Below are positions 1 through 64,000 of a stretch of 64,000 nt of DNA, piece by piece (the first letter of the stretch is position 1; each line of letters begins with the position of its first letter). The DNA comes from Phoronis australis. Taxonomy: Eukaryota; Animalia; Phoronida. The notes beneath the pieces are model-generated. The model saw only the letters and a program-made list of their open reading frames with translations. It was not told the origin of the DNA and made no database searches. A program made the position numbers and the translations under genes. The DNA lies in NCBI GenBank assembly GCA_002633005.1, contig NMRA01000838.1, forward strand, positions 1 to 64,000, written 5' to 3'.

Positions 1-1080
1 ATTTTTTTAGATTACTAAACATAAAAAGTTTTCCTCTAGACCTATGATAACAAATTTTAATTGACTTAGAAAAGCGACACTGTCTGCCTGGGTCGGTGAG
101 AGAAATTCAAATATTAGTGTTGTATTACGTTTACTACATTTCTGGAAGTGTTCTAACAAACAACACAAATAAGAAAGAATGTAGGACAGTGCATGACACG
201 TTTATTCGAAATATGAGGACAAAACCGATAGCACAGGATAAATTGATTCCTGAGATTCGTAATCAATTGAACACGAGTTAGGAAACAATGCACTTAAATA
301 CGTTTGATTTTTTTCCATGTTAAAATAGAATAATTTCAGTATCGAGTAGTTCATAGAATGTTATGTCTAAGTTCATATCTTCAAACAGTAGGCGTCTCGG
401 AGTCTTCTGCTTGTACACTGTGTAAACAAATCTCAGAAACTTTTTTCATTTATTTTTGTATTGTGAATTAACTAGAGCTTTTAGGGAAGATGTTTTCAAT
501 GACATTGGTGAAACAGTGATGAACGGTGGTGATCCTTTTGGAATCAACTATTTGTATATTCATCAAGAAATGTAATTTTTATTCTAGCAAAGTATCGCAT
601 ATACCGTTGAAGACCATTGACGTAAGACGTGTGCCCCCGCTTCCTAAGCCAGTGAAGATTGAGGGCGCTTGTATGCTTTTGCGAATATTTTAAAACAGTT
701 ACTCTGTACCACAGAGAAATATATTTTTAGAAAGGGTAGACAGCTTGGTAGATCTGAAGATAAATTGATAAAATTTAGCCATGTTGTCGAAAACTAGGCG
801 AGCAGTGAGTGAGTGCGTGGTGTGTGCGTTTATTACGCCTTAGAGTGTATAACACATTGAGTAATTGGGAATAAATGCATCACTAAGTGAAAACGGCCGT
901 GATTACCTGAAAAATTTGAAGTCAACTGCATTTCCTTGTAAAAGTAACTGACAGGAAAATGATTGCATGTTTCACGTTAAAGTAGCAACATATCCATGTT
1001 CTCGTTTAGAAAACATCTTTCTTCCCACCTATATGGTTTCAGAAGAACGTTACCGACTTCCTGTCCTTACAACATGATTC

Positions 1081-1287
1081 GTCTAAACATATAACTATGG
1101 CCCTAATCTAAACATATAACTTTGGCCCTAGTCTAAACATAGAACTTTGACCCTAGTCTAAACATAGAACTCTGGCCCTAGTCTAAACATAGAACTTTGA
1201 CCCTAGTCTAAACATAGAGCTTTGGCCCTAGTCTAAACATAGAACTTTGGTCCTAGTCTAAACATAAAACTCTGGCCCTAGTCTAAA
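1081..1287. repeat. 25-bp minisatellite, ~8 copies (GTCTAAACATAGAACTTTGGCCCTA)
   Basis: GTCTAAACAT recurs every 25 nt from 1081 to 1281 with few substitutions. Confidence 0.95.
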
Positions 1288-2477
1288 ATCCAATTTTCAA
1301 ATTATCGACTCTTCCCCAAATCACACATGACGGTTTTTAAACTGAGTAAGGATTAAGATGAGACCATTTCTATAAAGCTTAATGGCCTAAACCAAACGTT
1401 GGAGTTTGACAGAAAGCACGGGTATAATGTCGAATGTGTTTCCATCTGGTAGAACCTTGTTACGGGCGGAATGGTAGCAGCAGTCAATAATTAAGTTAAA
1501 CCATAATGTGATAAGAGACTGCAGACAAAACTTGTTCTATAGTTCTAGACACAATGCTCGTTCTCTCGATAAGTAGAAGTCGTACTAGTAACCAGAGAAT
1601 GATTATTGTTGTGCATGCAGCCGCAGAGACGATGTATATAGTGCGCGGGATGTCCGCCCTACAGAAGTACCCCTGGTAAAGGTGTTGAAGTTAAGCCCCT
1701 TGTAATTAAATTAATGTTTGAAATCGCTTTGAAAATTTTCGTCGAATGATGTCAGTTTTATGTTTCAGTGGCTTAAATCTTTTCCTGTCCTCATACTAGG
1801 CCTCGGTATAGGACTGACTGGCCGATACGATATAGACTCTGGATTTTTCAGTCCTTGAATTCTTGTGTCTTATCAGGTTGTACCAGTAGTTACATCTCAG
1901 GCGTCCTCAGCTTCTGATCGTTCCCAATACCTTATACAATACTACAAGGTATGACACTCCCGGGACTAGCCTAGAGAAATTCCACGGCGGGTGCTTCACT
2001 TCAGCNCCGTCCATAACTTTACACAAAACTGGGGGGAGGGGGGTTTAACAAACCATGAGGAATTTTTGTTCCTCCCAATACCATTTACGTTGTCCTCCTC
2101 CACCGAGTTCGCAAAAAAAAATCGCGGTCAAAGCACAAAGATCTTCCCAAAAAGTCCGTCCGGAGCAACTCCCGTGTATCACGCGAAGGGTACGGAATTT
2201 TCCGATGAGTTACGAAACGGCAATTGCCGAGTTATCGATGCCGTGACTTTCCGTATATTTAGTATGGCTTTGTACCCAGGCCAGAGAACTCCCAGTCCCA
2301 GTGTGACCTTTAGACACATAATCTGTCTGTTGTAAGATGTAAGTATTCACGGAGACCCTGGACGAAAAAGCGGTTTAACCATTCTGCCACTTTGATTCTT
2401 GAGTTATCATTTGAACTACTCTTACGGATTACGACTGTCGAGCGAACGAGCGCTTGCTTACTGTACTCGACCAGGAC

Positions 2478-4132
2478 ATGGCGGGTCATACCACGCTACA
2501 GTCAACCATTGTACTGAACAGTGGTCATTCAATGCCACTTTTTGGGCTTGGCGTATCAAGAGTGACTAATGTTACCCACATTGTGTCTACAGCACTAAAG
2601 CACGGTTACAGACTTATTGACACAGCCGAACGATATGACAATGAAGTTGAAACTGGGGAAGGTATTAAACTGAGTGGTGTGCCAAGGAATCAACTTTTCA
2701 TTGTCACAAAGACTTTCGAGCATGGAGAAGATTATTGTAAGAATGCCATTGTGAGAAGTTTGGATAAACTTGGTCTACAGTACGTGGATCTCTATTTGAT
2801 TCATTCACCGTACGACATGGCCCAGTGGAGAAACAGACGGGAAATATCACCGTCAACACGTATCATTGAAACCTACGACACCCTCTTGAGTTTGAAGGAT
2901 CAAGGCTTCATTCGGTAAGTGAGTTTCGGTTAGAGAGCACTAATTCAATTTTTGCATCGCCAGTTTGTGTAATAGAACACGCTCAACTCATTAACTCATC
3001 AAAGTTGTTTGGAAAAATAATGCTTTGTCCCATACTAATTATCACGTGAGGCTGCATGTTGGAAATTTCTTGCTTCACCTAATTCGCCAGTTGGCAGTTT
3101 TGAAGGCAAGGCCTTTCATTTCATTCATCCATTCACATATGATATCTTGCTTGCTGTTAAATGAATGATGTCAGTGAAAGGGGTGACCTAGATGAGTAGC
3201 CTGGGACCCAGAGGCATTTTCTCGATGTGCTTTTTCACTAATAATGGGCTTAATCAATTTTATATTGGAGCAGACAATTTAACGTACCCATCAACCATAA
3301 AGTCTGTATATTCAGTTTACACAATGCAGATTTTCGGGGGAAATCTGTATAATTTTATTTTGTGCTAAACTGATTGGTTATTTTGAGACCTTTCAATTCT
3401 TAATGCTTTTGGCAGTTTTGAAACCTCTATTTTTCTTTATTACATGATTGGGTAGATTGGGTAGAAAACTGCACACGTAAATGGCCTGTGGCCGAAGGAA
3501 AAGTGTGTGTTAGAGTCCTGATTTGAACAACTGAGATATCAGGAAAATGATTTTGAAAAATGTAAACCCATTTTGGACATGTGTGAGATTGCGAATGCTT
3601 AATTGTGCATCTTTATAGCTGCAAATTATTTCTTTTTAATCATATTGCGATTTGTTTTTGTGAAATGAGTCAGTCTGTCGATGATTTTACTTCCAGATCG
3701 GTCGGCGTTTCGAATTTTGGTATACAGCATCTGGAGGGTCTGCGACAAGCTGGGCGTCCTGCACCAGCTGTCAATCAAATTGAGGTCAATCCGTGGACGC
3801 AAAAACGTGACCTTGTTGATTACTGCCGAGAACATGACATCCAAGTGATGGGATATTCACCACTGTGCAAGGCACATAAACTTGACGAGCCTGGCTTGGT
3901 GCAAATAGCGGAAAAACATAAGAAAACGCCAGCTCAGATTGCCATTCGCTGGAGTGTGCAGAAAAGGTTTGTGACCATTCCGAAGACGAGTCAAGTCAGC
4001 CGATTACAAGAAAATGCGGACGTCTTTGATATAGATTTGTCAGCAGAAGATATGGAGGTTCTTGGTAACACTGAATTCCATGAAAGCAGGCTGTGGCCGT
4101 CTGACCCTACACAGTTACCTTGGACTGGATAA
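2478..4132 (+). CDS. aldo-keto reductase family protein, 2 exons (2478-2914, 3697-4132), ~290 aa
   Basis: AKR motifs MPLFGLG, GYRLIDTAERYDNE (catalytic D and Y), VTK (K), DLYLIHSP (H), SVGVSNF, VNQIE, YSPL, TPAQIAIRW, IPK. The GTAAGT donor at 2915 and TTCCAG acceptor ending at 3696 join in frame (CG/A = Arg). Confidence 0.93.
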
Positions 4133-4488
4133 ATTGCCATTAGCATTAGGAAAGTTTGCCAAAAAGGCTTGATGTCACATCCATTTTTCTTTAACACGGT
4201 GGAAGACCGTAGACTTTCTTAATCACCTACCGTATTGACGAGCGTTTAGGCCCATGGGCCTATATCCAAATGATACCTTTTTTATCATTTTTTACCTAAG
4301 TGGTTTGCATATTGGGTTTGTGCGTGCGTCTGAGTTTCACATTTAGTCCATGTAATGTACCCTGCATAGACCCAGACCCATGCATTAATCCACATATGAG
4401 CGCACCGGTTTTGCCTCGTAATAGCGGTTTTTGTAATACGTTTGCCTCTGTATCTCAAGAACTTTGGTAAATAGTTTTGCCTGTAGAC

Positions 4489-5244
4489 NNNNNNNNNNNN
4501 NNNNNNNNNNNNNNNNNNNNNNNNNNNNNNNNNNNNNNNNNNNNNNNNNNNNNNNNNNNNNNNNNNNNNNNNNNNNNNNNNNNNNNNNNNNNNNNNNNNN
4601 NNNNNNNNNNNNNNNNNNNNNNNNNNNNNNNNNNNNNNNNNNNNNNNNNNNNNNNNNNNNNNNNNNNNNNNNNNNNNNNNNNNNNNNNNNNNNNNNNNNN
4701 NNNNNNNNNNNNNNNNNNNNNNNNNNNNNNNNNNNNNNNNNNNNNNNNNNNNNNNNNNNNNNNNNNNNNNNNNNNNNNNNNNNNNNNNNNNNNNNNNNNN
4801 NNNNNNNNNNNNNNNNNNNNNNNNNNNNNNNNNNNNNNNNNNNNNNNNNNNNNNNNNNNNNNNNNNNNNNNNNNNNNNNNNNNNNNNNNNNNNNNNNNNN
4901 NNNNNNNNNNNNNNNNNNNNNNNNNNNNNNNNNNNNNNNNNNNNNNNNNNNNNNNNNNNNNNNNNNNNNNNNNNNNNNNNNNNNNNNNNNNNNNNNNNNN
5001 NNNNNNNNNNNNNNNNNNNNNNNNNNNNNNNNNNNNNNNNNNNNNNNNNNNNNNNNNNNNNNNNNNNNNNNNNNNNNNNNNNNNNNNNNNNNNNNNNNNN
5101 NNNNNNNNNNNNNNNNNNNNNNNNNNNNNNNNNNNNNNNNNNNNNNNNNNNNNNNNNNNNNNNNNNNNNNNNNNNNNNNNNNNNNNNNNNNNNNNNNNNN
5201 NNNNNNNNNNNNNNNNNNNNNNNNNNNNNNNNNNNNNNNNNNNN
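4489..5244. other. assembly gap (756 N)
   Basis: run of N; ORFs spanning it are artefacts. Confidence 1.
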
Positions 5245-6587
5245 AACTAACAAACTGAACACCTGGACAATGTCACGAATAGATAACCCACAGATATTAC
5301 TTTTCAACTGGTCAACTCAAATATTAAACATGACTAATAATATAAAGACGACGGGAACATGTTCATTAACACTACAATTATTTGATGAACAAATTATGAA
5401 TAAAAGAACTTCTGTAAACTCATTGTAACTTTGCAGAGCGGCCTGGCTGCCGGACAAAATTACAGCCAATTTCCCATCGATTCATACTTTGTTCATCAAC
5501 GCCTTGTCCAGGATGACTGATAACGTCCTTCACCTAACACTACTACAATGTTTGTTCACAACAACATCTGAAGTAAACACATCTTTACATTTTTAGTGTT
5601 AAATATTTACATCATTTACTAAATATTGTCAGCTAGACCTCTTTATTTACAGTTCAATTTTGTTGCAGCAGGTTTACAAAGTAAACCTCAAGACAAGCTG
5701 GGTGTTTTGATTACAAGCATCTTCATCAACAATAATAAATAACTTGAGGTGACATCTATTGTCAACAGACTTAAGTAACTGAATACTAAAAACAAAATCA
5801 CTCCATAATGAAAGCACAGAAAACAATGCAGATTACACGGTGCACATGTTCACATATACCTGAACCCATCAACATAATCCCATAAGGTTGTGATGGAAAA
5901 ATTCCAAATTTGGAACAGCATACCTCAGAAATGGCTCAGCAGATAATATGCTTTCTGCACAGTTCCCCAGACTGCGTTCAGGAATTGTTTAAAATATTAC
6001 GCTTTATTTAGCATGGGGCTATCAAAAAATAGAACTTTTATGATTTTTGTGAAAGAAAATTAAAAGTTGCATAAAATGAAATGGCAATTTAAAAAAAACA
6101 GTAACAACTCTTTTGAGATTTCATCTCAAAAATTTATGTCCAAAGAAACTTGGTCATATTATTAATACCATTGTTTTGCTATGAATGTACCTTTCTTTTT
6201 CACCATATTTTACTAAAAGATATGGTCATGTGACCCAATTAATGGCTGTTTGGTGTGAAAAAATTGAATTCTACACACATTCCACATTCAGAAAATACAT
6301 ACATTCACTGTGAGTTAAATTTATGAGTTTTGCAGATTTTTGAGTAAATGCAAAGACTTGCCGATAAGGACCTACATATCAGACTGAATAAAACAGTTTC
6401 ATGAAAATTACAGGCCATGAATGTAAATTTTACGCTGCCTAAAAATGACTGATCTTGAACACTGGATTAGGATGTACCCTCCCTTGCGATGAACAGCTAC
6501 GATTACAATGAACAGCGGCTGATTTTGCAGTCCCACAATTTGAAGAACGTAGAAATGCACTAATGCCACTACTGATACTGCATCACT

Positions 6588-6823
6588 TTTGAATTGCGTA
6601 CATAAACAGTACATAGAGGTATTGTATTACTGCAGGTCTATTTCTTTTGAATTGCATACATAAACAGTACAGAGAGGTATTGTATTACTGCAGGTCTATT
6701 TCTTTTGAATTGCATACATAAACAGTACAGAGAGGTATTGTATTACTGCAGGTCTATTTCTTTTGAATTGCGTTCATAAACAGTACAAAGAGGTATTGTA
6801 TTACTGCAGGTCTATTTCTTTTG
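6588..6823. repeat. 58-bp minisatellite, ~4 copies
   Basis: unit TTTTGAATTGCATACATAAACAGTACAGAGAGGTATTGTATTACTGCAGGTCTATTTC; CATAAAC at 6601, 6659, 6717. Confidence 0.93.
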
Positions 6824-6931
6824 ACTGTCATTTAAGATGCAAATGACCTGTAAAAAAACCTACCTTGGTTTATAACAATTCTCATTATAATGTCCATATT
6901 TCACAGGTACCTTGAAGTACATTATAACGAN

Positions 6932-7783
6932 TGCATACATAAACAGTACAGAGGTATTGTATTACTGCAGGTCTATTTCTTTTGAATTGCGTACATAAAC
7001 AGTACAGAGAGGTATTGTATTACTGCAGGTCTATTTCTTTTGAATTGCATACATAAACAGTACAGAGGTATTGTATTACTGCAGGTCTATTTCTTTTGAA
7101 TTGCGTACATAAACAGTACAGAGAGGTATTGTATTACTGCAGGTCTATTTCTTTTGAATTGCATACATAAACAGTACAGAGGTATTGTATTACTGCAGGT
7201 CTATTTCTTTTGAATTGCGTACATAAACAGTACAGAGAGGTATTGTATTACTGCAGGTCTATTTCTTTTGAATTGCATACATAAACAGTACAGAGGTATT
7301 GTATTACTGCAGGTCTATTTCTTTTGAATTGCGTACATAAACAGTACAGAGAGGTATTGTATTACTGCAGGTCTATTTCTTTTGAATTGCATACATAAAC
7401 AGTACAGAGGTATTGTATTACTGCAGGTCTATTTCTTTTGAATTGCGTACATAAACAGTACAGAGAGGTATTGTATTACTGCAGGTCTATTTCTTTTGAA
7501 TTGCATACATAAACAGTACAGAGGTATTGTATTACTGCAGGTCTATTTCTTTTGAATTGCGTACATAAACAGTACAGAGAGGTATTGTATTACTGCAGGT
7601 CTATTTCTTTTGAATTGCATACATAAACAGTACAGAGGTATTGTATTACTGCAGGTCTATTTCTTTTGAATTGCATACATAAACAGTACAGAGGTATTGT
7701 ATTACTGCAGGTCTATTTCTTTTGAATTGCATACATAAACAGTACAGAGAGATATTGTATTACTGCAGGTCTATTTCTTTTGA
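6932..7783. repeat. 56/58-bp minisatellite, ~15 copies, mostly an alternating 114-bp dimer
   Basis: same unit as 6588-6823; GCATACA/AGAGG (56 bp) and GCGTACA/AGAGAGG (58 bp) variants alternate; starts just after the single N at 6931. Confidence 0.95.
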
Positions 7784-8729
7784 CTGAAGTCATTCAAGAT
7801 GCAAATGACCTGTAAAAAAACCTACCTTGGTTTATAACAATTATTATAATGTCCATATTTCACAGGTACCTTGAAGTACATTATAACGAGGTTCAACTAC
7901 AGTAGTTGCAAAACTACTTTTTGCATGATGTAAAGAGCTACACAGAATGACCTCATCAACCCACTATGTACTAACTAATGCAGCACAATGCATCCAAAGA
8001 AAATCACAGGTCAGTCATCCCATAAAAGAACAGATACATATTAGATTTCGTGTAAAGCGCTACCTGTTTTGTGCTGATAATACCTATTAATGGAAAGCAA
8101 AGATGACCTATCCCCGGAGCTCTGTAACTGTGTTAACCTTTAAACAGTTGGATAGCATTAAAAAATGGCGTCCAATCATCTACAATTCAGTCAGAAATAA
8201 CCACCACATCTACAAACCGGAAAGATGGGACCAAGGTGAATAACATAAACAACCCAGTTCAAAAGGAGGCTTTCGCAATGTAATGAGGTCTGATTGTGTA
8301 ATTACTTTATAATAATATACTGACCCCTACCTCATGAGAAGGTAATCAGAATTTTGTTAAAACATCTCAAACACGTTTCTATTCACTGTAACAAATTCTT
8401 TTCAGAAACTAAAGAATTTTCCCCTATGCCTACCCCACATATTAAAATTTATAAGTACCTTGCTACCCAGGCAGATGGCAGCAGCAGTCATGGGTATCAT
8501 GTGATCAGTCAGCAATGCATTAGGCGTCTCTTGCTGCTAATGTTATTCAGGCAAAATTACTACACAACTAATATACACAAGGAGTCCAACTCAACTGAAA
8601 TTTTGAGCAGATATTACATCTCTGAAGTTGCTTTGTTCATGCACAGTTTCAATAAATTACAACACTGAGAACAATTCTCAGAATGTCATCCACACCTCGG
8701 AAATGTTTAACTGCACAGATGTCAGAACA

Positions 8730-8867
8730 TGTTCACACAGCCAAATCACTTCAATGGTCATGGATCACAGACATCTGTTCACACTTCCAAATCACTTCAA
8801 TGGTCATGGATCACAGAAATCTGTTCACACTGCCAAATCACTTCAATGGTCATGGATCACAGACATC
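8730..8867. repeat. 46-bp tandem repeat, 3 copies
   Basis: GTTCACAC..CCAAATCACTTCAATGGTCATGGATCACAGA at 8731, 8777, 8823. Confidence 0.9.
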
Positions 8868-8888
8868 AATAACGTCATATACATTATT

Positions 8889-9055
8889 TGTGGTCACTGT
8901 GCCATAACTCCAGAAGTCCGACATGCAAGAAGAACTTGCACAGGATTGACCACAGCTCCACCTTCAGTACACCTTACATGTGGTCACTGCGCTGTTACTC
9001 CAAACACAGGTCCAACACGCAGGAAGAACTTCCGCAGGATTGACCGCAGCTCCAA
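8889..9055. repeat. diverged ~90-bp direct duplication
   Basis: TGTGGTCACTG...AAGAACTT...CAGGATTGACC.CAGCTCCA occurs twice. Confidence 0.7.
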
Positions 9056-9778
9056 CTTCAAGTCATTCAGCATAATCTCGCACATCATACCATAATATTC
9101 AGATGCATGTGACCGGAACTGAAATGTTGAACAAGTTACATCAAGCAGAAAATCATAAACAAGTTATAACACACTGATAATGGTAAACACGTTAGTAGCA
9201 AATGGAGGTAGTTAACATCAGATTTGTCACGATAAAAAATAGTACATAATTGTGCAATAATTATGCTCGTAATTAGTGAAAAACAGGATCCCAATGTAAA
9301 ATGCTTCACCAGGAAACGAGATATACTAACATTAGTAATTCCAAATTAACATCAGCACTTCAATGGACGTAAAGTCCACTGAGTAAAGGTACAACTCTAC
9401 AAGGGATAAATCTCGGCTTCAGCTGTCTCTTTGGCAACAACACTGCCCCATCGGTCGACAACAGTTTCGCTTCAGAATGAAGGAACTTGATAAGTGCCAC
9501 CTACCCGATCATCGGTCAGTTGTAGCACCCTGGTGAGGAAGAGCAGTAAGAAACTGGCCCAGGCGTCACGGTGGCTCTCTGACTGAAGGCATATGTAGTA
9601 CCTTAGGGCCTCACGACAGATGCTGAACGACAGTCAGTGGACTTCAGTATAAAAATGCTTAATAAGTGATCACCAATGACAGAGATTTATACAGAACCTA
9701 ATGAAAGCACAGTCATGTTAAAAAAGTAGCAGATCTGAGCATGCATAGTTGTGTCACTTTCGAATCGTTTTTCAATCC

Positions 9779-12700
9779 AAAACGTTTTTAGCCATATTTC
9801 GGGGTGTGCATGCGCCACGTCCAATATTTCCGCCATCTTTAACCGGAAGTCAACGATTTTCTGCACAATTGTAGCACATGCGTTGTAGTATATTTGTACC
9901 GATTTGCAGCCATGAAGGTCGAAAAATGCGGCCTCTACGAGTATTTGACTGTGAAATCGGATACAAAATTGGCGCCACGTCCGCCATTTTGTATCCGATC
10001 ATGACAAAAAACAATAGCGTTCCAGTGATTCCCGATCTACATGTTGTGTGCAAATTTCGTGAAAATCGGACCACAATTGCGACCTGTAGAGAGCGAACAA
10101 ACAAAAAAAACGAGAGCGCTCGGAAGAGCGACACTTGGCGGAATTAATCGAAAAAACGACAATGAGAGCGACGACGACAATCATGACGATCAAGGCCGCA
10201 ATAATGGATAACAAAGTAACATTCATGTGACTAGCGACGAAATCAAATAGAGAGCATACAATGAACTACAATAAAGAAAGATGGCGCAACATGACGGACG
10301 AGCCATGCTTTAAAGTAGGACAGTGCTGGCTGGGTCAGTCTGGGTCAACTAGGCATAACCAAAACAAAGTGAACTGAAAGCCAGCCACCGGCGCGCTTGC
10401 ATAGGGACAACGGTATCCGAAAATCTCTAATAATTCAAAAAGTAAACGTCGTAGCGCAAAATGGAAAGTATCTTCTGAAAGCCCGTTCAAATCTCTACCT
10501 AATGTGGTAGTTTGGCAAAAATCCAAAAAATTTTCGAGAAAATTGAAAATTTGCCGTTTTTTTTGAAATTCAAAGTCAAATAACTCGAAAACGGTAAGTC
10601 TGAGAAATACGCTCTCCTAGACTTTTTGAAAGACCATACTTCAAGGAATCCACATCCAAAAATTCACGTCATTTGCTCTACCCATAAAAAATGCGACACC
10701 AGAGCGATTGAAACCGTGTGAACATGCCCCACAGCCGCCATCTTGAAGGTGACTTCCGGTTCAATAATTTTTTATAAAAGCTTATTAAACTCAACGAACA
10801 CGTGACCAGTTTGAAAGTGATTGGTTTGTAATTGCGCCCTCTACAGGAGAAAACGTTTTTAGCCCTATTACGGGGTGCGCATGCGCCAGGTCCAATATTT
10901 CCCCCATCTTTAACTGGAAGTCAACGATTTTCTGCACAATTGTAGAACATGCGCTCTAGTATATTCCTACCGATTTTCAGCCATGAAGGTCGAAAAATGC
11001 GGCCTCTACGAGTATTTGACTGTGAAATCGGATACAAAATGGCCGCCACGTCCGCCATTCTGTATCCGATCATGACCAAAAACAATAGCGTTCCAGTGAT
11101 TCCCGATCTACATGTTGTGTGCAAATTTCGTGAAAATCGGACCAGAATTGCGACCTGTAGAGAGCGAACAAACAAAAAAAAACAAAAAAAAACGAGAGCG
11201 CTCGGAAGAGCGACACTTGGCGGAATTAATCGAAAAGACGACAATGAGAGCGACGACGACAATCATGACGATCAAGGCGGCAATAATGGATAACACGGTA
11301 ACATTTATGTGACTAGCGAAGAAATCGAATAGAGAGCATATAATGACCTACAATGAAGAACAATAGATGACACAACATGACGGTCCAGTCTACAGTAGAA
11401 CAGTGCTGGCTGGGTCAGTCTGGGTCAACTAGGCATAATCAAAACAAAGTGAACTGAAAGCCAGCCAGCTGCGTGTGACCGAAGGAATAATGGTATTCGA
11501 AAATCTCGAATAATTCAAAAAGTAGACGTCGTAGCGCAAGTTGAAAATTATCATCTGAAAGCCCGTTCAAAACTCTATCTAAAGTGGTAGTTTGTCAAAC
11601 ACGATAACATTCATGTGACTAGCAAAAAATCAAATAGAGAGCATACAATCAACTACAATAAAGAACAATAGATGGCGCAACATGACGGACGAGCCATGCT
11701 TTAAAGTAGGACAGTGCTGGCTGGGTCAGTCTGGGTCTGGTAGTTTGGCAAAAATCCAAAAAAATTTCGAGAAAATTGAAAATTTGCTGTTTTTTTTTTG
11801 AAATTCAATGTCAAATAACTCGAAAACGGTAAGTCTGAGAAATACGCTCTCGCAGACTTTTTGAAACGTCATTTGCTCTTCCCATAAAAAATGTGACACC
11901 AGAGCGATTGAAACCGTGTGAACATGCCCCACAGCCGCCATCTTGAAGGTGACTTCCGGTTCAATAACTTTTTATAAAAGCTTATTAAACTCAACAAACA
12001 GGTGAACAGTTTGAAAGTGATTGGTTTGCAATTGCGCCCTATACAGGAGAAAACGTTTTTAGCCATATTTTGGGGTGCGCATGCTCCACGTCCAATATTT
12101 CCGCTATCTTTTACCGGAAGTCAACGATTTTCTGCAAAAATTGTAGCACATCCATTCTAGTATATTCGTACTGACTTTCAGCCATGTAGGTAAAAAAATG
12201 CGGCCTCTACGAGTATTTGACTGTGAAATCGGATACAAAATGGCCGCCACGTCCGCCATTCTGTATCCGATCATGACCAAAAACAATAGCGTTCCAGTGA
12301 TTCCCGATCTACATGTTGTGTGCAAATTTCGTGAAAATCGGACCAGAATTGCGACCTGTAGAGAGCGAACAAACAAAAAAAAACAAAAAAAAACGAGAGC
12401 GCTCGGAAGAGCGACACTTGGCGGAATTAATCGAAAAGACGACAATGAGAGCGACGACGACAATCATGACGATCAAGGCGGCAATAATGGATAACACGGT
12501 AACATTTATGTGACTAGCGAAGAAATCGAATAGAGAGCATATAATGACCTACAATGAAGAACAATAGATGACACAACATGACGGTCCAGTCTACAGTAGA
12601 ACAGTGCTGGCTGGGTCAGTCTGGGTCAACTAGGCATAATCAAAACAAAGTGAACTGAAAGCCAGCCAGCTGCGTGTGACCGAAGGAATAATGGTATTCG

Positions 12701-15700
12701 AAAATCTCGAATAATTCAAAAAGTAGACGTCGTAGCGCAAGTTGAAAATTATCATCTGAAAGCCCGTTCAAAACTCTATCTAAAGTGGTAGTTTGTCAAA
12801 CACGATAACATTCATGTGACTAGCAAAAAATCAAATAGAGAGCATACAATCAACTACAATAAAGAACAATAGATGGCGCAACATGACGGACGAGCCATGC
12901 TTTAAAGTAGGACAGTGCTGGCTGGGTCAGTCTGGGTCTGGTAGTTTGGCAAAAATCCAAAAAAATTTCGAGAAAATTGAAAATTTGCTGTTTTTTTTTT
13001 GAAATTCAATGTCAAATAACTCGAAAACGGTAAGTCTGAGAAATACGCTCTCGCAGACTTTTTGAAACGTCATTTGCTCTTCCCATAAAAAATGTGACAC
13101 CAGAGCGATTGAAACCGTGTGAACATGCCCCACAGCCGCCATCTTGAAGGTGACTTCCGGTTCAATAACTTTTTATAAAAGCTTATTAAACTCAACAAAC
13201 AGGTGAACAGTTTGAAAGTGATTGGTTTGCAATTGCGCCCTATACAGGAGAAAACGTTTTTAGCCATATTTTGGGGTGCGCATGCTCCACGTCCAATATT
13301 TCCGCTATCTTTTACCGGAAGTCAACGATTTTCTGCAAAAATTGTAGCACATCCATTCTAGTATATTCGTACTGACTTTCAGCCATGTAGGTAAAAAAAT
13401 GCGGCCTCTACGAGTATTTGACTGTGAAATCGGATACAAAATGGCCGCCACGTCCGCCATTCTGTATCCGATCATGACCAAAAACAATAGCGTTCCAGTG
13501 ATTCCCGATCTACATGTTGTGTGCAAATTTCGTGAAAATCGGACCAGAATTGCGACCTGTAGAGAGCGAACAAACAAAAAAAAACAAAAAAAAACGAGAG
13601 CGCTCGGAAGAGCGACACTTGGCGGAATTAATCGAAAAGACGACAATGAGAGCGACGACGACAATCATGACGATCAAGGCGGCAATAATGGATAACACGG
13701 TAACATTTATGTGACTAGCGAAGAAATCGAATAGAGAGCATATAATGACCTACAATGAAGAACAATAGATGACACAACATGACGGTCCAGTCTACAGTAG
13801 AACAGTGCTGGCTGGGTCAGTCTGGGTCAACTAGGCATAATCAAAACAAAGTGAACTGAAAGCCAGCCAGCTGCGTGTGACCGAAGGAATAATGGTATTC
13901 GAAAATCTCGAATAATTCAAAAAGTAGACGTCGTAGCGCAAGTTGAAAATTATCATCTGAAAGCCCGTTCAAAACTCTATCTAAAGTGGTAGTTTGTCAA
14001 ACACGATAACATTCATGTGACTAGCAAAAAATCAAATAGAGAGCATACAATCAACTACAATAAAGAACAATAGATGGCGCAACATGACGGACGAGCCATG
14101 CTTTAAAGTAGGACAGTGCTGGCTGGGTCAGTCTGGGTCTGGTAGTTTGGCAAAAATCCAAAAAAATTTCGAGAAAATTGAAAATTTGCTGTTTTTTTTT
14201 TGAAATTCAATGTCAAATAACTCGAAAACGGTAAGTCTGAGAAATACGCTCTCGCAGACTTTTTGAAACGTCATTTGCTCTTCCCATAAAAAATGTGACA
14301 CCAGAGCGATTGAAACCGTGTGAACATGCCCCACAGCCGCCATCTTGAAGGTGACTTCCGGTTCAATAACTTTTTATAAAAGCTTATTAAACTCAACAAA
14401 CAGGTGAACAGTTTGAAAGTGATTGGTTTGCAATTGCGCCCTATACAGGAGAAAACGTTTTTAGCCATATTTTGGGGTGCGCATGCTCCACGTCCAATAT
14501 TTCCGCTATCTTTTACCGGAAGTCAACGATTTTCTGCAAAAATTGTAGCACATCCATTCTAGTATATTCGTACTGACTTTCAGCCATGTAGGTAAAAAAA
14601 TGCGGCCTCTACGAGTATTTGACTGTGAAATCGGATACAAAATGGCCGCCACGTCCGCCATTCTGTATCCGATCATGACCAAAAACAATAGCGTTCCAGT
14701 GATTCCCGATCTACATGTTGTGTGCAAATTTCGTGAAAATCGGACCAGAATTGCGACCTGTAGAGAGCGAACAAACAAAAAAAAACAAAAAAAAACGAGA
14801 GCGCTCGGAAGAGCGACACTTGGCGGAATTAATCGAAAAGACGACAATGAGAGCGACGACGACAATCATGACGATCAAGGCGGCAATAATGGATAACACG
14901 GTAACATTTATGTGACTAGCGAAGAAATCGAATAGAGAGCATATAATGACCTACAATGAAGAACAATAGATGACACAACATGACGGTCCAGTCTACAGTA
15001 GAACAGTGCTGGCTGGGTCAGTCTGGGTCAACTAGGCATAATCAAAACAAAGTGAACTGAAAGCCAGCCAGCTGCGTGTGACCGAAGGAATAATGGTATT
15101 CGAAAATCTCGAATAATTCAAAAAGTAGACGTCGTAGCGCAAGTTGAAAATTATCATCTGAAAGCCCGTTCAAAACTCTATCTAAAGTGGTAGTTTGTCA
15201 AACACGATAACATTCATGTGACTAGCAAAAAATCAAATAGAGAGCATACAATCAACTACAATAAAGAACAATAGATGGCGCAACATGACGGACGAGCCAT
15301 GCTTTAAAGTAGGACAGTGCTGGCTGGGTCAGTCTGGGTCTGGTAGTTTGGCAAAAATCCAAAAAAATTTCGAGAAAATTGAAAATTTGCTGTTTTTTTT
15401 TTGAAATTCAATGTCAAATAACTCGAAAACGGTAAGTCTGAGAAATACGCTCTCGCAGACTTTTTGAAACGTCATTTGCTCTTCCCATAAAAAATGTGAC
15501 ACCAGAGCGATTGAAACCGTGTGAACATGCCCCACAGCCGCCATCTTGAAGGTGACTTCCGGTTCAATAACTTTTTATAAAAGCTTATTAAACTCAACAA
15601 ACAGGTGAACAGTTTGAAAGTGATTGGTTTGCAATTGCGCCCTATACAGGAGAAAACGTTTTTAGCCATATTTTGGGGTGCGCATGCTCCACGTCCAATA

Positions 15701-18700
15701 TTTCCGCTATCTTTTACCGGAAGTCAACGATTTTCTGCAAAAATTGTAGAACATCCATTCTAGTATATTCGTACTGACTTTCAGCCATGTAGGTAAAAAA
15801 ATGCGGCCTCTACGAGTATTTGACTGTGAAATCGGATACAAAATGGCCGCCACGTCCGCCATTCTGTATCCGATCATGTCCAAAAACAATAGCGTTCCAG
15901 TGATTCCCGATCTACATGTTGTGTGCAAATTTCGTGAAAATCGGACCAGAATTGCGACCTGTAGAGAGCGAACAAACAACAAAAAAGAGAGCGCTCGGAA
16001 GAGCGACACTTGGCGGAATTAATCGAAAAGACGACAATGAGAGCGACGACGACAATCATGACGATCAAGGCGGCAACAATGGATAACACGGTAACATTTA
16101 TGTGACTAGCGAAGAAATCGAATAGAGAGCATATAATGAACTACAATGAAGAACAATAGATGGCACAACATGACGGTCCAGTCTACAGTAGAACAGTGCT
16201 GGCTGGGTCAGTCTGGGTTAACTAGGCATAACCAAAACAAAGTGAACTAACTGAAAGCCAGCCAGCTGCGTGCATACGTGACCGAAGGAACAACGGTATC
16301 CGAAAATCTCGAATAATTCAAAAAGTGGACGTTGTAGCGCAAAATGGAAAATATCTTCTGAAAGCCCCTTCAAAACTCTATCTAAAATGGTAGTTTGGCA
16401 AACACGATAACATTTATGTGACTAGCGACGAAATCAAATAGAGAGCATATAATGAACAACAATGAAGAACAATAGATGGCGCAACATGACGGTCCAGTCT
16501 ACAGTAGAACAGTGCTGGCTGGGTCAGTCTGGGTACACTAGGCATAACCAAAACAAAGTGAACTAACTGAAAGCCAGCCAGCTGCGTGCATACGTGACTG
16601 AAGGAACAACGGTATCCGAAAATCTCGAATAATTCAAAAAGTAGACGTCGTAGCGCAAAATGGAAAACATCTTCTGAAAGCCCGTTCAAAACTCTATCTA
16701 AAATAGTAGTTTGTCAAACACGATAACATTCAAGTGACTAGCGACGAAATCAAATAGAGAGCATACAATGAACTACAATAAAGAACAATAGATGGCGCCA
16801 CATGAGTGTCCAGTCTACAGTAGAACAGTGCTGGCTGGGTCAGTCTGGGTGGACTAGGCATAATCAAAACAAAGTGAACTGAAAGCCAGCCAGCTGCGTG
16901 TGACCGAAGGAACAACGGTATTCAAAAATCTCAAATAATTCAAAAAATAGACGTCGTAGCGCGAGTTGAAAATTATCATCTGAAAGCCCGTTCAAAACTC
17001 TATCTAAAGTGGTAGTTTGTCAAACACGATAACATTCATGTGACTAGCAAAAAATCAAATAGAGAGCATACAATCAACTACAATAAAGAACAATACATGG
17101 CGCAACATGACGGACGAGCCATGCTTTAAAGTAGGACAGTGCTGGCTGGGTCAGTCTGGGTCTGGTAGTTTGGCAAAAATCCAAAAAATTTTCGAGAAAA
17201 TTGAAAATTTGCCGGTTTTTTTGAAACTCAATGTCAAATAACTCGAAAACGGTAAGTCTGCGAAATACGCTCTCGCAGACTTTTTGAAACGTCATTTGCT
17301 CTTCCCATAAAAAATGTGACACCAGAGCGATTGAAACCGTGTGAACATGCCCCACAGCCGCCATCTTGAACGTGACTTCCGGTTCAATAACTTTTTATAA
17401 AAGCTTATTAAACTCAACAAACACGTGAACAGTTTGAAAGTGATTGGTTTGCAATTGCGCCCTCTACAGGAGAAAACGTTTTTAGCCATATTTTGGGGTG
17501 CGCATGCGCCACGTCCAATATTTCCGCTATCTTTTACCGGAAGTCAACGATTTTGTGCACAATTGTAGCACATCCATTCTAATATATTCGTTCCGACTTT
17601 CAGCCATGTAGGTCAAAAAATGCGGCCTCTACGAGTATTTCACTGTGAAATCGGATACAAAATGGCCGTCACGTCCGCCATTCTGTATCCGATCATGACC
17701 AAGAACAATAGCGTTTCAGTGATTCCCGATCTACATGTTGTGTGCAAATTTTGTGAAAATCGGACCAGAATTGCGACCTGTAGAGAGCAAACAAACAAAA
17801 AAAAATAAAAAAACGAGAGCGCTCGGAAGAGCGACTTTTGGCGGAATTAATCGAAAAGACGACAATGAGAGCGACGACGACAATCATGACGATCAAGGCG
17901 GCAATAATGGATAACACTGTAACATTCATGTGACTAGCGAAGAAATCGAATAATTCAAAAAGTAGACGTCGTAGCGCAAAATGGAAAATATCTTCTGAAA
18001 GCCCGTTCCAAACTCTATCTCAAATGGTAGTTTGGCAAACACGATTACATTCTTGTGACTAGCGACGAAATCAAATAGAGAGCATACAATGAACTACAAT
18101 AAAGAACAATAGATGGCGCCACATGACTGTCCAGTCTACAGTAGAACAGTGCTACCTGGGTCAGTCTGGGTCAACTAGGCATAATCAAAACAAAGTGAAC
18201 TGAAAGCCAGCCGGCTGCGTGCTTGCATTTAGGTGACCACAGAACTACGGTATCCGAAAATCTCAAATAATTCAAAAAGTAGAAGTCGTAGCGCAAAATG
18301 GAAAATATCTTCTGAAAGCCCGTTCAATATTCTATCTAATGTGGTAGTTTGGCAAAAATCCAAAAAATTTTCGAGAAAATTGAAAATTTGCTGTTTTTTG
18401 AAATTTAAAGTTAAATAACTCGAAAACGGTAAGTCTGAGAAATACGCTCTCGCAAACTTTTGGAAAGGCCATACTTCAAGGAATCCACAAGCAAAAATTC
18501 ACGTCATTTGCTCTTCCCATAAAAAATGCGACACCAGAGCGATTGAAACCGTGTGAACATGCCCCACAGCCGCCATCTTGAAGGTGACTTCCGATCCAAT
18601 AATTTTTATAAAAGCTTATTAATCTCAACAAACACCTGACCAGTTTAAAAGTGATTGGTTTGCAATTGCGACCTCTACAGGAGAAAACGTTTTTAGCCAT

Positions 18701-19170
18701 ATTTCGGGGTGCCTATGCGCCACGTCCAATATTTCCGCCATCTTTATCTGGAAGTCAAAGATTTTCTGCACAGTTGTAGCACATTGGTTCTAGTATAATC
18801 GTACAGATTTTGAGCCATGTACGTCGAAAAATGCGGCCTCTACGAGTATTTGACTGTGAAATCAGATACAAAATGGCCGCAACGTCCGCCATTTTGTATC
18901 CCATCATGACCAAAAACAATAGCGTTCCAGTACATCGCAATCTACATGTTCTGTTCAAATTTCGTGAAAATCGGACGAAAATTGCGACCTGTAGAGTGCG
19001 AACAAAAAAAAATACTTGACGACAGAGCAACATACTTGTCGGAATTCGAAGAATTCCGCCAAGTAAAAAAAACTTGCTGTCAGAGCAACATACTTGGCGG
19101 AAAAATTCCGCCAAGTAAAAACTTGCTGTCAGACCAACATACTGGGCGGAATTCTTCGCAGCTAACATAA
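9779..19170 (+). repeat. head-to-tail array (~8 units, 1.1-1.8 kb) of a non-coding Helentron/HINE-like element; central period 1201 bp
   Basis: Unit junction (C)GAGAGCGCTCGGAAGAGCGACACTTGGCGG at 10111, 11193, 12394, 13595, 14796, ~15986 and 17814 (one variant). An internal ~310-bp subrepeat varies in copy number, and hairpins close the array at 19033-19117. The tandem array is certain; the Helentron class is inferred from structure. Confidence 0.9.
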
Positions 19171-21255
19171 TGTTGCTCGTCAATTCAGAAATTTGCCTTA
19201 AATTGAATTTTGATGTAAATAAAACACTGTGAGTTGCTTATGACGTGCACGTTATGGAATCATGATTTGCAACGTCACATCTTATGAACCTCTAATTGCA
19301 TTGTTTTTAACATGTTCTTCTCCCTGACTCCTGAATTTACACACAGCGCCTAATTTGAAATATTTCTGGAAACAGTGCAAGGTTAAACAGGACTTTTTAC
19401 TCTTATAAAATATAATTGTTATTGATTTCAAAACATCAAAAATAAAATTCCCCAAAATTGACTTTTAAGTAAGCCTTTTGTGGCTTGCAGCTCAGTCTAC
19501 TTTGCTCGTGTGTGCGCCATTTTCTATTTCGCCAATCCCACTTAACTCTGAAGCGTTTTACCGCGTCGCTGAGGGTTTCGATGGGTGTACAGAAATGGAA
19601 TCTCGCATGAAGTCCAGTGAAAACAGATATGACGGAGTTTAAAACAGAATACTGCATCTTCAAAACAGCTAACCCTCCCGAAAATCGTGAATCCCGACCT
19701 TTGAAACAATAGCCCCGGGTATCGAACAGGACACGTGAGGACTGAAACACCACTCTCAAACTTTTTGTCAAGCATTGTTTGATGAAAAAGTTACTGTGAT
19801 ATGTAGGTTTACGATACGAGAATTTTACACAACTGATGATGGATTGGCGTTCTACGTAATTCTGCTGCTGAAATTGTGGCAAAGATATCTTTGGTTGTGG
19901 TGCAATCTTTTGCGTCGACTTTCGGCGCCAAGGCGTGACCTTTGAGCATTGATGTAAAGAAAACAACTATGGCGACTTCAAGCAGCAGACAGGCCTGTTA
20001 AGATGCAATTGATGGAAGTCATAACTCTTTAAAATTGGTTATAAAGGTATCGTAGTATACAAGAATATTCTAAAATGCACTTGGAATTCTTTTTTTTTTT
20101 GGAAAATTGCTTTCTTCACTGGCCTTTTGTATGCTGTGCTACCAACCAGTCAGATTTGGACTGCGATTGCACCTAATCTGCCGTTGATATCTATCTTTTA
20201 AGTCAGCTGTTTTCGAATGACTGGGTAACCATGGAGCTTATCCTTGGGTTTATTTCATAAATCGTGAATTTTATGACATTTGCTGGAAATTTTCTCACTG
20301 GGGAAGGAAGTAAATAAGTCTGTAGCAGACGTTGCGATATGGTACTTTCGTCAGGACATGCTTAAAAAGATATTTTTGACGAGCTTTCGTCGTTTCATGC
20401 CTCTTTAAAGAACAGGGTTTGAGATTTGGGGCTGGTTAACTGGTTTGAAGGTGTGAGAGTCAGTTTTCGACTCCGGGATATCTGTAACGACTGTATACGA
20501 GGTGGGTGTGGATATAGACCGATTAAGAGGGTAAGAAGATCTTATTAAATGGAATCGCATTTTCCCTTCATTATATCAGCAAACCGAATTTCATAACAAA
20601 TTTTGCACCAATGATCAGTCAAAAAGAGTGTGAATGCGTTGAGTTCAGAAATTCCGACTCCAGTCTTTTGAGTGAATTATTCTGGCTCTCCAGTTAAAAA
20701 CCTGGAAATTGATTGTGTCGGATATAATGTACTTTCGACAAGTAAGCCGACGAACCCTAAAATGCAGCATATTGCAAAGATGTCTAAAAAATTAACCAAC
20801 AGTGCCACTCTAAAGTCAAAATAATGTTTTTGTGTTTTATTTTTGAAAATATTTTTGGATAAAATATTGAATAATCTGAGCTTAACTCAATGTTCACCGA
20901 GATTACTACGTCTTGAGAGTATAGATTAGGTTGAAATTTGCCCAAGTTGCATGAGTTTTATTGATAAAAAACGTGATATGTTGCGCTTTATTATTGACAT
21001 TTTTTTGCAAACAATTGCAGCAAAACAACCGGAAAGTACTTGAAGGTGCTTTAGATCAAAGTTTGACGCTACTGACGACGGTCACAGAAAATTAAAAAGT
21101 TGTCCAGGTTTCCGGCTGTCCGGGGTCCCTGTTTTAAAGGTTGGGGTTCGTGTTTCTCAGGCTGATTAGCTGTATTGATTGTTTTACATCGGAGTTCCTA
21201 ATTTGATGGGACACCCTGATAGATATAGACATAAATGTGAACATATAATGCGGCC

Positions 21256-21746
21256 TTGACATGTGTATGTGTGCGTATGTATGTATGTATGTATTTGTGT
21301 ATGTATGTATGTATGTGTGTATGCATGTATGTATGTATGTATGTATGTATGTATGTATGTGTATGTATGTATGTATGTGTGTATGTATGTATGTATGTGT
21401 GTATGCATGTATGTATGTATGTATGTATGTGTGTACGTATGTATGTATGTATGTGTGTATGTATGTATGTATGTGTGTGTATGTATGTATGTATGTGTGT
21501 GTATGTACGTATGTATGTATGTTATGTATGCATGTATGCATGTATGTATGTATGTATGTATGTGTGTATGTATGTATGTATGTATGTGTGTATGTATGTA
21601 TATATGTATGTGTGTATGTATGTATGTATGTGTGTGTATGTACGTATGTATGTATGTATGTTATGTATGTTTGTATGTATGTATGTATGTATGTATGAAT
21701 ATATGCATGTATGCATGTAGGTATCTATGTATGTATGTATGTATGT
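21256..21746. repeat. (TATG)n / (TG)n microsatellite
   Basis: ~490 bp imperfect tetranucleotide run; explains the MYVC/HTYI pseudo-ORFs. Confidence 0.98.
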
Positions 21747-23289
21747 GAAATACATAGTCCTACATACATATAAATTACGGCACAACAGTCGAATTGGTTA
21801 AAGGTATTAAAGCCATGCATGTGTCTCCAGTTGACCTGAGATTTGAGGCCTTGTGAGTGAATTGGGCCGATAGTCATGTCTTTTATATCTTTGCCTAGGC
21901 GGATCCAGGGGCCGGTCACTTGAGTCTGGACACCCCTTTTCCCTTGGTTTTAGTGATATCGAATTTAGAATTTTGTATTGTTAACTTGGACCCCTTTTTA
22001 ATAAAATCCTTGACCCTACCTGTTTCATAAATCTTGGACCCCGCGCCCCTGCTCTGCAACTGTGGAGTGCGTTCATATTTATCTACGTTCATATTTAAAG
22101 GAAACTTTCCAGCTAAATGTGAAGCATTCCCGCGGGATAGCCTGGATCCCTGATTATTGTACAGTGATCATGTCTATCGTTGTGAGGTCTGCAGGATACT
22201 GTACGGGGGCAGGGCTCCCAGCTCCCTGTGTTCGGGTTGGAACAAAAGAATCCGCCAGCATGTTGATTTTTGCGGAATAATTTTCGTCCGTGCCACACCT
22301 CCAGATCAGTGAAATAGCGCCATATATAATATATAAGCATGATTCACTTGTCTTAGTAAATGTTTGCTATGAAACGCGGGAAATTGCAGAACCCCCGACG
22401 ATGATTTACGTAGTTTCCATAAATAGCAACATGAGCAGTCTCAGTGGGCGTGATTATATAGCATGTGACACAAAACGCTTTGTTGATTGGCCACTTGAGG
22501 AGCTGCGGGGGGTCTTTGCTGTCAGACGATCAATCCCGCCACAGCATCACTTGACGCCAGAGCATATGGACGTGTCTTTCAACCCAAGTGGATTTTTTTC
22601 ATTCTCAGGTTTGTAAAATCATTTTATAATTTTTTTGTAATTAACTTTTTACCTTTTTCGAAACTGATTGCAACGTCAAAAATAGGCAACACGTAGCCTC
22701 TCAGCTGGGGCTAAGGCAATGTAATGCCTTCGTCAAAAACTGTTATTAAAGCCTGTCTGAACACAACATATGATCAGTAGGCCTACTTGTCAATTGTCTC
22801 CTGTTTGTCCGTTTTTCTCGCCCTCTTTGACATCATCAAAATGTCCCGCTTTTGGACATAAGGCTTATTATGACTTGCGACATTAAAAGTGAAAAAAACA
22901 AAAAAAACGGGGAGTTTGAGAGCTTCGACAACCGTGAATTTCGGTTTCGAGCACAAAAAGCCACTTAGACATTCAAAACACTCTGCAGACTGGCTGGCGA
23001 ACGTTTCAAGCACCCGTTTCGCTTAAACACAAATGCCCGCTTTTATCAAAGTGCCCTGTTTTCCGTACTGAGCTAATTGAATACCGGCATACCTCCCCGA
23101 GAATCAAAATTAAGTCTATCACGAACCCTGTTCAATTCTAAATGTTCCTCAATAAGCAACTGCGTATGTCTTACGACTGACTTATGCTGCTTGTGTTGAA
23201 CTTCTTGCACGCTTGTGCCTCCGTTTGCACGTCGGCGTTGTCCGAATCTTGCGATTCTGACACTTGTTTTAGCATGAGATGACTCAATA

Positions 23290-23429
23290 GGCTTCGTTTC
23301 ATGAAACTATTTTAACTTAAACCAAAATATCAATGCTGTCATTCCACCACATGTCACGTTGCGATTGTTCGACAGTGCTGTTGACGCCATCACAACAACC
23401 AAACTTGAGAATTTCATGAAACGGAGCCC
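23290..23429. mobile_element. short MITE, PIF/Harbinger-like termini
   Basis: GGCTTCGTTTCATGAAA ... TTTCATGAAACGGAGCC inverted termini. Confidence 0.6.
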
Positions 23430-23432
23430 TGG

Positions 23433-23568
23433 CCTGAGTTCAGTAACTCCAGAACCTTGCTAAAATCTATCCAAAGTCACGTGTTCTCATTTAAAATACA
23501 CGGCAATATCTGGCGTAATCTCACGAAGTCTAGCTTTTTAGCTAGGTCCCAGCGTTACTGAACTCAGG
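23433..23568. mobile_element. short MITE; a second family member lies at ~57673-57805
   Basis: CCTGAGTTCAGTAAC ... GTTACTGAACTCAGG inverted termini; internal CTCATTTAAAATACAC...CGTAATCTC.CGAAGTCT.GCTTTTT shared with the 57.7-kb copy. Confidence 0.7.
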
Positions 23569-24248
23569 ACAGCTTTGGGTTTTTGTACAACCATTTCTCT
23601 GTCGTGAACAGAAGGTTAGATATAAATGCTATCTGGGTGCACATGCAGCTTGAGTGTCTCATATTTTGCAAAACTAATAATTACTAATTTGGTTGTTCAA
23701 TACACAGTCTCATCTGTTGGTTGTTATCATGGGATTTATTTACCCAGTGTTCATCAAGATAATATCCTGTATCTTAGCTTCTAGACAAATGTAACGGAGG
23801 TCACAAACAAGTGCCTGCCCTTAGACTGGTGACTCACCATTTCCTGGTAACTAACAATGGCCTCTTTATTTGGGCGCTGTGGTACACTGTCATTGGGGTC
23901 TTAAACGCGTCGTTTTTATGAAAACAAGTTTTTGTTTGTTTTGTCAGCCAGAACGGATACTTTTCATACAAACAACAGGTCTTAGTAACGGTGCACCGTA
24001 GCATGAACAACAATGACAGTTTAATTACGGTCCAGTTGAGTGAACGTTTTGAAGGGGTACATTTTGAAAAGGCGTGACTTTGAGGTCCCTGGGGCTTATT
24101 CAATTAATTGTGCTCTTAGGTTTTCAAAGGCTGGTACTGAGGCCCGATGTCACTTAACGTTATAAATTAAACTTACAGTTACAGGCAGTTGAAATATGCT
24201 AAACATAACTTAAGTGGATTCATTGGCTTACTTGGTGAAATATTTAAT

Positions 24249-25147
24249 ACGAGAGCGCTCGGAGGAGCGACACTTGGCGGAGTTAATCGAAAAGACGACG
24301 ATGAGGGAGACGAAGACAATCATGACGATCAAGACGGCAATTACATGTATGAATAACACGATAACATTCATGTGACTAGCGAAGAAATCAAATAGAGAGC
24401 ATACAATCAACTACAATAAAGAACAATAGATGGCGAAACATGACGGTCCAGTCTACAGTAGGACAGTGCTGGCTGGGTCAGTCTGGGTCCAACTAGGCAT
24501 AACCAAAACAAAGTGAACTGAAAGCCAGCCAGCTGCGCCGGTGTGACCGAAGGAACAACGGTATCGGAAAATCTCGAATAATTCAAAAAGTAGACGTTGT
24601 AGAGCAAAATGGAAGCTATCTTCTGAAAGCCCGTTCAAAACTCTATCTAAAATTGTAGTTTGGCAAAAATCCAAAAAATTTTCGAGAAAATTGAAAATTT
24701 GCCGTTTTTTTGAAATTCAAAGTCAAATAAATCGAAAACGGTAAGTCTGAGAAATACGCTCTCGCAGTCTTTTTGAAAGGTCATACTTCAAAGAATCCAC
24801 ATGCAAAAATTCACGTCATTTGCTCTTCCCGTTAAAAATGCGACACCAGAACGATTGAAACCGTGTGAACATGCGCCACAGCCGTCATCTTGAAAGTGAT
24901 TTCCGGTTCAATAATTTTTCATAAAAGCTTCTTAAACTCAACAAACACGTGACCAGTTTGAAAGTGATTGCTTTGCAAATGCGCCCTCTACAGGAGAAAA
25001 CGTTTTTTGCCATATTTCGGGGTGCGCAGGCGCCAAATCGAATATTTCCGCTATCTTTAACCGGAAGTCAACGATCTTCTGCACAATCGATCTTCTGCAC
25101 AATTGTAGCGCATGCTTTCTAGTATGTTCATACCGATTTTCAGCCAT
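24249..25147 (+). mobile_element. dispersed, 3'-truncated single copy of the 9.8-19.2 kb array unit
   Basis: begins exactly at the unit junction motif ACGAGAGCGCTCGGAGGAGCGACACTTGGCGG and is colinear with the array unit up to TTTTCAGCCAT. Confidence 0.88.
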
Positions 25148-26499
25148 ATATGTCTATCCCTTGCTCCGGGATATTCACAAAAAACGGGTATCGCCCGATT
25201 GTCCCAGGATTACAACCCGAAGGCCCACAAGTCCGAAAATTCGTAACACAATGTCATCAACAGCAGAGCAGCAGAACACATTAGTGGAGAACGAAAATAT
25301 AAAAACTTTAACCTCCGCAACAGCTTTAAAAAGCCTTGTTTCGAACAATTTAAAGGGTATTTGCTTGGCGGGCAATTTGTTTTAAGCAAGTCTCTAAACT
25401 CCAGAACTTTTTGTTCTAAGGTACTCTTCAAAACCTCTTGTCTGACATCGTTTTTGTTGTAAATTTTTAAACAAAGACAAAGATTTCGCTTTCGCATGTA
25501 ATTTCACGTTCAAGAGAATACTCCACTTTAGGTTAAAACATTCGTAACTATAACAATATTCAAGACTTCGAAGAGAATTAAAGCACTGCCACTCCCGCCA
25601 ACGCCCTAACGTTTGAAGCAAGTTTGAAAATGTGTTGTGGCAAACGTTGTTAAAGCTCAATAATTGTGAAGCAACAGTTTCACAAATTGGGGGGAAATTA
25701 TTCAACATTTAGTGATTTTTTAAATAATCCAACTGGGCTCTTAGGAATAATGTATATCAGTTATTTGGTTATTGTAGCATTAAAATGAGATTGTTCGTGT
25801 ATAACCATGTGATTACCAAAAACATTTGTCTTCTGTCTTCTGTCATCTGCTTGTTAGTTTGTTGATGACATAGTATGCGATTTGTTCCGGTCATGTTTAG
25901 TTGAGTCAAAGAGTTGGTTATTAACAGTTTTTCTTTTCAGAAGTCAAACAAAGGCTGAGAGATTTTAACTTCTAGACATACTTTTTTGTTGTAGAATTTA
26001 CAAGTAAGATTGAGTTTTGCTGATGGGATATGTCTAAGTTAAAGTGAGAAAAGTGTTTATTTGGAGACCTGACGCGCAGCAGCAACAGCAGAAGCAACAA
26101 CAACAAGTACTTTACATAGGGAAAATTAGATGTTAAGAACGGCAGAAGAAATGATCTTCAAAGAAGTGAAAATTTTTGCAACATACGTAATACAGGAGAG
26201 ATAATTAGACAGTCGTTCAAACAAATATTTTCGTCGAATCTTACAGGATCTCAATTGACTCATGGAATTTCATCGACCCTCAATCGACTGTAGAATATTT
26301 TATAACTCCTAGGAAGCCTGCAAACTCCTGGGGTCGATATCGACTCTCTTAGTTAATCACCAATAAAAACTCAGTTAAACAGGTACGTGACTGAAGTAGA
26401 GAATGCGACTTAATTCACATGTTTGCATTTATTTCAGTTTGTTCCTGTTTCTCAAACTATCCCATGCTCGCGCGTTAACACCACGATTAACGAGACGCC

Positions 26500-26533
26500 A
26501 TGGCCGGCCTGGGGATGTCCCGCAACATGCAGA
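26500..26533 (+). CDS. sacsin-like predicted first coding exon (MAGLGMSRNMQ)
   Basis: GCCATGG Kozak context, in-frame TAA at 26488, GTGAGT donor at 26534, phase 1 matching the next exon; upstream TTTCAG acceptor ending at 26437. Confidence 0.6.
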
Positions 26534-29500
26534 GTGAGTAAATAGCCTCTGGCTGGTATGTCAATTTCTGGGGAAACAATTCTTTTAAGAAGTGTTGTAA
26601 AAAGATCAATGTTTCATCAACATGAAAGGTTTTGTATTAATTTGTGCTTTTCTTGATCGGGCACGTAATTGGTAATCAGTGGCCGTAAACATTCGAGCGC
26701 TTGAACAATAAAAAGAGGGAGACATACAACAAGGTCAATTGATCCTGGATAAACGCATTGACTTTTTCAAATTTGGTAGAACTAATTTTCAGTGTCTGGG
26801 TGATTTTTTAACATTACAATGCCAAGGAGTTTCCGTTGAAGTTTTATAAGAATTTAGAGTTTTATACAAACGTTTGTGGTATTACCTTTTAGATTAAATG
26901 CTGGTGACACGAATGTTCAAATTTGACCCAAAGTCAATGAACTACATGTATGTAATACACAGAAAATAGTTGAAAAAAACATCAAATATGTCGCATAGTT
27001 TTTTCTAAGTATATGGTGTAATTGGTCAATTTTCGAGTCGGGCCCTTATTATATGAACACGTCACGCCTGACTCACTGTCTTAGTTCAGTGAATGGTGAA
27101 TCTTTTATAACATTACAGATTTTGACATCATACAGCCGAGCCTGATACAACAAATGAGAACAATTTTGGACCAGTATCCAGACGACGGCCAGATTCTCAA
27201 GGTACCAAGCTAGTTGATATTTTAACCTGCAGTGAACCCGCGTTCTGTCTGTTTAAGTTATGAAACGGATCTCATATAACTTTCAAAATTCGGCTGTAGA
27301 GTGTTAAAAATGCAGACAACGCTTCACTGAAAATTCTATTGCTCACGCACAATGCACCTGATTGCATTGAGACCCGTTGTTTTTGAGGAAATTGAGAATA
27401 AAAATAAGCTGCTGCGGATGTTTCGAAATCATGGAAGTGAACACGGTACGTTTGCTATGGTTGATGGGGCATTTGAGAGAGAAATCTGTCAAGTGACTTT
27501 GGAAGGTCACCAGGTAGCTGATTGTAATATGTTACTTTCTCTGTGGATGGATGTGTGTTGGGCTGTTAGTGAATCAGTTTTTGTAATTCGAAACCAAAGG
27601 GCATTTGCATCTCTTCTGTAGGGATGAGATAGATGACACTTAAATTTTGAGTGGCACATATATCCATAAGGATAGGCAAATACGTGAAGATTCACAGAAT
27701 GAATGCGATATAGAGTAGGCGATTACAAGTCGACACTCTGTTTTTCTACAAAAGTAAACCTAAATTGGATTGTTTGTTCCCACTACATGGAGGACCTCGT
27801 AAATACAAATAACCACGCGTTATTTAGGCCTACTGGTAGCGGAAAGAGATATGTAGTACAGACTTTCCAATGTTTTTAGATTTACGGGCCTCTATTGCAA
27901 GGGAATTAATATAGGATACACAATATCAGCAGTGATGAAATGAAAGAATTGAAGCTGAATCCAAGGTGATGATATGATCTTTGTCTTGTAAAGTCCTAAG
28001 GGGTCTTGAAAGTATTTGCACTTTGTTGAAGAGCTCGATACAAATGGTATTGAAAGTTAGCCTGTTATCAACAATAACACCGATGTGAAACCGGTATTAC
28101 GGCAGTTAAAACAGGTAGTAACTAACCATCTACATATAGCATTGGTAACTTCTGACAAAATAGAGCGCTAGACTGATGCTTATAATTTTAGCAAATCTGT
28201 AGTTTCGTTAAATGGATACTGAACTCGGTTTCGCCGATTTCCCTGAAAATTAGTTCTCATACATGCGAATTTAAACTCCTTGGAAGACAAAACTGTTGCG
28301 TCACGAAATTGATCCTGGAGTTCTAAGTGGACGAACTGTTTCATAATATTAGCCATGCTTGATGATTCAGCGTAAGGGGTTTTTGGACTGAGAAGGGTCA
28401 TGTAGCGAATGGACGTTTTACTTCAAAGATTAAAATTCATCTTGTCTCTCGTTCAAAGGTTAACGACGATTGCTGCTGAAGCATTCACGGAGCAGTTTTA
28501 AGTCGTTTAAGTTAAGCCTCCACACAATTTGATAAATCCATATAAAAAATCCTACACGAGTCTCAGATTTATGACATGAGCACATCTTTTTCGAAATTTC
28601 GACAAAATCCCGAGAGATTTTGCCTTTGTCATCAACATGAGACGAGTGCAGGATTTGTTTTCTCACATGAACCGTAAAAACGATCTTTTTTGCCGAGGAG
28701 CTCGATTTGCCTAAAACTTTCAAACACATTAGGCAACCTCTGTAAAAACAAGCTTTTGTAATGTAAAGTAAACCCGGTTACTTGTTGTTAACTGTTTTAT
28801 TTTAAACTTAAGAATTGTAAATTTCATTCATCTTTCGTAACAAATATTCAAGTTAGAAAGTGATACATAGTCTTTGAAGTTGTAATATTAAAACTTAAAC
28901 AAAAACAGTCAGTAAGGCTTCCCCACACGAGCACTGAATTGACCTTGAGACAGCACAGCTAGAGTCTCACCGCGTTTCTTGAAATGGGGTTCGTCTCCGT
29001 TTGAATGAACGTGGATATAGAATTCGCCGCCGAAGATGGGTTCGTTTAAGACGTTATTTGCATGTCCTTCCTACAGAAAGTGCGTACAGTTGCGACATCC
29101 GACTTGTCAATGATAACCTTGTCACTTTCACGGGATTCCGGCATTGTTTGTTTGGCGCGCGTTTAGTCGTCTTTGTGTTTTGCAGACGTATGGATTTCTA
29201 CTTTGCACTACTTCGTAATTTGCCCGTTTTATATAAAAAAGATTCCGTACTCGGTGTTCTTAAAGGAGAATGCCACCCGACTTAATTAGTTTTTTTACCG
29301 ACTTAATCGGTCTATATCCACATCGCCTCATGTACGGTCGACCTCACCTTTCCGAGAGTTATAGCGTTAACCTGTAAGGAAGGTGAGAAAATACGCAGCG
29401 ACGTCAGTGGTTCGTCTGCAGAGTGAATGCCGCTATAATTCGGTGCATCGTTCTCGCTTGTCCGAACTATGAAGCTGCGAAGAAAGCGGGTATATCGTTT

Positions 29501-32500
29501 TTTTCGACTTCCTCGAGAGTCCGAAATACTTAGGAAGTGGCTTGCGGTAGTGAAGAATGAAAGGGACGCTGTTAATAGCATATTAATGAAGTAGTATGAA
29601 GCCGTAGTGAAACATCTCCGTGTCAGTGGCCGGTATTTCGTCGACAGTGAATTCTCTGACGAATTCCGGCTAACCAAAGAAGTATCCATACGTTCTGTTG
29701 TTTGTGCATGTTCACGGCGCCTCTCTAGTATTTCTTGATCAGTGCATTCCGGTTCGAGCTGATAGCCTGTGAAACCTAACGATCCAACCCGTGAAGTCTT
29801 CGTCGTATGAGCTCTTGACTAAGTCGGGATTGGCGCCGGGCGAGTTGCCAAGTAGACGTTTATTACTCTGCGTTCTGTTTCAAAATGAATCATTCTCATC
29901 CTAACCAATGCTTATATGAAACTGAAACAAAGTCTGTCTCATTAGATACAATTTGTAACGCCTTCGAGCGGCAAATGTTTTGAGAAGCCAGCAATGAATG
30001 AACCACTGCGTTACCGGCTTTTGATGCCGACAACAAAGGTAATTAAACGGGCTAATTCAGTGTTTGGTGACGGAAAGCTGTTGGGAAACAATTACTCGAT
30101 TTTATATGCTATGGTCAAATGTTAGGGGAATCTTTATTTAGAAATACAAATACAATATTCAAATCATTCATACTGTACAACCTTTGCCCTGACGGTCTGT
30201 GGAAGGGGAACCCGAATTCGCGGCCACTGACAAGTAAGTAGATTTTCAGTTTCGAGGCTAATTCACGTAAATAATTACGTGCACGTTATTTCTTTGGCTC
30301 AGTCTTTTATACCCTGTTCGTGATTGAAGGTTTAGTTTCCAACTGAAACTGGTTTATGTTCGTGCCAGTCACGGCGGCCGCGACCGGCTTGATCGGGTTT
30401 CGAGCCACTGGCCGGGATACGAGTCCAGTCTATCTGGCCGCGACGCCGGGCCTGGTGATCAGGTTCCGAGCCACTGGCCGGGATAACAAGCGTTTTGTGT
30501 GTTTAGAATTCAAAAAAATCACAAGTATAAACAACACAGATCTAGGTTCTCCTGTCGGTTGTATTTCACGGAAGAGTACTTCTAATTTATCTCTGAACAG
30601 ACCCCAAACTCATGCTACGGACCTTGATAAATTGGCCTGGCGAACTTTGTAGGCTACGGTGTGTCCAAATGCCAGTAAATCCGTAACAGCGAAATAAAAC
30701 AACACGTTTTTATAAGAACTCGGTGTATTTTTAAGGGTTTTACATCGAAGTTTGGTGATTTATTGGTGTTAAACTATGAATTCAAGCGATGACCTGACAC
30801 CACTAACCCATGTTGTGAACTGCTGAACAGACTGCGTGTGAAACCAATTACGTCATTGGATAATTTCAACACCTCCGTCTGCCGTCAGGTGTCAGGTAAT
30901 GCAACCGAACGTGCCGTTATCGAGAAGAACTACTGGATAAATTCAGTTGATACAAAATAGGTTGTTTTGGGATGGCATTCTCCTTTAACCAGTCGTGCCG
31001 TAACACATTCTAGGGCATGTGAGAAAAATCGCTATGTCAAAATTATTCATACTGTTAGCAGAAAACCTACTCTGGGCCTGACTGTGTCATGGCTACGTTT
31101 TCGACGCTTTGGTGGCAGAGGGATATACGAGAGTTCACAACAAAACACACTTAATAGCACAAAGTTTGAACATTGTAACACCTGCAGTAACACAAGTGTT
31201 AACATCGTCATTTTGTTATGAGAAGCATCATGGAGCTCTATGAGCATTTATTGTTTTCTCAGGAACTCATTCAAAATGCTGAGGATGCCAAAGCAAAGAC
31301 GATCAAGTTTTTATTTGACAAGTCGACTTATCCAGCAAATACGGACCAACTGGTCCATCCAGAACTTGTGCACTTTCAGGTAAGCAGTGTGGATAAAATT
31401 AAGGTGACGATGTTTTGATTAATTAACTGTATTTTAAAGCAGAGAACTCTACAGTTCTATGCTTCAAGTGAAATTGAGGCCTGAAATTGTATCAAATAAA
31501 CAAAGCTGAATATTATTACACAAACTAATTTCTGGCAGCACTTGAATAGAAACTTGGAAATACGCTTTGCGTTCATGTGGTCTTTTTTGGAGATTTTTAG
31601 TCATAAAAGTCTGCAGCACGCATCTTTTTCGTTTACTTATGTGATAAATCTTTCAAGCTCTTGTACAATGACAGGTTGGCTTCAAGATAATTAGCTCCAT
31701 GATTAATAACAAGTGAAAACGGGGAAAAAGCCAGTTGCGGATTTGGGGGGTCAAGGCACACATGGTCCTCTCTAAAATTCTCTCAGCATCCATTTGGGCG
31801 TTCGTGGGTGCGAATGTCTGACGGGCAAAATCAAAATCCTGGCTCATACTCTGCCCTCCCCTCCCCAACTCAAAATCCCGGATGATCCCCTGAAAGCTGA
31901 GTTTGGAATGTTACCAAAGCCAGAAGATCCATAAGGATTGACTTCATCTGACACATAAAAGATGTTACTTGATCGCAAGCATTTTGTTTCGCATGGCCTC
32001 GTCATTATGCTCCTCTTCAACTGATTCCGATTGGCTTACGTTGTTCAACTGTTGTTATGAGGACTGTAGCACTTACCACTGCTTCAAGTAAACTCGCCCT
32101 AGAAGATTAACGAGAAAAAGAAACACGTCTTGCTTTCCAAAATGATGTTTTCCCGTTTTAATATTTTTAGCGTACCTTTACTGGTGCAGCGCGCTGTAAT
32201 CGTGTATTTGAATGGATTTTGCTGCCCAGAGAGACAATTATACGGCAGTGGCAACGAGATTCAAAAACTGACAAACGCTGAACGTACGCACATGCCCCAA
32301 TTTTTGTAACAAATATATGAAGACATTCACTCGACTGTATTTCTTCATTAGCTGCTGATGCCCGTCCCACATTTCACTCGAACGTCACACTTACAAATTA
32401 ATTGGGAACCTTGGTGTTACGTTTATCGTTAGGTAGCCAGAGTGGAAGGAACAACAATTATTCGAGTGATAATGAAATACGTCTATTCGTGACCGTGGTT

Positions 32501-35500
32501 ATACAAGCAGTGAACGTACAACTACAAACTGATGGTGAAACCATCACGTGAATACATAACATAACACGTGTTCTCTAAAAATAGTACATGACGTAAACTA
32601 AATCATTCATACATCACACTCTTTCCTCCTGAGCTGAAACTACATATCGTTAGCAACTAGCATAAATACAACACTACATGAGAATCTGTTAAACAAATGT
32701 TTGTCACAGATATTACATGTACAAATCCAGTCTCTCTGGTTGTTTCACAGTTCGCTTTGAACGTCTCGGTAAATTGCATAGTCTCAGGTAATTGCACGTC
32801 TGGCGTTTTAGCTTCCACCAAGTCTGAGATGTCCGAATGCGATGCAGGCGATTCTGCTTCGGCTAACTCCGGTTTACTAACAGCAGTTTCCGGTGCTGTC
32901 TCAGAATCTCTGTTGACAACTGGGTTAAGTACCGGTGGTACTCCAAGTGTGTCATCGTGTTGATCGCGATATTTGGACATGTCCGATGACAGATATCGTG
33001 TGCACATCTGGTCTACATGTCGTTTCCACACTTGACCGTTTTCCAATACGACAACACATGACTTCGGTGCGGGTTTCTCCATCACCGTAGCTGGCTACCA
33101 TTTTTCTTTTACTTGGAAATCTTTGATAAACACTTCTTCACCGACCACAAAGTCCCGTTGGTGGCATTTCATGTCATAATAACGCTTTTGACTCTCCTGC
33201 TTGTCATGCACCTTTTCCTCCACGCTGGAGCGTATTGCAGATAACCGCGTTCTGAGTTCGCGACCCAGAAATAAAAATGCAGGAGACTGTCCCGTAGTGG
33301 CGTGTGCTGTCGATTGGTACGACAACAGAAAACTCGCAATCCGTTGTGCAAGCGACTTTCCGGTTGACTTGCTCGTACTCAGCGCACGTTTTAACGATTG
33401 TACCATTCGTTCTGCTGCCCCGTTACTCGCTGCGTGGTACGGTGCAACTAGCACTCGCTTAACCGCATTCATTTTCAAGAAATCTTTGAACTCTTGGCTT
33501 ATAAATTGCGGACCGTTATCATTAACGAATTGTACTGGTACTCCATATCTACCAAATAACTCTCGCAAAACCCCAATGGTCGCATTTGACGTAGTGCTGG
33601 TCATATGGAGTATTTCCGGCCATTTTGAGTGCGCGTCAATCACTATCAGAAAGTGTTGACCGTCCTTTTCCGCGAAGTCCGCGTGAACACGGTGCCAAGG
33701 CTTACTTGGCCACACCCAGGGCATTAGCGGTGTCGCAGCCTCGTTGGCTTAAAATGATTTTTAAGCAAGGTACATATGTCATTATATATTTCGTCGCCGG
33801 ACATGCGGGAAATGCTAAGCATGATTTTCTCCACCAAATTCGACCTTTGTTTTGACCCATTACGGTCATTTTGGCGATTGGGTCGTTTTGGACCAATAGG
33901 AACTATTTCGGCAAATTAGCTATATTTCCAAAAGCGATTGGTGGACTTTTAGTCTCCTCGTGTACCACCTGGAGGCTATTTTAATTTTAGTCTCGACTAG
34001 TATTTCGCGAATAGTTTTCAAAAATTAACTTTAAAAGCTATACAAGATCTAATGTAAGTCCTCAAACCATCACATGAGCATCACAGTTGATGTTATCCGC
34101 TATCTTGACTTAATAAACAGACTCTTTTAGATCTAGCGTGTTTTTGGCGCTGTTATGAGCCAGGATTTTTGTATTGTCCGAGTCTATGACATGATTGTAA
34201 ACAACATAATGGTTCGTAAAAACTACCTGTTTGCATTATAGCACGCTGAGCACTTCTGGGATAGCGTGAAGTGAGGAACTGTTTTCATGTCGGTTTTTTG
34301 TCTGGTCGATGCTCACGGGACCACTGGGCAATGACAATTAGGACTGCCCGGTTTACCAAGCACCAAGTTATAAGTAAACTCTCTTTCAGATAACTGTTCA
34401 TGAAATTTAAAGCTAATGATGGGTTTACATTATGTTTCCGGCACCCATGACAACCTCATTTCAGACTACCGTAACTGTTACAAAATTAACACGGCAGTCA
34501 CGGTAATGACGAAGAACCTAGTAGGTTGCAGTGAAGCGGGAGTAGGCCAAAACGCGACTGTACGTGATGTACCGTAAAAAACTTGGAGTGGACGTATAGA
34601 CATGTATTGCGTTTCGTCTCAAAGTTTGTTCGCCTTTTGTATCGGCCTACTCACGTGCGCGTTTTGTTACGGTTCCTTAGCGTCTTGTCCCATTTTGCCC
34701 CGTTTTATGAAGGTTCCTATGGTAAGCTAAGTTGTATGGTTGTCGTTTCGTCGCGTGCGGTCAAGGCGGGTACCAGGCATTTACAGGTTTCGTTCTACTA
34801 GAATCTGACATGACCGTGCTGTCTGGGAAGTCGTCATATAGAAGAATGTGTTCTCGATGCAGTGGCGGATCTAGGACATCACAAGGGTAGGCCAACATTT
34901 GGTTCCTATGGTAAGCTAAGTTGTATGGTTGTCGTTTCGTCGCGTGCGGTCAAGGCGGGTACCAGGCATTTACAGGTTTCGTTCTACTAGAATCGGACAT
35001 GACCGTGCTGTCTGGGAAGTCGTCATATAGAAGAATGTGTTCTCGATGCAGTGGCGGATCTAGGACATCACAAGGGTAGGCCAACATTTTGTCCTTAAAA
35101 ATTTGCTCAAAGCACGATTGTAGATGCGCATAGCACCGAATGGGGGGAGGTCGTGAGGGGGGTTTGCCCCCCTCCCGCCCAGGAAATTTTTCCGCTATTT
35201 CCTCTAAAAATCAAGCAATTTCCTTGATTCCCGAAGTATTATCCAAGATAAAAAGGCAAAAAGGTGTCAGACAGAAAAAAATGTAAGTGCGACAGACTAG
35301 AACTGACGACCAAGCGGACACAGCGCGCGTGCTTTACCACTGCACCACCACGATTTAACTACTAATTTGATACTAAGAGACCTATTTGTTTATGGTCCAC
35401 AACGTTTGCGCGTGAAACCTCCTTCTTTTTCTAATACTTATTACATGTTTTTTTATTTTGTGCAATCAGTTCGTAACAAATTTATTGTATTTAAATAGTC

Positions 35501-36553
35501 TTCAATTGCTCAAAAGACCAAATCCGCAATGACGCGTTACAAAATGAAGTAATTTTCTTTATTGCAAAGTGGAGCAGACGACGGAAACGGAGTCGTAGTG
35601 CCCAGAGCCACTGCCGGTCGCCTGAGATATCGCGAGAGAGCCTATACTTATCCATAGTTCCGTTACGACTGCGCCCTGTTCCGAATTTGACACTTGAAAT
35701 TGGAACTGAGCCCTCTCCCCCCCTCCCCCAAACATTTAAAACTGCACACAATTATATCTTGTTTCAGTCGTATAATTTTAATTACCGGGGTTAATTAAGA
35801 AACTCAACATTTCCCTACGCTCTCGCTGCCTTATTTTTTGCGGCAGCCAAGGGGGGCCCTACCCCCCCCCCCCCTAAATCTGCCTATGCGATGTCTCACG
35901 ACACAATTATCAGTGACTCAGTGACGCTTTGGACAGACGTCTTAATGCCGTGGGCACAAACAAACACCAAATCAAGTATTTTTCGTACGCAGAAGGCTTT
36001 GGCAGAACGTGAAAATATGCCAGACTTTGGGCAGAGCATAAGAAACGTGAGGCCGCATCAGAACGGAAGGGCCGGAGAAGGAGAATATACGGGCAACCGT
36101 AGTTGGCAGAAATGCGGCGAAAATTTGAAGCGGAAATCCGTACTCCCTAATTTCTTTACGGTCTGTGTTAGACAACAAGAAAACGTAGCGAGATCTAACA
36201 TAACTTGAACACGGAAAAACATTGCATAACGTTTGTGAACATGACGTAAATCTAGCATTTTATAGCCATGTCTACTATAGGGACCTGCACTCTATGCCTT
36301 CAACGACGCCACCTTTGGTGAAGAAGACTGGCTGGGAATTCGAACCATTTATGACAGCTTCAAGAAAGAAGACCCGATCAAAGTGGGTCGCTTCGGACTG
36401 GGCTTCAAATCTGTTTTTCATTTGACAGGTATTTTGCTAGTTCATTCAAAAGACCACTTGCAAGTTTCCCAACTGGCACTTAAGATGGCTATCAAATTGC
36501 ATACACTCGGATAAGTTTTGGAGCTGCAGACAGTCTTACAAACGGTGCTCGAC

Positions 36554-36589
<36 letters not shown>

Positions 36590-39500
36590 CTGTGAGTGTG
36601 TGTACCTATCTATCTGTCTGTCTGTCTGTCTGCCTGTCTGTCTGTCTGTCTGTCTCTCTGCTGTCTGTTTGTCTGTCTGCTGTCTGTCTGGTTGTATGCG
36701 TATTGTAGTACTGCATACAACTGTGGTTGTATGACGTGAGGATTGTTACATTTCAAGCAATCTGTCGTCAACAGAAGTGCGACAAATTGTTGCTTTGCGC
36801 TAAATCACAATTATTTAACAAATCCTTACGCATGCAAAGAGGAAGGAGGTTATCTCCTTAGTTATGATATACAGTTTTCAAAATTGAATAGCAGTGCTAG
36901 CTTTTATGTTCTCTGTGATGTATCTTGGTGTTATCTAAAATAATGATAACTTTTACAGTGAAAACTTAGGAGTTGTTCATCGATGGCACCATTGCTCAAA
37001 TGTATATTCGAGCGTGAAGTGATCGTGCAACATAGCTTATGTAATAAATGGGCTCGTACGGTTATTTTATCGTGTCCACACCACGTCACTGAACGTACAC
37101 CAGTTTGTGTTTATGTTCTTTTGTAGACTTGCCTGGCGTTCTAAGTGGAAACATGATTGGACTTCTAGATCCACATGAGAGGTATTTCCACGATGACAGA
37201 AATCGTCCACTGAAAGGAGCTTGCTGGCATCTAGCTGATATTGGCGATGATCAATCAGGGTTTTACACCCCGTTCACTGACCCTAACCTTGGTCTCGTTT
37301 TCAACAAGACGTTCGTCAGAAATAATTACTATCCTGGCACTTTATTTCGATTCCCGTTGAGGACAACCAGTAACAACTCAGAATTATGTACCGGTGAATA
37401 TCCTGTAGATAAGGTGAAAGTTCTCTTTGAGCAGTTTGAGCAGTACTCATACATGTGCTTGCTCTTCCTCTCGTCACTGGAGTCAATAGAGTTGTATATA
37501 CGCGAGTCTCTCGACCACAAACCAAAGATATTATTCAAAGTGGAACTAGCTGAAAAGACCAAATCCACTATAAGACAGAAACGACAGTCGTTTCTAGCGA
37601 ATATTGATACAAAAAACTGGTCAAACATTCCTGAATACTTGAGCCAGGAAATGATAATTCATTCACAAAGCAGTAAAAAAGCAAAACATCGTTGGCTGGT
37701 TACAAATTTTTTCGCAGGTGGTGATCGTCTGCCAAGACTAAAGCAACTGTTTCAAGAAAAGACATTGTATTATCTTCCCTGGGTAGCTGTTTCAATGTCT
37801 TTGGATCTTAACTTGCAGCCTCAACACCCTCAAGGTCACGTTTTTTGTTTCTTGCCACTTCCTGTGGAACAAAAGAGCCAAACGGGCCTACCTATCCATG
37901 TGAATGGATTCTTCGCCATTGATCAAAATAGGCGTCATTTGAAGTGGCCAAACGCCGAGCAACTGAGATCTGAGTTGACGGACAGGAGCTTGCTTTGGAA
38001 TCAAGCAATGCTAGAAGAAGCTGTGCCTCTGGCTTACACAGAGCTCATCCGGGAAGGAACAAGAATCAAGATTCCCCAAAATCTTATATACCAGGCAATT
38101 CCGTGTTTGGGAGTTGTAGACAGTAAATGGCTTCAAATGGTACATACTTTTCTAGATTACGTTACGACTATTCCTTTCCTTTACACCATACAAGGAGGCG
38201 GTCAACACATAACACTTGATCAAGCGTTGTTCAGCTTCCTTTCTGAGACGAAGCATCCAGACACGATTAATGCCATATTATTGAAAGCTGGCAGACATGT
38301 CGTCTGCGTTCCAGATCATGTGAAACTTGCATTGGAAAGATTCAACAAAGAGGTTGTCACTCCTGAACATTTGAGAAGAGCGGTGATGGACATTCAAAAT
38401 ACAATGGAACCATTTCCAGAAAGTGAATCTCATTGTATGGAGATCTTGGCCTATGCAGTAGCAGATGAGAATTACAGTGGCGTTGTTGACCTCAAGTTGC
38501 TGCCATTGGCAAGTGGACTCTTCACGGTATTCCACAAACAATACAGTGAACGAGACAAGGTTTACATTACAACACCCGATCACCCGGCTGAGTTATTTCC
38601 AGGACTTGAAAATCGACTTGCTTGTCACATGGTAGACCACAGGCGACAAATTCTAGAAGCAATTGCTTCATCTGGTAAGTTGACTTATTCTAAGCATTGC
38701 ATGAACTGCATGTAATGAACCTTTTAAGTTTGCGAAAAAACTGACAAGTAGGCCTACGTCATTCTGTTACTCGCATTGTTTGTTTCACAAGCTTAAAGAG
38801 TGCATTGTTGCCCGATTGACATGAAACGTATACACAGCCTAAGTTCGGAGAGATAAATGTTTTAAATAACACGGAGATATTGCAGATAATTAGAATTTCA
38901 TTCACAACACGTCATTTTCCATGAAGTTTTGAAAAAATGTCAGTAATATTAGTGGCTTTTTTTCAGGGAAAACAAACTTGGTATTGATGACAAGAGAGGA
39001 CGCCTTGAAGATGTTGTCTCTGGTCCTCCATTCGCCTGAATGTATGTATGTTGAATGGGATCTTGATAATGAAAAGCACATCACACGAGGTTGGATTGAA
39101 AAGTTGTGGAACTACCTAAACAAGATGTTCTTCGACGATCTTTGTCCTGTGGAAAATTTAATGCTCCTGCCGCTGAGAGCATTAAATGGTACATGGTACC
39201 TGAAACGGCTTACCAAGAGGAGTCCAGTAGTTTACAAGAACTCCGAAGACAACGATCTTCACGCTTCTATATTTGATTTCCTAAAACACGTAGGCATCTT
39301 CGTTGTAGATGAACTGTCGCCATTTGTCAAACGCCACTCGATGATTTGCGAGTATGTGAATTCGCTTTCGGTTTCTGGTATATTAAAGTGTCTGTCCTTC
39401 CTTGACCGTGATACGGTCGTTACAAAGATGACGTCACTCCTCCCGGATATGGTGTTAAAATTTCGCAAAGAACTTGCAAAAGCCGATGATTGCGTTCTCA

Positions 39501-42500
39501 ATGATAACCGTGAATTTCTTAGATCATTACCGATGTTCAGAGTTACAACAAACACAGTTCACTCTGTGGCAGAACGGCTCTATTCCATTAACGAAATTGG
39601 AACAATGTCACCCGTTGAACAATTTTCGTTTAAATTACCTAAGCCTCTGATCGTGCCAGAAGACAAATTCACGGAGCGTTTGTGCTGCGTGCTTAAAATT
39701 CAATCACTTTCTCTGAGAGACCTTTTGGTTGACATGATATTTCCAAACATTTCGTTGTACCCTCACACAGAAATGGACCAACTCCTGGCCTATGTCATTA
39801 GAAACCACACGGCGCTAATTAACAGAGATACTGCCCTGCAGAATTGTATAAATGGAGGTGATCATTTTCTTTGCAATAGTGGCGTGGCTGCAAAGCTTAA
39901 AAGTCTCTACGATCCGTCAAGTCAGAAACTTCAGCGTCTTTTCTGTGGTCAAAAAGTCTTTCTTTCGGGTGCTTGTGCATCAGCTGATATTCTTCCTCTA
40001 CTACGCGAACTTGGCTTGAAAACTTTGAAGGATGTGATGCCCCAGGACATTCTGCAAGCCGCTCAGCTTGTTGCTAGCTTACCCTATGACAAAGGCGTTG
40101 AAAAGGCGAATGAAATTCGAAAATTTCTTTCCACCCAGGTAACGACACAGATTGTTGCAAACCCCTTGCATCGGAATTTAGAAAATATCCATTGGATTCC
40201 TGTAAAAAAGCGCCCTGTTAAATATCCGACCTCTTTAGCATGGTTTGGTGAAAACAGCAGTTTTCAGACGCCATCTCTGCTGTGTGATGTATCGACCAGC
40301 AGCCTGGTGGGATCTGTAAGGGAAGTTGCAGACATGAAGTTGGTGGATGGAATGCGTTATGCCGACATAACAACTGAAGAGGTCGTTGCTAACCTTTCCA
40401 ATGTGGTTGATGCAGCAGAAAGAAGTAGCCCAGACGAGTGTTCACTCTTCCTTCCCATCGTGGAAGCCATCAACCTGTTTTTACAAAACCAGCTAAAAAA
40501 TGAGTCTAATCAAGTGAGCAAATTCCGAATGATCTTTGAAGGAAAGAAATGCATTTTCATTGCCGGCGTTAACAAGTTTGTGACACCTCGTGAAATTTCA
40601 TTTCTAGATGATTTATCTCCGCTTCGATACATGGTGCCAAGTGAAATGAAGCTACACTTTCGCCAACTTTTAGAAGCAATGGGTGTTGCACAGAAATTTG
40701 ATGTTGAAGAATACTGTAATGTTCTGTCTGAAATCAAATCAAATAGCAACAATCAGCCTCTGAGCGAAGACATGCTTAATCTGTCGAGAACAGTTGCAAA
40801 CTGCATTGCAAATTCCGTAAAAGGTAAAGAGTTTAATAGGGACGTCTACTTACCAGATGAAGCTAACAAAACTATGCAGTTGTCGTCCACTCTTTGTTTT
40901 AATGATTGCCCTTGGATACCAGACTCTGATATGCCATTTGTAGACGTTAACATACCGTACCCTGTAGCACAAGTGTTAGGAGTGAAGACGAAGCGTAGGA
41001 AAACAATAGAAGGATCATCGTTTGAAATTGCATTTGGCCAAAAAGAAAGTCTTATAAATAGAATTAAACGCATTCTTGATGGATATCCTGGCCCTATTGA
41101 TATATTGAAGGAAATGCTACAAAACGCTGATGATGCACAGGCAACTGAGGTCCACTTTTGTCTCGACAGTCGCTATCATCCAACTGATCGAATCTTTGAA
41201 GACAGTTGGAAGCCTTTACAAGGCCCCGCGCTTTGTGTTTACAACAACAAACCTTTCACTAAGGAAGACGTGGAGGGTATTCAAAATCTAGGGGAAGGTA
41301 ATAAAGGGACTGATCCCACGAGGACAGGGCAGTTTGGGGTTGGCTTCTGTGCTGTGTACCATCTAACAGACACTCCGTCCTTTCTCACAAAAGTTACGGG
41401 AGAAGGCGAGAGGCTGTATGTGTTTGACCCGCATTGTGCTTATGTTCCTAATGCAACTCCACTCGCACCAGGAAAAGGTTTCAAAGACTTAAACGAGCTT
41501 AGGAAAACATTCCCGCATGTTTTTGAGTGCTACGACAGTATCGTCACAGAAGACCATATGGTTGATGGTACACTATTCAGATTTCCCTTGAGAAGCCACA
41601 AAATGGCAAAGAAATCCGAAATCAAGAAAACTTGCACAACTGTTGGAGACGTTCGCACAATGATGCTTGCATTTAAAGAAGAAGCCAAGTCGTGTCTGCT
41701 ATTCCTTAACAATGTTAAAAAGGTTTCTTTGTACGAAATTGAAGATGACATATCTCAAATGGACACTTTCACGGTGACGGCTGATCATTGCAAGCCACAC
41801 GACGTAGAGGAGCTGAATAGGTTCAAATCATACCTGAATTCAGTTTCTCGTACAGGATTGCGTTTACTTCTTCGGTCGCAGGAAGTAGCATATGAGACGA
41901 CGATCACGGATTCTGAGGGCAGTAGTAAGAGTTGGCTCATAGTTCAAAAGTGCGGGTTTGAAACAAGTGATTACATATCTGAGCGTATTCGCCGTGCTGT
42001 TTCTGCAAATGAATTGCCACTTCTGCCGCGTGGCGGTGTTGCTTGCGAATTAATGGACCATGAAGCTTTGAAACCATGCAGCATATTCTGTTTTCTCCCA
42101 TTGCCTCAAACAACACATTTACCTGTCCATATTAATGGCCACTTTGCATTAGACCATGAAGCAAGGCGACGTGTTTGGGAATCTGCAGACGAAGACGTGA
42201 AGACAGAATGGAACAGATTGATAAAACGTCTTGTCATTGCTCGTGCCTATGTGCGGCTGGTGGAGGAATTCAAAAAGCGAGTAGTTTGTTCTACAGATTA
42301 TGGTACTACCACATTGACTCAATTACGAAAATATCTAAATTTGTTTCCTAAAACTAGAGACACCTCTGAAATAACTACATCCATTGTCCGAGAGTTTTAC
42401 AGAATCCTCGGTGACAAAGAACTTGATGCTTTACCGGTAGTCTTACGTAATCCCAACATCCGTGACAGTTGCTCTGTGACTTGGCTACCAGCACGTGACA

Positions 42501-45500
42501 AGGGAGTGAACGGAGCCATGTTCAATAACCTACGAATATCTGCATTTCCTTTGACATTGTCAGGAGAAGCAGAAAATCTTTCTCCCAAACTCGCCTCCTT
42601 GTTACTTAGGTGTGGTGTGAACCTCTTATGGGAGCAATGCTCGACGCTCGCAGATGAATTTGAAGCAAGCAAAGTGAAGATACTTAAGTCGACACCTGAA
42701 AGTATTATCGACTTCTTTAAGAATCTTAGTGTGGACACTGAAACCTTACTAACAGTAGACGAAGTCATTGAAATTCTCCTGTACTGTAAACAAATTGGAC
42801 AAAGTTTTGTCAACCGTCTAGAAGGCACACAGCTTCTTGTAGTTGAATCAGGAGACATGCAAGTCTTCTCCAAAGTCGTTCCGAGATACTTGTCATTGAA
42901 CACGTTTTTGGTAACGGAGGATTACCTTGACAAATTTGTTCACAATGAACTGATAAGACGCGTGTTTTCTCCACCTTCCCAGTTTCTTCGATCACCGATG
43001 TTCAAAGACGTTTCTCTTCATTGCTTATCACAAATGATGCCCAGCGAGTTAAAAGGTAAACCTGAGATACAGTCGGTTGAGAAATGGTGGCAATTGATGA
43101 CCCGATTTTGGACTTTCGTCGGCGTGAAAGAAAAGAATGATCCCTATATGTCCCTCAGTCCTGTAGCGGATTTCTGTCTCATACCAGCATATCGCAAGAC
43201 AAATGATCGCATCCTTGTCCAAATTAAAAGAGCAAAAACTGTAGTACTTCGTGACCCTAACATATCTTTTTCACACTTTGGAGTCCAATATTGTTTGGAA
43301 TCATTGGACGTGCCTTTTCTGATCACTGACGCCAAATTTNACGTGAAGACAGAATGGAACAGATTGCTGACACGTCTTGTCATTGCTCATGCCTATGTGC
43401 GGCTGGTGGAGGAATTCAAAAAGCGAGTAGTTTGTTCTACAGATTATGGTACTACCACTTTGACTCAATTACGAAAATATCTAAATTTGTTTCCTAAAAC
43501 TAGAGACACCTCTGAAATAACTACATCCATTGTCCGAGAGTTTTACAGAATCCTCGGTGACAAAGAACTTGATGCTTTACCGGTAGTCTTACGTAATCCC
43601 AACATCAGTGACAGTTGCTCTGTGACTTGGCTACCAGCACGTGACAAGGGAGTAAACGGAGCCATGTTTTATAGCCTACCAATATCTACATTTTCTTTGC
43701 AATTGTCAGGAGAAGCAGAAAATCTTTCTCGCAAACTCGCCTCTTTGTTCCTTAAGTGTGGTGTGAACCTCTTATGGGAGCAATGTTCGACGCTCGCAGA
43801 TGAATTTAAAGCAAGCAACGTGAAGATACTTAAGCTGGCACCTGAAACTATTATCGACTTCTTTAAGAATCTTAGTGTGGACACGGAAACCTTACTAACA
43901 GTAGACGAAGTCATTGAAATTCTCCTGTACTGTAAACAAATTGGACAAAGTTTTGTCAACCATCTAGAAGGCACACAGCTTCTTGTAGTTGAATCAGGAG
44001 ACATGCAAGTCTTCTCCAAAGACGATCCGAGATACTTGTCATTGAACACGTTTTTGGTAACGGAGGATTACCTTGACAAATTTGTTCACAATGAACTGAT
44101 AAGACGCGTGTTTTCTCCACCTTCCCAGTTTCTTCGATCACCGATGTTCAAAGACGTTTCTCTTTATTGCTTATCACAAATGATGCCCAGGGAGTTAAAA
44201 GGTAAATCTGAGATACAGTCGGTTGAGAAATGGTGGCAATTGATGACCCGATTTTGGACTTTCGTCGGCGTGAAAGAAAGGAATGATCCCCATATGTCCC
44301 TCAGTCCTGTAGCGGATTTCTGTCTCATACCAGCATATCGCAAGACAAATGATCGCATCCTTATCCAAATTAAAAGAGCAAAAACTGTAGTACTTCGTGA
44401 CCCTAACAAATCTTTTTCACACTTTGGAGTCCAATATTGTTTGGAATCATTGGACGTGCCTTTTCTGATCACTGACGCCAAATTTTCTTGCAATGTTCTT
44501 TGGTCAGCTGTAAGCAGTATAGACAAGCCGTTAGATATATTGCAGGTTGCTGAACAATTGCGGAAGAGTAATGCCATCCAACGTAAACTCACAAGAGATC
44601 AGAGAACACGTTTCCTACAACATCTTTGCTCCATTAAGGAGCATTTGGACAAGGACAGAATAAGACGCCTGCCACTATTCTGTACTAAAGGTGGATCAGT
44701 TGTGAGTATTGCGAATAAAAGAGCTGTGGTTCTTGGATCCGACATACCATCCATAGATGCTCACTTGTGGGAAAATAACGCCAGTGTTGTCTTTCTGGAC
44801 AGTACATTAAGTCAATCAGTTATAAAGTATCTTGGAATTGAGACGATGGATGGCTCTGATCTGTATGTCAACTACATTCTACCACACTTTGGTAACATGT
44901 CGGGGAATGGAACACTTGAACATCTAATTTTCATTAAAGATGTCATCAGCAGAAACTTGAGGAGAGATTATGAGAAGCGTGAATACTTTTTATCACAGTT
45001 GAGAAATGTGCGTTTCATTAAGAGTAAAGACGGGGTACTGTGTAAAGCTAGCAATTTCTTTGACTGGGAACGAGACATTTTTACAGAGATGTTGCAGAAA
45101 CACTATTTCCCGCCAGAACCGTTCAAAAGCAACGAGTGGCATTCGTTTTTGGTGGATCTTGGACTGCAACAAAATGTTTCAAGTGATCAGTTTGTTAAGT
45201 TTGCAAAGGAAATTGCAATGCTTGACAGCAAACTTCAACATAAAACCAAGCTTAGAAAGTCAAAATTGTTGACCAATTATCTTGCGGAAAATTATCAAAA
45301 ACTTGGACCTGCCATCAGCCGTGTGAAAGACATACGGTTTGTTGCACAAACGGAAATGCCCGCAGGTATACTTAAAATGCAGGCGCGCTATAGTGACGAA
45401 AACTTCGGAAAATTCAATGGAGCTGTTCTTGGTAATATTAATGTTCATTTATGTTGGAGCTCCGCAGTTATCTTAGAGAGTAATCCACGCATAGACGAGA

Positions 45501-46780
45501 GTCTGGCTCTATCTTTGGGAGTATATTTACAGCCACCACCTTCTCTTGTCATCAGGCACTGCTCTAACCTGTGCTCCTCATTCCAGAAGCATAAGCTAAC
45601 TGGTCACCAACAATCCTGGGGTACTGGTTTAATATCACGCGTTATGGAGGAAATCTATAGATTTCTTGAAAATTCTGCCTTAACAGTTTCTGAGCAAGAG
45701 CAGCTTCGAAGTATTGCTTTTGTACTTGTTAGCGATCACAAAACGTTTGTGTTACCGCGGCAAGTGGTGGAAGACATCACGGAAGAGCAGCAGATTATGC
45801 CATATCTTTTTAAACTACCTAGAGACTTAGATAGATATCACCGTTTATTTCTTGAGCTGGGGGCCAGTCGGAGCCTTAATGTGGATCTGATTGGAGAAGT
45901 GCTATACGAAATCAAGAAAGATGCAGGTGGAAACTCTCTTGACTGCGGAAAGGAGAAGAAAGCACACAAAGCTCTCTTGACTTTGTTAAGCTCTACGAGC
46001 ACAGACATCCAAACGGCAAGTTTTAGTAGAGGCCTTTATTTACCAACGCGTGACATGAAGATGGTTCTAGCCAACGAATGTGTTTTCATCGACGACGAGC
46101 GAATTTACGAAGACGTCAAAAACAGCCTCCCCTACCCAGTACTGGCCGTTCCCCAATCAACTAACGTTGACTATAAAAACAAGATAGCCGTCATTAACGA
46201 ACATTTTAGGCCGCTGATGTTATCTGATATCATGCATATGAAAGTGGAAACGGATGGCAAGTTAGTTAGCCAGGACCAGTCGAAGAATGCATTTGTTAAA
46301 AAGATTTATGCTCGACTGACAAGTGGCTTGTTTCATCGTGCAGTCGCTAGACTTATGTATCATGTCAACTTTAAGAAGAGACTGCCAGTCACAGGAGTCC
46401 TGAAAACTATGCAACAGAAATTTAGCACAGTTAAGGTTTTTGAAGCTGAAAAGGTCAGAGCGTTTTATGTCGACGCCGCTAGAGGAAAAAAAGTTTGTGA
46501 AAACAAAAACTGCACAGGTGTATCCTTCGATCGTGGCACAGGATTTCCCTTGAAGGTTTATATCCAGTCAGATGGGCAAAAATCGGAGGTTTATAATTCT
46601 CTGGTAACCGGTATTGCACACTATTCCGGAGTCGATTTTGGTATGCATGTATTACAACTGTTAGAGCTTGTAAAACTTGAAAACTCGCCCCGTGATTTTG
46701 ATTTCCTTCTGGACAAGTACGAGATTCAGCGACTTCCTGCAATGGAAGATTCAGAACGACGTACCAAAACACGACGTTGA
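26500..46780 (+). CDS. SACS: sacsin-like protein, 6 coding exons (26500-26533, 27119-27201, 31263-31379, 36281-36428, 37127-38674, 38967-46780); ~3247 aa as assembled, ~2865 aa if the 1146-bp duplicate is an assembly artefact
   Basis: All five GT-AG introns join in frame (phases 1,0,0,1,1). There are two sacsin-repeat HATPase_c-like modules (ELIQNAEDA...GRFGLGF and EMLQNADDA...GQFGVGF), each followed by FRFPLR and FCFLPLP...LP.H.NG.FA motifs. The symbol is a family-level call; orthology is not established. Confidence 0.9.
27119..27201 (+). CDS. sacsin-like exon 2 (FDIIQPSLIQQMRTILDQYPDDGQILK)
   Basis: TTACAG acceptor and GT donor at 27202; matches the start of sacsin repeat 1; missed by the ORF track. 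Confidence 0.88.
29264..30984. mobile_element. non-autonomous Kolobok-like DNA transposon (1721 bp) in sacsin intron 2
   Basis: TTAA|AGGAGAATGCCACCC ... GGGATGGCATTCTCCT|TTAA: ~15-bp TIR, TTAA target duplication, purine-purine termini. Confidence 0.8.
31263..31379 (+). CDS. sacsin-like exon 3 (ELIQNAEDAKAK...VHFQ)
   Basis: TTTTCTCAG acceptor, GTAAGC donor, 117 nt; carries the GHKL N-box ExxxN. Confidence 0.92.
32415..33750 (-). mobile_element. Gypsy/Ty3 LTR retrotransposon 3' fragment: integrase, PPT and 3' LTR
   Basis: PWVWPSKPWHRVHADF...NDNGPQF...PYHAASNGAAERMV (DDE triad). A premature stop at 33095-33097 is followed in frame by the WKRHVDQ C-terminal module. The polypurine tract AGGAGGAAAGAG (32630-32619) abuts a TGTGATGT...ACGTAACA LTR (32618-32415). 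Confidence 0.9.
33095..33724 (-). pseudogene. retroviral-type integrase core (rve), truncated
   Basis: DDE residues present, no upstream RT/RNase H, in-frame stop before the C-terminal domain. Confidence 0.88.
34712..35089. repeat. 189-bp tandem duplication (2 copies, 1 mismatch seen)
   Basis: GGTTCCTATGGTAAGC...GGCCAACATTT at 34712-34900 and 34901-35089. Confidence 0.95.
35049..35888. mobile_element. non-autonomous TIR element (840 bp) with apparent 5-bp TSD
   Basis: CGATG|CAGTGGCGGATCTAGG ... CCTAAATCTGCCTATG|CGATG; imperfect 16-bp TIR. Confidence 0.65.
36281..36428 (+). CDS. sacsin-like exon 4 (GPALYAFND...KVGRFGLGFKSVFHLT)
   Basis: TATAG acceptor and GT donor at 36429; carries the GHKL G2 box; not in the ORF track in this frame. 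Confidence 0.93.
36559..36690. repeat. (TG)n plus (TCTG)n microsatellite
   Basis: direct inspection. Confidence 0.95.
37127..38674 (+). CDS. sacsin-like exon 5
   Basis: TTTTGTAG acceptor and GTAAGT donor at 38675; GTLFRFPLR, GHVFCFLPLP, TGLPIHVNGFFA motifs. Confidence 0.93.
38967..46780 (+). CDS. sacsin-like giant terminal exon (7.8 kb)
   Basis: TTTTTCAG acceptor in frame with the 2600-aa ORF; second sacsin repeat starts FGQKESLINRIKRILDGYP at ~41030. Confidence 0.93.
42195..44485 (+). repeat. 1146-bp in-frame direct duplication joined by a single N (43340)
   Basis: 42195-43339 vs 43341-44485, ~97% identical by eye. Confidence 0.95.
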
Positions 46781-47105
46781 TTGATGGGTTATGGCACTCA
46801 CAGTCGACGAGACAATGGCCTACGTGTATGCAATCAATGTAGCTAGAATACACAGACTCCAGCGAGAATGGCAGTGATGGTTAACCCTGATATGTTTCCG
46901 AAAAAGTGAGTGTATTTGCATGCTATCGACGGGTATAAATTATGACGTTCCAAAGATTAAAAATCATTACAAAAGTTCCTCAGATGAAGAAGCTGCCATG
47001 CAAATCATCCATTATCGGTTACAGGAGAATCACAAAAAATGACTGATGATCAGATCGACGGATTCGTGACAATTTTTATGCTGTGGTGACCGAATAATAA
47101 CGTTT
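46781..47105 (+). pseudogene. decayed remnant of the sacsin C-terminal / J-domain region
   Basis: fragments in shifting frames with stops: WVMALTVDETMAYVYAINV, VYLHAIDGYKL*R, EEAAMQIIHYRLQENHK, DDQIDGFVTIFMLW*PNNN (compare sacsin RLYLKWHPDKN). Confidence 0.45.
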
Positions 47106-47270
47106 ATAAAGTCTCTCGTTGCTTAGAGACCAGATACAAAATGTCTTCTCAATAGAGAGCGCATCTACGTATGCTTTGTATAGTCACTTCGAATAACAGA
47201 GAACGAGTGATATTGAGGTTCGTATAGTGTTCATCTGACTGGACTGGATGTAATCTGAGCTCTTCAATAG

Positions 47271-47615
47271 CACGGGTGAGAAACAACATGACCGCTGGTC
47301 CTCTAAATCGGACTGACTCACCCAAAACAGGACCTCCGGGGATCAAATGGGACCGTCGCACCAGAAAATGGGACTGACGCACCTGAAAACATGACCGCCC
47401 CACCAGAAAACAGGACCGCAGGGGACTGAACATGACCTCGGGGGATTGAAACCGCATATTGTCCGGCGGTCCTGTTTTCTGGTGGGGCGGTCATGTTTTT
47501 AGGTGCGTCAGTCCCATTTTCTGGTGCGACGGTCCCATTTGATTCCCGGAGGTCCTGTTTTGGGTCAGGCGGTCCGATTTAAGAGGACCGGCGGTCATGT
47601 TGTTTCTCACCCGTG
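47271..47615. mobile_element. foldback MITE (345 bp), CAC...GTG termini, 5-bp TSD (Transib-like)
   Basis: AATAG|CACGGGTGAGAAACAACATGACCGC ... GCGGTCATGTTGTTTCTCACCCGTG|AATAG; ~150-bp inverted arms. Confidence 0.9.
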
Positions 47616-47789
47616 AATAGTACATGGTGTCTTCTCGATTCCTACCTGGTGTCATCTCTGCAAGAGTGGGGTTACTCCAATGAGTCTCCTAAAAGACGTT
47701 GCATGTGTTGCAGTATTAAATGCGTGAGAATTTGGCATAAGTCACCGCCATGTAAAAACATTCATACGCGCATTCACCCGTACATGAGT

Positions 47790-47940
47790 GTAAATTACGC
47801 ACACGCATACACGTCGCATATATGCATGCATGCACAAATACAGACACACAATAATGTACATAATACATACATACAAACATACATACACGCATACATACTT
47901 ACGCACGTACATACACACGTACATTCTTATGTACGTACGC
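47790..47940. repeat. degenerate (CATA)n/(CA)n microsatellite
   Basis: direct inspection. Confidence 0.75.
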
Positions 47941-50088
47941 CTTTGTGTCTGTTTAAGATGATACTTATATTTTTAAGTGCGTGAAACATACTTTGTTTAT
48001 TATAATTTTATAGTTATTATTGACGGATTTCAGGCATGGACTTTCGTACGCAAGAAACCCTATTCTTAGTTGTGGTTCTGTCTGGTGTTGAAGCTATCTC
48101 AGAGGATGACGGCAATTCTAATGAAAGTTTAAAATTTACACTGAAACTTGTTTACCTCTTAAATTCTAAATTTTCCTTAAGAATTGTGGTTTTAGACTTG
48201 CCATGCCTTGTTTTTTTTTTGTTTGTTACTTAATTCATGGTAATCTGTAGTTTAGTCACCGAATTGCGCGGTTTCATACCTTCCAGTGGCCATCAAGAAT
48301 TGCCACTGGTCATGCTCCAAAACCACAGAGGCATGTGCTCGAAGCACAGAATCATAGTCCTGTGAACTACAATGCCAAAGGTATGCATGCGAACTGCACA
48401 GTCAATTACATTCTTTCGTTTGGTTCTTCCAAAAGATAGGATGATTTTGATTTTACGTTTGAACTTTACTTGAACATCAGAATTTGCGGTTTGTCCACTC
48501 CTGGTTTCTCAAATACAGATGATGTGGTTCGCACGTGTGATTCAATGTTTCGAATGGATTATTCAGTGGCTGCGGCGTGCAATTCGAAAATCTTGCGTTG
48601 ATGTATTTGTATTTGTATTATGGTTTTAAGTATTTTTTTCCCTAGTTTTCTAACACCTAAAATCCGGTATTAATGTTCGTCAATGTAGGGGTGGATGGGC
48701 ATGCGCACGATTAATAGGTCGTAGTGTGTAGAGAAGTGCATGACTTCTCGTCAGCTTTGAGATTTGACAAGAGATATTCAACGGCGAGTGAGCGACTAGA
48801 ATTCGGATATACAGAGATGTGTGGTTGAAGAGTTCCCACTACACCAATAACTGTGTGCGACGGAATCGATGAAAACAACATATGACGGCCGTTTTGCATG
48901 CTGCGTGGATACCTTTGAAGTTGCCGTTGCACCCTCGCCATGACTTCTAATACGTTTTCATTTAGGGTAGTTTATTTAGAAATGTTTTGTGCTCGGTGGT
49001 AAACAAGTGTGTCATGCATGATTCGGAAAACTGGTCATTTGGTATTACTTCTAGAAATTGTTTCTCTTCATGACTGTCTTTGATGCCAAGGTTCTCTGTT
49101 ATCAACTGATCAAAAGTGAGTTTTACGCAGCCATCTTAAATTTTTGGCCTGCCTGTTTGTTGCACTGCATTTTACGAGACGTTAATATCATCTGTTTCAG
49201 CGGACATTGAATCTACATTGAATTCTCCAGTTTTAATGTTGTAAGCAAAGTAGCAATAAACCCGAGCTTGTTCCGTCGAAGAAACTAATTCTTGATTTTG
49301 TCAGGTGCTGCCGTAAAGGTGGTCTCAACTTGTACGTTACTAAAGGTGAAAAGTGATTCTAGTTCGTGCAAAAGATTTGGTAATCGGTAGAAACTCAAAA
49401 TCATGCTTTGTGAATAACACAGTAACAAGTCAACTTGAAGAGCTCGGTCTCGAGCGATAACACAATGCCAGTTCTTTCCAAACTAAAAATCTTTTTTGAG
49501 CAAGAAATGTTTTAAGAATAATTTCATAATTGTAAATAGTGTTAATCAAAGGTTGATTTTTGTGACGGAGGGTGGCCGAAATGAGTGTATGACTCCCGTA
49601 TACGTATGACAGTTGTTCCGTTCTACATTGTAGTCAGGAAATTTTTGTGTGGTTGTCTGATTATTAAAATAAGACGTGTTTTTATTCATTGACATGTACC
49701 AAAATGTGTTTTGATTTGCTGTGTTTTTGTGATATATCCTCTGTACTCATTGTCAATTCTATAAAGGAGATATAATGTACGCGCTAACATTCTGACAATT
49801 TTCCTTATATGCTGCTGTACGTGACTGTTTTACATGTGTTTGCAGGGCTATTAAAAGGCTTTGAAAAGCAACTGAATGACTTTGTATATTGTACTCAACA
49901 TTTTCAGGAAAACTTTAATTCTCCTCATCTCCTCACAAAATCCCAACGTTATTCCCATTTCAAGTTTCCTCCGGACAAAAATGACGCCTCCTGGATGATG
50001 TTTAGAAGACTTCGCGAACATTTTTCCTTCGAAAATTGTGGTTGGTTGCGATCATAGACATCTTAATACTATGTTTGCGACACCCTGG

Positions 50089-50327
50089 CAGTAGCGTGCA
50101 GAGGTTTGGTGACTCTGGGCGAACTTTTATTGGATTCCCCTCTTCCCTCTACTCAACTGGACCCTACTACGAAGAAAAATGAAAAAAATAAAACATAAAA
50201 TATCGACTTTATTCAACTTAACTGCAAATCAGTCACAATTTCAAGCAGTTTCGTAGTGATTGGATGGATCCCCCACGATGTGGATGCCCGGGGCCCTCGC
50301 TCCATCCCCCCCTTCTACACGCTACTG
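50089..50327. mobile_element. hAT-type MITE (239 bp)
   Basis: CACCCTGG|CAGTAGCGTGCAGA ... TCTACACGCTACTG|CATCCTGG: 14-bp TIR, 8-bp TSD with one mismatch. Confidence 0.8.
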
Positions 50328-51118
50328 CATCCTGGATCCGTCACTGGGAATTACCTTCGCTGATACGATTGATGCCACCTCAGCCTTAATAAACAATCAT
50401 ACCTGCGGAATGCTTTGATCAAAATAAGAGGGCAACAGATTTCTAAAAAATTGGGGTGTGCATCATTAATCGGACCCTTTGATAGGACGATGATTGACAA
50501 TGAGTTACTTATGTAAAGGAAACTAGCAGATTAAAAAATAATCATATTCTGATGGTAATGATCATACCAAGTTTCACGACCATCCTACAGGACGCATGAA
50601 ACTTTATTTGCGGAGGTTCCACACATTTCTCCAAAAAGACGCAAAGTAGTCGTTGTTTACGACATAGGAATACATTACAAGCAATTTTTTAGAGTTGACC
50701 AGGGTTACAGGTGACGATTTTGTTTTAGAGGGCTTGTCCCTGTCTATTAACAGGCCAAAACCGGGTTTAGTATCCATTTAATAGAGAAAACGTGTTGAGT
50801 TGTGTTTTTGTTAGTAAGGTGTTAAGTCCTACTTTGAGGAGTTAGACCTCATGCATGAATTCTGATCCTCTACTAAGGCCTAAGGATAGGTTTTGAGTTT
50901 TTTAAACATCCCTCTGACTTCAATTTTGCATACGTTTTTGCAACCGTTTTAATAGCTTTTTGAGTAAATGGATGTCTGCAACATTACAAAACACAATTCT
51001 TATATCACATCTAACGGTTTACTTTAAAATTCGACAGAAGCTTTCGAAGGTCTTTGTGTTGACCCTGTCTTCTTCTTCTTCAGTGTGGTGACGCTGTTTG
51101 TAGTTGTTCTTCTTGATC

Positions 51119-51375
51119 TTAAGTTCTCGTACGCGCGAACTTGGGATGCAATAGGAAACCTCACACGACAACGTTCACGTTGAAAAACATTTGCACTGCA
51201 CTAAAGCAAAAATCATATTAATAAGAAAATGTAAGTTTTTGACAAACCTACGTTGTTTTATTTTCAAGTACTGGCGATCTTATTCACCAAACAATAACTT
51301 ATTAACCATTCACATATTTTTCCGATTTTACTTTAATGATTGCTTGATTCCAAGTTCCCGCATACGCGATCTTGA
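51119..51375. mobile_element. old MITE-like element with ~28-bp imperfect TIRs
   Basis: TTAAGTTCTCGTACGCGCGAACTTGGGAT vs reverse complement TCAAGATCGCGTATGCGGGAACTTGGAAT. Confidence 0.5.
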
Positions 51376-52081
51376 AATTAAGCAGGATGCGAAATTCCTG
51401 TCATAAGCGCGGAAAAGTGTTATTTTCATTTGTTAGCAAGTGAGAATAACGCAGATAGCATGAAGATGATGAATCCATCTCCATCAAAGAAATGTGTGTG
51501 GAATGAGCGGGGATGAAGGAGGTTATAAACTTCTCTGCGTCTACATACGGCGCCACCTACGCTAACGAAGAAGGCTTAGTCGTCACCAAGGCCTTCGAAA
51601 ACTTGTGACGATTTTTAAGGTATATCCTCGGTAGCCTTGGTACAAAGCTGTATACTAAATATGCACCGATGTAGGTAAAACAGTGGTAAGATAACATCTG
51701 ACACAAATTTAGTGTCATTAAAAACTACAGTCTTCCTTGAGTAAACTAAATTATTTAACGGTGTGGCCAGTTTATTTTCAGCCAATTTTTCAATGAACTG
51801 TTGTTCTTTCACGAGGTTGCATACAGGTCATAACAAATTATCGGAGCTGATTTCACTTCATTATAAGTTTTTTAGAATTTTGATACCGAAAAACCGAATT
51901 TCAGAAGAAATTTTGCTGCTGCCAAGCTGTCATCATTTCCGGAGAGATGTCACAAAAATTTAGCAAATGGCGGGTGCGCGTGACAGGAGCGTACTGTTTT
52001 AAAAACGACGGCATACTTTTCATTGTTAACTAACGTAGAAAATAAATCTGAAACTAAATAAGGAGATCCAGATCCTCCCAA

Positions 52082-55000
52082 TAGTCTAGACGAATTTCTG
52101 GAAAAAGTGCATGTTAGAGGCATTTTTTAGTAAAAGTGGAGAACCTATCTTTTTAGCATAATTATGGTGTGCTGATTTTGATTATGCCTGTTCCCAAGAT
52201 GGATTTTGAGTTTTTGACCATCTAATTTGCATAAACAAAATGGCCGCCAAACCAACAAAATAAGAAACATTCGTGGGACCAGGAGTACAATATGTGACGA
52301 ATAATTAAGAAATTTTTGCTACAAAAACATAGTATAAATGTGTTTAGATCACTTAAATTTAAGAGCATATTAATGAACATCATTAAATTCCCCAATTGTG
52401 CTAATTAGCTTCCGCCATTACCGAAAAATTCAAATTTCGGTGTAACTGTATCAATTTGCAGGCAAATATGACAAATGAAGTGTCTATACCTATGTTTTGA
52501 AGGTCTAGAAAAATCATTATGACACATGTGAACCTTTTTATTTCTTCTTCATTAAGTTACAATTTATGCTCATTAATAAAGCCTTAAAATTAAATTTGAA
52601 ATCATAATTATCAATGCTTTTTTGCGAACATCTCATTATTTAGATAAGACATAAAAGTATTGTGAACATAGCAACATGACTTTTAAATACTGTTGTAAAG
52701 AGATGCATGGCCATGTCGTCCCATTTTGGACAGGAACATACCATCCTCACAGTCGACCAAGAACTCTGCTGCAGATTAATGGAGCTTACGTGGTCGGTCC
52801 CAGAATACCAAAATATATTAATATAGTACCTCTTTTAGTGGTTCTTCACGTATCAATGAATTTTATCAAGGCCATAGAAGATCACATGAATGATTCCGGA
52901 ATAGCCGAGGTGTGCATAGAGAGTGCAGTACTTGGTCAAGGCCTATGGAACTGGTCCTCAGTGGAAAGTCGTACAGCAAAGCTACAGTATGAGGGCACAC
53001 AAACTGTCTTTGTAAGCTCTGTAGCATCTCCTGCATGTGCCAAGCCTTCTCTCGTTTATTGCAGAAGTGACTGTCATGCTTGTATTACCAGTATGTCTGC
53101 AGATGATGATCCACAGAAAATTCCGTAGTTGATAACATTTCTCAATTAGGATAAGTTCAGGAAACTCCTGGGCATTTTGTCAACAATAGTTCTGATGACG
53201 TGAATTTCAGCTTCTGGTGGAGTCACATGTACATGGTTCCTATATTGTTAAAGTACACATGCTCTCAACGGGATGGTATTTTGGAACTGCATCTTTATTC
53301 ATTTACTCTCATGCTGCCCCACCGAATTATGCCCGAGTGGGGTGCGGTCTTTTTATCCGAGATGCGTCAGCTTCCACAGTCTGTTTGGTAAGAGTTTCAA
53401 GCAGGAAATTTTGTAGTCAAGTAATCTCCTCATATGTTCTGTCAGCTATATTCTGACCAGCGGGTAAATGGGGCAGGCAAAACGGAGGTGGCATCATCGG
53501 TAATACCAAAACCTCGTCAGCTCTATGGAGGTGGACACTCTCATTTAATCTGAAATCTCATATAGCTGAACAAACTTACTGCTGTGGGAGTACATATTTT
53601 CATAACGAAGCCACGTGGCAGCTTTCGAGAGTTCCCTTCTTTACGCATTCCATGGATTGAAGGTCTTCTCGTCCGCAAGGCCTTAGCTGCTACAAAGTCT
53701 TGCAACAAAAGACCTAGCAACAGCACTAATCCAAGAGTCACTTTTGCATGCCAAGGAACTTGGTCAGGAACATATTAAGAAATTTGTTCGAGACCAATTA
53801 TCACTGAGCAATGCGATAATTCAGACATGTCAATTCACGCACCTATGCGCAAAAATAATGCCCCAACATTTGCCAACTTATATGATTTTGGTGAAACAAA
53901 CCAAAGACAAAGACAAGAAAGTAGTTCTTAAGGCAGATAGGGATGTACTTTGCTGCCTTCGGCTTATGAGGCCAGTTGATTTGCCATCTGTGCTCAAACA
54001 CGAGCTTCTTCCAGTCCATGTTTTCTTACAGAAACGAGTGGCACATTGCGCACTGGAGATAAGTCTTGACTTGCCGAAGTATTAATAGTTAACACATTGA
54101 CTGTCCTGAAGCAATTCAACTTCATGACACGCCCGCTTGCCTCATTATTGATGGCGAAGCTTTGCTGGTAGCTCTTGGGAAGCCTGATGGTGATGTGACT
54201 TTCGAGAACCTGGTTAATTCATTCATGAAAACAGTGCTAAACACAGGTTTCGATATCATAAATTGACATTGTAATTGACAGATACAGTCATGAAACTATG
54301 AAGGTCACAACAGGAAAACAGCACAGTAAAGGAACACAGCAAATCAGGTGATCATTTTTGGAAGGCCATGGTCTACCTCTTCCTCAAAACTGGTCAAATT
54401 TTCGGGCACTGGCTGAGAATAAAGCAGATCTAGCACATTTCTTGTCAGAGAAACTGTGTTTGTAGACACCTGAAGATAATAGGTTATGGTTGCAGGAGGG
54501 TTCAAAAATGAGATGGAAGTAAATTAAATCATCTAAGGATGTAACTGATTTGAGGACTCTGAAATCCACACATGAAGAAACAGATGCAAGATTGGTACTG
54601 CATGCTGTCCACAGGCCGTCGTGTTTTCCAGGGACACCCGATGTTCTACTGCTTCTGGTATCGCCCTTCCAACAAATGCAATGTGAGCATATCTGTATGA
54701 TGTAAGGCACATCAAAGAAATGACGATATATGCATATTGAAGCACTTTTCAACAAACTACCACGAGACTCAGCAACATCCTTGTTTGCTTTTCATGCCGT
54801 AACCGGGTTTGGCACCAACTCGTACTTTGCCAATCACATGAAACAATCATCATGGAAGGTGTTCCTAGAGCATCACAGACTGCTTAAGAACCCCTGCATT
54901 GGTGAACTCACTGAGCAAATTACGATGGCTTCAGAAGTATTTGTCTGCAGAATATACAACACGACCAGAACAGACCTGTAGATGTAGCACGCCATTTACT

Positions 55001-56090
55001 ATTCTCCAAGCCCGTGAACGCAGAAGTCCTTCCCCCAACGCATAATGCCCGTTGTTTCCATCTGATGAGAGTGCACTATCAGGTCAAGGTATGGCAAAAT
55101 GATAATTGTTCCATACCTGAGCTCCCAGCACCCTCTGATATGGGAGGGACACAAAAACTTATGCTTGCACCCCTTACTGATGACACAGAGTTCTATCCCA
55201 GACAGCTGCCTAGAGATGGTATTGTGTGCATGCCAGAAACAACGCAGCAGTAGATAATGCAGATGCAAGAAATCTGGATTTCGATGCATATCATTATGCA
55301 CATGCCAGCAGTACATTCATGATCAGATTCCTTGTATGCAAACAGTTTGATTTGCCTGGCTTCAGGCATGTTAAAAAGTACCAAAAAGTGAATGCTAAAA
55401 CTGTGTTCAGCAGGCCTGAAAACTATTCATGAAACTGAGAATCTAATGTTTTCAATAACAATAACTCTATTGATTTTTTATGAATGGAAGATAACGGTAT
55501 AGTGCGAACATTTGTCCTATATTCCATCAAAATAGTGACACCTTGCTTGACGAGCATTGCAGATTAAAGACTATTTTTTCCACATTCTGTAAGTATACAT
55601 CTATAACTCAATAAATATGAAATCAATTGCTCCAAAAATGTCTTTAGTGTTTTTGTTGACCATGATAATATAAGTATAAACACCTCATTTTTCAAGTTAG
55701 CCTGCAGGAACACAAACTTGTGACGCAAATTACATTGTATGGTAAGTGCGGCACCTAATTTGCATAATTAGTTTTCAGAGTTGCATTTTTTAGTTTTCAT
55801 AAGTGATGTATTGCTCAAGAAGTATTTATAAGAAGTGTACAGGTGAGACATTTCATCATTTTAAATGGTATATGGCGATTTCTATTACAAAAATACATCT
55901 GAACTTGACAGTTTGGCCGCCATTTTGTTTATGCAAATTAGATGGTCAAAAATGCAAAATTCGGCTTGGGAACAGGGTTAGTTGAATTCGCCATACCTTG
56001 ATTGTGTGAAAAAGTCTTGTTCCCAACTTTTACTAAAAAATGCTTCTAGAACCTTATACAGGGCTCTTTTCAGGAAATGCGTCTAGACTA
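52082..56090 (+). mobile_element. degenerate AcademX DNA transposon (4009 bp) with long TIRs and 3-bp TSD
   Basis: CAA|TAGTCTAGACG ... CGTCTAGACTA|CAA. TIR similarity is clear for ~170 bp and still detectable at ~400-450 bp. The interior holds a broken ORF with XPG/FEN1-like and Cys-cluster motifs. Confidence 0.88.
52676..55310 (+). pseudogene. Academ transposase-XPG nuclease-Cys finger pseudogene (many stops and frameshifts)
   Basis: LHVSMNFIKAIEDHMNDSG, FWWSHMYMV..RDG..ELHL, NYAR, NKADLAHFL, THEETDARLVLHA, RDTDVLLLLV, FHAVTGFGTNSYF, LPPT...HLMRVHYQ, CACQ...CRC...CISLCTC. Confidence 0.85.
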
Positions 56091-56122
56091 CAAGGATACT
56101 ATAGTTTCACGAAATGTAGAAT

Positions 56123-56266
56123 CAATGAAAAATATAAATAGGTAAATAAAACAACAAGAATGGATCAACTGAAATTTTTCGGATGTAATAACGTCCTTTG
56201 TCAACAGAAACAGAAATCAGTTGATCCATTCTTGTTGTTTTATTTACCTATTTATATTTTTCATTG
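56123..56266. repeat. perfect 50-bp inverted repeat with 44-bp spacer
   Basis: 56123-56172 is the exact reverse complement of 56217-56266. Confidence 0.95.
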
Positions 56267-57672
56267 TTAGAAATTGCGGAGAGTTACGCAAGAAAATGAC
56301 GTATATTGCATTGTTTTTCACTTAAACGGCTGTAACGGGCAAGGCGAATGTCGGTTGATTCCCAGTTTTTGCATGAACCCCGTCCGGTCTTTAGCTTTAC
56401 ATGTTGATAAAGGATACAAATTTCACGACAAGGTGACAAGCAGAACTACCCTGGCTGTATGCACTTTCGGGGTCAACCGAAGAAATACACACAGTAGTAC
56501 CTAGCTGTATTTTGATGACAGTCTTCATACAGCTAGCTGGCTGGCTATATCCTTGGATGCATGTTGACTGATAATCAAACCTTTACAACCTTTGAAGTGT
56601 AACTGAAAAGTGACTTTGTATTCTTTATCAAAAATGTGCTGTGGAGTATCTTTTGTCGGATTTTCATTGTCCGAACACTTGTAAAACTCATGAAAAGGCT
56701 ATTGCATTTCTAGAATTACGGTTTGGAGCTAGATTATCCTTCGATCATATACACCTGACTAATGTTCAGGGTATGGATTTCAAAATGTAGGCACAAGGAT
56801 CGAAAAGGAAAAAAGCACGCGGTAGAGCGGCAGCGGGATAGTGCCACGAAATTGCGAAGATGGGCACATGATCAGGGACTTCCGTATAATTCAATCTAAT
56901 GGAAACGAAACTGTGTGGCAAGAGCTTTTGTGCGTGATAAGAGTTTTTGCGGTGCGTGATAAAGGTGCGCACACATAGGAAAATTTAGTTTCCACCAACT
57001 AATTATTATGACAGACATAACTGAGTAAATTACAGCCATGTTTATTGCACCCCCCCCCCCTCCCCCAACGAACAAGAGCTTATTTCCATTGGCAAGTGAA
57101 AGATGAATGCGTTCAACTCTATTTATTGCGTCTCTCCTGCTCCACCTCTCGTCTGCAAATTCTGGTTAATTCCAGGGTTCTTATAAAGTCACGCAGCGAA
57201 GCTTCTTTTCAGTTTTACGTGCTGTCAGCACTTCCATACTATCAACTGTGTCAATTCTTATATCAAAGAAGAAAAGATAGGGAACAGTAGGTCCGTCCTG
57301 AATTACACGGCGATAGAACTCTGGTTTGTCCCGAAGATAAGAACGTTTTGAAAATCTGGCAGGATTTCGTGTCTCTCACTGATGTCGGGAAGTCGAAGAA
57401 TTTTACATCATGTATCCACTAGTATTTGTCCAGTTTATCAAACTTTCTCACGTCGGAGTTGCAGCTCACAGCACAGCAGTAATACTTCATTTGCATTGGA
57501 GGGGCGTATAGAATAATGCAACCGAGAAAAAAATAACAATCAGACAACAACAAATAACATGTGAAACTCCAATGGCGCGAAAACGAGACAGCAAATGTGC
57601 CCGACGGATGTTTACGGCATTGTGGGTAAATACCTCGAGATTCAAGTGTTGCTGTGTAATCCGGGCGTGCAT

Positions 57673-57805
57673 TCAGTAACGCTAGGACTACGCTAGGACC
57701 TAGCTAAAATCTAGCCAAAGGCGCGTGATCTCATTTAAAATACACAGCAATTTCCCACGTAATCTCGCGAAGTCTTGCTTTTTGGCGAGGTCCTAGGCTT
57801 ACTGA
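57673..57805. mobile_element. MITE, same family as 23433-23568
   Basis: TCAGTAA...TTACTGA termini and a shared internal sequence. Confidence 0.65.
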
Positions 57806-58339
57806 GCGGGAGGCTGGACTGCCCTACCGGAGGCTTTCGTTACACCCTAACAAGTGAAATCGTGGGTACTGGTTGCAGCCATGCTAAGTGATCGAACTTG
57901 ATGAAAACTTATGACGTTAATCTCATCTGATAATAAAGCCACTTGTCAAACAGCACTGCAGAAATTGTTTGCCACGACCGAGTTGGTTTCGACATTCGGT
58001 TCGAATCGCCAAATTTAAACCTCCGATTGAATAGGAGTCTGTATAAATTCTCCGGATGTTTTAATTGGCAACAGAAATACTGCTCTATCATGGCATCAAA
58101 GAATTTGGGATCGGTTTTGCAAGGAGTTAGTCTTTTTTTCTTTTTCAACAACTAAGCTGAAACTTAGTAATTCAGTTTTAACTGGATAATTTCCTAACCT
58201 TGTTCTATGATTTTATTACGTACTCGGTAACATCCCGTTTTCCATTAATAACAGCCATCCGTTACCCCAGGACGTTTAACAAAAACTAATCCGTTGTAAA
58301 TCGTCGTTATTTAACGCTTACCTCTTTATCGATCTAAAT

Positions 58340-59413
58340 TCATTTGTTAATTTGCAACTGTTTTCTCCTTGAAAGATTTGGCGTGGAGTCAGGTGACTTC
58401 ATGACCTTTCCGTTAATTTCTATTGTATCTGAGAAATGAACGCGGTTCGTTTTAGCCTTAACTTCCTTGTCATCATTTTCATCTTGCAGAAGACCGTCTG
58501 CTTTGTTGTTTTCGGACTTTTCACCTAACCCCTTATCATCATCCTCGTCCTCATCGTCTAAATTTTCTAAAATTTTTTGGAATTCATCAGATCCTTCAGG
58601 GACTATTTTCATCGTTACTTTTCTGTCCAACTGGGGACTGTATGTTTTAATGCAGAAGTCGATATATTGTCTTACGCCATCTTGTTTCAGATGGTCTGCT
58701 TCATTCAGGTTCCCCAGTAAAGCTTTCTTTGGCACACTTTGAGCAGATTCTTCAAATGGCTGCAAAAATGCCCGAGGGGACCTAGGACTTACGGACGGAG
58801 AACGCGACACGTTACCTCCACCTATGGGTGGTAAGTGCATGGATAAGGAATCGGAAGGAAATCTCCGTCGACCAATGCGGGGAGATAACAATGCACTATT
58901 CGGCCGCCCTCTACCCACTGTTTCATTATAATGCAAAGGGCTAAGCCGTGGTCGAAACGTCAAGTCAAGGTCGTCTCTGCTTCCTCGTCGAGGTCTGTGG
59001 TTTATGGGGAATTTAACCATGCCCGAGAAACTATCCACGAAACCGGATTTCTCAGCTGCATGCTTACTTGTTGGTTCCACCCTTAATCGCTCTCGTGGAG
59101 AGCGTTCTTTGGATCCATCTGTTTTTCCATCATTCTTCTCGTTTTTTCTTCTCGGAGAGACATTGGACACATTTCTAGGTTGAAGTCTTGGAGTCGCAAT
59201 GTGCTTCACACTGTCATAGCGGCTTGCGTCATTCACCAGCGTGTGATCAACATTATCGACACCAGGGAATCGGTCACAGCTGTTCGCCTTCTTTAATAGT
59301 TTTTTGTGCGGACGTTGACAGATGGACAGGGGAGACGAAAAGAACCTCCCACCGTTTTTTGGGTGTCTGTCATTTCCTCCGCCATCGTCTTCGATCTTTT
59401 TTACTTGGGCCAT
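58340..59413 (-). CDS. uncharacterised, largely disordered Ser/Pro/Arg-rich protein (357 aa) with acidic tract and RVxF motif
   Basis: 1074-bp ORF in AT-rich DNA with protein-like composition. A splice acceptor (GATTTTTAG) at 59460-59459 lies 45 nt upstream in frame, and a candidate upstream donor is at 59792. No recognisable domain. Confidence 0.72.
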   Translation of the reverse strand: MAQVKKIEDDGGGNDRHPKNGGRFFSSPLSICQRPHKKLLKKANSCDRFPGVDNVDHTLVNDASRYDSVKHIATPRLQPRNVSNVSPRRKNEKNDGKTDGSKERSPRERLRVEPTSKHAAEKSGFVDSFSGMVKFPINHRPRRGSRDDLDLTFRPRLSPLHYNETVGRGRPNSALLSPRIGRRRFPSDSLSMHLPPIGGGNVSRSPSVSPRSPRAFLQPFEESAQSVPKKALLGNLNEADHLKQDGVRQYIDFCIKTYSPQLDRKVTMKIVPEGSDEFQKILENLDDEDEDDDKGLGEKSENNKADGLLQDENDDKEVKAKTNRVHFSDTIEINGKVMKSPDSTPNLSRRKQLQINK

Positions 59414-62400
59414 TGAACTCCCTGTGTTCGGATCTTTCTTCGCATTGGCAATATCCTCCTAAAAATCAAAACAGTGACGATTACTCAGCAAGCTGATCAT
59501 TCAAAATTAACACGTTTATGGTCATTATCTTAGGTGCACTCCACAGCTATAAGAAAATCAAGTCCAGCTGTGAGAATTTGTCATGAGATGGACACTACAT
59601 CCGCTTTGACGACACCTGGAGATGTTTTCCCAATTAAAACTGAGGAAATTAGGCTGGGCTTGTGACTATTGATCTCTCGAATGCCATACGTCAAATATGT
59701 CTGCATCACAAACAGTAATGTGACACATTATAGTAATTTGTGATATCTCGAAATGAGCACCTTGCTGGAGACGATGTTCCGTCTTAACTTACCTTTGGTA
59801 AGGCCCTGGGTTCGCCACCATCGATGATAAGAATAATATTAGTTTTCAATCATTTCCTAAAATGACGTTTAATTTCTTGCTAGTAGCGGCGAAGGGAGGC
59901 ATGATACCGTGGACACGACGCAAATTACAGGTATAAATTATACACTAAGACGTAGGTCAATCATTAAACAACATTGATCGAGTGACTACTTTTCCAATTG
60001 ATTTCGTAGTACGTAGTTGAATCACATATGTACTTGGCAAAACACTACTGAGAGATAAAGGTAGCGTGTGTCGGTATTTGAAAGTTTTTTTATAGACATA
60101 GATACAGGTATAACAAAATACGCAAGGGCTGAATTACTGAACATTGTTTTTTGTCACGTGGTGTTTGAAGATGCATGCGCAACCATTTAGAGTAGTCAAA
60201 TCAATGGGTCGTGGTTTAAAACAGGAAAACATCGCTTGTTGGTGTTCACCGATATGACGTCACCACGCCGTGTACTGCCACTCCTGACATCACTGCACTA
60301 ATTAATGTTAAAGGGCAGTTACTTCTCAGACTACATAGGAACTTCATAATAATTCACCAAAAAAAACTTGATTCATATCACTCATTTCCATGATTCTATG
60401 TTAATGCTATGATGCTATAAACGGTTAACAGGAATTCCTACTAAACTACTGGATATAATTTTCAATGCAAGGTTTTTCGTCATTTGTGAATGATAGGTTG
60501 ACTATTCATCATCAGCCTGATAAGAATTCAAATTGACCGAAAAAGGGGTGTACGCATCGGATAAAATGCTCATTACAAATCACAAAAACTGTGTTTCTAA
60601 TATCCCCATACCACGATAAATATTTATTGTATACAGGAAGAATGTCAAAAGGCCATCGGAGTTTGACAAGGGTTGCCTAACTTCTTATCAGTCGCACGTG
60701 CGCTATCCATGTTAATACGTGTAAAATCAAATGCTATCATGGCGAGGAAATTTTAAGACCATTTTTTGCAATTAATCGGTTTATTTCATGATGTCTATGC
60801 TTGGGCTTTAAGAAGGAAGGAAATGACATAGATTCGGGATGTGTTCTTCATTGTCACCATTCTGCATTGTAGTGTTCTAGGCGCGCCCATCATGGATATC
60901 CTAAATCAATGAGGCAAAGAAAAACGCAGGATCCATGTTTAATAGCAGGCCGAATAAACAAGAGGTCAAAGTCCGCGTGTATGTACTGGCTTAAAGTTGT
61001 AGTTGAGAGCAGTGCAAACATTGTTTTGTTTAACTTCGATTTCCTTATGGCACTAATAGTTATTGATCCTAAAACCACTATTCAGGGCTATTTTCTGTAT
61101 GAAAAATATTAAACGTTCAGGAGATAGTATACAGAGCATTAATTTGCTTATTATTTCATGTGTTATTCTACAGAATTATGAGCTGGCGGAATTTATCCGA
61201 GTACTAACTTTCGTGCGCGTGAAATCACTGTGGTTACTGCACTAATATCAAACTCATTTCGAGAAAAACAGGTACTATTCCTGTCAACTTATAACAACGT
61301 TCTATATATGCAGGAACATTCCAAACGCGTGTGCACGTGCGCATATCCGTATGCACATGCACATTTTGCAAAATGATTACTAGGGTTGCAAAGAACTGAC
61401 ATAGCGCTTGTCTGTGTGACCATGTGCACGGCCCATAAAATGGCACTCGGTGACAAGCCATAAAGAACCGTCAGTTCCCTCGAAACCATGCTGAAATCAT
61501 TTCCCATTTGACTAGGGAAACGTTTCAGATCAATTTCATAACAGTAACTGATCTAAATCGAAATATGATGTTTATGACTGAAAGCGGGTTTAGTGCATCT
61601 TTAAACAAAAACCCACAAAGCCTTCCAGCCACTTTTAGAGCTAATTGTTTCTTTGTTGTTTTCAGTGGCCTTTACTCGTGCTTTGTTAAAAAATTGTAAG
61701 CGTAAGCCAATTGCAGCTCAAGCGTTTTCGATGCTTTCTAAGTTAGACATCGAACCGTTCCCATAGTGGTCATTAAAATAAGTATCTGACCATTCACGGG
61801 CCCGTTTGAATTACTATCAAGCTCAAGATATTTGATAACCGTTTTTGCAAAACGCATGGTCCAACTTTGTCTGATCCATTGATTGATTTCGATGACGTCA
61901 ACGTTCAACATCTTAGCAAGACTAATGAGCGGACTCAAACGTCATTAACTACCTGAACACACTATCAACAAAACAAGTCTGATGGGTTCTTATTAATTAA
62001 CCTTTTTATTACTTGCACTGCAACAGGTGACGCTGGTGGAGGATAGTGCTGCTTCGTGTTAATCACTTCACATGCACGCATCCAATCTTAAATGAGGTGG
62101 TGTCAAATGAGAAATGCGAAATAAAATGCATAGGAGCGTTTGAACACAAAATAAAGACAATACGATTGTAGTTGTTTTTAGTCTACATTCAAATGTTTTA
62201 ATCGTATCTCCACCGTCCATTTGATACAGGTTTATAGAAATCAAGCTATTAATGACAACTGAGTTTACTGAAACGAGATAATTCTAAACAATTTGACAGT
62301 TTTGCGGCAAAAAGTCCCTCTTCATGAGTCTTTATGACTAGAGATTGACAGTCCTCACGAAGACGAATCTTGTCGCTAAGTTAAAACTTAAAAGGGTTGA

Positions 62401-64000
62401 TTAAATTAGCTTCTTCATTCAGAACTAGTTTTCTTTGAATGCCCTTCTCCCCTCCAGGTCATTATAAACTCCAATAATGAGTTCACTCAAGCGGATATAA
62501 ATTTCCTAGACCCCGGTCAGCTTCTCAGCACGTTCTACTTTTTCATAATGAGCAATGTCGACTACCAACCAATGTGTATTAAGACAACTTACAGGTGATC
62601 TTCACGCTGTGTCGACAATTCGTCAACACCGACAATTTTACTCATCTCATTCGTGACGTGCACGTGCACTCCCATTCCGTTCCACTGTTACTCACCAGCG
62701 CTCTCATGCCCGCCATCCATGCCGTGTCAGGAAGTTTTCAGTTGTCATACCTTAGTCCAATGTAGGCTGTACGAAATCCCAGCCATTATTAACTAATCGT
62801 CTGCCTAAGCCATCCTGTCTGGTTTTAACAAATCAATTGAACCCGATTGACGCCGGATATTTACAGCTCCCTTCTAAAACAATCCATCAACTCACTTTAG
62901 CCATTTTTTACTGTTTAGCGATAACATGGCATACAATAGTGTTGAATTGGTATTTGCTGCGATTACAATAATTTGTTGACGAGGTTGAGCTCATACAAAA
63001 TGCCTTTATAAAGCCTTGTTGATAACTAGTCAAACAAACACTTACCAACAGAGGAATTTTATTCAGCACCTCTTTTCATACATTTGTTCCCGATCAGTGA
63101 AACGGCAGTTATCAAAGAACCTAATAGGCGTACAATTTACGTCTTTCAAAACGCATATACGCATGAAACCCAAACTCGGGTTTACGTAAGCCAAATCTTC
63201 AAAATTTGCTGATCAGATTTAAGGAGCCGTCTGTAAATAAACACTGTTCGTTCTGTAAATATGCCACCTCAGTTTTGGCAAACAGACACGATGGTAATAT
63301 ATAAAGAATATCTTGCCAGTGTAAACAGGGTATAATGCAGACAACGGCTCATCTGAAACAGTCTCCCAGGTGTTGTTTGGGGTGTGTAAAATGACCTACG
63401 GTCAAGCACCCCGCTGTTATCCAGCTGACAGCTTGTTGTGCGACATATAGACCCCGTTCATAGATTCGTCCGTTTTTGTTTTGTTTCGTTTTGTTTTTTG
63501 TATAGGCTACGACTGCGCGTACGACGCGAGAATTCGAATCGGACCACGCTCATTCGATGCAATATTTCGTCACGCGACGTAATTATGTACATGTAGGCCT
63601 AATGTACACGACAACGTCACACGGAAATGGACGAACTTATTATCGAACGAGCTTGAATTGGAGCACTTGACTCTACAGTCTTGTTCATAGCAAAAAATGA
63701 GTATGTAAAACAGAGTTTTCATTTTGAGTAAGGCTAAATGATTAATGTCCATGACATTGAAAATTGAATGCAGGGTTACACAACGAGAATGTCCTCCATT
63801 CTCGAAGATTTTTGTTTATGTGCGCTTGGCTATATTAAAAACTAGTCAATCTGAGATTTTCTTAAAATTTTCGTTTAGTTCAGTCATACGAAGGAAGATA
63901 ATTTTCATTAATTTTCCAAAATTACTATGGCTGCATAAACACAAAGCATTTCTTTTAAGTACAAAACAAATTTAAAATCAAACAGGTGACTTAAAGCGTT

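What the first reader, a model, noticed from the sequence alone, without database searches (positions are those of the whole stretch)
42195..44485. Two versions of a sacsin segment differ overwhelmingly by amino-acid changes, with a hypervariable patch
Seen: across ~381 codons I count by eye about 28 codons with replacements and about 6 with only synonymous changes (~3% nucleotide divergence), with no indels or stops. Fourteen replacements fall in ~61 codons (42521-42703 vs 43667-43849, e.g. NNLRISAFPLTL vs YSLPISTFSLQL, EASKVKILKSTPES vs KASNVKILKLAPET). The join is a single N, so the copies are probably two alleles or two paralogues rather than a true internal repeat. Inference: dN/dS is near or above 1 and clustered just downstream of the second ATPase module. 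That pattern suggests diversifying selection on a recognition surface, i.e. a candidate polymorphic sacsin-based immune or self/non-self system. Relaxed constraint on a dying gene is the main alternative.
Basis: partly seen in the sequence, partly recalled or inferred. Interest (0 to 1): 0.8.

Follow-up and report, generated by a model that had tools for sequence, protein, structure and literature searches.

The report
Two sacsin versions, false tandem join
The apparent repeat is an assembly error that joins two real versions of one expressed sacsin-like gene of an invertebrate; they differ mostly by amino-acid changes, likely because selection favours variety in this part of the protein, as already proposed for coral sacsin genes.

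Summary
The counts are right: 28 of 381 codons replaced, 6 synonymous only, no indels or stops, 14 replacements in 61 codons. The tandem is an artefact. No read or contig crosses the N, and a chromosome-level assembly of the species (B1) has version A once, between single flanks. Both versions are real, and the gene is spliced and transcribed. At least four further haplotypes exist, some mosaic. B1 also has a second, about 98% identical match 78 kb away that I could not fetch, so alleles (about 60%) versus tandem paralogues (about 40%) stays open. dN/dS is 1.25 (95% CI 0.54-3.4), against 0.42 upstream, but not significantly above 1. The patch beats uniform placement (p 0.0007) but is borderline under a neutral coalescent (p up to 0.13). 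It starts at a length-variable, low-confidence loop and is not a shared hotspot in homologues. Selection for diversity (about 50%) and relaxed constraint in a redundant copy (about 38%) are not separated; a dying gene is unlikely. Balanced sacsin haplotypes are already published for Acropora corals. The immune role is inferred only. The scan's earlier notes held no such sacsin case.

The parts
27119..27201 (+). Predicted exon, start of first sacsin (SACS, GHKL-type ATPase) module; further 5' exons not found
   Evidence: tblastn and profile hits; AG/GT ends and phase; splicing not seen in reads
31263..31379 (+). Predicted exon with ATPase motif I (ELIQNAEDA)
36281..36428 (+). Exon with the glycine-rich ATPase motif
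   Evidence: 4 X8 reads carry its end as a loose end at 37125
37127..38674 (+). Exon: rest of first SACS module and following region; several similar copies in DNA run X1
   Evidence: Pfam SACS E 2.5e-19; X1 depth 24-47 versus about 10 elsewhere
38675..38966 (+). GT-AG intron
   Evidence: spliced in 6 X8 reads from 5 starts
38967..46780 (+). Long last coding exon (about 6.7 kb once the false copy is discounted); stop at 46778-46780; no J or HEPN domain in the window
41030..42194 (+). Second SACS ATPase module and transducer-like part; motifs intact, low variation
   Evidence: Pfam SACS E 1.4e-78; human SR1 5v44 E 2e-37; TMt 0.83; 3 differences in 965 nt, X1 versus window
42195..43339 (+). Version A of the segment
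   Evidence: identical at all 37 sites to B1 copy 1, which runs from the upstream flank through A into 44486 onward
42521..42703 (+). Patch in A (codons 109-169): 19 nucleotide differences, 14 replacements; begins at a length-variable loop
   Evidence: pLDDT under 50 at model residues 503-517 = codons 114-128
43340..43340 (.). Single N: false join made by the assembly
   Evidence: no read or contig crosses it; loose ends at 43341 match window 42165-42194
43341..44485 (+). Version B of the segment
   Evidence: RNA run X8 matches B; the X5 contig (3905 nt) runs from the upstream flank through B past 44700 with 5 differences
43667..43849 (+). Patch in B
   Evidence: pLDDT under 50 at codons 113-121 in the B model

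Best explanation
A and B are two real versions of one segment of a spliced, transcribed sacsin-like gene that the assembly falsely placed end to end, and their excess of amino-acid differences is likely kept by balancing or diversifying selection on a predicted client-binding region behind the second ATPase module. Shown: the false join, the reality of both versions, expression, an open frame, several further haplotypes, and a cluster of related copies on one chromosome. Inferred: the protein (about 2,850 aa, two GHKL ATPase modules, no J or HEPN domain in the window) works as an ATP-driven clamp whose helical repeats bind changing stress- or pathogen-derived clients. Recombination or gene conversion would shuffle the variants. 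The versions are more likely alleles (about 0.6) than 78-kb tandem paralogues (about 0.4).
For: False join and both versions real. Expression and splicing. dN/dS 1.25 in the segment versus 0.42 for 25 classified upstream changes; N:S contrast p 0.086, 0.048-0.09 with extra states. omega of 0.5 or less is rejected for the segment (p 0.015). The patch holds 19 of 37 differences and more synonymous change than the rest (p 0.005-0.04), as an older genealogy would give. Third states occur at codons 16 (R/H/P), 120 (T/P/Q) and 165 (S/P/L), and F arises at codon 136 by two codons; five codons hit twice, p 0.036 under uniform placement. Among the listed indels none is coding (2 of 2 are intronic; none). 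Two haplotypes at about half depth in X1 bubbles (5.5+8.4 and 4.1+3.8 versus 8-11) and no B-type X1 contig over 43654-43731 favour one diploid locus. [quoted passage not shown] The modules match antiphage TmtA profiles, best E 4e-50.
Against: dN/dS is not significantly above 1 in any count. A neutral coalescent gives such a patch in up to 13% of matched runs. The double hits are unremarkable once patch density is allowed for (p 0.17). Replaced sites hit conserved columns at the random rate (6 of 83 versus 22 of 298, p 0.59) and their BLOSUM mean equals chance. The whole post-ATPase region diverges 1.8-4.3 times faster than the ATPase in 12 of 12 homologue groups, and the patch ranks first in only 2 of 12. 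It is not the peak among 31 same-length homologues. A second near-identical match in B1 and the missing J and HEPN domains both suggest redundancy. No functional data exist for this gene.
Confidence: 0.5

Rival explanations
1. Relaxed constraint without selection for diversity: a live but redundant, C-terminally shortened member of a tandem cluster accumulates near-neutral replacements in a region that is already weakly constrained. The patch is ordinary genealogical variance, picked out by the assembler.
For: omega CI includes 1 and values down to 0.54. Changes look random with respect to conservation and chemistry. The region is fast in 12 of 12 homologue groups. Second 98% match 78 kb away. 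No J or HEPN. Neutral simulation p 0.004-0.13 for plausible recombination rates. That young duplicates pass through omega near 1 is recalled, not from a call.
Against: Upstream omega 0.42 and a nearly invariant second ATPase region show constraint close by. The patch is hard to obtain if rho/theta is 5 or more (p 0.011 or less). Independent coral data show balancing selection on a sacsin-like gene.
Confidence: 0.38
2. The patch is an imported tract, by gene conversion from a diverged paralogue or by introgression, and was not built up by selection in place. This can hold together with either reading above.
For: Synonymous excess in the patch. Fine mosaics in X1 and X6, with all four gametes at 43808/43875. 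Related copies on the same chromosome. Introgression has been proposed as an alternative for coral sacsin diversity.
Against: Intermediate codons (CCA, CCG) still segregate, which fits stepwise change. No contig that could be a donor was listed for the patch in X1 (contigs drop variants). The other known paralogue is only 72% identical.
Confidence: 0.15
3. A dying gene or pseudogene under no constraint.
For: omega near 1 in the segment, loss of conserved residues in B (N110Y, P289S), and an ORF that ends before the J and HEPN domains. RNA depth is low and uneven across runs.
Against: Stranded, spliced RNA. An open frame of 1,345 codons in L001. No coding indel listed although X8 differs from the window at 103 places. 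Intact ATPase motifs, with 82% of conserved ATPase columns kept, versus 74-89% in the five named homologues. Upstream omega below 1 (p 0.048). The absence of stops alone is weak (p 0.06-0.14).
Confidence: 0.05
4. A true internal tandem duplication, or consensus errors.
For: The frame is kept across the N.
Against: Loose ends at 43341 equal the flank of A in 3 of 4 runs, and X6 has no coverage there. L001 has one copy. Homologues have one copy of the segment.
Confidence: 0.02

Closest known systems
Acropora sacsin-like gene under long-term balancing selection (bioRxiv 10.1101/867754, section 5 and passages read; PMC8626496, parts 1-2 of 3 read)
   Same: Sacsin-like gene with divergent haplotypes and many replacements (29 N versus 20 S fixed between the two main haplotypes). 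Diversity is raised between the Hsp90-like and J domains, broadly the region seen here.
   Different: The coral gene is single-copy, keeps J and HEPN, has two deep trans-species haplogroups and a lower N:S ratio. Here N:S is 30:7, haplotypes are fine mosaics, J and HEPN are absent from the window, a near-identical second match exists, and age and frequencies are unknown.
Human sacsin (SACS): Ubl, three Hsp90-like repeats, J, HEPN (architecture as in PMC3710099, passages read)
   Same: SACS module matches Pfam PF25794 and the solved SR1 domain. Most of the protein is encoded by one very long exon.
   Different: Two modules rather than three, no Ubl found, no J or HEPN in the window, several paralogues, and highly polymorphic.
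Tiamat (TmtA) and Tiamat-like GHL ATPases (bioRxiv 10.64898/2026.09.30.754977; abstract, section 17 and passages read)
   Same: PADLOC TmtA hits over both ATPase modules and the downstream region. The preprint places sacsin in one clade with Tiamat and proposes that helical folds after the ATPase bind targets (untested there).
   Different: No nuclease domain was detected here by Pfam. The preprint tested no eukaryotic homologue for antiviral activity.
False heterotype duplication in genome assemblies (bioRxiv 10.1101/2020.05.22.110833, passages read)
   Same: Divergent haplotype contigs placed in tandem across a gap.
   Different: Here the two contigs could instead be collapsed tandem paralogues.

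Membership tests
Sacsin-like protein | SACS (Hsp90-like GHKL ATPase) module | tested here: met
   Pfam PF25794 above cut-off twice; SR1 match by sequence and fold
Canonical sacsin | Three SACS repeats | tested here: not met
   two modules in the window; exons upstream of 27119 not identified
Canonical sacsin | C-terminal J and HEPN domains | tested here: inconclusive
   a profile of 29 homologue C-termini matches only positions 24-215 of 509, then a stop follows; no J or HEPN hit in six frames; exons beyond the window are not excluded
False duplication by assembly | No read or contig across the join; each version joins single flanks | tested here: met
False heterotype duplication (alleles) | Both versions at one locus, each at half depth | tested here: inconclusive
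   half-depth bubbles in X1 but no single-copy control; the second B1 match was not obtained
Gene under diversifying selection | dN/dS significantly above 1, overall or at sites | tested here: inconclusive
   1.25, CI 0.54-3.37; too few phased haplotypes for site models
Gene under balancing selection | Local excess of old variation, intermediate frequencies, trans-species sharing | tested here: inconclusive
   local excess p 0-0.13 by simulation; frequencies and sister species not available
Polymorphic immune or self/non-self receptor | Variable residues cluster on an exposed binding surface | tested here: inconclusive
   the densest changes flank or lie in a low-confidence loop; no coordinates were returned for accessibility; no clear fold match
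Polymorphic immune or self/non-self receptor | Induction by infection, or genotype-dependent resistance or recognition | not testable with these tools
   no treatment data for runs X6-X8
Tiamat | GHL ATPase plus C-terminal PD-(D/E)xK nuclease | tested here: inconclusive
   ATPase similarity met; no nuclease family in the Pfam scan; the C-terminus was not folded
Pseudogene | Stops, frameshifts, no spliced RNA | tested here: not met

The most novel reading that the evidence does not exclude
Invertebrate sacsin-like genes are a Tiamat-derived, hyperpolymorphic innate recognition family. This member has shed its J and HEPN effector end and acts as an ATP-driven sensor or decoy whose specificity is set by a rapidly diversifying loop after the last ATPase module, reshuffled by conversion within a tandem cluster. 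Corals and this lineage would have reached balanced sacsin polymorphism independently.
Probability: 0.15. Interest if true: 0.75.

Novelty: new member of a known kind. Interest (0 to 1): 0.3.

Why it matters
If selection is confirmed, this is a second animal lineage besides Acropora with amino-acid-rich sacsin polymorphism. That would favour pathogen pressure over the heat-chaperone explanation offered for corals, and it would point to a specific loop to test. It would also bear on the open question, stated in the Tiamat preprint, whether animal sacsin-like proteins kept a defence role. In practice, the gene model in this assembly carries a false 382-residue duplication.

Tried and rejected
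No whole genome was held for the window. The second B1 match (11,304,384-11,307,795) could not be obtained, so its type is unknown. Its bit score implies about 54 mismatches in 3,412 nt if ungapped, and it stops matching 26 nt before the stop codon. A word-share estimate for X5 could not tell where its differences lie. Two protein searches with the segment or C-terminal part found nothing at E 0.001 or better, so no extra allelic proteins were gained. Fold searches of the segment model gave no clear match (best Z 5.6, rmsd 3.4, 89 aligned; Foldseek best E 0.36). A shared hotspot in homologues was not found. Avoidance of conserved columns and conservative bias were not found. No indexed holder was on record as RNA, and X5 is RNA by guess only. 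Read tables were partial: 40 of 295 rows and 40 of 50, and 22 of 23 differences of the 2,262-nt X1 contig were classified. Zero depth on 43250-43339 is not counted as evidence, because such reads also fit the end of B. Literature searches: sacsin + balancing selection, 7 papers; + presence-absence variation, 0; + gene expansion + immune, 3; + paralogs + HEPN + evolution, 4; broader searches. None listed a site-level selection study of a non-coral invertebrate sacsin. The library is open-access only and no supplements were read. PMC8745260 had none of the terms sought. Earlier scan notes on sacsin in this genome or by sequence: none.
Full report
Observation. The window holds 42195-43339 (A) and 43341-44485 (B), 96.8% identical without gaps and joined by one N. 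Over 381 codons there are 37 nucleotide differences: 28 codons replaced, 6 synonymous only, Nd 30, Sd 7, dN/dS 1.25, no stops or indels. Fourteen replacements fall in codons 109-169 (p 0.00065 against random placement).

The gene. The segment lies in a long exon (38967-46780) of a sacsin-like gene with two SACS ATPase modules. Five exons with compatible phases give about 2,850 codons if the segment is counted once. RNA is stranded on +. One intron is spliced in 6 reads and another junction is seen in 4 loose ends of run X8. The best named relative is a Lingula sacsin-like protein at 46%, and the genome index labels the species invertebrate; I infer no finer taxon. No J or HEPN domain was found in six frames of the window, although three homologues checked in detail differ on this and P0077 and P0024 have HEPN. 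The modules also match antiphage TmtA profiles.

The join is false. In one search, everything that reaches 43341 (one X1 contig, one X5 contig, 3 X8 reads; X6 has no coverage there) continues to the left with the sequence of window 42165-42194, the flank of A. An A-type X1 contig runs on to 44603, and a B-type X5 contig runs from the upstream flank past 44700. A chromosome-level assembly of the species (B1) has A exactly, at 37 of 37 sites, once, between single flanks. This fits the false duplications described in bioRxiv 10.1101/2020.05.22.110833 (passages). Both versions are therefore real and neither is a consensus error.

Alleles or paralogues. For alleles: X1 shows two haplotypes at about half depth in two bubbles and no B-type contig over the left patch, and X5, X6 and X8 each show one version. 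For paralogues: B1 has a second match 78 kb away (98%, about 54 mismatches by bit score, ending 26 nt before the stop) and a 72% paralogue, and X1 depth is 2-4 times higher over exon 37127-38674. The second match could not be obtained. It may be B, a third version, or a retained haplotig. I put alleles at about 0.6.

More haplotypes. X1 is a mosaic of A and B with a new letter at 43750. X5 is B with 5 differences, all replacements, two of them A-type. X6 is a third mosaic, and X8 equals B at listed sites. Codons 16, 120 and 165 show three amino acids, and two intermediate codons still segregate. Five codons are hit twice (p 0.036 uniform, 0.17 given patch density).

Is it selection? For: upstream, 25 classified changes (X1 versus window; 22 of 23 in one contig and 3 of 3 in another) give 15 N and 10 S, omega 0.42. 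In the segment, omega of 0.5 or less is rejected (p 0.015). The N:S contrast has p 0.05-0.09. L001 versus window outside the segment gives 5 N and 4 S. The patch is also rich in synonymous change. Against: omega is not above 1 in any count (CI 0.54-3.37), the segment is doubly ascertained, and the upstream pair is a different pair of haplotypes. A two-sequence neutral coalescent gives 19 or more differences in 183 nt in 0-13% of runs with matched totals, across 21 parameter sets. Replacements do not avoid conserved columns (6 of 83 versus 22 of 298) and are as radical as random changes. In 12 of 12 multi-member homologue groups (from 120 proteins in 38 clusters) the post-ATPase region diverges 1.8-4.3 times faster than the ATPase, and the patch ranks first in 2 of 12. 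Among 31 same-length homologues at 93-100% identity the patch equivalent is not the peak.

Structure. Models of A (770 aa, pLDDT 76) and B (399 aa, pLDDT 80.5) place the densest changes (codons 110-120) at the entry to and within a low-confidence loop, which varies widely in length among homologues. The rest lie on the following helices and strands. The segment has no clear solved fold. Exposure could not be computed.

Dying gene. This is unlikely. RNA is spliced, L001 has 1,345 open codons to the same stop, and no coding indel is listed although X8 differs from the window at 103 places. ATPase columns are kept as well as in named homologues.

Mechanism. Shown: two real versions of an expressed, open, polymorphic sacsin-like gene in a cluster of related copies, with an amino-acid-rich segment. 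Inferred: an ATP-driven clamp whose helical region binds variable clients, with variants kept by balancing or diversifying selection and shuffled by recombination or conversion (0.5). The main rival is relaxed constraint in a redundant, shortened copy (0.38).

Known context. In Acropora millepora a sacsin gene is the top genome-wide diversity peak, with 29 N and 20 S fixed differences between haplotypes (10.1101/867754, section 5 and passages). [quoted passage not shown] Introgression has been offered as an alternative (10.64898/2026.02.07.704610, passages). Oyster sacsins are poly(I:C)- and virus-responsive (PMC7064767, passages), and one lies in the highest FST region for herpesvirus survival (PMC9437489, passages). 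Sacsin is among coral-diversified genes (PMC6208414, one passage). Sacsin groups with Tiamat, and no eukaryotic homologue has been tested (10.64898/2026.09.30.754977, abstract, section 17 and passages). No supplements were read; those of the coral papers may hold domain-level dN/dS.

Verdict. It is a new instance of a known kind, a polymorphic sacsin-like gene, with selection plausible but unproven and the immune role inferred. Interest 0.3.

Noticed in passing
B1:C1:11165197-11307795; L001: The chromosome-level assembly holds at least three sacsin-like matches within about 140 kb (99%, 98%, 72%). The 98% match stops aligning 26 nt before this gene's stop codon, so it may have a different C-terminus, possibly with J and HEPN.
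   Followed up: partly
window 37127-38800: X1 depth is 24-47 here versus about 10 elsewhere, with two contigs differing from the window at 41 and 18 of 383 nt; the 5 displayed shared differences are all replacements. This may be a second variable region in the first module, or close paralogues.
   Followed up: partly
proteins P0037-P0120 (31 of length 3016): Thirty-one same-length sacsin-like proteins from unnamed ENA and Logan assemblies are 93-100% identical, with 369 variable sites concentrated in the N-terminal 1,700 residues: a ready allele or ortholog series for a selection test in another species.
   Followed up: partly
window 2415-4129: Aldo/keto reductase exons upstream of the sacsin-like gene.
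   Followed up: no
window 33098-33748 (-): Integrase core (rve) fragment inside an intron of the gene, a retroelement remnant.
   Followed up: no
window 9779-19046 and 24246-25154: Array of about 1.2-kb tandem units built from about 300-nt subrepeats.
   Followed up: no
window 6586-7889: Short-period tandem array with another single N at 6931; a further single N at 2006 has no duplicated flank.
   Followed up: partly
window 44402-44436: Opposite-strand RNA reads in X6 and X8 share about 35 nt with this exon at 4 mismatches and continue into unrelated sequence; probably another transcript matching by chance.
   Followed up: no
window 58343-59458 (-): Open frame of 372 codons with no Pfam match.
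   Followed up: no
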